Positions 1 through 64,000 of a stretch of DNA of 64,000 nucleotides are shown one piece after another. The notes below the pieces were generated by a model. It made no database searches. It was not told the origin of the DNA and saw nothing but the letters and a program-made list of their open reading frames with translations. The first letter of the stretch is position 1. Each line of letters starts with the position of its first letter. Position numbers and translations under genes: made by a program. Source of the stretch: Acidobacteriota bacterium (GTDB lineage Bacteria > Acidobacteriota > Thermoanaerobaculia > Multivoradales > JAHEKO01); the NCBI GenBank assembly GCA_029862975.1, contig JAOTWP010000002.1, positions 26,287 to 90,286 of the forward strand, in the 5' to 3' direction.

Positions 1-1170
1 CTCCTCGAGACCCTGCTCGGGCGGACCTTCGATCTGCTCCGCCCCGAAGAGGCGGTGATCGTGCTCCGCGAACCGGACGGGAGCTTTCGCCAGGCCGCCC
101 GGAAGACCGCCAAGGGCTACGAAGAGCACCACCTGCTGTCGCAGACCCTGATCCGCGAGGTCGCCGACAACGGGCAGGCGGCGCTCGTTCTCGACGTCGC
201 CCGCGACGACCGGTTCGCGCAGGCGGAGAGCATCCTGGACGCCGGAGTGCGCAGCCTGATCGCGGCGCCGCTGGCCGACGCCGAAGGCTCGCTCGGCATG
301 ATCGCGCTGAACTCGCGTCTCCACCGCCACCGCTTCAACGAAGCCGACATGGAGCTCCTGACCTCCCTCGGGTCCGTCGCCGCGCTGCGGCTGCGCAACC
401 TCGAGCTGGCGGAGGAGGCGGCCGAGCGCCGGCGCCTGGAAGACGAAGTGCGCCTCGCGCGCACGATCCAGCTCGCCCTGCTGCCCAGCGAGCTGCCCAC
501 TCTCGAAGGCTACGAGCTGCACGGCGCGACCGAGCCCTCGCAAGGCGTGTCCGGCGACTTCTTCGAGGTCGTGGAAGGCGCCGACGGCGCGACCTGCTTC
601 TTCGTCGTGACGGACGTCTCGGGCAAGGGCATCAGCGCCTCGCTCCTGACCGCCTCCATCGAGGCCCTGCTGGCCGGCCCCCTGGAGGCCGGGCTCGAGC
701 CCGACCGCATCTGCGCCGAGGTCTCCAAGCGGCTCTGGGACCGGACCTCGGCGGCCAAGTACGCCACCGCCCTGCTGGTGCGCCTGGAACCGGCCTCCGG
801 AGCCCTCACCTACGCCAACGCCGGGCACAATCCGGCTCTCGTCGTTCGCGCTGCGGGCGAGAGCGAGGCGCTCGCCGCCAGCGGGCCGCCGATCGGCCTG
901 CTGCCGACGCCGGAGTTCGCGAGCCGGCGCGCGGACTTAGGGGCGGGCGACCTCCTGGTCCTCTACACCGACGGCATCACGGAGGCCGCGAACCCGGCGG
1001 GAGAGGAGTTCGGCCTCGAGCGCCTGCGCGAGATCTGCCTGGCGCTGCGCGCGGCGCCCCTCGAGGACCTCGACGCGGCCGTCAACCGCGCCCTGCTGGA
1101 CTTCGCCGCGGGCGAGCCGTTCGCGGACGACCGCACCCTGGTACTGTTGCGCCGCCGGCCCGGCCGCTAG
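1..1170 (+). CDS. 5'-truncated GAF-domain / PP2C-family (SpoIIE/RsbU-like) serine phosphatase; the frame is open from nt 1.
   Basis: Translation has an N-terminal GAF-like region followed by PP2C/SpoIIE motifs (GVSGDFFEV, FFVVTDVSGKGISASLL, LVLYTDGITEA). The frame continues upstream of the first ATG at 55 to the window edge. GC3 is high. Confidence 0.75.
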   Translation, partial: LLETLLGRTFDLLRPEEAVIVLREPDGSFRQAARKTAKGYEEHHLLSQTLIREVADNGQAALVLDVARDDRFAQAESILDAGVRSLIAAPLADAEGSLGMIALNSRLHRHRFNEADMELLTSLGSVAALRLRNLELAEEAAERRRLEDEVRLARTIQLALLPSELPTLEGYELHGATEPSQGVSGDFFEVVEGADGATCFFVVTDVSGKGISASLLTASIEALLAGPLEAGLEPDRICAEVSKRLWDRTSAAKYATALLVRLEPASGALTYANAGHNPALVVRAAGESEALAASGPPIGLLPTPEFASRRADLGAGDLLVLYTDGITEAANPAGEEFGLERLREICLALRAAPLEDLDAAVNRALLDFAAGEPFADDRTLVLLRRRPGR

Positions 1171-1192
1171 CCCGGGCTGCGGAAACCCCAAG

Positions 1193-1678
1193 ATGGCGAC
1201 GGACCCACGAACGCTCAAGAGGCTCGCGGAACGCGGCGTCCACTACTGCCGCCAGGGCGATTGGGACACGGGCATGGCCTGCCTGGCGCGCGTCGCCGAG
1301 GCCGACGCCGGCGGCGCGGAGCTGCCCTCGCTCTTCTATTCGTACCTCGGCTTCGGCATCGCCTATCGCGAGCGCCGGGTCCGCGAGGGCATCGAGCTGT
1401 GCCGCCGCGCCTGCCACCTGAGCTTCTACGAGCCGGAGAACTTCGTGAACCTGGCCCGCACGTGCCTGCTGGCCGGCAACCGCGGCGAAGCCTACCGCGC
1501 CATCGAGCGCGGCTACGCGCTCGACCCGGAGGAGCCGGCCCTGAGCAAGCTCCACGCCAAGCTCGGCGTGCGCCGGGCGCCGGTGCTGCGCTTTCTCGAG
1601 CGCCGGCACCCGATCAACCGGCTGCTGGGCCGCTTCCGCCACGGCCTGACCCGCGCCTCGGCCGCGGCCGCCGCCTGA
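1193..1678 (+). CDS. TPR-like repeat protein, hypothetical.
   Basis: 161-aa ORF with high GC3 and helical repeat character (AYRAIERGYALDPEEPALSKL). It converges on lpdA. No recognisable catalytic motif. Confidence 0.5.
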   Translation: MATDPRTLKRLAERGVHYCRQGDWDTGMACLARVAEADAGGAELPSLFYSYLGFGIAYRERRVREGIELCRRACHLSFYEPENFVNLARTCLLAGNRGEAYRAIERGYALDPEEPALSKLHAKLGVRRAPVLRFLERRHPINRLLGRFRHGLTRASAAAAA

Positions 1679-1684
1679 CGCGCC

Positions 1685-3442
1685 TCAGCCCGGCGGCCGG
1701 CGCCGCGGCAGGTAGAGGTCGGTGATCGTGCCCTCGAACGCCTCGGCCGCCAGCCCCACCGTCTCCGCCAGGGTGGGGTGGGGGTGGACGGTCAACGCCA
1801 GGTCGGCCGCCTCGCAGTCCATCTCGATGGCCAGGGCGAGCTCCGCGACGAGCTCGCCGGCGTTGGGGCCGACGATGCCGGCGCCCAGCAGTCGCTTCGT
1901 CGCGGGATCGAAGAGCAGCTTCGTCGCGCCCTCGCGGCGGCCCATGGCGAGCGACCGGCCGCTCGCCGACCAGGGAAACTTGCCGGTCTCGTAGGCCACG
2001 CCGCTCGCCCTGGCGTCCGTCTCGGTCAGCCCCACCCAGGCCACCTCCGGATCCGTGTAGGCGACCGCGGGGATGACGCGGGCGTCGAAGCCGCTCTTCT
2101 CGCCCGCCGCCACCTCGGCCGCGACCCGCGCCTCGTGGGTGGCCTTGTGGGCGAGCATCGGCAGGCCGGTCAGGTCGCCGACGGCGAAGATGTGGCGCAC
2201 GTTGGTCCGCCGCTCCCGGTCGACCGGGACGAAGCCGCGGCCGTCGACCTCGATGCCCGCGGCCGCGGCGCCGATCCGGTCGCCGTTGGGGCGCCGCCCG
2301 ACCGCCACGAGCAGGCGATCGAAGATCGCCGGCGCCGGGGCGCGCTCGCCTTCGAAGCGGACCTCGAGGCCGTCCTCCCGCGCCACGGCCGCCGCCACGC
2401 CCGTCGACACCAGGATCTCGGCGCCGTAGCTGCCGCGCAGCCGCTTCTCGAGCGGCCGCACCAGATCGCGGTCGCAGCCGGGGATGAGCCCGTCCTCGAG
2501 CTCGACGACCGTCACGGCCGAGCCCAGCGCCCCGTAGACGGTCGCCATCTCCAATCCGATGACGCCGCCGCCCACGATGAGGAGTCTCGCCGGCACGTCC
2601 GCGAGCTCGAGGGCGGTCGTCGAATCGAGGACCCGGGGATCGTCGTAGGGGATGCCGGGGATGCGCGCCACCCGCGAGCCGACGGCCAGGATCGCCTGCT
2701 CGAAGCGGACCGTGCGCCGGCCGTCCGCTGCCTCGACGGCGAGAGTGTGCGGGTCGATCAGCTCGCCGACGCCCTGGACGATCTCCACTCCGCGGCGCTT
2801 GGCCATGCCGGCGATGCCGCCCGTGAGCTGGGCCACGACCGAGTCCTTCCAGCCGCGCAGCCGCTCGAGGTCGATCTTCGGCTCGCCGAAGTCGATGCCG
2901 CGCTCCCGGAACTCGGCCGCCTCGTCGAGGACCCGCGCGGCATGGAGCAGCGCCTTCGACGGGATGCAGCCGACGTTCAGGCAGACGCCGCCGAGGGTCG
3001 CGTAGCGCTCGACGAGCGTCACCTTCTTGCCCAGATCGGCGGCCCGGAAAGCCGCGGTGTAGCCGCCCGGGCCCGAGCCCAGCACGACCACCTCGGTGGC
3101 CATCTCGGCGCCCGGGTCCGCCGCGGCCTGCCGGGTCTCGGCGGCAGGCTCTTCCGCCGCCTTCGGGGTCGCGGGCGGCGGCTCGAGGCCAGCCGTGGCG
3201 GCCTCCTCATCGAGCCGCGCGATCGGATCGCCCGCGGCCACCGTGTCGCCGATGCCGACCAGGAGCTCGCGCACGACGCCGGCGGCCGTCGCCGGGACGT
3301 CCATCGAGGCCTTGTCGCTCTCGAGGGTGACGAGACCGTCGTCGGCCGCCACGCGGTCGCCGACCGCCACCAGGAGCTCGACGACCGTGACCCCCGCGAC
3401 GTCGCCGAGGTCGGGAACCCGGATCTCGCGCAGCGCGCTCAC
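1685..3442 (-). CDS. lpdA: Dihydrolipoyl dehydrogenase (E3) with an N-terminal lipoyl domain.
   Basis: N-terminal lipoyl motif LESDKASMDVPA. Then FAD/NAD dinucleotide-binding GSGPGGY and the redox-active disulfide GGVCLNVGCIPSK. C-terminal dimerisation HPHPTLAE motif. It is the last gene of the aceE-aceF-lpdA operon. Confidence 0.9.
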   Translation of the reverse strand: MSALREIRVPDLGDVAGVTVVELLVAVGDRVAADDGLVTLESDKASMDVPATAAGVVRELLVGIGDTVAAGDPIARLDEEAATAGLEPPPATPKAAEEPAAETRQAAADPGAEMATEVVVLGSGPGGYTAAFRAADLGKKVTLVERYATLGGVCLNVGCIPSKALLHAARVLDEAAEFRERGIDFGEPKIDLERLRGWKDSVVAQLTGGIAGMAKRRGVEIVQGVGELIDPHTLAVEAADGRRTVRFEQAILAVGSRVARIPGIPYDDPRVLDSTTALELADVPARLLIVGGGVIGLEMATVYGALGSAVTVVELEDGLIPGCDRDLVRPLEKRLRGSYGAEILVSTGVAAAVAREDGLEVRFEGERAPAPAIFDRLLVAVGRRPNGDRIGAAAAGIEVDGRGFVPVDRERRTNVRHIFAVGDLTGLPMLAHKATHEARVAAEVAAGEKSGFDARVIPAVAYTDPEVAWVGLTETDARASGVAYETGKFPWSASGRSLAMGRREGATKLLFDPATKRLLGAGIVGPNAGELVAELALAIEMDCEAADLALTVHPHPTLAETVGLAAEAFEGTITDLYLPRRRPPG

Positions 3443-3455
3443 CCGCCGTCGCCAC

Positions 3456-4796
3456 TCACAGCAGCAGCCGCCTCAGGTCGGAGAGCACGGTCGCCAGGTA
3501 GGTCGTGAACCGGACCCCGAGGGCGCCGTCGACCACCCGGTGGTCGTAGGAGAGCGAGAGGGGCAGCATCAGGCGGGGGCGGAACTCGCCGCCGTCCCAG
3601 ACGGGCTGCCAGCGGGCGCGGCCGACGCCGAGGATGGCGACCTCCGGAGTGTTGACGATCGGCGTGAAGTGGCTGCCGCCGATGCCGCCGAGGCTCGAGA
3701 TCGTGAAGCTCGCGCCGCGCAGCTGGTCCGGCTTGAGCTTGCCGTCCCGCGTGGCGGCGCTGACCGCTCCGAGCTCCGCCGCCAGCTCGAGGAGCCCCTT
3801 CGTGTCGACGTCGCGGATCACCGGCACCATCAGTCCGTCGGCCGTGTCGACGGCGATGCCGAGGTGGTAGTACGACTTGAGGATCAGGTGCTCGCCGTCC
3901 GGGTCGAGCGAGGCGTTGACGGCCGGAAACTCCGCGAGCGCGGCGACGCTCGCCTTCATGAGGAACGCGAGCGGGGTGAGCTTGACCCCGCGCTCCGCGG
4001 CGGCTGCGGCCTCGCTCTTGCGGAACGCCTCCATTTCGGTCACGTCCGCCCAGTCGTGCTGGGTGACGTGGGGGGCGTGGAGCCAGCTGCGCTGCAGGCT
4101 CGGTCCGGCGATCCTCTGGATCCGGGTGAGCGGGCGGCGCTCGATCGGCCCGAAGCGGGAGAAGTCGACGATCGGCATGTCCGGCAGCGCCGCGCCGCGG
4201 CCGGGGGCGGCCAGCTCCCCCTTGACGAAGGCCTCGACGTCTTCCTTGAGGATCCTCGCCTTGCGCCCGGTGCCGCGAACGCGCGCGAGGTCCACCCCGA
4301 GCTGGCGGGCGAAGCGGCGCACGGCGGGCGAGGCGTAGACCTGGGTCGGGTCCTCGTCGATGGCGGCCGGCGGCGGCGCCACGGCCGCGAGGCGGGCCGG
4401 CACCGCCGCCGCGGGAGCGGGAGCGAGCTCGGGGGCGGGCTCCGGCGCCGCGGCCTCGGGACCGAGGGCGGGGCCGGGCTCCGGCGCCGCGGCCTCGGGG
4501 TCGGGGGCGGGGCCGGGCTCCGGCGCCGCGGCCTTCCCGGGCGCGGCCGGCGGCGGGGCGCTCGGCTCGAGCGTCAGGATCAGGTCGCCCTCGCCGACCC
4601 GGTCTCCCGCCTTGACCTTGACGTCGTGGACCTTGCCCGCCCGCGGTGACGGCACGTCCATGGAGGCCTTGTCGCTCTCGAGGGTGACGAGGCCGTCGTC
4701 GACCGCCACCTCGTCCCCCGGGGAGACGAGGACCTCCACGACGTCGGCCGGCTCGCCGCCGATGTCGGGAATCACGATCCGTTCGAGATCAGGCAC
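3456..4796 (-). CDS. aceF: Dihydrolipoamide acetyltransferase (E2) of the pyruvate dehydrogenase complex.
   Basis: Single N-terminal lipoyl domain (LESDKASMDVPSP). Ala/Pro-rich linker and subunit-binding domain. C-terminal catalytic domain ending SLSYDHRVVDGA (the catalytic DHR motif). Lies 51 nt downstream of aceE and 13 nt upstream of lpdA. Confidence 0.9.
   Translation of the reverse strand: MPDLERIVIPDIGGEPADVVEVLVSPGDEVAVDDGLVTLESDKASMDVPSPRAGKVHDVKVKAGDRVGEGDLILTLEPSAPPPAAPGKAAAPEPGPAPDPEAAAPEPGPALGPEAAAPEPAPELAPAPAAAVPARLAAVAPPPAAIDEDPTQVYASPAVRRFARQLGVDLARVRGTGRKARILKEDVEAFVKGELAAPGRGAALPDMPIVDFSRFGPIERRPLTRIQRIAGPSLQRSWLHAPHVTQHDWADVTEMEAFRKSEAAAAAERGVKLTPLAFLMKASVAALAEFPAVNASLDPDGEHLILKSYYHLGIAVDTADGLMVPVIRDVDTKGLLELAAELGAVSAATRDGKLKPDQLRGASFTISSLGGIGGSHFTPIVNTPEVAILGVGRARWQPVWDGGEFRPRLMLPLSLSYDHRVVDGALGVRFTTYLATVLSDLRRLLL
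4431..4540. repeat. About three tandem copies of a ~37-nt unit inside aceF, encoding the Ala/Pro-rich interdomain linker.
   Basis: Near-identical units gggcgggctccggcgccgcggcctcggg... repeat three times. On the coding strand they give the APEPGPA... linker of E2. Confidence 0.5.
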
Positions 4797-4847
4797 GGAC
4801 GCCGATCTCCCCTTGGCGGCGGCGCGGCGGGCTGCCGGCGCTCGCGC

Positions 4848-7529
<2,682 letters not shown>

Positions 7530-7683
7530 GGATCAACTCCCAGAGACGCGCGGATCCGAGGCCCCGGGCCCGCTCGCCAGGCCGTGAACCGCGCATTCTA
7601 CGCTCTCGACGAGACCGTGGGTGCGCAGACCCCCTCGGTCGGGTCGCGTACCCCGGCCCGACCGCTCCCTGCCGCGCGTGGTT

Positions 7684-8169
7684 CTATGCGATCGGCTCGC
7701 CGATGTCCTCGTTCCAGACCTCGGGATGAAGCTCGATGAAGCCGGCCAGCAGCTCGACGCACTCCCGCGACTCGAGGTCGACGACCTCGACCCCGTGGCG
7801 CCGCAGCCACTCGATGCCACCCGCGAAGTTCTCGGACTCGCCGACGACCACGGCGCCGATCCCGAACTGGCGCACGAGCCCGCTGCAGTACCAGCACGGG
7901 GCCAGGGTCGTGACCATGATCGTGTCGCGGTAGCTGGTCTGGCGCCCCGCCTTGCGGAAAGCGTCGGTCTCGCCGTGGATCGACGGATCGCCCTCCTGGA
8001 CGCGGCGGTTGCGGCCGCGGCCCAGCAGCCGTCCCGCACGGTCGAAGAGGGCCGCGCCGATGGGGATGCCGCCCTCCGCCAGGCCGAGCCTGGCCTCCTC
8101 GATCGCCACCGCGAGCATCGCCGTGTAGTCGGGGCGGTCGTAGCGGCGGTCGTCGGGGCTCATGCGCAT
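7684..8169 (-). CDS. Cytosine deaminase of the yeast Fcy1 / CDA-fold type.
   Basis: Zinc ligand motifs HGETDAF and TLAPCWYCSG (HxE ... PCxxC). The C-terminal HPEVWNEDIGE closely matches the Fcy1 C-terminus RPQDWFEDIGE. 161 aa. Confidence 0.75.
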   Translation of the reverse strand: MRMSPDDRRYDRPDYTAMLAVAIEEARLGLAEGGIPIGAALFDRAGRLLGRGRNRRVQEGDPSIHGETDAFRKAGRQTSYRDTIMVTTLAPCWYCSGLVRQFGIGAVVVGESENFAGGIEWLRRHGVEVVDLESRECVELLAGFIELHPEVWNEDIGEPIA

Positions 8170-8206
8170 CTCCTCCTCGCGAGGCGGCCGGCGACGGCGT
8201 TCGCCG

Positions 8207-8623
8207 TCAGCTGGCGGCCACGCACTGCGCCGGGGGCCCGCCGCCGCAGACGCACGTCACGTCCGGCGCGCAGTAGCACACCGCCGGCACGAAGGTGCAG
8301 CCCTCGCCGACGCACGCCTCGGCGGTCGCCGAGCTCTGCACGAAGCCCTCTTCGCAGGCGCTCGCGGGCTCGGCGCAGTAGTAGGTCTTGTCCTCGGCCT
8401 GGCGCAGCGTGCAGTCGCTCGAGTCGAGGCAGGCCAGCTCGTCCCTGGCGTCGCAAGCGACCTGCCTGGGGGCCTCGACCGGCGGTTGGGTGACGTCCGG
8501 CGGGGGCGATCCGTTCGAGCCGGCCGATCCGCAGGCCAGCAAAAGCCAGCCCACTGCGACGACCTCCAACACCGCCCAAGCCGCCATCGCGATCGACCCC
8601 CAACCCGGTCTGTTGCCGGCCAT
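8207..8623 (-). CDS. Cysteine-rich secreted lipoprotein, hypothetical.
   Basis: Signal peptide with lipobox LLLACGS. 17 Cys in 138 aa. High GC3. An alternative start lies at 8587. Confidence 0.5.
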   Translation of the reverse strand: MAGNRPGWGSIAMAAWAVLEVVAVGWLLLACGSAGSNGSPPPDVTQPPVEAPRQVACDARDELACLDSSDCTLRQAEDKTYYCAEPASACEEGFVQSSATAEACVGEGCTFVPAVCYCAPDVTCVCGGGPPAQCVAAS

Positions 8624-8655
8624 GCCCTCGAGTGTACCGCGCTACGAGAGCTACC

Positions 8656-9258
8656 TCACCCTGCCTTGCGCACGACCCAGGTAGTCATGCAGCGCAGGTC
8701 CTGGACGACGGTCGTCTTGAGCGGGTCGAGCAGGGCGCCGCCGAGCTCGGCCGTCAGTGACATCAGCATCGGCTCGTCGACGACGTAGCGCTCCGTGCCG
8801 TCGGGCAGTGCGAAGCGCCTCCCGCCGAGGGTCCGAAAGCGACCCTCCATCCCGATGGTCGAAGCCAGCCGGCAGAAGAAGAGACCGCCCCGCGCCAGCA
8901 CGCGCCAGGATCCCGCCAGCATGGCCCGGAACTCCTCGTCGCCGGCTGCGAAGTGCAGCACGGCACTCGAGATCACGACGTCGGCGCACGCGTCGGGGAA
9001 GGTCATCGCCGTGAGAGGCTCGGCGCGGAAGTTCTCCTCGGGAAGAGCGGGCGCCAGCTCCCGGGCCAAGGCGCGCACCACGCCCACGGCCTCTGGGTCG
9101 CCGTCGGCGCCCATCACCTCGTAGCCGGCGGCCAGCAGGTAGCGAAGGTTGCGCCCTCGGCCGCAGCCCGCGTCGAAGATTCGCATCCCCGGCGCGATCC
9201 GGCCGCGCACCAGCTGGTCGAAGAGATAGATGTCGAGGCCGGCGAAGCGTTGGGGCAT
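8656..9258 (-). CDS. Class I SAM-dependent methyltransferase.
   Basis: Motif I IFDAGCGRGRN, an acidic-residue loop YEVMGAD, and post-II motif LARGGLFF. Confidence 0.7.
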   Translation of the reverse strand: MPQRFAGLDIYLFDQLVRGRIAPGMRIFDAGCGRGRNLRYLLAAGYEVMGADGDPEAVGVVRALARELAPALPEENFRAEPLTAMTFPDACADVVISSAVLHFAAGDEEFRAMLAGSWRVLARGGLFFCRLASTIGMEGRFRTLGGRRFALPDGTERYVVDEPMLMSLTAELGGALLDPLKTTVVQDLRCMTTWVVRKAG

Positions 9259-9340
9259 CAGACCGGCATGCTACCTCCGAGGCGTTCAAGAGCGGCGTGC
9301 GTACCGCCGTCGTGCTCGTGGCGAGCAAGCTCGTCCCCCG

Positions 9341-9517
9341 GCGGTGTTCGCGGCCGGCGAGTACAAGAACCCCAAGCGCGACCTGCCGTTCGCCCTCGTG
9401 CTCCACATCGCCTTGATCACCGCTCTCTACCTCACCGCGCAGTGGGTGGCGGTCGGCACCCTCGACCACGCCGCGGACTCCGCCACGCCGCTGGCCGATG
9501 GACGGGCACGGCTATGA
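9341..9517 (+). pseudogene. Internal fragment (~55 aa) of an APC-superfamily amino-acid transporter; gene remnant.
   Basis: GEYKNPKRDLPFALVLHIALITALYLTAQWVAVGTL...SATPLAD is the characteristic NPxRDLP region plus a TM helix of APC permeases. Only this fragment is present. No start context is seen, and it sits between two unrelated methyltransferase genes. Confidence 0.4.
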
Positions 9518-9580
9518 TCGGCGGATGACGAATCGCGAGCGATCAGGCTGCGATCAGCGCAGGCCCGTGTCCTCTGACCG

Positions 9581-10438
9581 GTGCTGACGATCGACCGCTT
9601 CTCCAACCAGCACGAATACCGTGAGTTCTGTCGGCGGTCCGAGCCGGAGCTACGTCGCCGGTTCCGGCTCGAGCAGCGGTTGGCCGCAGGCCAGCTGCCG
9701 TTCACGGTGGCCGGCCACTGCGACATCTGCGCGCGGGAGGTCGCTTTTGCCGTCGACTTCGAAGCGGCCGGGGGGGTCTCGCCAGAATGCGTGCCGAACT
9801 GGCGCGAACGGGTGATCTGTCCCAGCTGCGGTCTCAACGCGAGGATGCGAGCCGCGGTGTGCATGGCGAAGGCACACCTTCCTCACGACCAGGGACCGAT
9901 CTACGTCACCGAGAGGAAGACCCCTCTGTTCGCGGCTCTCGAGTCCCTCGGCTGGAACATCGTCGGCAGCGAGTATCTCGGCGATCAGGTCGAGCTGGGC
10001 GGCCGCGACGCGACCGGTGTCCGCAACGAAGACCTGACCCGTCTGACCTTCCCGTCCGGGAGCTTCGGGGGAGTCATCAGTCTCGACGTCCTCGAGCACG
10101 TACCAGACTACGGCAGCGCCCTGGGCGAGCTCGCAAGGGTCCTCGTCGAGGGAGGAGGACTCCTGTTGAGCGCGCCGTTTCGCGCTGACCGAACCCGGCA
10201 CCTGGTACGGGCACGACGCGCAGACGACGAGATCGAATACCTCGAGCCGCCCGAGCACCACGACGACCCGACCGATCCGGCCGGTTGCCTGGCCTGGTAT
10301 CACTTCGGCTGGGAGATCCTCGAGAACCTCCGCGCGGCCGGTTTCTCGGGCGCGAGAGCCTGCCTCTACTGGTCGGAGCGCCTCGGCTGCTTCGGACCGG
10401 AGCAGTTCCTGTTCGAAGCCATGAAGACCCCGAGGTAG
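9581..10438 (+). CDS. Methyltransferase with an N-terminal Cys4 zinc-ribbon (TcaB9-like architecture).
   Basis: N-terminal CDIC...CPSC pair. Class I MTase core with FGGVISLDVLEHVPD. 40 nt upstream of the radical SAM pair. Confidence 0.65.
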   Translation: MLTIDRFSNQHEYREFCRRSEPELRRRFRLEQRLAAGQLPFTVAGHCDICAREVAFAVDFEAAGGVSPECVPNWRERVICPSCGLNARMRAAVCMAKAHLPHDQGPIYVTERKTPLFAALESLGWNIVGSEYLGDQVELGGRDATGVRNEDLTRLTFPSGSFGGVISLDVLEHVPDYGSALGELARVLVEGGGLLLSAPFRADRTRHLVRARRADDEIEYLEPPEHHDDPTDPAGCLAWYHFGWEILENLRAAGFSGARACLYWSERLGCFGPEQFLFEAMKTPR

Positions 10439-10478
10439 GGAGGCCGAGAGGAGGAGGTAGACTCGGGGGATCTCCACG

Positions 10479-11546
10479 ATGTCCGATCGCGCTCAGACTG
10501 ACCTGCCGACCTGCGCCGACAGCTCGGACGACCGTCCATTCTGCGAAGCCCCCTTTCGCAAGTTGCTCGTCGCAGGTGACAAGCAGGCCTACCTGTGCTG
10601 CTGGGCGCCACAGGCGATCGGCGATCTCACGCAACAGACTTCCGAGGAAGCCTGGAACTCCAGCCGGGCGCAGGACTTCAGGGCGTCGATTCACGATGGA
10701 ACCTTCAGGTACTGCGACCGGGGGCTTTGCCCGTGGCTTCAGGCCGACAGGCTTCCCCGGCGCTCCGAGGTTGCCGACCCGTACCTCGCCGGGCTCATCG
10801 CTTCTGGCGCCACCGAGATCAGCGCGGGCTTCTCCGAGCTGCTGCTGGGCTACGACCGAAGCTGCAACCTCGCCTGCCCGTCCTGCCGCCCCGGGCTCCA
10901 CTCCGCCGGAGGCGACGAGCTCGACCAGATCCTGGCGGTCCACGAGAACGTCGTCGGTGACCGCCTCCAGAACCTGCACGGCCTCGAGAAGCTGTTCGTC
11001 TCGGTCGACGGCGACGCCTTCACCAGCCGCGTCTACCGCGACCTGCTGTTCGAGATGAAGGCCGCGGACTTCCCGGAACTGCGGATTCGAATCATGACCA
11101 ACGGGCTGCTGTTTACGCCGCGGATGTGGGAGCGACTGGCCGGAATCCGCGATTGCATCAAGGAGGTCGTGATCTCGATCGACGCCGCAACGCCGGAGAC
11201 CTACGAGATCGTGCGCAAGGGGGGTAGCTTCGCTGTCGTGCTCGAGAATCTCCGATTCCTCGGCAAGCTCTACCGCGATGGACGCCTGGCCGGGCTTTCG
11301 ATCACCTTCGTCGTCCAGCGGGTCAACTACCGAGAGATGCGGCCGTTCGCGGAGCTGGGTGCGAGCATTCCCTGCGGCGTCACGTTCATCAAGATGATGA
11401 ATCCGGGCCACATTCCCCTCGGCGAGTTCGTGCACGACCCCGCGCATCCGGAGCACGCGGACTTGTTGGAGACCTTGAAGGACCCGATCTTGCGGACGTC
11501 GTCGGTGAACGTCGACGCTTTCGCGGACCTGCTCGCCGTGCGATGA
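10479..11546 (+). CDS. Radical SAM enzyme with an N-terminal Cys-rich SPASM-like domain.
   Basis: CX3CX2C radical SAM motif CNLACPSC at about residues 128-135. An N-terminal Cys cluster C..C...CCW...WN...C..CPW precedes it. Its stop overlaps the start of the next gene (ATGA at 11543-11546). Confidence 0.7.
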   Translation: MSDRAQTDLPTCADSSDDRPFCEAPFRKLLVAGDKQAYLCCWAPQAIGDLTQQTSEEAWNSSRAQDFRASIHDGTFRYCDRGLCPWLQADRLPRRSEVADPYLAGLIASGATEISAGFSELLLGYDRSCNLACPSCRPGLHSAGGDELDQILAVHENVVGDRLQNLHGLEKLFVSVDGDAFTSRVYRDLLFEMKAADFPELRIRIMTNGLLFTPRMWERLAGIRDCIKEVVISIDAATPETYEIVRKGGSFAVVLENLRFLGKLYRDGRLAGLSITFVVQRVNYREMRPFAELGASIPCGVTFIKMMNPGHIPLGEFVHDPAHPEHADLLETLKDPILRTSSVNVDAFADLLAVR

Positions 11547-12751
11547 GGTTCGCGAAGTCGAACCGAGCGGCGTTCACCAACTTCCTGGCCGCCAGGTACG
11601 AGCGGCTCACCGGCACCACCACGGTCAGCTCACGTCCCTACTCCATGCTCGTCGACGTGGCGGCCAACTGCCACCTGCGCTGCCCCTCGTGCCCGACCGG
11701 GGTCGAGAACGAGGCCCATCGCAGAGGGGATTCGCAACGCTTCCGGGATCGCGGCCTGATGGGGCGGGAGCTCTTCGCCGCGCTCCTCGACGAGATCGGT
11801 GCCTGCCTGTTCCATCTGATGCTCTACAACTGGGGGGAGCCGCTCTTCCACCCCGAGCTGCCGCTCTTCATCGCCAAGGCGAAGCAGCTCGACATCACGA
11901 CCGAGATCCACACCAATCTCTCTCTGCAACTCTCCGAGAGTCGTATGAGGTCTCTCCTGGAGGCGGGCATCGACGAGATCGCAGCCTCGATCGACGGCTT
12001 CTCGCAGCAGTCGTATTCGACCTATCGCCGCGGCGGCGACTTCGAGCTGGCGCGCGACAATCTCGTCCGGCTCGCCGAGCTTCGCACCGATCTCGGACTC
12101 GGGACCAGGATCGTGTGGAACTGCCTCGTGTTCTCGTTCAACGAGCGCGAGCTCGAGGCCGCGGAGGCCTTCTGCTGCGAGCACGGGATCGTCTTCCAGC
12201 GTCGCGAGGCCGCGATCGACGTCGGAAGGACGCCCGGATGGGTGCCGAGTCATCGCCGTCACGAGCTGGCCGGGCCGCGGACCCCGGTCGCCGCGGCGGC
12301 GGCGCACGAGCAAGAAGTGCCGCCGCGACCCTCGTCCTGTGGCTGGCATTACTCCTTCTCCGTCGTCAACGTCAGCGGGTCGATCTCGCCCTGCTGTGCG
12401 GTTTGGAGCCAGGAGCACGACATCGGCCGGTTCGACGGCGACCGCGAGCGCTTCGCGTCGATCTGGAACGGCCCGGAGCTTCGCGGTGCGCGCGCCCTTG
12501 CCAACCCCGAGCGCGGAGCCGCCGAGCCGGCAGGCCACGCCATCTTGTGCCAGGCCTGCCCCTTCGATGATGGCGTCAAGGACCTCTACTCTCCCTTCGA
12601 CGCCGATGTCAAACGTCGCTTTGACGAGGTCTTCGGGCGCACCGACCCCATGCTCGCCGCCGCCTTCGACCTCGTGACGGAGCGGCCCGACGAGTTCGTC
12701 GAGTTCTACCGTGCCCATCGGGAACGGATCGAGAATGGAGCAGGCCGATGA
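11543..12751 (+). CDS. Radical SAM / SPASM-domain enzyme.
   Basis: CX3CX2C motif CHLRCPSC at about residues 43-50. C-terminal Cys-rich domain SCGW...PCCAVW...IWNG...CQACP. Stop overlaps the start of the sulfatase-like gene (ATGA at 12748-12751). Confidence 0.75.
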   Translation: MRFAKSNRAAFTNFLAARYERLTGTTTVSSRPYSMLVDVAANCHLRCPSCPTGVENEAHRRGDSQRFRDRGLMGRELFAALLDEIGACLFHLMLYNWGEPLFHPELPLFIAKAKQLDITTEIHTNLSLQLSESRMRSLLEAGIDEIAASIDGFSQQSYSTYRRGGDFELARDNLVRLAELRTDLGLGTRIVWNCLVFSFNERELEAAEAFCCEHGIVFQRREAAIDVGRTPGWVPSHRRHELAGPRTPVAAAAAHEQEVPPRPSSCGWHYSFSVVNVSGSISPCCAVWSQEHDIGRFDGDRERFASIWNGPELRGARALANPERGAAEPAGHAILCQACPFDDGVKDLYSPFDADVKRRFDEVFGRTDPMLAAAFDLVTERPDEFVEFYRAHRERIENGAGR

Positions 12752-14376
12752 GCGGCCGGTCCAGGGGGCTGGGCGTCGTCTGCCTGGCCATGGCCGTGGT
12801 TGCGACCGGCGGCTGCGAGCAGCCGCCGCGTCAGACGCGGGGTTACGTCCTGATCTCCGTCGACACCTTGCGCGCCGATCACCTCGGCGTGTATGGCTAC
12901 GGGCGCGACACCAGCCCTTTCCTCGACCAGCTCTCCGAGCGTGCCTTGGTCTTCGAGCACGCCTTCTCGCAGTTTCCCGGAACGCTACCGTCGCACATGT
13001 CGATGTTCACCGGTCTCTACCCCTCCGAGCACGGCGTCTTCCCGCCAGCGAGCGTCCTCGACGAGGAGGTCGAATCGCTGCCGGCCGTGTTTCGGCGCGG
13101 GGGATTCCGGACGGCCGGCTACACGGAAGGCGGCTACATGTCCGGGCACTGGGGATTCTCGCGGGGCTTCGAGCAGTTCAGCGACCGGACCGCGCACATG
13201 GCAACCGACGTCGAGGTCACCCTGGAGCGTGCGGGGAGCTTCCTGCGTGGGCTCGAGGATGGCGAGCGGTTCTTCCTCTTTATTCACACCTACGCCGTCC
13301 ACGACCCCTACTTTCCCCCCCAGCGGTACCGCGCCCTGTTCTGGGACGGCGAGGCTCCTGACACGTTTGCGCCGACCGGGCCGAATCTCGTGGAGGTCAA
13401 TCGCGGGGAGCGCGCCGTCACCCGCGTCGCCGTCGACTATTACGAGGCGTTGTACGACGCTGGAATCCGCTACGTCGACGACTGTCTGCGGGACTTCTTC
13501 ACCCTGCTCGACGACCTCCGGCTCGCCTCGGACACGACCGTCGTCCTGACCTCGGACCACGGCGAGGAGTTCCTGGACCACGGCAGGCTGGTTCACGAGC
13601 AGATGTACCGGGAGCTACTCCACGTCCCGCTCATCGTGGTCCATCCGGACCTGACGAGCGGGCGCCGAATCCCGGCTCTCACCCAGAGCATCGACATCGC
13701 GCCGACCTTGTACGAGCTGGCCGGAATCGAGGACCCACCTCGCATGTCCGGCCGCAGCCTGGTCGACGTCCTCGAGGGCGAGAGTGATCGCCTTCGCCCC
13801 GATGCGTACGCGGAGGGCGGCCCGATCGACCGCACACTCTTCCTGCAACGTGGCGAGCAGCTCTTCCAGTACCTGCGGTTCTTTCCGACCACCACTCCCA
13901 ACGGCAGGTGGCAGAGTGACTCGCTCGAGCTGAGGGTGCCGTCGCCGCGGCTCGAGCTCCGGGTCCGCAGCTTCTACGAGCCGCGCCGTTTGACCCTGAG
14001 CGTCGCGGGGGAGGTGATCTCGGAGCTGGACGTCGAACCGACACCGCGCAGGGTCGCGGTGGATCTCGGACTGCCGGACCGGACCGTGAAGATCGAGGCG
14101 GACGGATGCGTCGTGCCCGCGGCGGTCGGAGTCAGCGCGGACACACGGTGCCTCGCCTTCATGGTCGATCACCTCGACCTCGGGCGCGCCGAACTCTACG
14201 AGATCGGCAGTGACCCTCGGGAGACCATTGACCTGACGACGATCGATCCCGAGCTCGCCGAGAGGCTACGCCATCGCCTCAAGGGCTACGACGACAGAGT
14301 CCCCGTCGGCGCCCGCACCACCCGCGAGCTCCCGCCGGAGGTCAGAAGACAGCTCGAAGCCCTCGGCTATCTCTAG
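12748..14376 (+). CDS. Sulfatase-family (alkaline-phosphatase superfamily) lipoprotein carrying Thr at the FGly position (Thr-type sulfatase-like hydrolase/transferase).
   Basis: Lipobox ATGGC. Metal-site motif ISVDTLRADHLGVYGY. The nucleophile loop TLPSHMSMFTG aligns to the sulfatase CSPSRxxLLTG loop with T for C and H for R. LTSDHGEEF motif is present. The C-terminus LEALGYL is shared with two paralogues. Confidence 0.8.
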   Translation: MSGRSRGLGVVCLAMAVVATGGCEQPPRQTRGYVLISVDTLRADHLGVYGYGRDTSPFLDQLSERALVFEHAFSQFPGTLPSHMSMFTGLYPSEHGVFPPASVLDEEVESLPAVFRRGGFRTAGYTEGGYMSGHWGFSRGFEQFSDRTAHMATDVEVTLERAGSFLRGLEDGERFFLFIHTYAVHDPYFPPQRYRALFWDGEAPDTFAPTGPNLVEVNRGERAVTRVAVDYYEALYDAGIRYVDDCLRDFFTLLDDLRLASDTTVVLTSDHGEEFLDHGRLVHEQMYRELLHVPLIVVHPDLTSGRRIPALTQSIDIAPTLYELAGIEDPPRMSGRSLVDVLEGESDRLRPDAYAEGGPIDRTLFLQRGEQLFQYLRFFPTTTPNGRWQSDSLELRVPSPRLELRVRSFYEPRRLTLSVAGEVISELDVEPTPRRVAVDLGLPDRTVKIEADGCVVPAAVGVSADTRCLAFMVDHLDLGRAELYEIGSDPRETIDLTTIDPELAERLRHRLKGYDDRVPVGARTTRELPPEVRRQLEALGYL

Positions 14377-16358
14377 CGCCCCGCGGTCTCTTCACCGACG
14401 ATCGGAGAGCCCGGGTCGGTCGGGTTGCCGGAGAGGCGCCCACCCGTCTTTGCCGCATCCGCGTTCACCTGGCGCGTCAGGCGCGGGACCCACTCCGGGA
14501 CGTAGACTCCGAGAAGACAGGTCAAGGCAATCAGGAGCCACTCGGGAGAGGCGAGAGGGATGTGGGGCTCCAGGTACAGGCTGGCGGCCACTGCCCCGGA
14601 CAAGGCGACTCCTCCCTTGACGAGAAGCCACCGCCGGCGGCCTCTACGCCCGCCCAGCGCCTTGCGCCAGGTCCATGGCTCCGGGTCTTCCCACCCGTGC
14701 TGCCAACAGCGATTGAAGCGTTCGAAGAGCGCGGCCCGCCGAGCCAGATCGGCCCCGGGCGGGCCGAGCACCGCCGCATCCTGCCGATGATTGAAGACCG
14801 ACACCCCTCTCACGCAGACGGCTTCCGAGCCCGTCGCCTGCAGAGTGAAGCGCCCCGCTTGGACGAACGGCAGTGCGGCCTGGATCGACGTCCACGCCGC
14901 AGGGATCGGTCCCAGCCGGACCTCTTGCAGATCTTCGGTCTCGAATCGTACGGACAGCGCCGCGCGGCCCGCGGAACGGACTTCCGCTCGCATCATGAAC
15001 GGCCTTTCCGGCGTGTGCCGGCCGGGGTTCCATCCTGCTTCGATCTCCTGGCTCACGGACGATCCAGGGGGGAGCACCAGACAGGACGCCGCATCGGCTC
15101 CGTGCATCACGGACGGTCCGTCCGCGCCTGTCGTTTCGACCCGCCATCCACTCAACCCCGATGCAAAGTTGGAGTTGAGCAGGATGTTGCTCTCGGTCGG
15201 CTCGAGACTCCAGAACGCATATCCGATCGTCCGCTCGTAGATGATCGGCATCGCCCGCTCCAGGAAGCGGAGGACTTGCGCCTCTCCCTGAAACCGCGAC
15301 GCAAAGGAGAAGCCGGGCGTGGAATCGTCGACGTTGAGCTGACTCACGAAAATCGGTCGGCCGGCCGCCTGGAGCGCCAGCTGCCGGAGGAGATCTCGAA
15401 GGTTGGCGAGCGCGACGTCGGGATCGAGGAAACGGCCGTCATTGCTGGCCCCCCAGGTACCGTTCCAGCAGAAGCTCACGACGTCGTACGCTTCGGGGAG
15501 CTTCCAGGTCCGCTCGTGGTCGAGCCAGGCCAGGGACCCCCCTTCGTCGATCCAGGAATCGGGGTCGACCCTGACCTCGAACGACAGCCGAGCGTCCGGA
15601 TCCCCCTTCTTCACGGCTCTGCCGATCGTCGGGAGGATCCGCTCCTGGAGGCGTTCGTCGCTGAACAACAGGAGATCGCGATATGCGAGTGACGCGGGCG
15701 TCGGCAGCGGCACGTTCTCGTAGCGTTCATGGTCGGTATCCCAGCGTTGATTCCAGTCCGACAGGCTCCGTCGACGGAGGTAGTCCTGGAAGCTCCGGCT
15801 CTCGCGGGCGGCCGTCAGTCGCCGCTCCCGATCGCCGCTCGTCACGCCGAGATAACACTGGAGGTCCTCCAGGGAATGGAGGAGGAAGAGAACGTTGCGG
15901 CGCCCCGCGAGTCGCCGCGCGGTCTCGCCGGAGAACTCGGCGTAGGCTTCGATCTCCGAGTCATCGAGGAACAGCGAGTGTGCGTTGTAGCACCCTCCCG
16001 CGATCCCTCGAGGAACGTGCTCGGCCGAACCGACTCTGAGGATCGCGTACATCCTCATCGCCTCGAGCCGGTCGAGCAGATGGTCGAGCCGGCCATACGC
16101 GTCGTCGTCGTAGACCGGCGGATCGACACGGGGCTGGAATACTCCCCACGGCAGCGAGACCAGCCCGGTGTTGAAATGAAGACCGGCCAGCCGAGTCAAC
16201 TCGGCGTCGACCGCGGCGGCAGTGAAGTTCGACCAGAGGTTGTAGTTCCAGTTTCCCTGCCAGCAGAAGGCACCGGAGATTCGAAACTCGGGGAATCGCA
16301 AGGCCTCGGCGGCCGGCAGGAACGGCCGCGTCCTCCAGTCGCGGATCGGCGCCTCCAT
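14373..16358 (-). CDS. Putative glycoside-hydrolase-like protein (TIM-barrel, cellulase-like) with a CBM4/9-like domain and a C-terminal transmembrane anchor.
   Basis: 661 aa. The central region ends with NILLNSNFASGLSGW, a typical CBM4_9 N-terminal motif. Two C-terminal hydrophobic helices are present and there is no N-terminal signal peptide. High GC3. Confidence 0.45.
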   Translation of the reverse strand: MEAPIRDWRTRPFLPAAEALRFPEFRISGAFCWQGNWNYNLWSNFTAAAVDAELTRLAGLHFNTGLVSLPWGVFQPRVDPPVYDDDAYGRLDHLLDRLEAMRMYAILRVGSAEHVPRGIAGGCYNAHSLFLDDSEIEAYAEFSGETARRLAGRRNVLFLLHSLEDLQCYLGVTSGDRERRLTAARESRSFQDYLRRRSLSDWNQRWDTDHERYENVPLPTPASLAYRDLLLFSDERLQERILPTIGRAVKKGDPDARLSFEVRVDPDSWIDEGGSLAWLDHERTWKLPEAYDVVSFCWNGTWGASNDGRFLDPDVALANLRDLLRQLALQAAGRPIFVSQLNVDDSTPGFSFASRFQGEAQVLRFLERAMPIIYERTIGYAFWSLEPTESNILLNSNFASGLSGWRVETTGADGPSVMHGADAASCLVLPPGSSVSQEIEAGWNPGRHTPERPFMMRAEVRSAGRAALSVRFETEDLQEVRLGPIPAAWTSIQAALPFVQAGRFTLQATGSEAVCVRGVSVFNHRQDAAVLGPPGADLARRAALFERFNRCWQHGWEDPEPWTWRKALGGRRGRRRWLLVKGGVALSGAVAASLYLEPHIPLASPEWLLIALTCLLGVYVPEWVPRLTRQVNADAAKTGGRLSGNPTDPGSPIVGEETAGR

Positions 16359-16420
16359 GGTCGCCGAATCATCGCATAGGCGCCCGGAGCCTCGAGGGGG
16401 CGCGTCAACAACAGTCCAGG

Positions 16421-17626
16421 CTAGCCTTCAAGACGCGCGACGCGGATCGTCGAGACGCCCTCGCCGGCCGCCGTCTCGACCCAGGCGACGAAGAGCTCGG
16501 CGCCGGCCCGGGCCAGGCGTGGGATGCCGCTGGCCCGCGAGGCGGCGGTCGTCGCGACCGTGCGGCTCTCGAGGATCCCGGAGCCGTCGACGCGGGCCAG
16601 GCGCAGCTGAGCCCCGTCGCCGGCGGCCGCGAGCCAGCTGACCCAGGCGCCGCCGCCCGCCGCCAGCGCCAGGTCGACGCGCCCCAGGGGGGTGCCGTCG
16701 TCGACGACGACGGGGGCGCCGAAGCTCGCGCCCGCGTCCGTCGAGAAGGCGACCTGGACGCGCGGCCGCTGGTCGGCGGCGGTGAACCAGGCCGCGGCCA
16801 CCTCGCGCCCCCGGGCCTCCGCCGCCGGGCCGTTGACCGGGCAGCCGGGGATCGTCCAGCCGTCGTCGTGCAGCGTCGCCGGAGCGGTCCAGCCGGCGGG
16901 GGTGCGGCGCGTCACGCCGATGTCGCGCACTTCCTCCCGCGAGCGATCGCGGTAGAACGCGATCGGGCTTCCGGCGGCGGCCACGAGCTCCGCCGGGCAG
17001 CACTCGCACACCCGCGCGTCGAGGACCTCCGCGGTCCCGACCGTCTCGCCGACCGGCGCGGTGCGCAAGGCCATCGGCCCGCCGTCGAGCATCGCCCGGC
17101 CGTCCAGCCACACGGCGCGCAGGCCGTCGCCTTCCGCCGTCCAGGCCACGAAGCCGTGCTCGGTGGGCGTCCCGTCGTCGTGGAGCATCCCCCGCGGCTG
17201 CCAGGTCACGCCGCCGTCGGTCGAGCGGGCCAGGAAGATGCCGTAGGCGTAGGTCTCCTCTCCGAGCTTCGCCAGCCAGTGGGCCCACAGGGTACCGTCG
17301 CCGGCCAGGGCGAGCTTGGGAACGTCGGCCCAGTTGGCGAAGAAGTCCGTCCCCTCGGCGATGACGGCCGGCTCGCTCCACGCGCCGTCGTGCAGGCGGG
17401 AGGCGACCAGGCGCCAGGACGGCTCGAGCCACGAGAGCAGGAGGTCGTCGCCGTCGGTCACGAGGTGTGGTGCGATCGCCCCCGGCCCCGCCGGGGGCTG
17501 GGCCGTGGCCTCCGGCGCCGCCGGAGGCGTCGCCTCCGGGGCGCCGCAGGCGACCGCGGCCAGGGCGGCGAGCAGACCGGGCAGCAGTCCATGCCCCCAG
17601 GCTCGAATGCGGCGCGGGTGGGTCAT
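16421..17626 (-). CDS. BNR/Asp-box repeat (sialidase-fold) lipoprotein.
   Basis: True start is the internal ATG at 17626 (MTHPRRIR...), followed by a signal peptide with lipobox AAVACG. BNR motifs STDGGVTW and FSTDAGASF. The 665-aa track ORF is an N-terminal over-extension. Confidence 0.65.
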   Translation of the reverse strand: MTHPRRIRAWGHGLLPGLLAALAAVACGAPEATPPAAPEATAQPPAGPGAIAPHLVTDGDDLLLSWLEPSWRLVASRLHDGAWSEPAVIAEGTDFFANWADVPKLALAGDGTLWAHWLAKLGEETYAYGIFLARSTDGGVTWQPRGMLHDDGTPTEHGFVAWTAEGDGLRAVWLDGRAMLDGGPMALRTAPVGETVGTAEVLDARVCECCPAELVAAAGSPIAFYRDRSREEVRDIGVTRRTPAGWTAPATLHDDGWTIPGCPVNGPAAEARGREVAAAWFTAADQRPRVQVAFSTDAGASFGAPVVVDDGTPLGRVDLALAAGGGAWVSWLAAAGDGAQLRLARVDGSGILESRTVATTAASRASGIPRLARAGAELFVAWVETAAGEGVSTIRVARLEG

Positions 17627-18294
17627 TCCGCGAGGAGAAGGCGCACGCGCGCCATCTTGCGCTCTAGCGAGATCTCGACCGGCGTCGCGGCCGCGTCCGC
17701 GGCCAGATAGATGTCGAGCCGGCCCTTCCAGACCCGCTCGCCGGGGACCCGCCGCCCGCGCACGGCGTAGTGGCGCGCCGCCACCTGCCGGTCGCCCAGC
17801 GAGCGCATGGCGTGCTCGCGGGGGAAGATCGTCACCGGGTAGATCTTGCCGTCGTTCCAGATCCGCAGGTCGACCGGTGCAGCGGGCTGGAGGCGTCGCA
17901 ACAAGGTGATTCCCGAGGCGATGTCGATGACCGACTCCTCGTCGAACTCCGACTCCTTGAAATCGGTCTTGCCGCGGTACTTGTAGGTGCTCCAGGCTTT
18001 GAGGGTCCGCCCGTCGGCCGGGTCGATCTGGGCTCCGTAGCGCCAGAACTCGCCCTGGGCGGCGGGCGAGGTGATGTCGAGCTCCACCTCGAGACCGCCC
18101 TCGACGGTGCGGCGGGTCGCCAGCACGCCGTCGCCGCGGCCCGGCAGGAACACCCGCGCCACGGTGCCGAAGAAGCCGCCGAGGACCCATCGGTAGCGCA
18201 GCGTCTCGCTCTCGTGGGCGGCCAGCGGGGGCGCGGCGACGAGCGGCAGCAACGTCGCGCCGAGCAGCATCCACGGTGTCGCCTGGCTTCTCAT
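17623..18294 (-). CDS. Secreted hypothetical protein (DUF3108-like).
   Basis: Signal peptide MRSQATPWMLLGATLLPLVAAPPLAA. 223 aa. Its stop overlaps the start of the BNR gene (ATGA at 17623-17626). Confidence 0.5.
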   Translation of the reverse strand: MRSQATPWMLLGATLLPLVAAPPLAAHESETLRYRWVLGGFFGTVARVFLPGRGDGVLATRRTVEGGLEVELDITSPAAQGEFWRYGAQIDPADGRTLKAWSTYKYRGKTDFKESEFDEESVIDIASGITLLRRLQPAAPVDLRIWNDGKIYPVTIFPREHAMRSLGDRQVAARHYAVRGRRVPGERVWKGRLDIYLAADAAATPVEISLERKMARVRLLLAE

Positions 18295-18395
18295 CGCGCG
18301 GACTATATCCTCGGCTCCAACCGCGACATCCGGCGGCGACGGGGCCTCCGCCGGGCTCCGGCCCCGGCGTCCGGAGGGCCGCGGCCGCTCCAGCC

Positions 18396-19850
18396 TCAAC
18401 CGGCGCCGGCGTCGACATCCGGCCCGGGCGCCACGGTGTCGCTGGGGCACGCGGGCAGCGCGATCTCGAGGATCGCCTCGACCTGCGTGCCGTCGTCGTA
18501 GAGCAGCTCGACCTCGAGGTAGACCTCGTCCTGCTCGGCCAGGGAGAGCGTCGGCCCGTTGCCGCCGTTGAACTTGAGCACCAGGACGTCGCTCACCCCG
18601 TCGCCGTCGAAGTCGAACTTCGTGCCGCTCGCCAGCAGCGTGGTCGAGTCGGCGAGCCGCGAGGCGTCGCAGGCGAAGAAGAGGTACTCCGTGCCGAAGC
18701 CCTGGGTCGACCAGGCGTGGACGGCCCGGCCGCGGTTGTCGATGCTGATCCCTTCCACCACCGCCTGCGGGAGGAGGACGGCGTCGAGGGTCTCGTTCGA
18801 CTCCCACAGGACCGGCTCGCCGTCGTAGGCGAGAAAGTGGTCGCCGCTCGAGTCGGCGTCGGTCTCGCCGGAGGCGAGATAGTGGCCGTGATCGTTGATC
18901 GCCACCAGGTCGAAGTCGTGGAACGTGCCGTTGGCCGTCTCGTCGCCGCGCCGCATCGGCAGGGTGCCGTCGACGTAGACGGCCGGCAGCGCCGCCCGGC
19001 CGCGCTCGGGATCGACGACGTTGGCCACCTGGATGACGTGCTCGCCGTCGTCCGAGGCCTGATACTCGAGGCGCAGGCCGTTCATGAAGGCGATGACGGC
19101 GCCGTCCACCTCGTCGCCCGATTGCAGCACGGGCTCGATCGCGGAGCTGCCGGCGTCCGCGGCCGTGTAGAGGACCTGGCTCACGGTCTCCCGCCGCTTC
19201 ATGCCCTCGCGCAAGGGCGTCCGCACCTCGCTGACCCAGAAGGACCGGCCCGCCGGCGTCATCGTCGGCCGGTTGATGCTCTCCACCGTGCTGCCCTCCG
19301 GGAAGCCCGGGGCGGCCATCCCGGCGCCGAGCACGAGCCCCTGGTCGGACCACAAGGAGTCGACGCCGTTGACGAGCGGGCTGTAGACGAACTCGGCCGT
19401 GTCGCTGACGCCCAGAGTACCTTCGGCGCCGTCGAGCCCGTCCTCGGGATGGTCGCTGTTGAGCCACAGAATCGAGCCGTCGTACCAGATGAAAAAGTCC
19501 TCGACGCCGTCGCGGTCGAGCGCCCCGGCCAGCGCGGGCCGCCCCAGCCCGTTGGTGAAGGCCGGGTTGATCCGCTCGACCGGCGCTCCGTTGGCCCCCT
19601 CCGGAACGTCGCCGTCCTCGAGGATCACTCGCGGCAGCGCGGCGGCGTCCGCGCTCTCCCGCGGCAGGGTGGCTGCACCGGCGGGCGCCGCCGGCTCGAC
19701 GGCCGGCTCGACGGCTGGCTGGGAGCGAACGACGGCTGCGGCTGCCGGCCGCGGCGCGTCCGAGGCCACCGCCGCGCAGGCCAGGCTGCCGGCGGACGCG
19801 CCGGTGAGAAGGGCCGCGATGACGATCCCGCGGGGCGCTCTTTCGTTCAT
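18396..19850 (-). CDS. Secreted hypothetical protein.
   Basis: Start is at internal ATG 19850 (MNERAPRGIVIAALLTGASAGSLACAAVAS signal peptide). 484 aa, Asp/Gly-rich and beta-rich. High GC3. Confidence 0.5.
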   Translation of the reverse strand: MNERAPRGIVIAALLTGASAGSLACAAVASDAPRPAAAAVVRSQPAVEPAVEPAAPAGAATLPRESADAAALPRVILEDGDVPEGANGAPVERINPAFTNGLGRPALAGALDRDGVEDFFIWYDGSILWLNSDHPEDGLDGAEGTLGVSDTAEFVYSPLVNGVDSLWSDQGLVLGAGMAAPGFPEGSTVESINRPTMTPAGRSFWVSEVRTPLREGMKRRETVSQVLYTAADAGSSAIEPVLQSGDEVDGAVIAFMNGLRLEYQASDDGEHVIQVANVVDPERGRAALPAVYVDGTLPMRRGDETANGTFHDFDLVAINDHGHYLASGETDADSSGDHFLAYDGEPVLWESNETLDAVLLPQAVVEGISIDNRGRAVHAWSTQGFGTEYLFFACDASRLADSTTLLASGTKFDFDGDGVSDVLVLKFNGGNGPTLSLAEQDEVYLEVELLYDDGTQVEAILEIALPACPSDTVAPGPDVDAGAG

Positions 19851-19942
19851 GGCCCTGTAATCCACGGTCGGCGATGCTGCGTTCGCGATGACGGACTCTT
19901 CGAGAGCGCGAACGACTCTTGGCCGGGTGCCACGCCGGCCGC

Positions 19943-19970
19943 TTGCGTTCGCGCGGCCCCATGCTATCAT
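19943..19970 (+). promoter_or_regulatory. Candidate sigma70-type promoter, TTGCGT - 16 nt - TATCAT, upstream of the secreted-protein gene at 20136.
   Basis: The -35 TTGCGT lies at 19943-19948 and the -10 TATCAT at 19965-19970 with a 16-nt spacer. The region is locally lower in GC and is flanked by GCGTTCGCG inverted repeats. Confidence 0.3.
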
Positions 19971-20135
19971 CGGAGGTCCGAGTGAAACGATGGACTCGAC
20001 GCCAGGGCAAGCCGCCCAGCAAGCGGTCTCGAGAACGTCGCAGCGACGTGGCGAAATCCGCTTGCACGGCCAAAAGCGCTATGCTAGCGTGCCGCTCACC
20101 AAGGTACTGAGAACCGACTTCTGGAGGAATCGACA

Positions 20136-20798
20136 ATGACCAAGACCTTCCGCGTGCTGTCTCTGCTTGGTGCGGCCGCACTCATCTCGATGGCGGCGAG
20201 CGCCAACACCTCGCTGGCCGTCACCAACGCCGCGGCCATCGACGGCAACTTCGGCCTCGAGGTGATCTTCGACGGCACGACGACGAACGCGTTCGTCGAG
20301 GACCAGACGCCGGCCGACGAGTCCACCTACAACGTCGAGTTCAAGCTCCGGGCCAACAACCTCACCATCCTCGCCGCCAACGACGCGACCTCTCGTCACG
20401 AGGTCTTCGCCGGCCGCTTCCCCGCCAACCTGATCCGGATGGAGATCCACTGCCGCCTCGCCCCGGGTGGTCCCGGCACCGGCAACTGCGGCCCCGGCAA
20501 CGACGGCCAGTGGCGCGCCAAGGCCTACGCCCGCAACGACAACAACACCTGGAAGTTCTGCGGCCAGACCGGCTTCGTGCCCACCGGCAACACGACCTAC
20601 CAGATCGAGTGGGTCCAGGGCTCCGGCGGCGCCGACGGCTCGATCCGCTTCCTCAAGAACGGCGTCGAGGTTCGCCTCTGCAACAACGTCGACAACGACG
20701 ACCGTGGCATCAACGCGGCCCGCATGGGCGCCACGGGCCGGGTCGATGCCACGACCTCCGGCACGTCCCACATGGACTCGTTCGTCTCGACCCGCTAG
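20136..20798 (+). CDS. Secreted hypothetical protein (Asn/Thr/Gly-rich, 220 aa).
   Basis: GGAGG sits 8 nt upstream of the ATG. Signal peptide MTKTFRVLSLLGAAALISMAASA. High GC3. Followed by a canonical terminator. Confidence 0.65.
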   Translation: MTKTFRVLSLLGAAALISMAASANTSLAVTNAAAIDGNFGLEVIFDGTTTNAFVEDQTPADESTYNVEFKLRANNLTILAANDATSRHEVFAGRFPANLIRMEIHCRLAPGGPGTGNCGPGNDGQWRAKAYARNDNNTWKFCGQTGFVPTGNTTYQIEWVQGSGGADGSIRFLKNGVEVRLCNNVDNDDRGINAARMGATGRVDATTSGTSHMDSFVSTR

Positions 20799-20823
20799 GT
20801 CGGATCCCAGCACCAGAGAAGGA

Positions 20824-20857
20824 GGGCGAAGCCGCGGTGCTTCGCCCTCTTTTTTTC
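20824..20857 (+). terminator. Rho-independent terminator.
   Basis: Perfect 9-bp stem GGGCGAAGC / GCTTCGCCC with a 6-nt loop, followed by TCTTTTTTTCT, 26 nt after the stop of the 20136 gene. Confidence 0.8.
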
Positions 20858-20874
20858 TGACCTGAACCTCTGAC

Positions 20875-23553
20875 TTGAAACGCCCGCCCTCGACCCCCGG
20901 CCGGTCCGCGCCCCGCCCCTCGCAGGCCGCGCCGCGAGCTCCGGGGGTCGCCCTCTGCCTCCTCGCGGCGCTCACCGTTGCCTGCGGGCGGGACGGCGAG
21001 CCGGCTCGTGTGCGAGTCGTCGATCGCCTCATCGCCGCGGAACCGGCGGGCGCGTTCGAGGACGGCGTTGCCGGACGGCGGACGACCCTCTCGGCGTGGA
21101 ATCTCGCATCGGCCGGCGACCGGCAGCAGTGGTCGGTCGTCGCCGGGGGCGGCTGGGACGCCCGCCGCGGCGGTCTCCCGCTCAAGGCCGATCTGGTGCG
21201 GCTCCGCGCCGCGGCGCCGATCGCCACGGCGGGCGTCGAGAGCCTGCGGCTCGACCTGAGCATGGCGCGGCGCTGCCGGGCGATGGTGCGCTGGCGGGGC
21301 GCGCCGGAGGCGACTTTCGCCGAGCCGTCGGCAAGCCCGGCGACGAGCCTGCGGGTCGAGCTCGCCGGCCGCCCGGCCTGGGCCGGAATCGTCCACGATC
21401 TCGCTGTGACCCTGCGCGGCTGCAAGGGCGGCGTCCTCGTCGGCATCGCTCTCGAGGGTCACGCCGAGCGCCTCGACGACACGTTCGCGCAGGCCTGGAG
21501 GATCACGCTCGGCACCGACTCTCGCCGCGCGCTGCTCCTGCCGCCGGAGACCGAGCGGCGCTGGCGCCTGCCGGAGGCGCTGCCCGCCGGCCACCTGCGC
21601 CTCGGACTGGGGGTAGGCGGAGCACTCGGCGCCGCGAATCGGGTCACCATCGCGACCACCGCGGCAGGTCGCGAGACCGCGCTCCTCGAGGTGCCGCTCG
21701 AGCCGGCGGACCCGGCCACGGCGCGCTGGCTCGACTTGGATCTCCAACTCACCAACCTCGCGGCCGGCAGCGAGATTCTGTTTCGCGCCACCTCGGACTC
21801 GCCGTGGAAGGGGGGCGCCGGCGTCCCCGCGCTGGCCGAGCCACGGATCCTCACCGCCGCCGACGACCCACGCCCGAACGTCCTCCTCATCTCGGTCGAC
21901 ACCCTGCGAGCCGACCATCTGTCGCTCTACGGCTACCCGCGGGAGACCTCGCCGCATCTCGCCGGCCGCGCCGCCAGCTCCGGGATCACGTTCGAGAGCG
22001 TCGTCGCTCCGGCCGCCTGGACGCTCCCGTCGCACGTCTCCATGTTCTCGGGCTTCGACGCCTTGCGCCACGGGGTCAACCACGAGGCGACGCCCGCTCC
22101 GGACTCCCTGCGGTTCGTCGCCGAGTCGTTCCGGGACGCCGGCTACGAGACCGTCGCCTTCACCGCCGGCGGCTACGTCTCGCCGGAGTTCGGGTTCGCC
22201 CGCGGCTTCGAGTCGTTCCGGGCCCGGCGGCCGCCGAAGCGCTCGGTGGAGGCGGCGCGCGCCGAGCTCGGCCAGGGCCTCGACGAGATCGTGGAGTGGC
22301 TCGCCGACTCCCACGACCAGCCCTTCTTCGCTTTCTTCCACACCTACGAGGTCCACGCGCCGTTCTGGGCTCGCGAGCCGTACTTCGAGCGCTTCGGAGG
22401 GCGGCCCGAAGACGTGCCGCTGGGCTATGCGTTCACCAGCCAGGATCGCGATCTGGGAGAGCGGGTCTTCGTCATCCCCGCGGCCGACGGCAAGCCCCTC
22501 CCCGACCCTGACCTGGAGGTCATCGAGCGGCTCTACGACAGCGGAATCGCCTATCTCGACGCCGAGCTCGAGCGCCTCTTCGACGGCCTGGCGGCCGCGA
22601 ATCTGACCGAGCGCACGATCGTCGTCCTGACCTCGGACCACGGCGAGCTGCTGGGCGAGCACGGCCTCGCGGGACACGGACCGGCCTACGACCAGGTCGT
22701 CATGATCCCGCTCGTCCTCTGGGTGCCCGGTGTGGCGGGCGGGCGGCGCATCGACGAGCAGGTGCGGCTGGTCGACGTGGCGCCGACGCTGCTCGACCTC
22801 GCCGGCATCGAGGCCGGCGGCGCCCTCGACGGTCAGAGCCTGCGGCCGCTGTGGGAGGGCGGCCCGGACTACGAAGAGCGGCCCGCGTGGATCCACGCGG
22901 GCCAGTTCGGCGTCGCGATGCGCGTCGCCGATCGGCTGAAGTACGTCTGGCACCGCGCGCCCTGGGATCGCTTCGGCGCCGGCGAGGAGCTCTTCGACCT
23001 GCGCGCCGATCCCGCCGAGCGACGGGACCTCTCCGACTCCCGGTCCGAGCTGCTCGCCTCAGCCCGCGAGCGCACCCGCGCCTGGCTGCTCGAGACCCTC
23101 CCGGGCCTGCGCGTCACCCTCGACAATCGGTCCGCCGAGACCTACGAGCTGACCCTGACGAGCAACCAGAACTGGCTCTCCAGCATCACCAACTTCGATT
23201 GCGACGATCTCGGCTGGCGGCCCCCCCACGGCCTGCTCGTCAGGCTCGCCGCCGGGGAAAGCTGCCTCCTCGTCCTCGAGCACCTGCGGGCCAGCGATCT
23301 CCTCGTCGAGGCCCGGAGCCTCCAGGCCGAGGGCGGGGGCGCCGCGGCAGGTCTGACGCTCGCGACGGGCGAGCTTCCGGGCTCGGTGCTGCGCCTCGTC
23401 GCCGGCGCGGCCTGGGAGCCGGCCGCGGATCCCGGAGACGGAGCTCTCGCCCTCTCCGTCGAGTGGCAGCGCGAGCCCGCCGCGGCGCAGGCCGACGTCC
23501 GGATCGACGAGTCCCTGGCCGAGCAGCTGCGGGCCCTCGGGTACCTCGAGTAG
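20875..23553 (+). CDS. Large lipoprotein: an N-terminal ~330-aa beta-rich domain, then a Thr-type sulfatase-family domain, then a C-terminal extension.
   Basis: Lipobox LTVACG. LLISVDTLRADHLSLYGY and AWTLPSHVSMFSG (Thr at the nucleophile position), LTSDHGELLGEHG. C-terminus AEQLRALGYLE. Confidence 0.8.
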   Translation: MKRPPSTPGRSAPRPSQAAPRAPGVALCLLAALTVACGRDGEPARVRVVDRLIAAEPAGAFEDGVAGRRTTLSAWNLASAGDRQQWSVVAGGGWDARRGGLPLKADLVRLRAAAPIATAGVESLRLDLSMARRCRAMVRWRGAPEATFAEPSASPATSLRVELAGRPAWAGIVHDLAVTLRGCKGGVLVGIALEGHAERLDDTFAQAWRITLGTDSRRALLLPPETERRWRLPEALPAGHLRLGLGVGGALGAANRVTIATTAAGRETALLEVPLEPADPATARWLDLDLQLTNLAAGSEILFRATSDSPWKGGAGVPALAEPRILTAADDPRPNVLLISVDTLRADHLSLYGYPRETSPHLAGRAASSGITFESVVAPAAWTLPSHVSMFSGFDALRHGVNHEATPAPDSLRFVAESFRDAGYETVAFTAGGYVSPEFGFARGFESFRARRPPKRSVEAARAELGQGLDEIVEWLADSHDQPFFAFFHTYEVHAPFWAREPYFERFGGRPEDVPLGYAFTSQDRDLGERVFVIPAADGKPLPDPDLEVIERLYDSGIAYLDAELERLFDGLAAANLTERTIVVLTSDHGELLGEHGLAGHGPAYDQVVMIPLVLWVPGVAGGRRIDEQVRLVDVAPTLLDLAGIEAGGALDGQSLRPLWEGGPDYEERPAWIHAGQFGVAMRVADRLKYVWHRAPWDRFGAGEELFDLRADPAERRDLSDSRSELLASARERTRAWLLETLPGLRVTLDNRSAETYELTLTSNQNWLSSITNFDCDDLGWRPPHGLLVRLAAGESCLLVLEHLRASDLLVEARSLQAEGGGAAAGLTLATGELPGSVLRLVAGAAWEPAADPGDGALALSVEWQREPAAAQADVRIDESLAEQLRALGYLE

Positions 23554-23589
23554 GGCTCGGCGCCCGGGCCGGACGGCCCGCTGACCCGC

Positions 23590-25806
23590 TTGCCGGTACA
23601 ATCCACTTCCCCGACCGGGAGACCCGATCTGCGACTCATGCCCCTGACCCCGCGGCTCTCGAAGCCCGTCTTCCTCGCCGCGCTCCTCGCGACGGCCTGG
23701 GCCTGCGCCCCGAGCGCCGAGGAGGCAACGCCGGTGCGGCGGCTGAGCCTGGTCGACCTCGTCGACGCGGCCGTCGTCACGCCGCCGACGGGCCGGCTCG
23801 ATCTGCACGACGCCGCCAACGACCGCTTCCTCGTCTCCGGCTGGCATCGCAGCAGAAAGACGCTGTGGTCCGGTGGCGAGCCCGCCGTCCTCGACTTCTT
23901 CGCCGGTCCCACGGGACCGCGGCGGATCACCCTGGGCTGCCGGCTGACCGGCGAGGGCGGCGAATCCGCGGCGCTCGCAGTCGAGCTGAACGGGCGCGAG
24001 ATCGGCGAGGTCGAGGCGGCCCGGAAGGCGGTCGCAGTCGACGTTCCGGGGGACGCCCTGCGGCCCGGATGGAATCGCCTCGCGCTCCTGTTGAGGCCCC
24101 CGGCCGCCGCGCAACGGACCGTCGCCTGGGCCTACGTCGACTTCGGAGTCGAAGCGGGCACCGGCGTGCCACCCCTGCAGGCCGGTGGCGGCGGCGAGTC
24201 CGTCGTCCTGGCCGCCGGCCATCAAGCGGACTTCTACCTCGATCTCGTGCCCGGAGCCCGGCTCGAAAGCGATGGCGCCCGATTCCTCGGCGCCGACTGC
24301 GGGGCGCTGACGGCCCTGTGGCAGCCCCTGGGAGGAGAGACCCGAGAGCTCTTCTCGCTGTCCGGCCAGGAGCCGGTCGCCGCGGTGATCACGGACGCGG
24401 GTGGCTCCGGCGCCCTGGGCCTGCGGCTCACGGCCAGGGAGGCCGGCGGGTGCGAAGGCGTCGCCCTGCGACGGCCCCGCATCGCCGCCCGGCAGGCCGA
24501 TCCGCCGCCCGGCACCGGCACCGCGCCGCCGCCGGCCCGGCGGGCGCGAAACGTCGTCCTGTTCCTCGTCGACACCCTGCGGGCCGACCACACGGGCACC
24601 TACGGCTACCCCAAGCCGACCACGCCCGAGCTCGACCGCTTCGCGGCCGACGCTACGGTCTTCCTCGATTCGCAGGCCCAGTCCTCGTGGACCCGGGCCG
24701 CGGTGGCCTCCGTGTTCACCGGGCTCCTGCCGCAGGAGCACCGGGCGAACGACGACGACGAAGGGCTGGCCGAGGAAGCCGTGACGCTGGCCGAAATGCT
24801 GACCGCGGCGGGCTTCGAGACCGCCGGTTTCAGCGCCAACGGCAACGCGGCCCAGGGACCGGACTTCGACCAGGGGTTCGCGACCTGGACGCACGCCGCC
24901 CAGTCGCGCTCGGGGCCTCTCGTCGAGCAAGCCATCGCCTGGCTGCGCTCCCGCGACGCGCAGCGGCCCTTCTTCCTCTGGGTGCACACGATCGACCCGC
25001 ACGCTCCGTACGCGCCGCCGGCCGACTTGCGGGAGGCGTTCGCGCCGCCAGGCACCGATCCCGAGCTCGGCAGCTTGAGGACGTTCGAGCGGCTCCAGCA
25101 CAAGGAGCTCGCCCTCACGCCGGAGATCACGGCCCAGCTCGTAGGCCTCTACGACGCCGAGATCCGCAACAACGATCGCTCCTTCGGCCGGTTCCTGGCG
25201 GAGCTCCGGGCCCTCGGGCTGGCGGACGACACGATCGTCGTCTTCCTCTCCGACCACGGCGAGGAGTTCGGCGAGCACGGCGGCTGGAGCCACGGCAAGA
25301 CCCTCTACGCCGAGATGCTCGAGACACCGCTCGTCATCCGCTTCCCCGACGTGGGCCGCGGGCGGCGCGTCGACTTCACGGCCCAGCACGTCGACCTGGT
25401 GCCCACGGTTCTCGACTACTTCGGCCTGGAAGCGCCGCCCCGGCTCGCCGGCCGCTCGCTGGTCCGGCTTCTCGAGGGCACCGCCCCGCCGGCCGCCGAC
25501 CGGGCCTTCGCCTACCTCGACCTGCGGGGCCGCACCCTCTCGAGCGTGATCGCCGGCCCGTGGAAATACGTCGCCCGGGAGCCCGGCCGCATCTCCGTGG
25601 TGGCGAGCCCGCAGCTCTATCGCCGCGACCTCGACGACGCCGAGCGCGACGACCTGCTGGCCGACGAGCCCGGAACCGCCCGCGCGCTGGCGACGCTGCT
25701 CGCCTCCGAGGAGAGGCAGTGGGCCCAGGCGCTCGAGCCCTCGGTGGTCGACACGAAGGACAAGCAGCTCCAGAAGGAGCTGCGAGCCCTCGGCTACGTC
25801 AATTGA
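23590..25806 (+). CDS. Lipoprotein: an N-terminal ~310-aa domain followed by a Thr-type sulfatase-family domain (paralogue).
   Basis: Lipobox ATAWAC. VVLFLVDTLRADHTGTYGY, nucleophile loop WTRAAVASVFTG (Thr conserved), FLSDHGEEFGEHG. C-terminus KELRALGYVN. Confidence 0.8.
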   Translation: MPVQSTSPTGRPDLRLMPLTPRLSKPVFLAALLATAWACAPSAEEATPVRRLSLVDLVDAAVVTPPTGRLDLHDAANDRFLVSGWHRSRKTLWSGGEPAVLDFFAGPTGPRRITLGCRLTGEGGESAALAVELNGREIGEVEAARKAVAVDVPGDALRPGWNRLALLLRPPAAAQRTVAWAYVDFGVEAGTGVPPLQAGGGGESVVLAAGHQADFYLDLVPGARLESDGARFLGADCGALTALWQPLGGETRELFSLSGQEPVAAVITDAGGSGALGLRLTAREAGGCEGVALRRPRIAARQADPPPGTGTAPPPARRARNVVLFLVDTLRADHTGTYGYPKPTTPELDRFAADATVFLDSQAQSSWTRAAVASVFTGLLPQEHRANDDDEGLAEEAVTLAEMLTAAGFETAGFSANGNAAQGPDFDQGFATWTHAAQSRSGPLVEQAIAWLRSRDAQRPFFLWVHTIDPHAPYAPPADLREAFAPPGTDPELGSLRTFERLQHKELALTPEITAQLVGLYDAEIRNNDRSFGRFLAELRALGLADDTIVVFLSDHGEEFGEHGGWSHGKTLYAEMLETPLVIRFPDVGRGRRVDFTAQHVDLVPTVLDYFGLEAPPRLAGRSLVRLLEGTAPPAADRAFAYLDLRGRTLSSVIAGPWKYVAREPGRISVVASPQLYRRDLDDAERDDLLADEPGTARALATLLASEERQWAQALEPSVVDTKDKQLQKELRALGYVN

Positions 25807-25821
25807 CGTCGGGGCCCTTCG

Positions 25822-26412
25822 CTACGGGACGTCGAGCCGCTTCGCGCTCTCGATGACGACCGCCTCGCGGGGCACGTTGCTCATGCCACGGGAAGACCCG
25901 GTCGCCACGCTCGCGATGGCGTCGACCGTCTCGAGGCCCTCGATCACCTTGCCGAACACGGCGTAGCCCCAGCCGTCCGAGCCCGGATAGTCGAGGGGGG
26001 CGTTGTCCACCGTGTTGATGTAGAACTGTGCCGTGGCGCTGTGGGGGTCGCCGGTCCGCGCCATGGCGACGGTGCCGCGGTCGTTCGCGAGCCCGTTCTC
26101 GGCCTCGTTCGGGATGGGCGCCCGCGTCGGCTTCTTGTCGAGCGCGGCGGTGAAGCCGCCGCCCTGGATCATGAACCCGGGGATCACGCGGTGGAAGACG
26201 GTGCCCTCGTAGAAGCCGGACTCGACGTAGGCGAGGAAGTTCTCGACGGACGTCGGGGCGCGCTCGGCGTCGAGCTCGAGGACGATGCGTCCCTTGCTCG
26301 TCTCGAGGGCGACTCGAGGACCGGCTTCCGGGGGACTGGCGGTCTGGGCGTTCATGGGGCCTCCGATGATTAGCAGGGCCGTCAACGCAAGCCCCGGAAT
26401 GGATCGTCTCAT
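25822..26412 (-). CDS. Periplasmic cyclophilin-type peptidyl-prolyl cis-trans isomerase.
   Basis: True start is the internal ATG at 26412 with GGAGG upstream. Signal peptide MRRSIPGLALTALLIIGGPMNAQ. Cyclophilin motifs FHRVIPGFMIQGGGF and WLDGKH-like FGKVIEGLETVD. Confidence 0.85.
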   Translation of the reverse strand: MRRSIPGLALTALLIIGGPMNAQTASPPEAGPRVALETSKGRIVLELDAERAPTSVENFLAYVESGFYEGTVFHRVIPGFMIQGGGFTAALDKKPTRAPIPNEAENGLANDRGTVAMARTGDPHSATAQFYINTVDNAPLDYPGSDGWGYAVFGKVIEGLETVDAIASVATGSSRGMSNVPREAVVIESAKRLDVP

Positions 26413-26720
26413 TGCACCTCCTCCTGCCGGCTGCAGAGATCTCTCAGGTAATCGAAGCGATAGATGCCCGTGGCGTGGCCGTCCGACCAGTGGATCGAGA
26501 TGGCGTAGTTGCCGACCGGCTCGATCCGCAGCGGCTCGACCGCGGCCGCGGGCGCATGGTACTGGATCTCCTGCGCCCAGTGCCCCTGACAACCGGCGCA
26601 GGGGCAATACCCGCGCAGCGTGTCGTAGGGACACTCGCCCGTGAAGCCGTCGCTCCAGACCAGCTTGACGGTCCGCGACTCGGGTTGCCGCTTCACCTCG
26701 CTCAGGAAACTCGTCGTCAT
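26409..26720 (-). CDS. DUF971-family protein (gamma-butyrobetaine hydroxylase-like N-terminal domain).
   Basis: 103 aa starting MTTSFLSEVKRQ at 26720. Contains CPYDTLRGYCPCAGCQGH. Its stop overlaps the cyclophilin start (ATGA). Confidence 0.6.
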   Translation of the reverse strand: MTTSFLSEVKRQPESRTVKLVWSDGFTGECPYDTLRGYCPCAGCQGHWAQEIQYHAPAAAVEPLRIEPVGNYAISIHWSDGHATGIYRFDYLRDLCSRQEEVQ

Positions 26721-26790
26721 CTCGCTCCCCACGCCGCGGCGTGGAAGCGGATCGTACCGCAGACCGGCGGGAGCCCGCCGCGAGCCGCGG

Positions 26791-27093
26791 TCAGGGCGGG
26801 TCGAGGGTGCCGGCCGGCGTCCAGGGCGCGCAGCGCAGAACCCGCCAGGCCGCCCGCCAGCTGCCGCCGAGCGCGCCATGGCGCTTCAGCACGGCGACGC
26901 CGTAATGGCTGCAGGTCGGCTGGAAGCGGCAGGTGAGACCGCTGCGCGCCAGAAGCGGCGACAGCGTGTGCTGGTAGAGCTCGACGGCCGAGATCAGGCC
27001 GCGGGCCGTCCACTGGCGCTCGGGGGGAGCGCCCAGATCGAGACCCAGGGCGAGGAAGGAAAGCACCACCAGCGGAAGGACGAGGAAGCCCAT
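26791..27093 (-). CDS. yidD: Membrane protein insertion efficiency factor YidD.
   Basis: The conserved FQPTCSHY motif is present. Length is ~100 aa from ATG 27093. An alternative start lies at 27138. Confidence 0.75.
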   Translation of the reverse strand: MGFLVLPLVVLSFLALGLDLGAPPERQWTARGLISAVELYQHTLSPLLARSGLTCRFQPTCSHYGVAVLKRHGALGGSWRAAWRVLRCAPWTPAGTLDPP

Positions 27094-27171
27094 CGCCCCT
27101 CCGCGACCGCGGCGGCGAAAGGACGGCCGCGAGGTCAAGCCAGCCTCGCGGCCGCCATCGGGCCTGGGCGA

Positions 27172-27564
27172 TCAGAACTTGTCGGCGTACTGGCTGACGC
27201 CAGGGATGAGGAACCGCTGGCCATTCAAGGCCTTCACGATGCACAGGATGTGGACCACCAGGGCGATCAGCGGCACCACCAGGGAGACGAGCGCCACCGC
27301 GCAGCCGAAGACGGGAATGCTCGTCAGGATCGTGAAAACGATGCTGATCGCGATCCACAAGAGCATCAGCACGATGCCGTGCTTGGCGTGCCACTGGACC
27401 TCCTGGTCGTCTTTCTCCACCAGGAAGGGCACCAGCGCCAGGGGGCCGAGATAGGCGAGGATGAGCATCAGGGTCTTGTTGTTCCCCGCGCTCCCTCCAC
27501 CGCTCGATGTGGGCTGTGAAGGCTCGCTGGCCGGAGGCGGCGGCGGGGGGGTAGGCTCGCTCAT
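27172..27564 (-). CDS. DUF4870-family small membrane protein.
   Basis: Pro-rich N-terminus, then two TM helices (LMLILAYLGPLALVPFLV; GIVLMLLWIAISIVFTIL). Confidence 0.55.
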   Translation of the reverse strand: MSEPTPPPPPPASEPSQPTSSGGGSAGNNKTLMLILAYLGPLALVPFLVEKDDQEVQWHAKHGIVLMLLWIAISIVFTILTSIPVFGCAVALVSLVVPLIALVVHILCIVKALNGQRFLIPGVSQYADKF

Positions 27565-27627
27565 CTCACACTCTCCTCTAGGTTGATGCGCCGGAACTCG
27601 GGTTCGGACTCTCGGATGCCAGCGATT

Positions 27628-28248
27628 CTAGCACCCGGGGCCGCGTTCGGAGCGCGACCCCGCGGCCTCGAGGCCCAGGGCCGCGAGACGTTCGACGACA
27701 GCGGCCCTTCGGGGTGGGATCACGCGGAGCGTGCAGCGCACGCTCTCTCCGTAGTCCGCCGACGCGAGCTCGATCTCCGGCGGCTGGACGAGCCTCTGCA
27801 GCTCGCCAAAGAGCGCGTAGGGAACCGTCACCGCGATCGTCTCGTAGGCGAGGCGCTCGCCGACCGCGGTCGCAGCCAGGGCCGCGCGGACGGCGCCGCC
27901 GTAGGCGCGGGCGAGGCCCCCCCTGCCGAGCCTGGTGCCGCCGAACCAGCGGCTGACGACCGCCAGGACGTCCGAGACCCCGGCGCCGCGCAGCGCCCTC
28001 AGGATCGGGCGCCCGGCGGTGCCGGCGGGCTCCCCGGCGTCGGACGAGCGCTCCCGCGGCGGGCTGCCCAGGCGCCACGCCCAGCAGTGGTGGCTGGCGT
28101 CCGGATGGCGGGCGGCGAGCGCCGCCAGGTGCTGCTTCGCCGCCTCCTCGTCCGCCACCGGCTCGAGGCGGGCGAGGAAGCGTGAGCCGCGCTCGCGCAG
28201 CTCCGCGCTACCGCTTCCCGCCGGCACGCGGTAGCGGTATCCGGTCAT
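27628..28248 (-). CDS. IMPACT/YigZ-family (UPF0029) protein.
   Basis: HHCWAWRLG...DAGEPAGTAGRPIL matches the YigZ N-domain signature. 206 aa. Confidence 0.75.
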   Translation of the reverse strand: MTGYRYRVPAGSGSAELRERGSRFLARLEPVADEEAAKQHLAALAARHPDASHHCWAWRLGSPPRERSSDAGEPAGTAGRPILRALRGAGVSDVLAVVSRWFGGTRLGRGGLARAYGGAVRAALAATAVGERLAYETIAVTVPYALFGELQRLVQPPEIELASADYGESVRCTLRVIPPRRAAVVERLAALGLEAAGSRSERGPGC

Positions 28249-28269
28249 CGCGGTGCGGCCGGCGCCACG

Positions 28270-29397
28270 CTATCCGCCGCGCCGCACGACGCGCCGGTAG
28301 AGGTCGCGGTAGCGCTCGACGATCGCCTCCTCCGAGAAGCGCGCCACGGCCTGGCGCCGCGCCTCCTCGCCGAAGCGGCGGCGGCGCTCGGGATCCCGCA
28401 GAAGGGACAGCGCGGCCGCGGCCATGCCCTCGACGTCGCCCACCGGCCGCAGGAAGCCGGTCACGCCATCTTCGACGACTTCGGGCAGCCCGCCGACGGA
28501 CGTAGCGATCACCGGCACCTTGCACGACATCGCCTCGAGGGCCGCGAGACCGAAGGACTCCGTCTCCGAGGGCAGGAGGAACAGATCGGCGCCGACCAGG
28601 ACCTCCTCGATCGACGTCGTGCTGCCGGCAAACAGGATCCGGTCGCAGTTGCGCTGCTCGCGGCAATACTGCTCGACCTGGGCGCGCTCGGGGCCGTCGC
28701 CCACGAGCAGCAAGCGGGTGTCGACCTCCCGGGCCACCCGCTCGAAGATCTGCACGACGTCGAGCACCCGCTTGACCGGCCGGTAGTTGGAGACGTGCAC
28801 CAGAAGCGCCTCGTCGCCCTGCGCCCAGCGCCGCGCGCCCTGCCCGGAGCGCGCCATGTCGTAGCGCTCGGGCTCGATGAAGTTGGGAATCACCTCGATC
28901 GGCCGGTCGATGCCGAGCCTTTCCACCGTGTCGCGGCGCAGCGACTCGGACACCGCCGTCACGGCGTCGCTTTCCTCGATGCCGTAGCGGGTCGTCGCCA
29001 GGTAGTTCGGGTCGTTGCCCACGAGGGTGATGTCCGTGCCGTGCAGCGTCGTGACCACCTGGAAGCCGCTGTCGCCCACGATGTCGCGGGCCAGCACGGC
29101 GGACACCGCGTTGGGCACCGCGTAGTGGACGTGGAGCAGGTCGAGCTCGTGATAGGTCGCCACCTCCACCATCTTCGTCGCCAGGGCGAGCGAGTACGGC
29201 GGATACTCGAAGAGCGGGTAATGGGGAACGACGACCTCGTGGAACGACAGCTTGGGGTCCACGAGCTGCAGCCGCGCCGGCATGGCGTAGCTGATGACGT
29301 GGACCTCGTCGCCGGCCGCCGCCAGCGCCATCGCCAGCTCGGTGGCGACGACGCCGGACCCGCCCATCGTCGGGTAGCAGCTGATGCCGATCTTCAC
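28270..29397 (-). CDS. bshA: N-acetyl-alpha-D-glucosaminyl L-malate synthase (GT4 glycosyltransferase), bacillithiol biosynthesis.
   Basis: GTG start at 29397 gives [35 protein letters not shown]. This matches the BshA N-terminus [22 protein letters not shown].... GT4 EX7E region is present. GTGA overlap with the bshB stop. Confidence 0.8.
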   Translation of the reverse strand: [375 protein letters not shown]

Positions 29398-30122
29398 CTG
29401 AGGCCCCCCGGCGCGAGCTCGAGGGGGTCGCGGACCGCCAGCGGCAGCGGGCTCCAGAACGGCTCGCCGTACTCGGCGCCGATCAGCAGGCCGAAGTGAC
29501 GAGCCCGGCCCTCGACCGCGGCGCGGAACTCGGGCGACGCGACCTTGGTAGGCGGCAGCGCGGGCGCCCGGCCCGGCTGGTGGAGCTGGCTGCCGTAGGC
29601 CGCCAGCGCCGCGAGCTTGCGCTCCCAGGCCGCGGACACGTCGACGACGAAACGGGGCTCGAAGGGATCGTGCTGCAGGTAGGAGAAGACCGCGGCCGGC
29701 CGGTACGGCTGGCCCCGGCCGCGCCTGGCGAGACCGGCGTAGAAGGCGGCGGCGGCGACGAGCCGGTGGGCCCGGCCATGGTCCGGGTGGCGGTCGCGCG
29801 GCGCCGGACCGAAAACGATCTCCGGCCGCCACCGCCGCAGCACGGCGATCACGGCGTCCTCCTCGTCCTCGCCCGTGCGCAGGCGGCCGTCGCCGCAGTT
29901 GAGGAAGTCGACCGCGACGGCGCCCAGGGCGGCCGCCGCGGCGTGCGCCTCCGCCTCGCGCTCGTCCGGCGTGCCGCGGGTGCCCGCCTCGCCCCGCGTC
30001 AGGTGGAGAATGCCGACGCGGCGGCCGGCCGCCGCCAGCAGGGCGAGCGTCCCGCCGCAGCCGAGCTCGACGTCGTCGGGATGCGCCCCGATCGCCAGGG
30101 CAGCGAGCGTCTCCGTTTCCAC
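29394..30122 (-). CDS. bshB: LmbE-family N-acetylglucosaminyl-malate deacetylase, bacillithiol biosynthesis.
   Basis: GTG start at 30122 with GGAGAGGA upstream. N-terminus LAIGAHPDDVELGCGGTLA (LmbE AHPDDE motif). HPDH metal-site motif. Confidence 0.75.
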   Translation of the reverse strand: METETLAALAIGAHPDDVELGCGGTLALLAAAGRRVGILHLTRGEAGTRGTPDEREAEAHAAAAALGAVAVDFLNCGDGRLRTGEDEEDAVIAVLRRWRPEIVFGPAPRDRHPDHGRAHRLVAAAAFYAGLARRGRGQPYRPAAVFSYLQHDPFEPRFVVDVSAAWERKLAALAAYGSQLHQPGRAPALPPTKVASPEFRAAVEGRARHFGLLIGAEYGEPFWSPLPLAVRDPLELAPGGLR

Positions 30123-30142
30123 CGATCCTCTCCCCGCGGAGG

Positions 30143-31792
30143 TCACAGCTCGATCACCTGCAGCCGGCTGCCGTCGAGCTCGAGCTGCTCGAAGATAGCA
30201 TCGACCGCCGCCGGGCCGTAGCGGCCGGGCAGGTCGGAGCTCGACAGCACCCGTTCCTGGAGCCGGCCGTCGGGGCGCACCCATTGCCGGAGCCCCGCGA
30301 GGCGGCCGCGCCGCAGCTCGTCGGCCCGCCCCAGAGCCGCCGTCAAGCGGGCCTCGAACTGCTCGAGGGCGCGGCGCATCTGATCCGCCGTCTTCTCGAG
30401 CGGCCGGCCGAGGTCGGCGGCCGCCGGCGCCGCCGCGGCCTCGAGATCGGCAAGGAGGGCCTCGAGACGGCGGCGGGCGGGCGCGAGCCTTTCCTCCGAC
30501 CGGGCGCCCGCGGCGGCGCGGTCGAGGTCGAAGTCCGGCCCTACGAAGTCCGCGAGCCCGCGACCGGTCTGCTCGAGCCGGCGGCGCTGGTTGGCGGGCA
30601 GGACGAGAATCTGGGGGCGCAGCGCCGTCGCCGGCGCGGCCACCCCGAGCGCCCCGTAGAGCGGCGCCAGCTGCGGCAGGTACGACATCTCGGCGGGGCC
30701 CATCACCTGCAGCGTGGTCCCCAGGATGGCGTCCTGGACGAGCGGCCGCGCGAGCACGCCGGGCATGATCGCGCCGGGGTTCTCGGCGATCGCCTGTTCG
30801 AGCTCGGCCACTCCGCGCTCCTCCTCGCGGCCCCGCAAGGCCCAGGTCGCGTCGCCGGTCCAGACGATCCGCCGGCGCTCGGGACCGCTCAGGAAGAAAA
30901 GGGGGCTCGCTCCCGGCTGCGGGGCGACCTGCAGCGGGTGCCCCCGCCCGGTCACCGCCGCCGCGGCCGTGGCGAGGATCGACTCCACCTCTCCGCGGCG
31001 CGCGACGAAGGCGGCGAGCCAGGGCCTTTCGGCCTGCTTGACGGCCGGCAGCATGGCGTCGAGCAGCAGCGGGCACCGCGGCCCCAGCAGGTGGACGAAC
31101 AGCCTGGCGAACGCCTCGCCGAAGCGCGCCGTCGGCTGGTACCAGCCGGCGAGCGTGTCGCACCATTCGCCGAACCGCGGGCTCGCGTTGCCCTCCTTCA
31201 CGCTCGCGAGCACGTCCGCCACCGCGGGACCGAAGCTGCGCATGCCCAGCGGCGTGAGCTCCTGCTCGTCGGCTCCCAGCTCGAAGCGGCGTAGCCCGCC
31301 GTCGACCTGGAAGGCGCTCCACGAGCTCTCCCGGAAGTCGTGGTCCTCCGTGGCCATCCAGAAGACGGCGACGGCCGGGCGGCCGGCAGCCTCCAGCGCC
31401 GCCGCCCAGCGCGCCGCGGCGGCCGCCTTGGCGAGCGCGTAGAGCGGCCCGCCGAAGAGACCGGGCTGCTGGCCCGTCACGACCACCGCGGTCGCGGGGT
31501 CGGCGAGCTGCGCGGCGGCCGCCGCCGCCCGCGGATGACCGTAGGCGGCGTTGGCCTCCGCCAGGCCCGCCGCCAGGGCGCCGCGGTCGACGCTGCGCGG
31601 GGCGGGTGCGGGCAGCTCGCCGGGCGCGAGAAACTCGAGGGGGGCCAGCAGGTCGCGATCGCGGCCGGCGAGAAAGGCCCGCGCCACGGGCGGCAGCAGC
31701 CCGAGCTCGGCGAGCTCGAGATCAGAGCTTGCGCCCGACGTAGATGAGTCGCTCGCTGTCACCGCCGCTCGGCTCTCCTTGGAAGCCGCCAT
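30143..31792 (-). CDS. bshC: Bacillithiol biosynthesis cysteine-adding enzyme BshC.
   Basis: ~540 aa. The conserved VVTGQQPGLFGGPLY motif is at about residue 100, as in B. subtilis BshC (VVGGQQAGLLTGPLY). It is followed by FWMATEDHDF. The start overlaps the upstream methyltransferase by ~70 nt, so the true start may be downstream. Confidence 0.7.
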   Translation of the reverse strand: MAASKESRAAVTASDSSTSGASSDLELAELGLLPPVARAFLAGRDRDLLAPLEFLAPGELPAPAPRSVDRGALAAGLAEANAAYGHPRAAAAAAQLADPATAVVVTGQQPGLFGGPLYALAKAAAAARWAAALEAAGRPAVAVFWMATEDHDFRESSWSAFQVDGGLRRFELGADEQELTPLGMRSFGPAVADVLASVKEGNASPRFGEWCDTLAGWYQPTARFGEAFARLFVHLLGPRCPLLLDAMLPAVKQAERPWLAAFVARRGEVESILATAAAAVTGRGHPLQVAPQPGASPLFFLSGPERRRIVWTGDATWALRGREEERGVAELEQAIAENPGAIMPGVLARPLVQDAILGTTLQVMGPAEMSYLPQLAPLYGALGVAAPATALRPQILVLPANQRRRLEQTGRGLADFVGPDFDLDRAAAGARSEERLAPARRRLEALLADLEAAAAPAAADLGRPLEKTADQMRRALEQFEARLTAALGRADELRRGRLAGLRQWVRPDGRLQERVLSSSDLPGRYGPAAVDAIFEQLELDGSRLQVIEL

Positions 31793-32450
31793 GGATGTCC
31801 GTGATGTCCAGTCCCGCCCAGCTCAGGCCGTTGACCACCTCGTCGCGGGTGTAGGCCCGCACGCTCTCGAGATAGGTGCGCGTGGGCTCGCCCGCGCGCA
31901 GCAGGCGGATGCGCTTGTTGACCCGGCGCGTGGCGGCGTCGAACCAGCGCTCGATCTCCACCGCCCCGCCTTCGCGCTCCACGCGGTCGCGCGGCTCGAG
32001 GGTGGCGAGCACGCGGTCGCTGTTGAACAGGTCGATCAAGCAGCGGCCGCCGGGGCGCAGCACCCGCACGATCTCCTCGAGCACCCGGAAGTTCTCGCGC
32101 TCGCTCTCGAAGTAGCCGAAGGAGGTGAAGAAGTTCAGCACCCAGTCGAACGTGGCGGCGGCAAAGGGCAGGTCGCGCATGTCCGCCGCCACCCGCGGCA
32201 GGCCGGCGCCCTGGGCCAGCATGGTCGGCGAGAGATCGGTGCCGAGCACCCGGTAGCCGCGCCGCCGCAGCTCGCGGGTGTGGCGGCCGGCGCCGCACGC
32301 GAGGTCGAGAACCGCCGTCGGCTTCGCGTCGCCAAAGAGCCGCGTCACGAAATCGACGTGGCGCCGGGCCTCCCCCTCGTCCCGGTGGGCGTAGAGCTCG
32401 AGGTAGTCCTCGCCGAACCACTCCTTGTACCAGGCCACGGCGGGGATCAT
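31722..32450 (-). CDS. Class I SAM-dependent methyltransferase; candidate bacillithiol N-methyltransferase (NmbA-like) by context.
   Basis: Motif I VLDLACGAGRHT, acidic loop VLGTDLS, motif II/III FDWVLNFFTSFGYF, LRPGGRCLID. It is immediately upstream of and overlapping bshC. Confidence 0.7.
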   Translation of the reverse strand: MIPAVAWYKEWFGEDYLELYAHRDEGEARRHVDFVTRLFGDAKPTAVLDLACGAGRHTRELRRRGYRVLGTDLSPTMLAQGAGLPRVAADMRDLPFAAATFDWVLNFFTSFGYFESERENFRVLEEIVRVLRPGGRCLIDLFNSDRVLATLEPRDRVEREGGAVEIERWFDAATRRVNKRIRLLRAGEPTRTYLESVRAYTRDEVVNGLSWAGLDITDIHGGFQGEPSGGDSERLIYVGRKL

Positions 32451-32510
32451 ACCCGGCCTGGCCAGCGTCCCACCGCGGACGCTGCCCGCGCGGCGTATAC
32501 TGAGTGCCGC

Positions 32511-33434
32511 ATGCTCTCGTTGCGATCCAGCATCAAGATGGCCTGGGCTCTGACGCTGCTCGCCGCCGCGGGGTCGGCGGCCCAGGCGCCCGAAGCGGTG
32601 GAGGAGCCCGCGGGAGCGCTCTTCGCCAACGGCTTCGAGAGCGGCAACACGCTCGCCTGGTCGGACCGGTTCCCGCCGTTGCCGGCGCCCGACGCCTTCC
32701 GGATCCTCGACCTCGACCTGCGCGACCCGCACGTCTTCGTCGACATTCCCGTCTTCGGCTGCGTCGACTTCACGGACGACGCCCTGCCCGCCGGGCTGGG
32801 TCCGTCGTTCAACGACTCCCTGCAGGCGGCGATCGAGAGCGACGGCGACGGCGACGGGTTGCTCGACTTCAGCTTCATCCTCGGGTTCCGTCCCTTCCTC
32901 GAGACGGCCGCCGGCGAGCGGCTCGACGCCGGCTGCGGGCTGTGCACCGACCCGCCCGCCACCACGGTCTGCGACTGGGACCGCGCGGTCGCCATCCCGC
33001 GCACCACGACCTACGACGGCCTGACGGCCGGGCTCTGCCTGGACGCGCTTCCGGGCACGACCTCGGGCTACGACCCGCCGGTGGCGGCCACCGTCGCGCC
33101 GTGCGTCGGCAGCAACGTCGGGCTGGCGCCGATCATCGTCCTGGTCGTCGCCGGCATCCCGATCGTCTTCGAGGACGGCCAGATCGCCGGCACCCTGGTC
33201 GGCGATCCCGTTTTCCGCCTCGAAGGCGGCCTCGTCCGCGGGTTCCTGAGCGAAGCGGTGGCCGACTCCATCGTGCTGCCCGGCCCGGCGGGCGACATCA
33301 CCCTGAGCTCGCTCCTGCCCGGCGGCCAGGGCAGCTGCGCGGCCGGCGACGACCGCGATCTTCTCGACGGCGTCAGCGGCTGGTGGTTCTACCTCGAGCA
33401 CGTCGCCGAGGAGATCGACTTCGTCGGCGACTGA
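32511..33434 (+). CDS. Secreted hypothetical protein.
   Basis: ATG 32511. Signal peptide MLSLRSSIKMAWALTLLAAAGSAAQA. 307 aa with several Cys pairs. High GC3. Confidence 0.55.
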   Translation: MLSLRSSIKMAWALTLLAAAGSAAQAPEAVEEPAGALFANGFESGNTLAWSDRFPPLPAPDAFRILDLDLRDPHVFVDIPVFGCVDFTDDALPAGLGPSFNDSLQAAIESDGDGDGLLDFSFILGFRPFLETAAGERLDAGCGLCTDPPATTVCDWDRAVAIPRTTTYDGLTAGLCLDALPGTTSGYDPPVAATVAPCVGSNVGLAPIIVLVVAGIPIVFEDGQIAGTLVGDPVFRLEGGLVRGFLSEAVADSIVLPGPAGDITLSSLLPGGQGSCAAGDDRDLLDGVSGWWFYLEHVAEEIDFVGD

Positions 33435-33471
33435 AGCGCCCTTCGCCCGCGAGCGGCGTTGTCGCCGGCCG

Positions 33472-34071
33472 CTACGCCCCCGGCGAACGGCGGATCTGCG
33501 CCGTGATCCTGGCGAACCGCTCGCCGGAGCGCCGTGCCGTCTCGAGCTCCGCGGTGGAGAGGCCGGGATCGGAGGGCCCGGTGGTGGCTCCGGCACCGAG
33601 GCTTCCGAAGCCGTCCAGCTCGAGACCGCCGATGACCGTGAACCGCATGTTCAGGAAGGCGGCCAGGATCGCCAGCCGGGCGAGCTCCTTGCCCGCGGCC
33701 GGCGCGCCGCCGGTGCAGAACGCCCCCGCGGTGCGGCCCTCGCCGTGGATCTCCTCGTCGAGCACGCGCCCGACGCGATCCAGGAAGCCCTTGGCCCCGG
33801 CGCTCAGGCTCCCCCAGATGACCGGCGTGCCGACGAGGATTCCGTCCGCCCTCAGGATCTCCTCGTCGGTCACGGCGGAGATCCTCCGCAGAACGGACTC
33901 CACGCCCTCCACCGAAGCCACGCCTTCGGCGAGAGCCCGGCCGAGCGCCTCGGTGTTCCCGGTCTCGGAATCGTAGGCGACGAGGACGATCGTCGCCGCC
34001 GGCTCCACCGCGCGAGCCGGCTCCATCGCCGCCATCGAGCCGACGGCAAGAGCGAGGACAAGGGCCGCCAC
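33472..34071 (-). CDS. Flavodoxin-like (WrbA/NAD(P)H:quinone oxidoreductase-like) protein with an N-terminal hydrophobic extension.
   Basis: Flavodoxin signature IVLVAYDSETGNTEALGRALAEG. The best start is GTG 34071, 5 nt after GGGAGG. This adds MAALVLALAVGS ahead of the alternative ATG at 34035. Confidence 0.55.
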   Translation of the reverse strand: MAALVLALAVGSMAAMEPARAVEPAATIVLVAYDSETGNTEALGRALAEGVASVEGVESVLRRISAVTDEEILRADGILVGTPVIWGSLSAGAKGFLDRVGRVLDEEIHGEGRTAGAFCTGGAPAAGKELARLAILAAFLNMRFTVIGGLELDGFGSLGAGATTGPSDPGLSTAELETARRSGERFARITAQIRRSPGA

Positions 34072-34169
34072 CAGAACCTCCCGCAACGGATCGCTCCTCT
34101 CGTTTCCCCGGGGATCCTCGAGCGCGACGAGGGCTCCCTGGGCCGGACGCCATCGCCCGTGACGGGATT

Positions 34170-34853
34170 CTATCCGGGCGCGCCCGCGGAAGATCCTGGC
34201 TCGAGGGAGGAGGGCAGCAAGATGCCGCCCGAGATGACCATTCGCACTCCCTCTTCGATCGACATCGGCAGGTCGATGGTCTGATCGCGCGGCACGAGCA
34301 GCAGGTAGCCGCTCGTCGGGTTGGGGGTCGTGGGCAGGAAGACCATGACGAAATCGCTGGTGCGCTCGTGGATCTGAGGCCACCGGCTGCTGCCGGTGAC
34401 GAAAGCCAGCGCGAACATGTCCTTGCGCGGATACTCGATCAGCACAACCCGCTTGAAGGCGTCGCTCTTGTCCCGCGCCAGCGCCTCCATGACGCCCTTG
34501 GTCGCCAGATAGACCGCCCCGCCGACCGGAATGCGGGCGATCAGGCGCTCGACTCCGGCCACGATCCGGCGCCCCACGTAGTTGCTCGACAGCCAACCGA
34601 GGAGAAGGACCACCGCCAGCGTCAGGATCAAGCCGAGCCCGGGAATGTAAAAGCCCGGGATGTAGGGGTCGATCCAGGCCTGGATTCGGGGCGCGAAGAT
34701 GCCGTCCATCCAGCGGAAGAGCTGGAGCAGCACGTAGGCCGAGAGAGCTACGGGAACGAGGATCACGATCCCGGTCAGGAACATGCGCCGGAGTCGCGTG
34801 CGCAGCGGCATGTGGATCACCGCGGGGACCGCCTCGTGGTCGAGCGCCTTCAT
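34170..34853 (-). CDS. DUF502-family membrane protein.
   Basis: MKALDHEAVPAV... then a TM helix (FLTGIVILVPVALSAYVLL), and the conserved SGYLLLVPRDQTIDLPMSIEEG near the C-terminus. ATGA overlap with the NUDIX stop. Confidence 0.65.
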   Translation of the reverse strand: MKALDHEAVPAVIHMPLRTRLRRMFLTGIVILVPVALSAYVLLQLFRWMDGIFAPRIQAWIDPYIPGFYIPGLGLILTLAVVLLLGWLSSNYVGRRIVAGVERLIARIPVGGAVYLATKGVMEALARDKSDAFKRVVLIEYPRKDMFALAFVTGSSRWPQIHERTSDFVMVFLPTTPNPTSGYLLLVPRDQTIDLPMSIEEGVRMVISGGILLPSSLEPGSSAGAPG

Positions 34854-35425
34854 CGCGGCTCCGTGTGCGGCCCGCGGGAAGGGCCGTCCGCCGCCCCCAG
34901 GCCCAGCAGATAGAACGCCGCGACGACCAGCGAGTGGGTGATCTCGCCGCTGGCGATCAGGCCCGGGATCGCCGTCAGCGCAACGGTCTCCACCCGGATT
35001 TCCTCTCCCTCGACGCCGTAGACCTCGCGGCCGGCCGGCGGCGCTTCGAGGTCGCTGGCGAGCCAGGTCGAGAGCTCGTTGGACAGGAAGGCCGGGTTGG
35101 GGTGGGTGACGCCGAGCCGGCGGATCTTCCGGGCGCGGTAGCCGGTCTCCTCTTCGAGCTCCCGCCGCGCCGCCCGCTCGGGGTCCTCGCCCGGATCGAC
35201 CATGCCGCCGGGAATCTCGAGGGTCGGCGCCTGGATGCCGAAGCGCCACTGGCGGATCAGCAGGACGCGGCCGTCGGCGAGGAGCGGGACGACGTTGATC
35301 CAGTGCGGCGCCGTGAGGACCAGGGCTTCGCGGCGCTCCTCTCCCGCCGCCAGCTGGTGCCGCTCGAGCTCGAAGATGGGGTGGCGAAACAGGCTTTGGA
35401 CGTCGGTGGGCCGCCAGGAGCGCAT
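34850..35425 (-). CDS. NUDIX hydrolase (ADP-ribose pyrophosphatase-like).
   Basis: Nudix box GGMVDPGEDPERAARRELEEETG. Confidence 0.8.
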   Translation of the reverse strand: MRSWRPTDVQSLFRHPIFELERHQLAAGEERREALVLTAPHWINVVPLLADGRVLLIRQWRFGIQAPTLEIPGGMVDPGEDPERAARRELEEETGYRARKIRRLGVTHPNPAFLSNELSTWLASDLEAPPAGREVYGVEGEEIRVETVALTAIPGLIASGEITHSLVVAAFYLLGLGAADGPSRGPHTEPR

Positions 35426-35570
35426 CGCGAGACATTACCGCAAGAGCAACCGCGCAGCGCACTCCTCGCGAGGCGACCGGAAGGTTCTCGCCGCTCGGCC
35501 ATCCAACGGACGGCGCAAGCAGCCCGGGCCAGGCGCGGACACCCGCCTGCTCGTGCCGCCGCAGCCGGCC

Positions 35571-36452
35571 TCAGCGCCCGAGGTCGGACGCCGCCGCCTC
35601 GCCCGGGAAGGGCGTGGGAGCCGATCCGGCGAGCGCCGCCTCGCAGTAGGCGTCACGGGCCAGGAAGGAGGCGAAGATCTCGAGGGCGTCGAGGGCTCCT
35701 GGGATCTGCACGTCGGTGCAGGCGCACAGCAGATCCCCAGTCGCGGCGGGGCGTGCGCCCGGCTTGCGACCGCGCACGGCGGCCATGAGACGCTCGAGAG
35801 AGACGTCTTCGCGGGAGCGGCGGCTCAGCCGTAGCCGGGTGGCGAGATCGCGGCTCGCAAACTCCTTCTCGTAGGCGCGGAAGGCGGCTGGAGTGGCGAA
35901 CAGGGCAAGGTAGGGCGGTGGATCCCGCGCCAGGACGGCGGTGACCACCTCGGGGACGGTGAAGACCTCGATCGGCGGCTCGCCGGCGGGGCGGTCGTGG
36001 GGCGGTGACTCTTCGCCTGGCGGCACGTTGCCTGGCCCGGTGGCCACGGCATTCCGCAGCACTTTGCCGGCCTCGCAGAGCGAGTTGCAGGGGATGATCA
36101 CGCGGACGCGTGCCACCGCCGTGCCGCGGATGGTCTCGATCCACGGCGCGAGAGCCTCCGAGATTCGGCGGCCCATCTCGGCCGCGGTCAGGCCCCCGCC
36201 GACGCCGACGAGAATGCCGGAATCGAGCGCTCGACCTGCGCGCGCGTAGGTCGCGAGCTCCTCCGCCTTCAGGTCGGGAAGAAGGCCGAGCACCGTGTAG
36301 CGCACCGTCCGGTACTCGTCGAAGAACGGCTGGCCGGCGAGGCGCTGTTCGAGAATCCGGCGCTCGGCGTCCGAGAAGGCCGCGAGGTAGCGCAGGGTCG
36401 CCCGGCGACCGAAGTCGCCGACGATCAGGTCGTGAGTTGGCAGGCTGCCCAA
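35571..36452 (-). CDS. Hypothetical protein.
   Basis: 293-aa ORF with high GC3 and a Rossmann-like segment (GILVGVGGGLTAAEMGRRI). No diagnostic motif recognised. Confidence 0.45.
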   Translation of the reverse strand: MGSLPTHDLIVGDFGRRATLRYLAAFSDAERRILEQRLAGQPFFDEYRTVRYTVLGLLPDLKAEELATYARAGRALDSGILVGVGGGLTAAEMGRRISEALAPWIETIRGTAVARVRVIIPCNSLCEAGKVLRNAVATGPGNVPPGEESPPHDRPAGEPPIEVFTVPEVVTAVLARDPPPYLALFATPAAFRAYEKEFASRDLATRLRLSRRSREDVSLERLMAAVRGRKPGARPAATGDLLCACTDVQIPGALDALEIFASFLARDAYCEAALAGSAPTPFPGEAAASDLGR

Positions 36453-36500
36453 GGTCTGGAGGTCCTTTCGTCGGTCTCGATAGCGGGGACGACGATCCCG

Positions 36501-39500
36501 CTACCCTCGGGCCCGTCGCCGCGAGATCACCTCGATGAAGCCGGGGAGAATCTCCAGATGATCGCCGAGCATATCGTGAATCGCGCCACGGCTCAGCTCG
36601 AGAAGCCTCGTCGGCGCAACGGCGGTGGCGTCGGCCGTTCGCGCCCCGGTCTGCACCGCGGCGATCTCACCGAGGGTGCCCAGCTCTCCGACCTCGGTCA
36701 GCAATCTGCCGTCCTTCTCGACCCGAACCCGGCCCTCGACGACCAGAACCAGCGTCTGCCCGGGCTCCCCTTCCCGAAACAGCGGCATGCCCTCGCGGAG
36801 ACTCATCTCCCTGGTGCCCGCGCAGTACGTCGCCAGCAGGCGCGAAGGCAGCCTGGCGAAGAGATCCGAGCTCTTGAAGACGAGCACCTTCTCGAACGCC
36901 AGCAGATTCCGGCGGCCGCTCCCGTCACCCTCCGACCCGGGCTCGAGAAGCACAAGAAGGGGCTGCCGCGCGCTCGCCGGCAGCCGCTTCACATGGTGCT
37001 CGAACGCCGCACGATCGATCTCCGCGAGCGCCCAGGCGGCGAGCTCGCGCACCATCGCGTCCGAGCTGTGGAGATTGGCGAGCAGCGGTTCGGGGACGCT
37101 CTTCTCGCCGAGCTCCACCCACGACTGGATGGCGGTGGCGCGGAGCCAGCCATCGGCCGTACGGCGACCCCGGCTCATGATGTCGAGGAGGCGGGCGGAG
37201 CGGCCAAGGAGGCGCTGCGGCGAGTGCGCGGCGAGGCGATGGAGCAACTGGGCGCGCGGCAGGCTCTCGAAGAGGGGTAGCAACAGGTCCCGCTGGCCGG
37301 GGGGTAGGATCTGGTCGGCGATCTCGACGGCGTAGGCTCGATCTTCAGTGTTCTCGGACGCGATCTGTTGGCGCAAGAGCTCGACCGTCTTGCCGTCGGC
37401 GATCAACGCCAAAAGGTGGAAGATGGTCTCGATCTCGCTCTCGATCTCCAGATCGAGAGCGCCGGCGAGAAGCTCGGTCTCGCGACCATCACCGAGATCG
37501 AGGCGCGAGGCGAGATACCAGGCGAGGGTATCGACGACCTTCTCGATTTGATTCTGGACGATCGATTCCTGCTCGCCCCGGGCGCGGAAACCGAGCATGC
37601 CGAGGGAGCGGATCGCCTGCCGCTCGACGCCGCGGTCGGGGAAGACGAGTCTGTCGAAAAGGAGACTTTCCGCCTTGACGCCGCCGATCCGCTCGTAGAT
37701 GCGGAGAATCCGCAACCTCGCCTCCGGAGAATCGTCGAAGCGCCCGAAAGCCGCTTCCAGGGAGTCGAGTACACCCTCTCCGGCGGTGATCAGGCTCGAG
37801 GCTGCCGCCTTGCAGAAGAGCCCGGACGGCAACTGTTCGATCAGGACGGGCCAGAACTCGGCCCGCCGAGTCTGGCCGGCGGCGATCAAGGCGCGGCGGC
37901 GCACGGCGATGTCGCTGTCCCGCATCAGCCCGAAGAGCGAGCGCGCGGCCACGAGATCGGTTCGCCGGCCGATCATGACGGCTGCCGACTCGCGCTGCGC
38001 GGGATCGCGGGATTGAGCCAGCGCCGCCAGCTGGGCGGGCGTCGCGTCGTCCTGCGCCGCCGCCAGGAGAGAGCGGGCCGCGGCGCGGGCGGCGGCCGTC
38101 ATCTGCGGCTCCGACTCGCGAGCAGCCGCTGCCGAGAGCGCCGGCACCGGGTCGAAGATCTGCTGTACCTCGATCGTCTCGTAGGCCATGCGGCGCAGCT
38201 CCGCACGGTCCGACGCCAGCAGCTCGACCAGCAGTAGCTCGAGGACGTTCGGATCGACCACCTTGAGCGCGTCCAACGAGTGCCTGCACTCGAGCGGTGG
38301 CGCGGCCTGCAGCCGCCGGAGGATGAGGTCGAGCGGCGAGGCGATGGAGGCTCCTCCCGGCTGCCTGGCCAAGGCCGAGAGCAGCTTCTGCTGGAAGCCC
38401 GCGTAGGTCGGACGAATCAGCGTGAGCCAGATGGCAAGAACCAGCGCCAGCGCTACGATGACCGGTAGCGAGGTCTCCGAGACACGGCCCAGGCCGAGCA
38501 GGATCGAGCCGGCCAGCAACAGGCCGACCGGTTTCGCCACGCCCTCCAACCGCGCCTGAACGGACAGCCGGACGTCCTCGGAGAGCGGCTGGAAGAGAAC
38601 CCTCTGCGACGGCTCGAAGATCGAGCGGCGCAGCACGAACTCCGCCATCTTCGCCACCAGCACGAGGATGAAGTAGAGCTCGCCGAGCGCGCCGATCACG
38701 CCGCTCAAGAGCGACAGCGCGACGAGGACGGCGAGCGCCACGGGAAGGGCCGAGAGTCCGACCACGACGCCGAATCGAGTGACGAGCCTGCCCGCCAGGA
38801 ACGTCTTCGTCAGAAGCTCGAACAGCTTGATGACGCCGAAGAAAAAGCCGAGGATCCCGGCCAGGGCCTCTGCGCCCTGGAACCGGGCGCGGGTCTCCAC
38901 GAGGAAGCTGAAGTCGACGAAGAAGAGCGTGAAGACCGACAGCGCCGTGGTCGCCGCCACGAGCACGAAATAGCGATCGGCGAAGACCGTCGACAGGGCC
39001 ATCCCGGGCTCGGTCGCCGCGGCGTCCCGGCGCGTCCTGCGGAGCTGGTCCGCGAAGCGGCGGAGGATCGCCTGCAGCACCAGCAAGGAGAGGATCAGCC
39101 CGCCGGCGGCCAGGGCGAGCAGGCCGGTCGAGCCGAGAGTGCCGACGAGAGCGGGGACGAGCAGGAAGCCGAGAATCTCCGAGACCACCTCGCCGGAGCC
39201 GAGGAGGCCGAACAGGCGCTTGCCCTGCTGCAGATCGAAGAGCCTCGCCGCCAACCCCCAGAAGCCGAGGTCGACGAGCGTCAGGACCGGCAGAATCATG
39301 GAGAACATGACGAACCGGATCCAACCGCCTCCGGGCAGATTCAGCCCGACCGCAAAGAGCGCGGAGAGCACGACGAGGAACGCCAGGTTGATCATCAGCA
39401 GTCGCTCGATCGACACGCGACGCTCGAGGCGCGAGAAGAGCGCGAGGATCAGATAGGCCAGGCCGCCGGAGAGGATGTAGGCCCAGGGCAGAACGCGGTA

Positions 39501-39677
39501 GTCGAACCGATCGAGAAACTGGGCGCTGGCGACGGAGAAGAAGAAGGCGATGAAGACGCCGATCCAGAACGAGTGCGCCCACAACAGGACGATGCGGGAC
39601 CCTTCGCCGGGTCGAATGTGCAGCCAGCGCTCGATCCGCCGCCCGCCACCGGCATCTTCGGCGGCGTCGAGGGGCAT
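36501..39677 (-). CDS. Multidomain membrane protein: an N-terminal 12-TM MFS/TLC (ATP:ADP antiporter-like) transporter domain, HEAT/PBS-lyase-like repeats, and a C-terminal cyclic-nucleotide-binding domain.
   Basis: Start is ATG 39677 (MPLDAAED...) with GGAGGAG 5 nt upstream. About 12 hydrophobic helices lie in the first ~450 aa. Repeated ...A..AL..L.D..V... HEAT-like units follow. The C-terminal cNMP-binding signature is GEPGQTLVLVVEGRVRV...LGTLGEIA. Confidence 0.65.
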   Translation of the reverse strand: MPLDAAEDAGGGRRIERWLHIRPGEGSRIVLLWAHSFWIGVFIAFFFSVASAQFLDRFDYRVLPWAYILSGGLAYLILALFSRLERRVSIERLLMINLAFLVVLSALFAVGLNLPGGGWIRFVMFSMILPVLTLVDLGFWGLAARLFDLQQGKRLFGLLGSGEVVSEILGFLLVPALVGTLGSTGLLALAAGGLILSLLVLQAILRRFADQLRRTRRDAAATEPGMALSTVFADRYFVLVAATTALSVFTLFFVDFSFLVETRARFQGAEALAGILGFFFGVIKLFELLTKTFLAGRLVTRFGVVVGLSALPVALAVLVALSLLSGVIGALGELYFILVLVAKMAEFVLRRSIFEPSQRVLFQPLSEDVRLSVQARLEGVAKPVGLLLAGSILLGLGRVSETSLPVIVALALVLAIWLTLIRPTYAGFQQKLLSALARQPGGASIASPLDLILRRLQAAPPLECRHSLDALKVVDPNVLELLLVELLASDRAELRRMAYETIEVQQIFDPVPALSAAAARESEPQMTAAARAAARSLLAAAQDDATPAQLAALAQSRDPAQRESAAVMIGRRTDLVAARSLFGLMRDSDIAVRRRALIAAGQTRRAEFWPVLIEQLPSGLFCKAAASSLITAGEGVLDSLEAAFGRFDDSPEARLRILRIYERIGGVKAESLLFDRLVFPDRGVERQAIRSLGMLGFRARGEQESIVQNQIEKVVDTLAWYLASRLDLGDGRETELLAGALDLEIESEIETIFHLLALIADGKTVELLRQQIASENTEDRAYAVEIADQILPPGQRDLLLPLFESLPRAQLLHRLAAHSPQRLLGRSARLLDIMSRGRRTADGWLRATAIQSWVELGEKSVPEPLLANLHSSDAMVRELAAWALAEIDRAAFEHHVKRLPASARQPLLVLLEPGSEGDGSGRRNLLAFEKVLVFKSSDLFARLPSRLLATYCAGTREMSLREGMPLFREGEPGQTLVLVVEGRVRVEKDGRLLTEVGELGTLGEIAAVQTGARTADATAVAPTRLLELSRGAIHDMLGDHLEILPGFIEVISRRRARG

Positions 39678-40396
39678 CAAGACTCCTCCGGTGGCGGCGG
39701 CACGGCGACGAACCAGGCATCCTCGGCATGCCGCTCCGGGGCAAGGAAGGCGACGACCTGGAACGGCGTGCTCTCGTAGAGCTGGCACAGCCGCTGCGGC
39801 TCATGGGCGGGAATCAGCGCGTAGTCGACGCCGGCCTCTCCGCCTTCGACGAAGCCACGGAGCCGCTCGCGATCGATCCGCTCGTCGACGAGGGGATCCC
39901 CGTCGAGCGGACGGGCGATCGCCAGCCGCGCGGCGCCGAACCCCGCGAGACGGGGGTACACCGCTTCGACGCTGTGCCCGCAGAGATTGATGAACGTGAC
40001 GAGCGAAGCATGATTGTGGGGCGCCAGGACGGCGCGCTGGGCGCCACAGCCGCGCAGCGACGCCGCAAGCGCCGAGTGGGTGACGAGATCGGCGCCGAGA
40101 CGCCGCCCCGCGAGCTCCTCCGCCACGGCCAGGCTGACGCAGTAGGAGGTGCTCTCTGCGTCGCCGTAGGTGCACTCGAGCAGCGAAGCGACGATCCGTC
40201 CGGCCCCGTCCTCGAGCAGAAGCGGATGGCCGAACCGCACGAACCGATAGAGATCGTAGGCGGTCACCATCTCCAGGGCGGGGGACGAGAAGCGAGTGGC
40301 CAGGAAGGCCTCGATCGCCGGGACGTCGTCGATCCCCGGCGCGCGCAGCCGCAGCCCGAGCCGCGCGAAACGCCGCTCGAGCTGCTCGATGCGCAC
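39677..40396 (-). CDS. GNAT-like acetyltransferase-fold protein (start uncertain).
   Basis: C-terminal ~200 aa show a GNAT-like pattern (GRRLGADLVTHSALAASLRGCGAQRAVL). The proposed GTG start at 40396 (VRIEQLERRF) is weak. The stop overlaps the downstream ATG by 1 nt (TGATG). Confidence 0.35.
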   Translation of the reverse strand: MRIEQLERRFARLGLRLRAPGIDDVPAIEAFLATRFSSPALEMVTAYDLYRFVRFGHPLLLEDGAGRIVASLLECTYGDAESTSYCVSLAVAEELAGRRLGADLVTHSALAASLRGCGAQRAVLAPHNHASLVTFINLCGHSVEAVYPRLAGFGAARLAIARPLDGDPLVDERIDRERLRGFVEGGEAGVDYALIPAHEPQRLCQLYESTPFQVVAFLAPERHAEDAWFVAVPPPPEES

Positions 40397-40488
40397 TCGC
40401 TGCCCGGGCCCCCGGGCACCCCCCGGCTCGGCCCGCTCCTCACAGAGGGCTCTCGGCTTGTGCCGGACGGCGGCAGGCCGCGAGGCGA

Positions 40489-43191
40489 TCACCGATCGCC
40501 GCCGCTTCCGGTGGGAGAGGAGATCCCGACGCGAAGCGACAGGACTCTTCCGGGCTGCGGCAGGATCGACGCGAAGAACGTTCCGTCCGCCAGCCTCACG
40601 CCGGGGTCCGAGTAGGTCTCGGCCAGCAGATTCGTGGCCGACAGCCGAAGCGACCACCGAGACGCGGGTCGACGGTAAGCGAGCGCCCCGTCGAGGACGA
40701 AGTGGGAGTCGATGCGGGCGAGCGGATTGAGCGGGACCGTCGTCAGGCGTCCGGTGGGGCGCTCGCCGACGAAGTTGGCCCGCAGGTTGAAGTTCCAACC
40801 ATCGTCGCGGTGGTAGTTCGCCCCGGCGTTCGCGCGGTGACTGGCGATGTCGCCGATCCTTCGTTCCTCGAGGGTCTGCGTCGTCGCGCTCAAGACCTCG
40901 CCCTTGGGGTCGGTAAAGGTGTAGTTGGCGTAGAGGTCCCAAGCGCCGCGCTGCCAGGAGGCGGTCGCCTGGAGACCGCTGATCTCGCGGCCGCCGCGAT
41001 TGACGTTGCGCCCGGTTCCCGAATCGCCGAACGGCTCGATGGCAACGGCGGCGCTGTAGTCGGCGCGATAGTAGGCGAGGTCGAGGTCGAGGTCCTCCCG
41101 CGGCTGCCAGCCGACGCTGAGCTCGAGGTTCTTCACCTTTTCGGGCGCCAGGTCAGGGGCCTGAAGCTCGCGGGTGCTCGGCGCCGTGGCGTAGCGATTG
41201 AAGTTCGACGCGTCCTTGAAGGCCTCGCTGTAGATCGCCTTGACGACATAGCGGTCTCGCAGGTGAATGAGACCGAGCCGCGGGTTGAGGACGGTGCCGT
41301 AGCCCGAGACCGTGACCGGCTCGCCATCGGCGCCAAGGACGTCGCGGCCGGCCTGAGAGACGTGATTGTCGTCCAACCTGCCACCAGCGACGAGCTTCCA
41401 GCGATCGGACAGCCGGTAGCTGGCCTGGGCGAACACGCCGATATCGGTCTGGTCGAACGACTGGCCGCTGGAGCAGTTCTCGGCTCCCCCGCTCGTGACG
41501 CAAAAGAAGGGCTGCTCGCGGGCGTTGGCAAAGCCAACGCCTGCGGGACGCTCGAACCTCAGGTTGTAGTCGCCTTGAATCTGGCTCGTCCGCACCTCGA
41601 GACCGCCGACCAGGCTGAGCCTGCTCGACGGTCGCCAGTTCAGGGTGATCTCGTTCCTGAACTGCTGGGAAGACTGGCTGTACTCGGTCGTCTGGAAGTA
41701 CGCGGGTATCCCGTTGGCGAGATCCTCGGCGTCGAGGCTGCCCTTGCTGTAGTTGCGCAGCTGCAGCTCGCCCGTGCCGTCGGCCAGCTTGTGCCGCTTG
41801 AAGCGGCTGAACACCGTGAGACCGAGCCGCCCCGGAATCAGGTCGTCCGCGTACTTGGCGTAGAAGAAGAGCTGGCTGGGGATCCACAGGGTGCCGCTGT
41901 CGGCGCCGGTGAACAGCTGGTCGGTAAACCAGCTCGTAAAGCCCTCCTCGCGCCGCCACGTCTGGAAGCCGGCCGTGAACTTGCGGGAGACGGAGATCCG
42001 GCCGTGGATCAGCCAGTCATCGGTGCGATCCGAGAACCGCAGGGGAGCGCCGAGGCTCGACAGCGCAGCCTTGTCGAGGTCGCGGGCGAGCGCGGCACCC
42101 TCACCCAGATGATCGTAGCCGCCGCGATCGAAGTAGAGGTCGTAGAAGCCGGGATCGTAGTCCCAGTAGCGAACGGACGACGGCGTCGCCGGGTCTCCGG
42201 GCAGAAAGCGCGGCCCCGAGAAGCCGGAGAGGTCGAGCTCGTCCGAGGTGTAGGTACGCGCGGCGAGAGAGAACGCGACCTTGCCCAGCACGCGACCGGC
42301 GACGAGAGCGTCGACGAAGCTCGTGCCCAGCTCGGCACCGCCGACCTCGACGTCGTAGAAGAACGATTCGCCCTCCGGCGTCAGATTCTCGGGGTCCTTG
42401 GTGATCACGTTGATGACGCCGACGAAGGCGTTGGGACCGTACATCGTCGTGGCGGGCCCGTAGATCACCTCCACGCGCTCGATGTTGCGCAACGGATACT
42501 GGCGAGAGACGTAGGCGATGTTCGACCACAGATCGTTCTCCTCGACGCCGTCGACGAGAAACAGGGTCCGGTCGGTGCTGTCGGAGCGATAGCCGCGAGG
42601 ATAGACGTTGGAGTAGAGAATTCCGTTGCCGCGCGAGATGTCGAACCCGGGCAGGTCATGAAGCACCGCTGCGAGATCGAGATACCCGCGGCGGGCGATC
42701 TGCTCGCCGGTGATCACCTCGACGGTGGCCGGCGCTTCGCGGAGACTCTCACTGGTCTTGGAGACTGAGCTCACGACCACCGTCGCGCCGCTCGACTTGA
42801 GCTGGGCCACGAGGCGCTTGAGGCGTGGGGGGTCGGCGCGGGCGGGCTCGTAGGCCGGGAGCTCATCGAGCACACGCGCGATCCAGGTCTCCGCCATCTC
42901 GAACTCGTCGCGTCCGAGATGGGCCTTGGCGAGCAGGATCTCGGCTTCGGTTCGATCCCGCCCACGCAAGCGCTCGTAGCATTCGCCAACGGTCTCCAGA
43001 ACGAGGTCGAACCGGCCGAGTCGGTAGGAATCCTCGGCGCCGTCGAGGTCGCAAGCGACGCCCTCGCCGGAGGCCTGGGCTCGCAGCCCGCCCGCACCCA
43101 GGAGGAAGGCGACCACCGCGATCGGCAGCAGGCCTCGCCGGCGCCGCGCCAGGCCTTTCGTGGCTCGACTCCTAAGGACAGGTTGCCTCAT
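40489..43191 (-). CDS. TonB-dependent outer-membrane receptor.
   Basis: Signal peptide. N-terminal extension and plug domain (TVVVSSVSKTSESLREAPATVEVITGEQI, TonB-box-like), IYGPATTMYGPNAFVGVINVITK, and a 22-strand barrel-length C-terminus. Confidence 0.8.
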   Translation of the reverse strand: MRQPVLRSRATKGLARRRRGLLPIAVVAFLLGAGGLRAQASGEGVACDLDGAEDSYRLGRFDLVLETVGECYERLRGRDRTEAEILLAKAHLGRDEFEMAETWIARVLDELPAYEPARADPPRLKRLVAQLKSSGATVVVSSVSKTSESLREAPATVEVITGEQIARRGYLDLAAVLHDLPGFDISRGNGILYSNVYPRGYRSDSTDRTLFLVDGVEENDLWSNIAYVSRQYPLRNIERVEVIYGPATTMYGPNAFVGVINVITKDPENLTPEGESFFYDVEVGGAELGTSFVDALVAGRVLGKVAFSLAARTYTSDELDLSGFSGPRFLPGDPATPSSVRYWDYDPGFYDLYFDRGGYDHLGEGAALARDLDKAALSSLGAPLRFSDRTDDWLIHGRISVSRKFTAGFQTWRREEGFTSWFTDQLFTGADSGTLWIPSQLFFYAKYADDLIPGRLGLTVFSRFKRHKLADGTGELQLRNYSKGSLDAEDLANGIPAYFQTTEYSQSSQQFRNEITLNWRPSSRLSLVGGLEVRTSQIQGDYNLRFERPAGVGFANAREQPFFCVTSGGAENCSSGQSFDQTDIGVFAQASYRLSDRWKLVAGGRLDDNHVSQAGRDVLGADGEPVTVSGYGTVLNPRLGLIHLRDRYVVKAIYSEAFKDASNFNRYATAPSTRELQAPDLAPEKVKNLELSVGWQPREDLDLDLAYYRADYSAAVAIEPFGDSGTGRNVNRGGREISGLQATASWQRGAWDLYANYTFTDPKGEVLSATTQTLEERRIGDIASHRANAGANYHRDDGWNFNLRANFVGERPTGRLTTVPLNPLARIDSHFVLDGALAYRRPASRWSLRLSATNLLAETYSDPGVRLADGTFFASILPQPGRVLSLRVGISSPTGSGGDR

Positions 43192-46100
43192 AGGGGAGAT
43201 CCTCGGGGAAGAAGCGCGCCCATTGCGCGCTGGTTAGACTTCGCGACAGGCGCGAGCAGATCGCGGCGACGAGCTCCTCGCTGCCGGTGGCCCAGCTGCG
43301 GACCGCGCCGTCGGCGCCGCCGGAGAAGAGCCGCCGGACGTCCGGGTGGAAGGCGACCGCCCAGACCCAGGAGTCGTGGCCGGAAAGAACGAGCGGATCG
43401 CTCTCGTAGAGGGGACCCGACCAGATCCTCACGGTACCGTCGGAGCCCGCCGAAGCGAGGAGCTCGCCATCTCTGGCGAAGCGCAACGAGTTGACGCTCG
43501 AGCGGTGGCCGACGAGGCGGCGCGGCGCGGCGTTCGAGCCGAGCTGCCAGAGGAAGACGTCGCCGCGCAAGTTGCCGACGGCGACGACGTCTCCGGCGGG
43601 GTGAAAGGCGAGCGACCGGACGTCGGTCAGACCCGGGTCGCCGCCGCCGCGCCCGCCGACGACCGTGGCGAGCGAGAGCTCGTAGCGGCGGCGAAACGCC
43701 CCGTCTGCGGCTTGCCACACGCGGACGAGGCCCTCTCCTCCGGCGGCCGCCAGCAGGCTCGCGTCGGGAGCGAAGTCGACCGCCGTGACCCTTCCCGAGA
43801 TCTCGAGATCGCTGCCCGACGCGGGATCGGCCGCTTCGCTCCACACCCGTACCCGGCCGCTGGAAAGTCCTGCGGCAAGCGTGCCGGAAGACGAGAAGGC
43901 GAGCGCGGAGACGATCGCTCCCGGTTCGAAGAAGACTTCCGTCTCCGCGGGAGAGGCGCCGAGCGCGAGGATCCGGACACGCCCCTCGACGTCGCCCACT
44001 GCGAGGCGCCCACCCTCGGCATCGAGGGCGAGGGAGCGCACGCCGGCGCCCGGCGCCAGGGAGAGCGGCTTCATGGCGGGAGCACTCGGGTCGAGAACGT
44101 GGATCTGCCCGCTGTCGTCTCCCGAGACGAGGATCGAGCCATCGGCAGCCACCGCCAACGCCCGGACCTGATCGTCATGCCCGGGGAGCCGCCCGCGGGT
44201 CGGATCGAGCTTCGACACAGCGCCCAGGAGGGCATCGTAGATCTCCGCGTTGCGGGGCTCTCCCTCGCTCGACCGATTGAGGCGGTAGGCCTCGACCGCG
44301 ATCAGCGCGGCGAGCTCTGGACCCTCCTCGGCTGCGAGACGGGGCACGCTCACCGCCAGGCGGCGGGCGAGCTCGAGCCGCCGGAGTCGCTGGGTCTTGG
44401 CCTCGGCAGCGCGCGCCTGTCGGGCCGCCTGCTCCGCTTCACCCTGGCTCTTGAGGGCGAGCTGCTCGTTGCGAGCCGCTTCCCGCCTGGCCCTCGCTTC
44501 CAGCGCCTGCGCCTCGAGCGCTCGCGCCCTCTCCTCCTCGGCCCGGCTCTGGGCACGCAGCGCCGTCTGCTCGCTGGCGACGGCCTTCTCCCGCGCAAGC
44601 CTCTCGGCCGCCTGGGCCGAGAGTGCCCGTGCCCTGTCCTCTTCGGCCCGCCGCTTGCTGCGCAAGGCCTCCTCCTCGCTCGCGAGCGCTTCCTCCTTGG
44701 CCCTGGCCTCGCGCGCTACCGCCACTTCGGCACGACCGAGCGCTTCGTCGGCCTGGCCCTTGGCGACCAGCGCCCAGCCGAAGAGAACAAGGATGACGCC
44801 GACCGCCAACGCCGAACCCAGCGCGACCATCCGCAACCCTCGCAGCTTGCGCCTGCGGCGCTGATCCTCGCGGGCCATTTCGCGCTCGCGCTCCGCGCGG
44901 CTGAGCTCGAGGAACGTCGCGGCGCGCTCGTACGAGGGGTCGTAGCGCTGCGCCCAGGCCTCGGTGGGCTGGGCCGACTCGCGCCAGCTGAGCGCCAGCT
45001 GCAGCTCGGGATCGCGCAGCAGCCCGCCCTGGCCATCCTGGTAGCGCGCCGCCGCCGCCGCCAGACGCAGGTAGACCTGGGCGCCCTGGGCCTCCTGATC
45101 CACGAGCCTGCGCAGCCGGGTCCAGACTCGCATCAGGCTCTCGTGCGAGATGTCGACGACGGAATCCGACCGCAGCTCCTTGCCGACCGGAGGGATGAGG
45201 AACGAGCGCCCCGGGCTGCGAAAGACCTCGACCACCCTGCGCACCTCCGATTCCGACAGGCCGGTCACGGCGCAGATCTCCGCCACGCTCGACGGACGGC
45301 GGATCCCGCGGCCGTCGATACCCTTCTCGGTGATGCACTTGAAGAGCTTCTCGGCGCCGTCGATCGCCCCCTCGGTGCCGAGCTCCACGAGTGCTTCTTC
45401 GGCGTGCAGGGACAGCGCTTCGCGGGTCGTACCGATGGCCTCGTAGTGACGCAGATCGAGGGGCTCGTCATCGATGTGGTTGCGCTCCCAATAGTCCCAG
45501 GTCCGCATCAGGGAGTGCTGGAGGATCGGCAGCTCATCGGGGTCGTCGCCGCCGTCGTTGAGCAGCCGGAGAACCAGCCGCTCGGCGATCTCGGCGCCAC
45601 CCACCGCCACCGGGCCGGTGATCGCCGAGCGCCGCTCTTCGCGCGTCATCCGCGGGATCAAGTAGAGGCCGCGGTTGATCGCGCCTGGCAGATCCTGGAA
45701 CTCCGTGCAGTTGCCCAGGAAGTCGGAGCGCATCGTGAGCACCACGAAGATCGGACGTTGCTGCTGCCTCGAAGCCTCGAGAAGCAGGGTCATGAAGGCG
45801 GTCGATTCGTCTGTGGAGGCGAGCCGCGCGGCGCTGCGCTTGAAGCGGAAGATCTCCTCGAACTGATCGACGAGGATCAACAGGTTCTCGTCCTCGGGGA
45901 GCCCGGATTGCCGGACGGCCTCCGTCAGACCCTGGCCGCCACGGCGCAGCGTCGCCTCGATGATGGCGCTGCGCGTGGCGTGGGGCGTGCCGTCGGCTGG
46001 CAGCACTTCCGGATCGCCGAGGCTGGCGGCGAGGTTGCCGAGCGGATCGTCGCCCGGACGCAGGATCGCGATCCGCCAGGAGGATCCGGCCGCGGCGAGG

Positions 46101-46318
46101 TAGCCGCTGTAGAGATAGGGGATCAGACCGGAGCGCACGAGAGACGACTTGCCGCTGCCGGACGCTCCGACGACGGTGAGGAATCGAGACCTGTCGAGAC
46201 GTGCCAGCAGCTCGTCCACCTCCGACTCGCGGCCGAAGAAGAGGTGGTCCTCCCCCGGCTCGAACGGTCTCAGGCCTGGAAACGGATTGAACGTCGTCGT
46301 GGCGTTCGAAACTGCCAT
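43172..46318 (-). CDS. STAND-class P-loop NTPase with a single TM helix, a long coiled-coil and a C-terminal WD40 beta-propeller.
   Basis: N-terminus FFGRESEVDELLARLDRSRFLTVVGASGSGKSSLVRSGLIPYL (Walker A). Walker B LLILVDQFEE. TM helix LRMVALGSALAVGVILVLFGWALVA. ~200 aa of Ala/Glu/Arg-rich heptad-like sequence follow. Then come at least six WD-like repeats (GHDDQVRALAV..., GHRSSVNSLRF..., SGHDSWVWAVAF...). Confidence 0.75.
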   Translation of the reverse strand: MAVSNATTTFNPFPGLRPFEPGEDHLFFGRESEVDELLARLDRSRFLTVVGASGSGKSSLVRSGLIPYLYSGYLAAAGSSWRIAILRPGDDPLGNLAASLGDPEVLPADGTPHATRSAIIEATLRRGGQGLTEAVRQSGLPEDENLLILVDQFEEIFRFKRSAARLASTDESTAFMTLLLEASRQQQRPIFVVLTMRSDFLGNCTEFQDLPGAINRGLYLIPRMTREERRSAITGPVAVGGAEIAERLVLRLLNDGGDDPDELPILQHSLMRTWDYWERNHIDDEPLDLRHYEAIGTTREALSLHAEEALVELGTEGAIDGAEKLFKCITEKGIDGRGIRRPSSVAEICAVTGLSESEVRRVVEVFRSPGRSFLIPPVGKELRSDSVVDISHESLMRVWTRLRRLVDQEAQGAQVYLRLAAAAARYQDGQGGLLRDPELQLALSWRESAQPTEAWAQRYDPSYERAATFLELSRAEREREMAREDQRRRRKLRGLRMVALGSALAVGVILVLFGWALVAKGQADEALGRAEVAVAREARAKEEALASEEEALRSKRRAEEDRARALSAQAAERLAREKAVASEQTALRAQSRAEEERARALEAQALEARARREAARNEQLALKSQGEAEQAARQARAAEAKTQRLRRLELARRLAVSVPRLAAEEGPELAALIAVEAYRLNRSSEGEPRNAEIYDALLGAVSKLDPTRGRLPGHDDQVRALAVAADGSILVSGDDSGQIHVLDPSAPAMKPLSLAPGAGVRSLALDAEGGRLAVGDVEGRVRILALGASPAETEVFFEPGAIVSALAFSSSGTLAAGLSSGRVRVWSEAADPASGSDLEISGRVTAVDFAPDASLLAAAGGEGLVRVWQAADGAFRRRYELSLATVVGGRGGGDPGLTDVRSLAFHPAGDVVAVGNLRGDVFLWQLGSNAAPRRLVGHRSSVNSLRFARDGELLASAGSDGTVRIWSGPLYESDPLVLSGHDSWVWAVAFHPDVRRLFSGGADGAVRSWATGSEELVAAICSRLSRSLTSAQWARFFPEDLPYEATCP

Positions 46319-46327
46319 GATCGTCTC

Positions 46328-47821
46328 CTATGCCTCCACCGCCGCCAGGAAAGGCTCGAGCGACTCGACCGAGAGGCTGTCCGGACACTTGATGACGACC
46401 GCTTCGTGGGTCCGGAACTGCTCCTTCTCCGGCGATGCCGGCTGGGCCACCAGGATCGCCTTCGCGCGCATCGGCTCGGTGCGGCCATAGCCGGCGATCT
46501 TCTTGAGCTCGCGGAGCTTGGAGCGCAGCCAGAGCGACTTCGCATGGCCGTAGTAGATGAGGACTGCGTCGCAGATCTTGAGATTCTCCTCGTGGTCCGT
46601 CCGGACCTCGGAGGCCTCCCCCTCGAAGATCGGCAGCGCGACCTCGAGGCCGCGGTCGTAGAGTAGATCCCCCACCGTTCGCACCTCGTCGATGTCCTTG
46701 CGGTCGCAGATCAGGTAGACCAGGCTCGGGCCGTCCCCGCCGGCCGCGGCGGCCCTCGACCCGCCGTTGGCGGTCACCTTCGGCGCCAGCTTGCCGAGGA
46801 TGGCCGCCTTGAGCTCCTCGAGCGAGGTCTCGAAGAGATCCGCGCCGCCGAGAGTGGCCGGGTCGGTGCGCAGGGCTTGAAGCAGGCTGCGCTGTCGCTC
46901 GTCCTCCGCCTCGACGCCAGGCTGGATCCAGACGACGCGATCGAAGCCGGCGCCGGCGGCCCGCTCGATGGAGAGCCGGTTCTGAAGGTCGGCGAGCGAG
47001 TGGTTGGCGCCTTCGGGAACCACGCCGTAGCTCTTCCCCATGAGGTGAACCGACAGCTGGCACCGGGCGAGGATCTCGGGCACCCGGCGGGCGATCTCCG
47101 AAGCCACGGGTGGCAGGGCCTCCTGCGGCTCGACCGTGTAGCCGCGTTGGACGAGGTCGCGCTTGACGGCGTCTCGCGCTTCCCTGAGCCCGAAGGTCGC
47201 CTCCGCGAGGAAGACCCGTTTGCCGGAACCCTCGGCCGGGGACTTCATGGCCGGAGCCGGAGCACCCTCCGCGGCGGCGGCCTCCGATTCCAGGAGCCGA
47301 GCGATGTCCGAGGCCAGATCGTCGAGGGCCGACCAGTACTTGCGCTCTCGCTCCGGTCCCGAGAAGAGGTTGTACTCACGGACCCGCTCGGTCTCGGGAT
47401 CGAGGGAGAAGAAGTCGTAGCCCAACAGGCCGCGGATCTCCTCCGGCTGGCTCTCGAGAGGAATCGGGGTCTTCGTCACCTTGAAGAGACGGCTCTTGTT
47501 CGCGATCGTCAGATCGCCCCCTCGCCGCTTCGCGTCGAGGAAGCCGGTGAGCTCTCGCAGACACCACTCCGACCGCACGTAACGCGGCGACAGCACGGAG
47601 ACCATCGTCGAGACGCTCGCGAAGCGGTCGGCGATCTCGCCTGCGAAATCGTCGTTGCCCTGCAGCTTGGGATCGCGCCACACTCGCGGCTCGCGGCCCA
47701 GCAACTGCCCGAGGCGGACCTTCAGCGAGTGGTGGAAGCTCGAGACCCACCCCTCCTGGTCGGGAACCAGCGGTTGATTGTCGATGTGCGCGTAGCTGAC
47801 GAAGACGTCGTTCTCTGCCAT
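46328..47821 (-). CDS. TIR-domain protein with two further TIR-like/flavodoxin-fold (DUF4062-like) domains.
   Basis: N-terminus MAENDVFVSYAHIDNQ...WVSSFHHSLKVRL...VLSPRYVRSEWCLREL is a canonical bacterial TIR. Two further Rossmann-like modules follow (KRVFLAEATFG...CQLSVHLMG; SLVYLICDRKD...CDAVLIYYG). The stop lies 9 nt upstream of the NTPase ATG, with AGGAG overlapping the stop. Confidence 0.75.
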   Translation of the reverse strand: MAENDVFVSYAHIDNQPLVPDQEGWVSSFHHSLKVRLGQLLGREPRVWRDPKLQGNDDFAGEIADRFASVSTMVSVLSPRYVRSEWCLRELTGFLDAKRRGGDLTIANKSRLFKVTKTPIPLESQPEEIRGLLGYDFFSLDPETERVREYNLFSGPERERKYWSALDDLASDIARLLESEAAAAEGAPAPAMKSPAEGSGKRVFLAEATFGLREARDAVKRDLVQRGYTVEPQEALPPVASEIARRVPEILARCQLSVHLMGKSYGVVPEGANHSLADLQNRLSIERAAGAGFDRVVWIQPGVEAEDERQRSLLQALRTDPATLGGADLFETSLEELKAAILGKLAPKVTANGGSRAAAAGGDGPSLVYLICDRKDIDEVRTVGDLLYDRGLEVALPIFEGEASEVRTDHEENLKICDAVLIYYGHAKSLWLRSKLRELKKIAGYGRTEPMRAKAILVAQPASPEKEQFRTHEAVVIKCPDSLSVESLEPFLAAVEA

Positions 47822-48025
47822 TCTCAGCTCATCGCCCGCCCGCGCGGTCCACCGCCGCGCCGCTCCCGACGACGCCCTCGAGGGGTTGACTCGAATGGGG
47901 ATGGCACCCTCGATCCCATGCGAGTTGAAAACAAGGTACTACAGATCTTCCCACATCGGCGCGCCGCATCGCACCGGGTGCTCGGTCGTCCGCCGGCTCC
48001 CGGAGGTGCTCGAGAGGGTCCGGCG

Positions 48026-51000
48026 TCAGGTCGCCGCGCGGGCGATCGACGGCGCCCCGCTCGCCTCCCGGCGCCGGGCGTGGTAGCGATGGACCTGGTG
48101 CGCGAACGCCTCGAGACGAGCCTCGCCCGAGCCGCCGGTGCCGTCGCCGTAGACGAGGGTCGTCATCGGGACGTCGTCGTGGTCCGCTCGCAGGCGGTCG
48201 AGCAGCGAGGCCGAGATCGTCCCCACCATGCAGTTGAGGCAGATCGCGTTGACCACTCCGGACGCGCCGTGGCGCGCGAAGTCGATCATCTTCGACAGGT
48301 TGAGCAGCGCCAGGTAGTTCGCCTCCGGCGGGGCATAGGGAGCGGTCGCCGCGAGGACCTGCGCATAGGTCGGCTCGGGACGGGCGGCCATGACGAGGGC
48401 GCCGCGAACCCGCGCCGCCGCGTGATGGCGCAGGGCCTCGAGCAGCGTGGCCGTCAGGAGCTCGCGAATCCGCCACTGCCGCCGCGCCTGCCGCGCCCAG
48501 CGTGACGCGGTGAAGTCGACCGTGTCGACCAGCGTGGGGGCGGGCCAGACCTCGCAGCCGAGCGACTCCAGCCGGCGGAAGAGATCGTCGCTGGCGAAGC
48601 CGTTGACCCGCGTGTAGACGTCGCCCGCCACGCCGACCGCGGGCCGCGGAGGCGAGCGGTCGATGGCGATCGCGGCGAGGTCCTCGCCGGCGCGGCGCAC
48701 CGCCTGCTCGAGACCGCCGCTCTCCACCGCTTCCTCGACGCGCCGCAGGTTGGCCCGGTGGACGGCGTCCGTCCGCCCGGGCTCGAGCTCGTACGGTCGC
48801 AGCGAGCAGGCTGCCTTGAGCAGGAGATCGACCGCCACCAGGCCCTGCCAGAAGAGGTAGAGCCCGTGGAAGCCGAGCAGCGACGAGAAGTGCTCGGTGG
48901 TGTGGGGAGTGACGACGTCAATCCGCGGCGGGGCCAGCCCGCGCAGCCCGTGCAGCATGGCATCGCGGTACTGGGGCAGGAGGCAGGGGACGGCGGTGCC
49001 GGGGAAGAGGAAGGCGTCTCCCTCCCGCGACCCGCCGGCGCTCGCCAGGCTGGAGAGGTCGCCGGCAAGAATGCTGAACACGTGGCACTCCCGGCCGGAG
49101 GCCATCCGGGCGCCGAGCCGGCGCTTCGCTTCGTCCGGCGGCGGCAGGACGACGGCCTCGTGACCGGCCCGGCGCAGAGCGCCGGCGTAGGCGTGGACGT
49201 GATCGGCGAAGTGGGGCAGGAAGTAGCGACGGCTGGCCGGCGTCCGGCGGGTCTCCCCGCGGGCGGGGCCGCGGCGCACCGCGGACCCGGTCCGCCGCCG
49301 GCAGAAGGCGTCGATCTCGTCCGCGAAGGCTTCCAACCGGGTGATCAGCCCGGCTTCGGCGCGGTGCTCGTCGACCTCCAGGACGAGCTGGGGCCGGTTC
49401 TCGAGCAGCGCCTCGAGATGGCGCACGGTGAACCCGTCCGGCCCGCAGCCGAAGCTCGAAATGGCCAGGGGGAACAGGCGGGGATCGTCGCGCGCGAAAA
49501 GCGCCGCCCGTACGTAGTCCCGATTGGTGCCCCAGGGAAGCTCGGACCACCGCTCGTCGAGACTCACCTCGTCGAGCGGCAGGCACTCCATGGGCATGAA
49601 GGGCAGTCCGAGGCGGACCAGGTGGCGCCCCAGGCCCAGGTTGAGGAACGGGTCGAGGAGGTTGTAGGGCTTGCCGAGAACGACCACCAGCCGATCGCCG
49701 CGGCGCGCGAGCAGCTGCCGTCCGAGGGCCCGCATGCGCCCGCGGAACCGCTCCTGGGCGCGCAGGCCAGCGGCCAGGGCCGCCTGCAGGAGGTCGGGCT
49801 CGATGCCCAGCCGGGCGGCGAGCCCTTCGGGCTCGAGGATCCGTTCTTCGGCGAGCTCGACGCGGGGGGCGAGAAGCTCCACCCCGAGGGCGGCCCGGAC
49901 CATGAACGGCAGGTAGTGGGTGTAGGGGCAGGTGTGGCCGGCGGGGGACGAATCCGCCGGGCCGGGCGGCACCGACAGCACGGAGGGAAGGAGGATCGTC
50001 CGGACCCCGCGGGCGAGCAGATCGCGCACGTGGCCGTGGGCCATCTTGACCGGCAGGCAGGTCTCCGCCCGGATGTCGCCGAGCGCCGCCGCCAGGATGG
50101 ACGGCGAGCTCGGAGCCGAGAGCACCGCTTGCCTGCCCGCCGCCCGCACCAGCGCCGCCCACACCGGCAGCCAGGCGAGGGCGAGCCCGGCCCGCGGGAT
50201 GCCCACGGCGCTCGTGGGGTCGACGGCGCCGTCGGCTCCGGCAGCCAGACCGGCCTCCTCGAGCAGCGCCGCCTCCATCACCGCCAGATGGTCCTCGGCG
50301 GCGGCGCCGCCGGCGGGCGCCGCCGCCTTGCTGGTGTAGCGCTCGCAGGTGTCGCCGAAAAAGAAGCTCTCGGCGCCCGAGCGCAAGCGGTTCACCTGAC
50401 AGCGGTTGGAGCACAGCGGGCACTCGAAGCTGCGGTCGATCTCGCCGCTGCACGCGGTGAAGCCCTTGAACCGGGTGCTCTCGGCTGGCCGCCGCGTCGC
50501 CCGTCGGTCGAGAACCAGCAGCGCGGCGCCGACGGCCCCCGAGAGGCGGTTCCAGGGATGGACCTGGACCGGCCGCCCGAGGCTTTGCTCGAGCGCCGCG
50601 ACGACCGCCCGGTTCGACGCCGTCCCGCCCTGGAAGAACACCCGCCGGCCGATCGGTCGCCCCGCCACGACCCGGTCGAGGTAGTTGCGCACCACCGACA
50701 AGGCGAGGCCGGCGACGATGTCGTCGCTCGCGGCCCCGTGGCGCAGCGCGCGAGCGACCTCGCTGTCCATGAACACGGTGCAGCGGCTGCCGAGATCGAC
50801 CGGCGACGGCGCGCGCAAGGCGCGCTCGGCGAACTCCTCCTCGATCCGGATCCCCAACCTCTCGGCCTGCTCCTCGAGAAACGACCCGGTGCCGGCGGCG
50901 CAGATCTTGTTCATCGTGAAGTCCACGATGTGACCATCTCTCACCTGGATGTACTTCGAGTCCTGGCCGCCGATCTCGAGCACCGTGTCGACGTCGGGAA

Positions 51001-52246
51001 GCACGGCCACCGCCGCCCGCAGCTGGGCCGTGATCTCGTTGCGGACCTCGTCGGCGCCGATCAGCCAGCCCGCCAGGTGCCGCCCGGAGCCGGTGGCACC
51101 GGCGCCGAGCACCAGGATCCGGCCGCGATGGCGGCCATGGAGGATCGCGAGCCCCTCCCGCACGGCCTCGAGCGGCCGCCCGCGAGTGCGCAGATAGACG
51201 CCGTCGACCAGCCGGCCGTCCACGGTCACCAGGGCGAGGTTGGTGGAGACCGAGCCGACGTCGACCCCGAGGACGACCGCGGTCTCGCCCAGTCCCTCCC
51301 CCCCGGGCTCCGCCTCGGGAGCGGCTCCGAGCGGGGGCTCGAGGGCGGGCAGGCGCGGCAGCGGGGGCGGAGCCGCCCGGTGCCCGCGCAGCAGGCGTCG
51401 CAGCTCGTCGAGACCCACCGGCGCGCCGCCCGCCGCCAGCAGCGCCGCGCCGACCGCGGCGGCCACCGTGGGCGGATCGGGGATGACGAGGGCCCGCCGC
51501 TCGAGGGCGAAGACCTGCCGCACGGCGCGGACCACGCCCTGGTTGAGCGCCCCGCCGCCGATCAAGGCCAGCGGCAGCCGCAGCCGCTTGCCCCGCAGCA
51601 GCGTCGCCTGGAGGTTGCGGACCAAGGCCAGGCAGAGGCCGAAGGCGATCTCCGCCACCGGAGTGCCCTTCTGCTGCAGGTGGATCATGTCGGTCTTGGC
51701 GAAGACCGCGCAGCGGCCGGCCACCGCGGCCCCCCGGGGAGCCCCGGCGGCGAGAGAGGCGAGCCCGGCGATCTCTAGCCCCAGGCGGCCCGCCTGCTGC
51801 TCGAGGAAGACGCCGGCGCCGGCGGCGCAGGGCTGCGACAGCGAGAAGTCGACGAGCTCGCCGCTGCCCCCGTCGGCGAGCGCCATCCAGCGCGAGAGCT
51901 GGCCGCCGATCTCGATCACCGAGCGGGCGCCGGGACACACCGCCGCGGCGCCGCGGGCGCCGGCGACGACCTCCCCCGCGGCGACGGCGCCGCGGCAGCC
52001 TTCCCCGAGGAGATCCCGCGCCCCGCCGGTGAGTCCAACCCGCACCCGGTGGTCGCGACGGGACTCGCCGGCACCGAGATCGCCACCGAGATCGGCGACC
52101 AGCTCGTCGACGAGGGCGCCGAGCACCGGCAGGGCGGCGCCCTCGTAGGCGCGCGAGCGCCCCCACAGCACCTCGCCTCCGGGCTCGACCACCGCCAGAT
52201 GAACGGCGACCGAGCCCAAGTCGATGCCGAGTCGCAGGCTAGCCAT
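48026..52246 (-). CDS. 1406-aa fusion of two BadF/BadG/BcrA/BcrD (HgdC-like) ASKHA ATPase 'CoA-substrate-specific enzyme activase' domains with a 2-hydroxyacyl-CoA dehydratase-like / DUF2229 region.
   Basis: Start is ATG 52246 (MASLRLGIDLGSVAVHLAV) with GGAGAG upstream. A second ASKHA module is present (VLGVDVGSVSTNLALV...EIGGQDSKYIQV...NKICAAGTGSFLEEQAERLGI). A Cys cluster CPLCSNRC...GDTCERY follows. The long C-terminal region resembles HgdAB-like domains. Confidence 0.7.
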   Translation of the reverse strand: MASLRLGIDLGSVAVHLAVVEPGGEVLWGRSRAYEGAALPVLGALVDELVADLGGDLGAGESRRDHRVRVGLTGGARDLLGEGCRGAVAAGEVVAGARGAAAVCPGARSVIEIGGQLSRWMALADGGSGELVDFSLSQPCAAGAGVFLEQQAGRLGLEIAGLASLAAGAPRGAAVAGRCAVFAKTDMIHLQQKGTPVAEIAFGLCLALVRNLQATLLRGKRLRLPLALIGGGALNQGVVRAVRQVFALERRALVIPDPPTVAAAVGAALLAAGGAPVGLDELRRLLRGHRAAPPPLPRLPALEPPLGAAPEAEPGGEGLGETAVVLGVDVGSVSTNLALVTVDGRLVDGVYLRTRGRPLEAVREGLAILHGRHRGRILVLGAGATGSGRHLAGWLIGADEVRNEITAQLRAAVAVLPDVDTVLEIGGQDSKYIQVRDGHIVDFTMNKICAAGTGSFLEEQAERLGIRIEEEFAERALRAPSPVDLGSRCTVFMDSEVARALRHGAASDDIVAGLALSVVRNYLDRVVAGRPIGRRVFFQGGTASNRAVVAALEQSLGRPVQVHPWNRLSGAVGAALLVLDRRATRRPAESTRFKGFTACSGEIDRSFECPLCSNRCQVNRLRSGAESFFFGDTCERYTSKAAAPAGGAAAEDHLAVMEAALLEEAGLAAGADGAVDPTSAVGIPRAGLALAWLPVWAALVRAAGRQAVLSAPSSPSILAAALGDIRAETCLPVKMAHGHVRDLLARGVRTILLPSVLSVPPGPADSSPAGHTCPYTHYLPFMVRAALGVELLAPRVELAEERILEPEGLAARLGIEPDLLQAALAAGLRAQERFRGRMRALGRQLLARRGDRLVVVLGKPYNLLDPFLNLGLGRHLVRLGLPFMPMECLPLDEVSLDERWSELPWGTNRDYVRAALFARDDPRLFPLAISSFGCGPDGFTVRHLEALLENRPQLVLEVDEHRAEAGLITRLEAFADEIDAFCRRRTGSAVRRGPARGETRRTPASRRYFLPHFADHVHAYAGALRRAGHEAVVLPPPDEAKRRLGARMASGRECHVFSILAGDLSSLASAGGSREGDAFLFPGTAVPCLLPQYRDAMLHGLRGLAPPRIDVVTPHTTEHFSSLLGFHGLYLFWQGLVAVDLLLKAACSLRPYELEPGRTDAVHRANLRRVEEAVESGGLEQAVRRAGEDLAAIAIDRSPPRPAVGVAGDVYTRVNGFASDDLFRRLESLGCEVWPAPTLVDTVDFTASRWARQARRQWRIRELLTATLLEALRHHAAARVRGALVMAARPEPTYAQVLAATAPYAPPEANYLALLNLSKMIDFARHGASGVVNAICLNCMVGTISASLLDRLRADHDDVPMTTLVYGDGTGGSGEARLEAFAHQVHRYHARRREASGAPSIARAAT

Positions 52247-52355
52247 CAGGAGCTCTCCACGGGCTGCTGGCTGCTGCCCCATGATCGGGCACCGCTCGCC
52301 GCCGCGCACCACCCCCCGGGGCGGCCGACCCGCCACCCCGGCGATCGCGGCGGGT

Positions 52356-52533
52356 CTATGGCGCGGCCAAGGGGTCGATCGCGGTGAGGCCAGGAACCGA
52401 GCGGAAGCCGCGATCGCGGGTCCAGATCTCGGCGGCGCCGTTGTCGAACGCGGTCAGCGCGATCTGCAGATCGAAGACGCGCGTCCCGGTCACGTCGAGG
52501 CCCGCCGCCACGCGCAGGAGCCGGGAAGGGCGA
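52356..52533 (-). pseudogene. C-terminal ~59-aa remnant of a PIN-domain VapC toxin (Rv0624-like); the N-terminal two thirds are missing.
   Basis: Frame reads ...SRLLRVAAGLDVTGTRVFDLQIALTAFDNGAAEIWTRDRGFRSVPGLTAIDPLAAP*. This aligns to the C-terminus of VapC30-type PIN toxins (QVTDAYLAQLARSHDGQLATLDSGLAHLHGDVAVLIP). No start and no N-terminal catalytic Asp region are present. It directly abuts the vapB stop. Confidence 0.45.
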
Positions 52534-52749
52534 TCACGAATCGCCGCGCAGCCACGCGTGCATCGCGGTCCGATCGCTCAGGTCGAGGCCCGGCGGCAGG
52601 CCACCGTCGACGACCGGCAAGCGCAGGGCCCGGCCGCCACCCCCTCGACCTGCTCCCGCCGCGCCGAGCTCGCGCCGCAGACCGCGGGCGACGAGCTCCC
52701 GCAGGCTCGTCTCTGCTGCGCGGCCCGTCTCGGTCAGCTTCCTCGTCAT
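52534..52749 (-). CDS. vapB: Rv0623-like (PSK-type) VapB antitoxin.
   Basis: 71 aa MTRKLTETGRAAETSLRELVARGLRREL...LPVVDGGLPPGLDL. This matches the TGETLTEAVVTALRERL ... LPVVD pattern of Rv0623-family antitoxins. AGGA sits 7 nt upstream. An in-frame stop lies 3 codons upstream of the ATG. Confidence 0.45.
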   Translation of the reverse strand: MTRKLTETGRAAETSLRELVARGLRRELGAAGAGRGGGGRALRLPVVDGGLPPGLDLSDRTAMHAWLRGDS

Positions 52750-52815
52750 GCACGTATCCTACACGTGCACGCGCGGCCCTGCCGCGGCCGCTAGGCCGGA
52801 ACGCCCTCGCGGGTC

Positions 52816-54258
52816 TCACGCTCGGCGCCCAGGCTCGGCGTCTAGGTACTCGTGGATCCCGGCCGCGGCGGTGCGGCCGGCGCCCATGGCGAGGATGACG
52901 GTCGCGGCGCCGGTGACGATGTCGCCGCCGGCGAAGACACCCGGCTTGCTGGTCGCCAGCGTCCGCGGGTCGGCCGCGATGTAGCCCCCGCGACGGGTCG
53001 CGAGATCCGGGGTCGTCGACTGGACGATCGGATTGGCCGTGGTGCCGACGGCGATGACGGCCAGCGCCAGCGGCAGCTCGAACTCGGAGCCGGGGATGGG
53101 CAGCGGGCGGCGGCGGCCGGAATCGTCGGGCTCGCCGAGCTCCATCCGCTGGCAGCGCGCCGCCACGAGAGCCCCCGCCTCGTCGCCCACGAACTCCACC
53201 GGGTTGACGAGGAACTGGAACTCGACGCCCTCCTGCTCCGCGTGGTGGATCTCCTCCGCCCGCCCCGGCATCTCCTCGCGCGAGCGGCGGTAGAGGATCG
53301 AGCCGCGGCGGGCGCCGAGCCGCAGCGCGGTGCGCACCGAATCGAGCGCCGTGTTGCCGCCGCCGATCACCGCCACGTCCCGGCCGCGGCAGTCGAAGAG
53401 CGGCTCGTCGGCCTGCGGGAAACGGTAGGCCTTCATGAGGTTGACCCGGGTCAGGAACTCGTTGGCCGAGCAGACGCCGTTCAGGTGCTCGCCGGGCACG
53501 CCGAGGAAGCGCGGCAGCCCGGCGCCGGTGGCGAGGAACACCGCGTCGTAGCCCTCTTCGCGCATCAGCTCGTCGACCGTGACGGTCTTGCCGACCACGA
53601 CGTTGGTCTCGAACTCGACGCCCATGGCGGCCAGCGATTCCACGTCCTGGCGCACGATCTCCTTGGGCAGCCGGAACTCGGGGATGCCGTAGACCAGCAC
53701 CCCGCCGAGCTCGTGCAGGGCCTCGAAGACGCGCACCCGATGGCCGCGCTGGACGAGGTCGCCGGCGCAGGAGAGCCCCGCCGGGCCGCTGCCGACGATC
53801 GCTACGCTCCGCCCCGTCGGCGCCGCGATGGGCGGCAGGCCGATCTCCCCGACCCGCCGCTCGTAGTCGGCGACGAAGCGCTCGAGATGGCCGACGGCGA
53901 GCGGCGAGCCGCGCTTGCCGAGCGGGCACACGCCCTCGCACTGGTCCTCCTGCGGGCAGACGCGGCCGGTGACCGCCGGCAGGGCGTTGTCCTCGCGCAC
54001 CTTGGCGGCGGCCGCGAGGAGATCGCCCGCCGCCACCAGCGCCACGAACTCGGAGACCTTGACGCCGACGGGGCAGCCGCCCACGCACTTGGGGCTGGCG
54101 CATTCGAGGCAGCGCACGGCCTCGGCGAGCGCCAGCGCCGCGTCGTAACCGAGATTCACCTCGCCGAAGTCGCGGACGCGAGCGTTCGCCGCGCGCTCCG
54201 GCATCGGCTGGCGCGGCAGCTTGACCCGCTCCTTGACCGACGGCCGCTGCGCCGTCAT
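52816..54258 (-). CDS. NADPH-dependent glutamate synthase beta-chain-like oxidoreductase (GltD/SudA/NfnB family).
   Basis: Two N-terminal [4Fe-4S] Cys motifs (CLECASPKCVGGCPVGV; CPQEDQCEGVCPLG). FAD site VAIVGSGPAGLSCAGDL and NAD(P) site VAVIGGGNTALD. 480 aa. ATGA overlap with the upstream gene. Confidence 0.8.
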   Translation of the reverse strand: MTAQRPSVKERVKLPRQPMPERAANARVRDFGEVNLGYDAALALAEAVRCLECASPKCVGGCPVGVKVSEFVALVAAGDLLAAAAKVREDNALPAVTGRVCPQEDQCEGVCPLGKRGSPLAVGHLERFVADYERRVGEIGLPPIAAPTGRSVAIVGSGPAGLSCAGDLVQRGHRVRVFEALHELGGVLVYGIPEFRLPKEIVRQDVESLAAMGVEFETNVVVGKTVTVDELMREEGYDAVFLATGAGLPRFLGVPGEHLNGVCSANEFLTRVNLMKAYRFPQADEPLFDCRGRDVAVIGGGNTALDSVRTALRLGARRGSILYRRSREEMPGRAEEIHHAEQEGVEFQFLVNPVEFVGDEAGALVAARCQRMELGEPDDSGRRRPLPIPGSEFELPLALAVIAVGTTANPIVQSTTPDLATRRGGYIAADPRTLATSKPGVFAGGDIVTGAATVILAMGAGRTAAAGIHEYLDAEPGRRA

Positions 54259-55172
54259 CGCGGCACCTCGACAAGGCTCGTCGCGAGCTCCTCTTCCCGC
54301 GCGGCCGCGCGCCGGCAGTCGTGGCGGACCTTCTCGACCTCGCCGCCCGGATCGGCCAGGAAGTCCGAGAGCGACCGGCTCTCGGCGTCCCGGTACATGG
54401 CGTTGCGCTGCGCGAGCACCGCGAAGTCGACCTCGTGGGCGTCGAACTCGGGTCCGTCGACGCAGGCAAACCGGCTCTCGCCGCCGACCAGGACCCGGCA
54501 GCCGCCGCACATGCCGGTGCCGTCGACCATGATCGAGTTGAGCGAGACGATCGTCGGCACGGCCCAGGGGCGGGTGACCTCGGCCACCGCGCGCATCATC
54601 GGCACCGGGCCGATGGCCAGCACGCGGTCGATGCGCCGCCCCGACTCCAGCCATTCGAGAAGCGGCCCGGTCACGAGACCACGGCGGCCGTACGAGCCGT
54701 CGTCGGTCGTCACGACCAGCTCGGCGGAGACGGCGGCGAGCTCGGCCTCGAGGAGCACCAGCTCGCGGCTGCGGCCGCCGAGGATCGTCAGCACCTCGTT
54801 GCCGGCGCGCCCCAGGGCCACGGCAGTCGGATAGGCGATGGCGGCGCCGACGCCGCCGCCCAGCACCGCCACCGTGCCGAAGCGCTCGACCTCGGAAGCC
54901 CTCCCCAGCGGACCGACGACGTCGAGGATGGCGTCCCCGGCGGCGAGCGAGTTCATCAGCTTCGTCGTCTTGCCGATCCCCTGGACGATCAGGGTGATGG
55001 TGCCCGCCGCGGCATCGGAGTCGGCGATCGTGAGCGGGATGCGCTCGCCGTCGGCATGCAGGCGGACGATGACGAACTGCCCGGCCTGGCGCTTGCGCGC
55101 GATGCGCGGCGCCACGATCCGGAAGAGCCGGACGCCGGGCGCCAGGGGGCGGGACTCGCGGATGGGAAACAC
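54255..55172 (-). CDS. PyrK/SudB/NfnA-like FAD/NAD(P)-binding and [2Fe-2S] electron-transfer subunit.
   Basis: GTG start at 55172 with GGAGG 9 nt upstream. N-terminus VFPIRESRPLAPGVRLFRIVAPRIARKRQAGQFVIVR resembles the start of PyrK/SudB. C-terminal Cys cluster MCGGCRV...CVDGP. Confidence 0.7.
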   Translation of the reverse strand: MFPIRESRPLAPGVRLFRIVAPRIARKRQAGQFVIVRLHADGERIPLTIADSDAAAGTITLIVQGIGKTTKLMNSLAAGDAILDVVGPLGRASEVERFGTVAVLGGGVGAAIAYPTAVALGRAGNEVLTILGGRSRELVLLEAELAAVSAELVVTTDDGSYGRRGLVTGPLLEWLESGRRIDRVLAIGPVPMMRAVAEVTRPWAVPTIVSLNSIMVDGTGMCGGCRVLVGGESRFACVDGPEFDAHEVDFAVLAQRNAMYRDAESRSLSDFLADPGGEVEKVRHDCRRAAAREEELATSLVEVPR

Positions 55173-55810
55173 TCTCGACGGCCTCCGGCGATACCGGCGG
55201 AAGTGTAGACAAAGCCCGCACCCGGTGCCCCACCCGCACGGCGCACCGCCCACCCGCCTGCGCAGGTGGGCCGATCGCGACGACAGGTAGGACGGTGAGC
55301 GCTCGGCCCGGGTGGAGCGCCGAGCCGGGTCCCGCTGCTAGCCGGGGCTCGTGGCCTGGGGCTCGTCGGCGCCGCTGAAGACGGAACTCTCGGCGCCGGC
55401 GCGCTTCCGCGCCCGCCTCAGGTCCATCTTCTCTTTCTTGGCCAGGCGCTTCTCTCTCTTCTTCTGCTCGCGCTGGCGCTTCGCTTGGGTCTGCGGTCCT
55501 GGTCTTGCGATGGGGCAACTCCTTCCAGGGGGTCGGGCAACCCCGGCAGAAGCGCCCGGGCTGCGGTCGTGGCTAGGGAAGCCACACGAGTACTGGGCCC
55601 AGTGTACTCCCTTCGCCGCCTCCCTGCGGCTCACGGACCTCAGGCTCGCGATCGGGGCGGCGAGATCCCAGGCTCGCGAACGCGGTGCTCGCCGCGGCCG
55701 GCGACGGGGGCGAGCGGGCCGCCGGCCGCCCGGCGGCGGCGACGGCGGCGCGTCCACGGCGTCCTCCCAAGAGGACGAGTCGTTCGGTCCAGAGCACCCG
55801 AAGGATGCGT

Positions 55811-55834
55811 AAGTTCCTTTTTTTTGAGGAACTT
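55811..55834. promoter_or_regulatory. Palindrome AAGTTCCT-T7G-AGGAACTT in an AT-rich island 50 nt upstream of the 55886 gene, followed by TTGACG; candidate operator/promoter element.
   Basis: Perfect 8-bp inverted repeat with an 8-nt T-rich spacer. Local GC is far below the genome average. TTGACG (55833-55838) overlaps the right arm. Confidence 0.3.
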
Positions 55835-55885
55835 GACGATTCCGGCACGGATCATGAAACCTTCCAGAGCCCAGGAGGTGAACCC

Positions 55886-56455
55886 ATGAACCGACTCGTC
55901 CCGTCTCTCGCCCTGGCCGTCCTTCTCGTCCCGCTCACCGGAGCCTCCGCGCCCGCCGAGGCCAGCTCGCGCTGGTTCGTGGGCGCCGACTTCTCGGTCG
56001 GCGGCATCGGCTTCTCGCTCGGCTTCGCCGACTTCGACCGCTACCGCCGCGGCCCGAGCTACTTCTACCGGACCGGCCGCCACCTGAGCTATCGCGGCTT
56101 CCGATGCGGCTCGGCCTGCTACATCCGCGACAACCTCTACTACCACCACCCCGACTGCCCGCTGGTTCACGAGCACTTCCACCGCTACGGCTTCAATCCC
56201 TACTCCGCGTGGGCGGCGCTCCCCTACGGCGGCTTCTACTACGCCCCGCGCCCCTACATCCCCTACCGGCCGGGCTACTCCTACTACCGCTACGACCCCC
56301 GCTACGAGATCCGGCGCTTCGACGACCGCCACGGCTACTGGGACCACCGGCGCGACGACGACTCGGACTCCGATTCCGACCGCCGCTGGCGCGGCGACGA
56401 CCGCCGCGGCCACGGCGGGGCGGCGCGCTCCCGCAGCCGGCGCCACCACGACTAG
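55886..56455 (+). CDS. Secreted Tyr/Arg-rich low-complexity protein.
   Basis: AGGAGGTG sits 5 nt upstream of the ATG. Signal peptide MNRLVPSLALAVLLVPLTGASAPAEA. The mature part is rich in Y/R/G/P (YYAPRPYIPYRPGYSYYRYDPRYEIRRF) and ends with a DSDSDSD acidic run and a basic tail. Confidence 0.6.
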   Translation: MNRLVPSLALAVLLVPLTGASAPAEASSRWFVGADFSVGGIGFSLGFADFDRYRRGPSYFYRTGRHLSYRGFRCGSACYIRDNLYYHHPDCPLVHEHFHRYGFNPYSAWAALPYGGFYYAPRPYIPYRPGYSYYRYDPRYEIRRFDDRHGYWDHRRDDDSDSDSDRRWRGDDRRGHGGAARSRSRRHHD

Positions 56456-56603
56456 CGATCCGGCAGCGGGACGAGCTCCCCCGAGGGGACCGCGCCGCGC
56501 GGCGATCCGCGGCCCCGACGGGGGGCTCGAGCTCCTCGGCGCCCCATCGCAGGTGCCATGGCCCGGCAGGCTGCTCGGCGGGCTCTCGCCGGTCCCCGTC
56601 CCG

Positions 56604-57092
56604 TCAGTCCGGCTCGCCGTCGAAGCGCAGCTCGAGGTAGCGCGCGCCGGCGATCGGGTTCTCGTAGTACGGCTCGATCTCGCGAAACCCGAGATCGGCG
56701 TAGAGGCGCCGCGCCGCGGTCATCGCCGGCAGGGTATCGAGCCGCAGCCGCGCGTACCCGAGCTCGCGGCCGGCGGCGACGAGGGCCACGGCGAGGCGCC
56801 GCCCCAGCCCCAGGCCGCGGTGGCTCGGGCGGACGAACAGGCGCTTCATCTCGCAGGTCGCGTCGTCGAGCCGCCGAAGGGCGACGCCGCCCGCGACCTC
56901 ACCGTCGACCCTGGCGAGCAGCATGCGCCCGCACGGCGGCCCGTACACGGCGGGCAGCTGGTCGATCTCCCGGTCGAAGCCCTGGAAGCACAGCTCGTAG
57001 CCGAGCGAGTCGGCGTACTCGATGAAGAGCCGGCGAACCTCCGCCACGTCCGCCGCCGTCGTCGCCGGCGCGATCTCGATCCGCCGTGCCAC
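56604..57092 (-). CDS. GNAT-family N-acetyltransferase.
   Basis: Acetyl-CoA-binding motif [17 protein letters not shown]. 162 aa. Confidence 0.8.
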
Positions 57093-57190
57093 GGCCCGAT
57101 GCTACTACCTCCCCCGCGCTGCCGGCATGGTCGAGGTGACTCTCGACCGGCCGCACAAGGACGGCATCGTCGACCGACGGCCCCACTCGC

Positions 57191-57262
57191 CCCCGGCTGC
57201 AACCCCCCGGCTGCAACCACGGGAGAGCTGACGCGTAGATACCTTGTGACGCAAGATATAAT
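57191..57262 (+). promoter_or_regulatory. Divergent GNAT/padR intergenic region with a perfect 14-bp tandem direct repeat, TGACGC half-repeats and a TATAAT box abutting the padR start.
   Basis: CCCCGGCTGCAACC occurs twice back-to-back (57191-57204, 57205-57218). TGACGCGTAGATA and TGACGCAAGATAT follow. TATAAT lies at 57257-57262. Confidence 0.3.
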
Positions 57263-57275
57263 GTCTTCAGAAATC

Positions 57276-57674
57276 ATGGCGCGACGAGACACCGAGCCTC
57301 GAACCTTGACCCCGCTACCTGCCCTGGAGACGTGGCGCGAGCAGCTGCGGCGCGGCGGCCTCGATCTGGCCATCCTGCTCTCCGTCTCGTCCACCGCCCG
57401 CTACGGCCTGGAGATCATCCGGCATCTCCAGGCATCGACCGACCTGGTGGTCACCGAGGGGACGATCTACCCGATCCTGGCCCGCCTGACGAGCAGCGGC
57501 CTCGTCGAGGCCGAGTGGGTAGCCGGCGAGACGCCGCACCCGCGCAAGTACTACCGGCTGAGCGGCGAGGGCCGGAAGGCGCTGGCGACCATGATCGGCC
57601 ACTGGACCTCGTTCCGGCGCAAGATCGACCGCCTGATCGAGCGCGAGAAAGGAAGCGGCGATGAGACTGAGTGA
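57276..57674 (+). CDS. PadR-family transcriptional regulator.
   Basis: Winged-helix signature YGLEIIRHL...GTIYPILARLTSSGLVEAEW...RKYYRLSGEG. Start ATG 57276 is favoured because TATAAT overlaps the upstream ATG at 57261 (near-leaderless). Confidence 0.8.
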   Translation: MARRDTEPRTLTPLPALETWREQLRRGGLDLAILLSVSSTARYGLEIIRHLQASTDLVVTEGTIYPILARLTSSGLVEAEWVAGETPHPRKYYRLSGEGRKALATMIGHWTSFRRKIDRLIEREKGSGDETE

Positions 57675-58296
57675 GGCAAGCGAGGCCCGCGTGCGGGGCT
57701 ACCTGTTCATCCTGAAGCGCTCGCTCGAGACGTTCATGCCACGGACGACGATGGACGACGCTCTCCGCGAGCTCGAGTCGCACCTGCGCGAGCGCCTCGA
57801 CCAGGTCGCGCCCGAGCCGGACGAGCGAACGGCGCTCGAGGCGGTGCTGGCCGAGCTCGGCCACCCCTCGAAGGTCGCCCAGGCCTACTCCGGCGAGCTC
57901 TTGATCGACGAAGCGGTCGCCACCGGGAGGGCCGGCGCCATGGCCCGCGCGCTCTGGCACCTGGCCACCACGACGGTGCTCGGCTTCCTGCTGGCGCTCG
58001 GCCTCTTGAGCGGGTACTCCATCGGCTTCTCGCTCTTCGCGGTCGCGGCGCTCAAGCCGATCTTCCCCGGCAACGTCGGGCTCCTGGTCGCGGACGGGCT
58101 GCCGCGAGCGTTCGGGGTCTTCGGGTCGATTCCCCCGGGAAGCGAGGTCCGGGGCGGCTACTGGATCGTCCCCATCGCTCTCGCGCTCGGCCTCGCCCTC
58201 CTCGTCGCCACCCACCGCGGGTCGCGGCGAGCGCTCCTCTGGTGGCGAGGGCGCCGATCCGCGGGTCTCGAAGGCCCGACCCGGCCGAGCAGCTGA
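57661..58296 (+). CDS. DUF1700-family membrane protein, the usual PadR partner.
   Basis: N-terminal helical domain (MRLSEASEARVRGYLFILKRSLE...DDALRELESHLRERLD) and C-terminal TM helices. Overlaps the padR end by 14 nt. Confidence 0.7.
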   Translation: MRLSEASEARVRGYLFILKRSLETFMPRTTMDDALRELESHLRERLDQVAPEPDERTALEAVLAELGHPSKVAQAYSGELLIDEAVATGRAGAMARALWHLATTTVLGFLLALGLLSGYSIGFSLFAVAALKPIFPGNVGLLVADGLPRAFGVFGSIPPGSEVRGGYWIVPIALALGLALLVATHRGSRRALLWWRGRRSAGLEGPTRPSS

Positions 58297-58356
58297 GCCA
58301 ACCGGAGCGGCCTCGGGACTCGTCCGGCGCCCCGGGCACCGCGATTCGTCCCGAGG

Positions 58357-60348
58357 TCAGTCGGTGACGACCAGGGGCAGCTCGACGTAGCTCGCGTGGT
58401 CCGGGGAGTGATAGACGCGCTGCACCGCCTTGGCGAAGTCCTCGGGCGCGGCCCAGAAGATGCTCGGCACGAAGGTCTGCGGGTTGCGATCGTAGAGCGG
58501 GAACCAGCTCGACTGGACCTGCACCATGATGCGGTGGCCGCGGCGGAAGACGTGGTGGGCCGTCGGCAGCGCGAAGCGGTAGAGCAGGGGCTCGCCGGGC
58601 GCGAGCGCCCCGGGCGTCTCGAGGCTCTCGCGGTAGCGGCCGCGGAAGATGTCGGCCGCGACCATCAGCTGGTAGCCGCCCATCTCGGGCTGCGCGGCGA
58701 CCTCGTCGGGGTAGACGTCGATCAGCTTGACGACCCAGTCGGAGTCGGTGCCGCTCGTCGCGGCCACGAGGTGGACCCTCGGCGTGCCGCTCACCTTCAG
58801 CGGCTCGGCGAGCACGTCGGAGACGAACGCCAGGACGTCGGGCCGCCCCGAGGCCTCGCGCTGGTCGTCGACCAGCCACTCGCGCCAGGTCAGCCCGGGC
58901 CCCCCGCCGACCGGCTGGATGGGCCGCGCGCGGAAGGGCACGGGTTTCGCGGGGTCGGAGACGTACTCCGCGAACGGCGCTCCGGCGTCCGCCGGCGGGT
59001 CGAGCCCCAGCCGCGCGCCGGGGGCGAGGAAGAGGCGCGTCGCTTCGATCGTGCAGCCGGAAGCGCACCCGGCGGGCCACGCGTCCAGATGGCGCCAGGT
59101 GTTCGTGCCCGTCTCGAAGGCCACCACCGGCGCGAGCCGCGCGGCGGGCGCGCCGTCGATCAGGTGCTGGGCCAGGAACGGCCGCAGGATCTCCTGCCGG
59201 AAGTAGAGCGCCGTGTCGCTGCCGAACTCGAGCGCCCCCAGCGAGCTGCCGTCGCGGATCTGCTGCCCGTGATGCCAGGGACCCATCACCAGGAACACCC
59301 GATCGTTGCCCGTGTCCTTGGGCTCGAGGGCCCGGTAGACCGCCGGCGCCCCGTAGATGTCCTCCTGGTCCCAGAGCCCGTGGACGAGCATCACCGGCAC
59401 CGCGAGCGGCCGCGCGGCGAGCAGCCGGTCCACCGCCTGATCGCGCCAGAAGGCGTCGTAGGCGGGGTGCTCGAGGATCTTGCGCCAGAAGCCGACCTGC
59501 TCGAGGCCGCGGCTGCGGCCCAGGGCGCCGGCCGAGCCGGCCGCGAGGTAGGCGTCGTAGTCGTCGAAGTGGGCGCTCCACCACTTGAGCTTCGAGTCCC
59601 GGGTCGCCTGCTGGGAGTACATGTAGGGCATCATCTGCTGGCGGAAGGCGCCGTTGTGGAACCAGTCGTCGCCGAGCCAGCCGTCGACCATCGGGTTCAT
59701 CGGCACGGCCACCGCGAGCGCCGGGTGCGGGTCGACGAGCGCCATGAGCGGCAGGAAGCCGTCGTACGAGATGCCGAGGATCCCGACCTTGCCGTTGGTC
59801 TCGGGGACGTTCTCGACCAGCCAGTCGATCGTGTCCCAGGTGTCCGTCGCGTGATCGACGGGGGTGGGGTTCTGCGGCCCGCTCAGGGGCCGGTTCATCA
59901 CGTAGTCGCCCTCGGAGCCGTGCTTGCCGCGGACGTCCTGGACGACGCGGATGTAGCCGTCGTCGACGATCACGTCGGTCACGTTGTCGTAGCCCTGGAG
60001 CACCGGTCCGAGGTGCGCGCTCTCGGCGTGGGTCGTCAGCCCGTCGGCGTCGTAGGGGGTGCGGGTCAAGAGAATCGGCGCCCGCTCGGCCCCCTTGGGC
60101 ACGAGGATCACCGTGAAGAGCTTCACCCCGTCGCGCATCGGGATCATCACCTCGCGCCGCTCGTGGTCGAACGCCTCGGTGACCGGCACGAACTCGGCGG
60201 GCGTCTCGCTCGGATACTCGGGGTACGCGACGAGCTCGGCGTCGACTACCGCGGGCGCCTGCGCCGACACCGTGCCGGCCAGGAGCATCGTCCCGATCAG
60301 CGACCCGATCCTGACCCGCCAGCCCGCACCGCCTTCCGATCGCCACAT
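58357..60348 (-). CDS. Secreted CocE/NonD-family hydrolase (peptidase S15, X-Pro dipeptidyl-peptidase-like).
   Basis: GGAGG sits 7 nt upstream. Signal peptide. Catalytic Ser motif GILGISYDG. S15 N-terminal region TPYDADG. C-terminal beta-sandwich domain. Confidence 0.8.
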   Translation of the reverse strand: MWRSEGGAGWRVRIGSLIGTMLLAGTVSAQAPAVVDAELVAYPEYPSETPAEFVPVTEAFDHERREVMIPMRDGVKLFTVILVPKGAERAPILLTRTPYDADGLTTHAESAHLGPVLQGYDNVTDVIVDDGYIRVVQDVRGKHGSEGDYVMNRPLSGPQNPTPVDHATDTWDTIDWLVENVPETNGKVGILGISYDGFLPLMALVDPHPALAVAVPMNPMVDGWLGDDWFHNGAFRQQMMPYMYSQQATRDSKLKWWSAHFDDYDAYLAAGSAGALGRSRGLEQVGFWRKILEHPAYDAFWRDQAVDRLLAARPLAVPVMLVHGLWDQEDIYGAPAVYRALEPKDTGNDRVFLVMGPWHHGQQIRDGSSLGALEFGSDTALYFRQEILRPFLAQHLIDGAPAARLAPVVAFETGTNTWRHLDAWPAGCASGCTIEATRLFLAPGARLGLDPPADAGAPFAEYVSDPAKPVPFRARPIQPVGGGPGLTWREWLVDDQREASGRPDVLAFVSDVLAEPLKVSGTPRVHLVAATSGTDSDWVVKLIDVYPDEVAAQPEMGGYQLMVAADIFRGRYRESLETPGALAPGEPLLYRFALPTAHHVFRRGHRIMVQVQSSWFPLYDRNPQTFVPSIFWAAPEDFAKAVQRVYHSPDHASYVELPLVVTD

Positions 60349-60482
60349 GGTCGCCCCTCCTGCGTGGCGCTCCTGCGCCGCGCACCGACTATACCCACCC
60401 GCAGCGAAGGAGACTCACCCCCGAACCTGCTGCGGATCGGCAGTCTCGGCCTGCGGACCCGCCGCGCCGGCGGGGCCTCCGC

Positions 60483-61925
60483 TCACTCCTGCGCCGAAGG
60501 CTCGTCGACCGCGAACACCAGCGGCTCGCCGGAACAGGGGTCGGCGACGTCGGTGAGCGACGCGCTGAGCAGGAACTCCTCGACGACCGGGCGCAGACAG
60601 GTGAAGCCCGCGCCGTGGCTCTGGTCGCGGACGACGACGTGGCGGCTGTTCGGGAAGCTGCGGCGGACCGCCTCGGCGGCCTCGGCGGGGGTCGACGGAT
60701 CGTAGTAGCCGGAGACGAGCAACGTCGGGATCGGAGACGAGAAGTCGCGGTACCAGTCCGGCGCCGCCGGCGTGACCGGCCAGTTGTCGCAGGCGCCGCG
60801 GTACTCGGCGACGAGATAGCCGCCCAGGAAGGTCTCGGCCGTCTCGGCGGCGACGTCGACGCCGGCCAGCCGCGGAACGTCCTCGGCGCAGTAGGACGAC
60901 AGATGCAGACCGACGGCGACGACGCCGCCGAGGAGTGCGCTCGCCCGGTCGTAGAGCGCCTGCGCGAAGTACGAGAGGTCGCCGGTGGCGGCGGCGTGGT
61001 GCACCTCGGCGGGCAGCCGCGGGATCGTGCGCGCGCCGTACAGCACCCCCCGCAGGGCGTAGGCGAGATCGCCCGCCCGGACCTCGACCGTAGCCGCCGC
61101 GCCGTCCGCGCGCGCGATCGTCGTCGGCACGGGGCCGGCCTCGACGCGGTCGAAGACCCTCTTCAGGTCGGCCTCGAGCTCGGGGTAGGCCGCGGCGCAT
61201 CCGGGCTGGGCCTCGCAGTCGGCAACGACGCGCCGCCACGCCCGCTGCGCGTAGCCCGAGAAAGGCAGCGGCATCCGGTAGTCGATGGGCGTCACGCCGT
61301 CGAGCACGGCGGCGACGACCCGCTCCGGATGCTCGCGGACGAAGGCCTGGGCCGTCCGCGTCCCGCCCGAGCCCCCCCACAGGACGACCTTGCCGTAGCC
61401 CAGCGCGTCGAGAACCTCCGCCACGTCGGCCACGTAGTCGGCCGTGGTGTACTCGCTCGGGTCGGCGTGCTCCAGTACCCGTTCGTGGCACTCGCGGATC
61501 GCTTCCCGCGGCCACAGAGCACCGAACACCCGCTCGGGATCCGACGCGAGATCCGTCAGGCAGTGCATGGCGTTCGACTCGCCCGAGCCCCGCTGGCCGA
61601 TGAGGACGACGTCGCGCTTCTCGAGCACCCGCGGGTAGGCCTGGGTAGCGAGCGGGATGAGGGTGGGCGTTGCCTGGCCGGGTCCCCCGGGGAACATGAC
61701 GAGCGGCTCGGCGCTCGCGGCCGCCGCGCTCGGCAGCACCACGACCCGAACGCGGATCCTCCGTCCCTCGGGCGCAGCGCGGTTCTCCGCGACCTCGGCC
61801 CAGCCGCAACGGGCCGTCACGCCGAACTGGTCGGGGCAGGGCGTCAGAGAGACCTCGTTGGCCGCGGCCCCGGTCGCGACGAGCGACCCGAGGATCAGCG
61901 TCCAGATCCGGTGCCTGCCTCGCAT
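60483..61925 (-). CDS. Secreted alpha/beta-hydrolase (S33 proline iminopeptidase / tripeptidyl-aminopeptidase-like).
   Basis: Signal peptide. Nucleophile elbow GGSGG at about residue 205. HGAGF near the C-terminus. 480 aa. Confidence 0.7.
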   Translation of the reverse strand: MRGRHRIWTLILGSLVATGAAANEVSLTPCPDQFGVTARCGWAEVAENRAAPEGRRIRVRVVVLPSAAAASAEPLVMFPGGPGQATPTLIPLATQAYPRVLEKRDVVLIGQRGSGESNAMHCLTDLASDPERVFGALWPREAIRECHERVLEHADPSEYTTADYVADVAEVLDALGYGKVVLWGGSGGTRTAQAFVREHPERVVAAVLDGVTPIDYRMPLPFSGYAQRAWRRVVADCEAQPGCAAAYPELEADLKRVFDRVEAGPVPTTIARADGAAATVEVRAGDLAYALRGVLYGARTIPRLPAEVHHAAATGDLSYFAQALYDRASALLGGVVAVGLHLSSYCAEDVPRLAGVDVAAETAETFLGGYLVAEYRGACDNWPVTPAAPDWYRDFSSPIPTLLVSGYYDPSTPAEAAEAVRRSFPNSRHVVVRDQSHGAGFTCLRPVVEEFLLSASLTDVADPCSGEPLVFAVDEPSAQE

Positions 61926-61989
61926 ACCGCCTCCTCTCCCACCTGGATAGGCACTACGGCCGGCGCGGGCGGAGAGTTTCCCGATCCAG

Positions 61990-63057
61990 GTGTCGTCGCG
62001 GCCGCCTGGCTACAATGCCGCCGTGCGCCGGCTCCGGGTCCTGCTGCTTGCCGACACCCACCTCGGCTTCGACCTGCCACACCGGCCGCGGGTCGAGCGG
62101 CGGCGCCGCGGGCCCGATTTCTTCGCCAACTTCGAGCGCGCCCTGGCGCCGGCGCGGCGCGGGGAGGTGGATCTCGTGGTCCACGGCGGCGACGTCCTCT
62201 TCCGCAGCCGGGTGCGGCGCGAGCTCGTCCACCGCGCCTTCGCGCCGCTCGTCGAGGTCGCCGGGCTCGGTGTGCCGGTGGTCGTCGTGCCCGGCAACCA
62301 CGAGCGCTCGCAGATCCCCTTCCCCCTGCTCGCCGCCCACCCGCAAGTGCACATCCTCGACCGGCCGCGCACCGTCCGCCTCGAGGCCGGCGGGCTGGCC
62401 GTCGCCGTGGCGGGCTTTCCCTTCCAGCGGCAGGAGGCGAGAGCGCGCTTCCCGCGCCTCCTCGCCGAGACGGGCTGGCGCGACGCCGCGGCGCGGATCC
62501 GCCTGTTGTGCCTCCACCAGACCGTCGAAGGCGCGCGGGTCGGACCCTCCGGCTATACCTTCCGGGGCGGCGCCGACGTCGTCCGCGGCCGGGACATCCC
62601 GGCCGGCTTCGCCGCCGTCCTCGCCGGCCACATCCACCGGCGGCAGGTTCTGACCACCGATCTCGCCGGGCGGGCGCTCGCCGCGCCCGTCCTCTACCCG
62701 GGCTCGATCGAGCGCACCAGCGCCGCGGAGCGCCACGAGCCCAAGGGCTTCTTCACCCTCGAGCTGCGCCCCGGCGGCGCCGGCGGCCGCCTCGAGCGGT
62801 GGGCCTTCCACGAGCTTCCGGCCCGGCCGATGGTCGACCTCGAGGTCGCGGCCGCCGGCCTCGACGCCGCGCGGCTCGCCGCGCGCCTGCAAAGCCGGCT
62901 CGCGGCCGTCGATCCGGACGCCGTCGTGCGGCTCACGGTGATCGGCGAGGTGGCCCCCGGGGCCGCCACGGTGCTGGGCGCCGCCAGCCTGCGCTCCCTG
63001 GCCCCGCCGACCATGACCCTGACCCTGCGGCGGCCCCGCCAGACGCCGGTGCGCTGA
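61990..63057 (+). CDS. Calcineurin-like metallophosphoesterase (Mre11/SbcD-like).
   Basis: Motifs LLLADTHLG, VHGGDVLF, VVVPGNHE, GHIHRRQ. The tracked start is GTG 61990. A second GTG at 62023 (VRRLRVLLLAD) lies 7 nt after a TACAAT box (62011-62016) and may be the real, leaderless start. Confidence 0.75.
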   Translation: MSSRPPGYNAAVRRLRVLLLADTHLGFDLPHRPRVERRRRGPDFFANFERALAPARRGEVDLVVHGGDVLFRSRVRRELVHRAFAPLVEVAGLGVPVVVVPGNHERSQIPFPLLAAHPQVHILDRPRTVRLEAGGLAVAVAGFPFQRQEARARFPRLLAETGWRDAAARIRLLCLHQTVEGARVGPSGYTFRGGADVVRGRDIPAGFAAVLAGHIHRRQVLTTDLAGRALAAPVLYPGSIERTSAAERHEPKGFFTLELRPGGAGGRLERWAFHELPARPMVDLEVAAAGLDAARLAARLQSRLAAVDPDAVVRLTVIGEVAPGAATVLGAASLRSLAPPTMTLTLRRPRQTPVR

Positions 63058-63114
63058 ACCGCCGGCCGGCCGCGCGGCTTCCCGAAGGCTCCAACCCTTG
63101 AGAGGATGGGAGCA

Positions 63115-63283
63115 TGGGCAGACGAGGCGGGTACTCTCCAGAGGTGGGCGAGCGTGCCGTCCGCAGGGTCCTCGAGCAGGAGCGTCACCACTCGTCTCAG
63201 TGCCGCAGCCCGGTCAGCTGCATGCGCGTCGCGGCGAGACCTGCAAACGATGTCCAGCATGATCGGCATGCGTATCTATGACC
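63115..63283 (+). mobile_element. Possible N-terminal remnant of an IS3-family transposase OrfA (56-aa ORF), alternatively a small upstream ORF coupled to the antiporter gene.
   Basis: MGRRGGYSPEVGERAVRRVLEQE... resembles the M.KRR.YS.EFKREAVRLV.E helix-turn-helix start of IS3 OrfA, then diverges. GAGAGGA sits 7 nt upstream. Its TGA overlaps the antiporter ATG (ATGA). Confidence 0.25.
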
Positions 63284-64000
63284 GCGGCCCAGCTGTCCGT
63301 GGCCTTCTTCCTCCAGATGTTCTTCATCCTGGCGGTCTGCCGCCTCGTGGGGATGGCGGCGAGGAAGATCGGCCAGCCGCAGGTCGTGGGGGAGATGATC
63401 GCCGGCGTGCTGATGGGGCCGTCGCTGTTCGGCCTCGTGTGGCCACGGGCGCAGCAGTTTCTCTTTCCGCCGGACTCGCTGGAGGTGCTCTACGTCGGGG
63501 CCCAGCTGGGCGTGGGCCTGTACATGTTCATCGTGGGCATCGAGTTCAAGACCGACCTCTTCCGCAGCCGGGCCCGCAGCGCCGCGGCCGTGTCGCTGGC
63601 GGGCATCCTCGTGCCGTTCCTTCTCGGCGCCGCGCTGGCGCTGTGGCTCATTCGCGTGCCGGGGCTCATCGCCGAGTCGGTCGACCTGCACGAGGCGATG
63701 CTGTTCATGGGCGCCTCCATGGCCATCACCGCCTTTCCCATGCTGGCGCGCATCATCTACGAGCGCGGGCTGACCGGCACCGCGCTGGGCACGCTGGCGC
63801 TGGCGGCCGGCGCCATCGACGACGCGGTCGCCTGGTGCGTGCTGGCGGTCGTGCTGGCGAGCTTCGGCGGCGGGTGGGGCGGCGCCGCGCTGGCGATCGG
63901 CGGCGGAGCGGCGTACGCGGTGATCATCACCCTGCTGGGCCGGCGGGCCCTGGCGCCGCTGGGCACTGCCGCCGAGCGACATGGCGACATCACCCCCTCC
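63278..64000 (+). CDS. Cation:proton antiporter (CPA2, KefB/KefC-like), 3'-truncated by the window edge.
   Basis: MTAAQLSVAFFLQMFFILAVCRLVGMAARKIGQPQVVGEMIAGVLMGPSLFG matches the Kef-type N-terminus. Successive TM helices follow. The frame is open to nt 64000. High GC3. Confidence 0.8.
   Translation, partial: MTAAQLSVAFFLQMFFILAVCRLVGMAARKIGQPQVVGEMIAGVLMGPSLFGLVWPRAQQFLFPPDSLEVLYVGAQLGVGLYMFIVGIEFKTDLFRSRARSAAAVSLAGILVPFLLGAALALWLIRVPGLIAESVDLHEAMLFMGASMAITAFPMLARIIYERGLTGTALGTLALAAGAIDDAVAWCVLAVVLASFGGGWGGAALAIGGGAAYAVIITLLGRRALAPLGTAAERHGDITPS

What the first reader, a model, noticed from the sequence alone, without database searches (positions are those of the whole stretch)
43172..48025. 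Two-gene TIR + membrane-anchored STAND NTPase/WD40 operon: candidate NLR-like defence or death-signalling module.
A 497-aa protein with a canonical TIR domain (DVFVSYAHID...SEWCLREL) plus two extra TIR-like/DUF4062-like modules ends 9 nt before a 1048-aa protein. The SD sequence overlaps its stop. The second protein combines a STAND-type P-loop NTPase (FFGRESEVDELL...VVGASGSGKSS), one TM helix, a ~200-residue coiled-coil and a WD40 propeller. TIR-containing STAND NTPases are the core of Avs- and Thoeris-like antiphage immunity and of apoptosis-like systems proposed for multicellular bacteria. Here the TIR effector is a separate gene and the sensor is membrane-tethered. I do not recognise this split as a named system. 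A 200-nt lower-GC intergenic region (47822-48025) with a TTGACT box and a short palindrome precedes the pair. The TonB receptor gene overlaps the 3' end by 20 nt.
Basis: partly seen in the sequence, partly recalled or inferred. Interest (0 to 1): 0.8.

Follow-up and report, generated by a model that had tools for sequence, protein, structure and literature searches.

The report
Envelope-spanning TIR–STAND–TonB receptor module
The flagged TIR and STAND-ATPase gene pair is real, but it is the inner half of a conserved three- to four-gene module that appears to link an outer-membrane TonB-dependent receptor, through a periplasmic WD40 sensor on a membrane-anchored NLR-like ATPase, to a cytoplasmic TIR enzyme.

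Summary
Window 46328-47821 (-) encodes a 497-aa protein ("TIR3") with a TIR domain and two DUF4062-like domains. Window 43172-46318 (-) encodes an nSTAND1 ATPase, one TM helix, a heptad stalk and a 7-bladed WD40 propeller.

The two-gene, cytoplasmic-sensor reading is too narrow.
- In 77 of 80 related loci that carry an nSTAND1 gene, from several phyla, it directly follows the TIR3 gene.
- All 69 partners long enough to judge have one TM helix. K/R residues average 6.6 before it and 2.9 after it, so the repeats are predicted to be periplasmic.
- An outer-membrane protein gene comes next. WD40 forms have a TonB-dependent receptor, as here (40489-43191). TPR forms have a ~400-aa beta-barrel.
- A structure model docks the receptor's conserved N-terminal extension onto the propeller (ipSAE 0.79; best control 0.00).
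- A TLC-type transporter with HEAT and cNMP-binding domains (36501-39788) is a conserved fourth gene.

The TIR keeps its catalytic Glu (E90). Domain 2 carries Gln where DUF4062 NADases have their catalytic Glu.

The module was not found in 40 relatives and occurs in 4 of 300 other genomes sampled from the phylum.

Best reading: cell-surface signalling like FecA/FecR, but with an NLR-like switch and a TIR output. A defence role is plausible and unproven. I found no description of this arrangement.

The parts
46328..47821 (-). TIR3 gene (P0001, 497 aa): a cytoplasmic protein with three domains
   Evidence: ORF and translation. Full-length homologues at about 40-65% identity, more than 1100 in one library and 5448 cluster representatives in another. 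AF2 pLDDT 87.
47264..47821 (-). Domain 1 (residues 1-186): TIR domain with the catalytic Glu E90 (codon 47552-47554)
   Evidence: TIR_2 E 7.7e-11. Foldseek hits to RUN1, RPP1, SPARTA TIR-APAZ, SARM1 and AbTir. E90 is invariant in 32 of 32 sequences. It aligns with RUN1 E100, and the E100A mutant entry 7s2z shows Ala in that column.
46778..47230 (-). Domain 2 (residues 198-348): DUF4062/NIR-like domain with Gln (Q280, codon 46982-46984) in place of the catalytic Glu
   Evidence: Weak DUF4062 hit in P0001; precomputed PF13271 hits in many homologues. The best PDB profile hit is KpSwz DUF4062, E 3.5e-4. Aligned with canonical DUF4062 proteins, their S-I-T-E-L-E-Y motif lines up with S-x-V-x-L-Q-N here.
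46331..46735 (-). Domain 3 (residues 363-497): a third alpha/beta domain, distantly related to domain 2, with no invariant Glu
   Evidence: hhalign of domain 2 against domain 3 gives E 3.4e-4. Conserved columns. Confident in the AF2 model.
43172..46318 (-). nSTAND1-TM-stalk-WD40 gene (P0002, 1048 aa), coupled to the TIR3 gene by a 9-nt gap
45032..46285 (-). Cytoplasmic nSTAND1 NTPase module (residues 12-429), with the P-loop GASGSGKSS and an LLILVDQFEE Walker B-like stretch
   Evidence: PF20703 E 2.3e-90. 48-64% identical across the loci where the whole module aligns.
44774..44830 (-). Single transmembrane helix (residues 497-515), predicted N-in and C-out
   Evidence: A hydrophobic segment sits at this place in all 69 partners long enough to judge. 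K/R residues in the 15 flanking positions average 6.6 before it and 2.9 after it.
44324..44773 (-). Periplasmic heptad (Ala-zipper) helical stalk (residues 516-665)
   Evidence: Ala is invariant or nearly invariant at 11 of the 16 heptad positions between residues 523 and 628. The TM-to-propeller length is 170-191 aa, mostly 177, 184 or 191, which are steps of 7. The AF2 model has long helices at 471-557 and 571-665.
43175..44323 (-). Periplasmic helical bundle and 7-bladed WD40 propeller (residues 666-1048)
   Evidence: WD40 E 1e-40. AF2 pLDDT is above 90 over most of the propeller, residues 718-1010.
40489..43191 (-). TonB-dependent outer-membrane receptor (P0003, 900 aa), the conserved third gene; it overlaps the nSTAND1 gene by 20 nt
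   Evidence: Plug E 2.7e-20 and barrel E 2.8e-39. It directly follows the short WD40-type partner in 23-27 loci from Acidobacteriota, Bacteroidota and Fibrobacterota, at 30-41% identity over the full length. It was not found in 5 relatives. It falls below every curated TBDR subfamily cut-off.
42787..43062 (-). Receptor N-terminal extension (residues 44-135). It lies between the signal peptide and the SSVSK stretch at the TonB-box position, with two invariant Cys and GRF and DP motifs
   Evidence: Alignments. Predicted to dock on the top face of the propeller: ipSAE 0.79, best of 3 controls 0.00.
36501..39788 (-). 12-TM TLC/MFS-like transporter fused to HEAT repeats and a cNMP-binding domain (1095 aa); a conserved fourth gene of the WD40/TBDR subtype
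   Evidence: HEAT and cNMP_binding hits. About 12 hydrophobic segments. Homologous to the gene after the TBDR in Bacteroidota loci, E 7e-49. Present in 22 loci. Atlas clusters are named TLC ATP/ADP transporter/HEAT/cNMP.
47822..48025 (-). Upstream intergenic region and presumed promoter region; contains the palindrome CCCTCGAGGG
   Evidence: Sequence. No sigma-70-like site found. GC is not lower than the operon.

Best explanation
The two flagged genes belong to a conserved module that spans the cell envelope.

Anatomy, shown by sequence, comparison and models:
1. TIR3 is a cytoplasmic protein. Its N-terminal TIR domain keeps the catalytic Glu. Domains 2 and 3 are DUF4062-like and lack it, with Gln at that site in domain 2.
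2. The partner is a type-II inner-membrane protein. It has a cytoplasmic nSTAND1 ATPase, one TM helix, a heptad Ala-zipper stalk and a 7-bladed WD40 propeller predicted to lie in the periplasm.
3. [quoted passage not shown] Its family-specific N-terminal extension lies just before the TonB-box position and is predicted to bind the top face of the propeller.
4. In this subtype a fourth gene encodes an inner-membrane TLC-type transporter with HEAT repeats and a cNMP-binding domain.

Mechanism, inferred:
- The module works like cell-surface signalling of the FecA/FecR type.
- An event at the outer-membrane gate changes the contact between the extension and the propeller. The event could be ligand loading or hijacking by a phage or bacteriocin.
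- The stalk and TM helix pass this to the nSTAND1 ATPase, which switches or oligomerises.
- That brings TIR3 molecules together so that the TIR domain cleaves NAD+. The result is either NAD+ depletion with growth arrest or an NAD-derived signal.
- The Glu-to-Gln domain probably serves as a non-catalytic scaffold or ligand-binding unit.

Whether the biological role is antiviral defence or regulated uptake and signalling is open.
For: Gene linkage:
- The nSTAND1 gene directly follows the TIR3 gene in 77 of 80 loci that hold an nSTAND1 match. Implied gaps run from -32 to +26 nt.
- The loci come from Acidobacteriota, Bacteroidota, Cyanobacteria, Fibrobacterota and other phyla.
- The TIR3 tree clusters by partner type: 4 label changes against about 21 in shuffles.

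Topology:
- One TM helix in 69 of 69 partners, with K/R averaging 6.6 before it and 2.9 after it.

Outer-membrane partner in two independent subtypes:
- A TBDR follows the short WD40 forms.
- The ~400-aa protein after the TPR forms was read in two loci and has a signal peptide and a C-terminal ...YRYTF/...YRFSF beta-signal. Three were scanned, with weak Phenol_MetA_deg or OMP_b-brl hits.

Contact between receptor and propeller:
- The receptor extension is conserved across phyla and carries two invariant Cys.
- The complex model of propeller and extension scores ipSAE 0.79 (runs 0.84, 0.79, 0.79). The best of 3 controls scores 0.00.
- In the tool's calibration that mark was reached by 58 of 80 solved complexes and 2 of 110 mismatched pairs.
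- Partner pLDDT is at least 81 and the runs agree in at least 90% of contacts.
- The contacts include the extension's invariant GRF, D95 and DP motifs.

Stalk:
- It has heptad Ala and lengths that differ in steps of 7.

Catalytic residues:
- E90 is invariant and aligns with the catalytic E100 of RUN1.
- Q280 replaces the invariant Glu of the DUF4062 E-Y/F motif. The E-to-Q change abolishes activity in PsAvs2, Vulcan and VstA (bioRxiv 10.64898/2026.09.04.749371).

Fourth gene and distribution:
- The fourth gene is conserved.
- The module is accessory and patchy.
Against: - Everything is computational. Topology rests on the positive-inside rule and on context, not on a dedicated predictor or an experiment.
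- The complex score is the model's own confidence, and my own alignments were used, so the calibration holds only roughly.
- On the propeller side, some contact residues are the canonical WD-repeat H/S/D/W positions. Their conservation is no independent support.
- In a monomer, AF2 folds the stalk back as a hairpin with a low-confidence turn. Whether the propeller reaches the outer membrane is therefore unknown.
- 13 long WD40 forms (1109-1440 aa) have no adjacent outer-membrane gene.
- Two loci have the TIR3 gene with a TrkA_N gene and no STAND gene.
- No NADase activity, trigger or phenotype is known.
- Around the window there are only weak, generic PADLOC hits and no recognisable defence system.
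Confidence: 0.6

Rival explanations
1. The module regulates nutrient or nucleotide uptake and is not an immune system. The TBDR and the TLC-type transporter together import a substrate, perhaps a nucleotide or an NAD-related compound. The WD40-nSTAND1 protein reports receptor occupancy, as FecR does. TIR3 makes or destroys a nucleotide second messenger that tunes transport or metabolism, for example through the transporter's cNMP-binding domain.
For: - A TBDR followed by an inner-membrane transporter is a complete import route, and the two are conserved together in 22 loci.
- The fourth gene carries a cNMP-binding domain.
- TPR-type loci carry a RyR/TPR-S/nucleotide-cyclase protein. Bacteroidota loci carry a TrkA_N (NAD-binding fold)/RyR protein.
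- No classical defence genes recur around the loci.
Against: - TIR and DUF4062 domains with STAND NTPases have so far been tied to immunity or cell death (PMC8195603; bioRxiv 10.64898/2026.05.01.722283).
- There is no DNA-binding output.
- The module is rare and patchy (4 of 300), which is more typical of conflict systems, although accessory uptake systems can be patchy too.
- TPR-type and long-WD40 loci lack the transporter.
Confidence: 0.25
2. It is a conventional two-gene NLR-like antiphage system. The STAND protein is merely tethered to the membrane, its WD40 propeller senses a phage protein in the cytoplasm, and the TBDR and transporter are unrelated neighbours.
For: - TIR with STAND is a known defence logic, as in Avs, bNACHT and the nSTAND1 conflict systems (PMC8195603).
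- The long WD40 forms have no outer-membrane partner.
- Drawn as a hairpin, the stalk could be read as a cytoplasmic coiled coil.
Against: - The positive-inside bias in 69 of 69 partners puts the C-terminal part outside.
- Two unrelated outer-membrane protein families follow the two sensor types at offsets of a few nucleotides.
- The complex model gives a strong, control-separated score for the propeller with a periplasmic receptor domain.
- No PADLOC model matches.
Confidence: 0.08
3. It monitors the envelope or cell contact as part of programmed cell death or kin recognition in aggregating bacteria, rather than sensing phage or nutrients.
For: - nSTAND1 systems were described as enriched in bacteria with a multicellular habit (PMC8195603, PMC7159879).
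- Members occur in filamentous cyanobacteria (Scytonema, Tildeniella) and in soil Acidobacteriota and Bacteroidota.
- Some loci sit next to contractile-injection-system genes.
Against: There is no direct evidence. Most hosts here are uncultured MAGs of unknown habit. The contractile-injection-system linkage is seen only in five closely related loci.
Confidence: 0.07

Closest known systems
nSTAND1-centred conflict systems (Kaur, Burroughs, Iyer and Aravind 2021, PMC8195603) and other bacterial NLR-like defence proteins (Avs, bNACHT)
   Same: The same NTPase family (PF20703, E 2e-90). There is a TIR effector and C-terminal repeats (WD40 or TPR) that act as the presumed sensor.
   Different: The effector is a separate three-domain protein rather than an N-terminal fusion. 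A conserved TM helix puts the repeats outside the cytoplasm. A dedicated outer-membrane protein gene follows. No PADLOC model matches. The papers I searched do not mention an outer-membrane or TonB link.
TonB-dependent cell-surface signalling (FecA/FecR/FecI and PupB/PupR types; PMC11637429, PMC7186176)
   Same: A TBDR with an extra N-terminal domain ahead of the TonB box. A single-pass inner-membrane partner with a cytoplasmic N-terminus and a periplasmic C-terminal domain predicted to bind that extension.
   Different: The extension is a TPR-like helical domain with two Cys, with no Pfam STN hit. The inner-membrane partner is a STAND ATPase with a WD40 propeller, not an anti-sigma factor. 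The output is a TIR protein, not an ECF sigma factor.
PCTM systems: ParA with a C-terminal TM and periplasmic repeats, plus an upstream effector gene (bioRxiv 10.64898/2026.10.19.760177)
   Same: The same layout: an effector gene upstream and a cytoplasmic NTPase fused to a type-II TM anchor with periplasmic TPR or other repeats. The authors proposed that these sense periplasmic perturbation.
   Different: The NTPase is a ParA/SIMIBI GTPase-class protein, not a STAND. The effectors are SLATT, caspase or CPPC-4h, not TIR. No outer-membrane partner is described.
DUF4062/NIR NADase defence proteins (Swarozyc, Evangelion, Vulcan, Vesta, NIR-Avs; bioRxiv 10.64898/2026.05.01.722283, 10.64898/2026.09.04.749371 and 10.64898/2026.06.25.731849)
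   Same: Domain 2 is a DUF4062-like fold. Its best PDB profile hit is KpSwz. The family is associated with NLR-like NTPases.
   Different: Here the catalytic Glu of the E-Y/F motif is Gln, so domain 2 is probably not an NADase. The catalytic candidate is the classical TIR domain in the same protein.
FxsC TIR-like protein of FxSxx-COOH systems (NCBIfam NF040588)
   Same: It is the best NCBIfam hit for domain 1, covering residues 7-175 and almost the whole model. From memory, FxsC is also encoded separately from a STAND/TPR protein.
   Different: The score of 55.5 bits is far below the cut-off of 130. No radical-SAM/SPASM FxsB or FxSxx-COOH peptide gene lies in the operon.

Membership tests
TIR domain NADase | TIR-fold domain recognised by a profile and by structure | tested here: met
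   TIR_2 at 43 bits, above the cut-off of 28. Foldseek probability 1.00 to the RUN1, SPARTA, SARM1 and AbTir TIR domains.
TIR domain NADase | Catalytic Glu in the WCxxE position of helix alpha-C | tested here: met
   E90 is invariant in 32 of 32 sequences. It aligns with RUN1 E100, and the E100A entry 7s2z shows Ala in that column.
TIR domain NADase | NAD+ cleavage activity | not testable with these tools
   This needs an enzyme assay.
DUF4062 / NIR NADase (domain 2) | Sequence and fold likeness to DUF4062 | tested here: met
   Pfam E 0.0085 in P0001, below the cut-off, but PF13271 is recorded for many homologues. L034's homologue scores 30.2 bits, above the cut-off. PDB profile hit to KpSwz, E 3.5e-4.
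DUF4062 / NIR NADase (domain 2) | Conserved catalytic Glu of the E-Y/F motif | tested here: not met
   Gln (Q280) is nearly invariant at that column when aligned with 7 canonical DUF4062 proteins.
nSTAND1 NTPase | Match to PF20703 above the cut-off, with a P-loop | tested here: met
   304 bits against a cut-off of 27.1, covering residues 12-429. GASGSGKSS is present.
Avs (antiviral STAND) | Single polypeptide with an N-terminal effector, a STAND module and a cytoplasmic C-terminal sensor, recognised by defence-system HMMs | tested here: not met
   The effector is a separate gene. The NTPase starts at residue 12. There is no PADLOC hit. The sensor is predicted to be periplasmic.
Thoeris | ThsB TIR protein together with a ThsA (SIR2 or TM with SLOG or Macro) effector | tested here: not met
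   P0001 has no Thoeris model among its PADLOC hits. No ThsA-like gene was found among the neighbours scanned.
TonB-dependent transducer cell-surface signalling | TBDR with an N-terminal extension before the TonB box | tested here: met
   A conserved extension of about 95 residues lies between the signal peptide and the SSVSK/Plug region.
TonB-dependent transducer cell-surface signalling | The extension is an STN signalling domain, paired with a FecR-type anti-sigma factor and an ECF sigma factor | tested here: not met
   No STN hit in P0003. The genes of the operon are TIR3, nSTAND1 and a TLC transporter, with no sigma or anti-sigma gene.
TonB-dependent transducer cell-surface signalling | The periplasmic domain of a single-pass inner-membrane partner binds the extension | tested here: inconclusive
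   The model supports binding (ipSAE 0.79; best control 0.00), but this is a prediction, not a measurement.
FxsC (NF040588) | Score above the curated cut-off | tested here: not met
   55.5 bits against a cut-off of 130.
EACC1 two-gene membrane system (PMC7159879) | An EACC1 single-TM protein plus a caspase-fused partner | tested here: not met
   As the paper describes it, that architecture does not fit. There is no caspase, and the TM helix lies in the NTPase protein.

The most novel reading that the evidence does not exclude
This is an outside-in innate immune receptor complex of Gram-negative bacteria. It would use an extracytoplasmic propeller, a TM helix and a cytoplasmic TIR output, a layout loosely like that of Toll-like receptor signalling. 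A TonB-dependent gate, of the kind phages and bacteriocins exploit, is guarded from the periplasmic side by the WD40 propeller. Hijacking of the gate would be relayed across the inner membrane to an NLR-like ATPase and would fire a TIR NADase before, or as, foreign DNA enters. The TLC transporter could then move NAD-derived nucleotides. At the speculative end, that would let neighbouring cells take up an alarm signal through the same receptor.
Probability: 0.2. Interest if true: 0.92.

Novelty: new variant of a known kind. Interest (0 to 1): 0.78.

Why it matters
The characterised bacterial NLR-like and TIR systems I know of sense their triggers inside the cytoplasm. This module would move the sensor to the periplasm and wire it to a dedicated outer-membrane gate.

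That joins two fields that have been separate: TonB-dependent cell-surface signalling and NLR/TIR immunity.

It gives a testable case for how a STAND switch can be driven across a membrane. It also gives a natural example of a Glu-to-Gln pseudo-NADase domain next to an active-looking TIR.

The family is large. Any function found would therefore annotate many genes now called hypothetical.

If the role turns out to be uptake control rather than defence, it would be an unusual non-immune use of a TIR and STAND pair.

Tried and rejected
- PADLOC on both proteins and on the neighbours. There was no hit for the STAND protein, only weak TIR hits (SAVED_TIR E 6.6e-4; PDC-S66), and generic cNMP and NUDIX hits nearby. 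The module is not a named PADLOC 2.0.0 system, and the window is not an evident defence island.
- I considered EACC1 as the meaning of the "constant" C-terminal domains and rejected it after reading the description.
- hhalign of domain 1 against domains 2 and 3 found no detectable relation with this small alignment. Domain 3 has no meaningful PDB sequence hit.
- A sigma-70 promoter scan of the region found none.
- I searched 300 genomes of the phylum with a profile of the receptor's N-terminal extension. Other genomes gave only weak hits (E 1e-6 to 3e-10) in shorter open frames of 235-717 aa rather than in receptor-sized frames; I did not inspect them further. This gives no information on co-occurrence.
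- A RyR-domain partner, conserved in many related loci, was not found in this genome, which is 93% complete.
- Neighbour synteny in five close relatives showed only about 30% identical paralogue-level matches, so I could not define insertion boundaries.
- The conserved C-terminal Cys pair in some WD40 proteins occurs in only 8 of 25 type-A sequences, so I did not use it as evidence for a periplasmic location.
- Literature searches for TonB, TIR, WD40 and STAND together, or for STAND NTPase with periplasmic and TIR, found no description of this arrangement.
- The careful tree search did not finish in time. The quick tree was used instead.

Full report
**What is in the window**

All relevant genes are on the minus strand.
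- 46328-47821 encodes P0001, 497 aa.
- 43172-46318 encodes P0002, 1048 aa.
- 40489-43191 encodes P0003, 900 aa.
- 36501-39788 encodes a 1095-aa protein.

Pfam results:
- P0001: TIR_2, E 7.7e-11, residues 6-101, plus a weak DUF4062 hit at residues 202-275.
- P0002: nSTAND1, E 2.3e-90, residues 12-429, plus WD40, E 1e-40.
- P0003: TonB-dependent receptor (TBDR) Plug and barrel.

The gap reads TAG-GAGACGATC-ATG, 9 nt with GGAG over the stop. The receptor ATG overlaps the nSTAND1 gene's 3' end by 20 nt.

- Its GC is 0.691, against 0.696 for the two genes.
- TTGACT is on the + strand.
- No sigma-70-like site was found.

The genome is a 4.49-Mb MAG in 309 contigs. Its PDH E1 protein is closest to Acidobacteriota and Thermoanaerobaculia records.

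**The TIR protein ("TIR3")**

It belongs to a large, full-length-conserved family of about 500 aa. More than 1100 proteins matched in one library. In the exhaustive library 5448 cluster representatives matched, 1317 of them at E ≤ 1e-30.

An AF2 model (pLDDT 87) has three alpha/beta domains.

Domain 1 is a TIR.
- Foldseek matches RUN1, RPP1, SPARTA TIR-APAZ, SARM1 and AbTir.
- E90, in the SxWCxRE motif, is invariant in 32 of 32 members.
- E90 aligns with the catalytic E100 of RUN1. The E100A crystal entry shows Ala in that very column.

Domain 2 is DUF4062-like.
- Its best PDB profile hit is KpSwz DUF4062, E 3.5e-4.
- Three 2026 preprints show that DUF4062 (NIR) is a TIR-like NADase with a catalytic Glu. 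E-to-Q mutants are dead.
- I aligned domain 2 with seven canonical DUF4062 proteins fetched from relatives.
- The canonical S-I-T-E-L-E-[YF] motif lines up with S-x-V-x-L-Q-N. The invariant Glu is replaced by a nearly invariant Gln, Q280.

Domain 3 is distantly related to domain 2 (hhalign E 3.4e-4). It has no invariant Glu.

So one catalytic candidate is followed by two non-catalytic TIR-like domains.

**The pair is a conserved unit**

They lie in Acidobacteriota, Bacteroidota, Cyanobacteria, Fibrobacterota and other phyla.

I analysed 83 loci: the best 80 of that scan and three found by protein look-up.
- 80 have an nSTAND1 match.
- In 77 of these it directly follows the TIR3 gene, with implied gaps of -32 to +26 nt.
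- In three it lies about 6 kb upstream.
- Two loci have the TIR3 gene with a TrkA_N gene and no STAND gene.
- One locus ends at the contig edge.

The nSTAND1 module is 48-64% identical across the loci where it aligns in full.

The window's genome has one copy.
- No homologue was found in 40 relatives of the same genus, family and order.
- A homologue was found in only 4 of 300 other genomes sampled from the phylum.

It is therefore an accessory, patchily distributed module and not a housekeeping gene pair.

**The membrane anchor and the stalk**

Every partner long enough to judge (69 of 69) has a single hydrophobic helix about 60-90 residues after the NTPase module.
- K/R residues in the 15 flanking positions average 6.6 on the N-terminal side and 2.9 on the C-terminal side.
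- This predicts an N-in, C-out type-II topology.
- The stalk and the repeats should therefore be periplasmic.

In the WD40/TBDR subtype, Ala is invariant or nearly invariant at 11 of the 16 heptad positions between residues 523 and 628 of the stalk.

The distance from TM helix to propeller is 170-191 residues. Most values are 177, 184 or 191, which are heptad steps.

The AF2 model of residues 470-1048 has pLDDT 86.
- One helix runs through the membrane.
- Two long helices follow, drawn as a hairpin in the monomer with a low-confidence turn.
- A small helical bundle and a 7-bladed propeller complete the model.
- If extended, 150 helical residues would span about 22 nm.
- Whether the stalk is extended or folded back cannot be decided here.

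**An outer-membrane partner in two independent subtypes**

I clustered the downstream ORFs.
- Type A: WD40 forms of about 1010-1075 aa, and two longer-called ORFs, are followed at offsets of a few nucleotides by a TBDR in 23-27 loci, including the window and L001. The TBDR is 30-41% identical to P0003 over its whole length.
- Type B: TPR forms of about 900-990 aa are followed in 21 loci by a protein of about 400 aa.
- I translated that protein in two loci and scanned it in three. The two translations show a signal peptide and a C-terminal ...YRYTF or ...YRFSF beta-signal. The scans gave weak Phenol_MetA_deg or OMP_b-brl hits.
- 13 long WD40 forms (1109-1440 aa) have no adjacent outer-membrane gene.

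The TIR3 tree clusters by partner type, with 4 label changes against about 21 in shuffles. This fits inheritance of the module as a unit. Relatedness of the hosts contributes to that signal, and only a quick tree was obtained.

**The receptor's N-terminal extension and the propeller**

P0003 and its orthologues share a conserved extension of about 95 residues.
- It lies between the signal peptide and the invariant SSVSK stretch at the TonB-box position.
- It carries two invariant Cys, a GRF motif, an Asp and a DP motif.
- This placement is the same as that of the signalling domain of FecA-type transducers. It is not an STN domain by Pfam.

I modelled the propeller (P0002 680-1048, 22-row alignment) with the extension (P0003 44-152, 21-row alignment).
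- ipSAE was 0.84, 0.79 and 0.79 in three runs. The best of three controls was 0.00.
- In the tool's calibration that mark was reached by 58 of 80 solved complexes and 2 of 110 mismatched pairs.
- Partner pLDDT was at least 81, and the runs agreed in at least 90% of contacts.
- The model supports binding but does not show it. My own alignments were used, so the counts hold only roughly.
- The contacts run around the blades of the propeller: P0002 residues 715-717, 735-736, 761, 777, 802, 819, 895-896, 917, 939-941, 959-960, 983-984 and 1002.
- On the receptor they involve P0003 residues 57-60, 62, 95, 97 and 121-123, which include the GRF, D95 and DP motifs.
- Several propeller contact residues are canonical WD-repeat positions. 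Their conservation is not independent evidence.

**A fourth gene**

The 1095-aa protein at 36501-39788 has about 12 hydrophobic segments, HEAT repeats and a cNMP-binding domain.
- It is homologous (E 7e-49) to the gene that follows the TBDR in Bacteroidota loci.
- It is present in 22 loci.
- Atlas clusters with near-identical features are named TLC ATP/ADP transporter/HEAT/cNMP.

Other recurrent neighbours are lineage-specific.
- Bacteroidota loci have a TrkA_N/RyR membrane protein upstream.
- Type B loci have a RyR/TPR-S/MAP3K_TRAF_bd/nucleotide-cyclase protein.
- Neither is present in this genome.

**Interpretation**

Shown by sequence and comparison:
- the domain content and the catalytic-residue pattern
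- conservation of the gene order
- the TM helix with its charge bias
- the outer-membrane partner
- the patchy distribution

Supported by models:
- the folds
- the contact between propeller and extension

Inferred:
- Signal flow runs from the outer-membrane receptor through the propeller, stalk and TM helix to the nSTAND1 switch.
- The switch then assembles or activates TIR3 so that it cleaves NAD+.

The logic is that of FecA/FecR cell-surface signalling. An NLR-like ATPase stands in place of the anti-sigma factor, and a TIR enzyme stands in place of the sigma factor.

The closest published concept is the PCTM class: ParA, a TM helix and periplasmic repeats, with an upstream effector gene (bioRxiv 10.64898/2026.10.19.760177).

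nSTAND1 with TIR effectors is known (PMC8195603). I found no description of a TM-anchored nSTAND1 with an outer-membrane partner.

**Defence or uptake control?**

For defence:
- the precedent of the TIR, DUF4062 and STAND families
- the rarity and patchiness of the module
- the common use of TonB-dependent receptors as entry gates by phages and bacteriocins (general knowledge)

For uptake or signalling:
- a TBDR with an inner-membrane transporter is a complete import route
- the neighbours carry cNMP, cyclase, TPR-S and NAD-binding-fold domains
- no classical defence genes recur around the loci

I put the envelope-spanning architecture and signalling logic at about 0.6. Within it, I leave the biological role open.

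**Verdict**

It misses the main point: the unit has three to four genes and spans the envelope. This is a new variant of NLR-like TIR/STAND systems and is worth experimental follow-up.

Noticed in passing
window 48026-52336 (-): A 1436-aa protein lies directly upstream, with two BcrAD/BadFG acyl-CoA dehydratase-activase ATPase modules and DUF2229. It is not conserved next to the module in other loci.
   Followed up: partly
window 34850-35434 (-): A NUDIX hydrolase two genes downstream of the transporter gives a weak PADLOC PDC-S07 hit (E 4e-8). A possible link to ADP-ribose from a TIR NADase is speculative.
   Followed up: no
window 1685-7532 (-): A pyruvate dehydrogenase operon (E1, E2, E3). 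L001, which carries the closest type-A module, also has a PDH E1 gene about 7 kb upstream of its TIR3 gene. This is probably coincidence.
   Followed up: no
window 10461-14376 and 20866-25806 (+): Three sulfatase genes and a radical-SAM/SPASM gene that resembles an anaerobic sulfatase-maturating enzyme.
   Followed up: no
L110 (G000:C289:6220-6465) and L008 (G000:C149:7420-8196): The same genome holds a second, canonical DUF4062 protein that keeps the E-Y motif, in a 728-aa open frame. It also holds a second weak nSTAND1-like match in a 1438-aa open frame.
   Followed up: partly
L082:7028-10497 and L089:7016-10488: Two Chitinophagales loci have the TrkA_N gene and the TIR3 gene but no nSTAND1 gene. 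An unrelated CNNM/CBS/CorC transporter follows. This is either a reduced variant or a remnant.
   Followed up: partly
L038:1091-6936 (also L070, L079, L080, L081): Contractile-injection-system genes (a tape-measure protein and an AAA ATPase) lie just upstream of the TrkA_N/RyR and TIR3 operon in five related Bacteroidota loci.
   Followed up: no
L034, L036, L087: In three Thermoanaerobaculia loci the gene order is inverted. The nSTAND1-WD40 gene (1258-1389 aa) lies about 6 kb upstream of the TIR3 gene, with conserved ORFs between them.
   Followed up: no
proteins P0059, P0118, P0126, P0127 and others: Some family members carry an N-terminal extension of about 300 aa ahead of the three TIR-like domains. 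It is annotated as a protein kinase in P0059 and P0118. Members of about 660 aa match in two stretches.
   Followed up: no
window 43175-43270 (P0002 C-terminus): A C-terminal tail with two conserved Cys (C...R.L....W......CP) is shared by 8 of 25 type-A proteins and is absent from the Bacteroidota forms.
   Followed up: partly
L004:15158-17475: A DruA-family gene and an IS66 transposase lie about 2 kb downstream of a long-WD40 member. This is the only classical defence or mobile-element neighbour I noticed.
   Followed up: no
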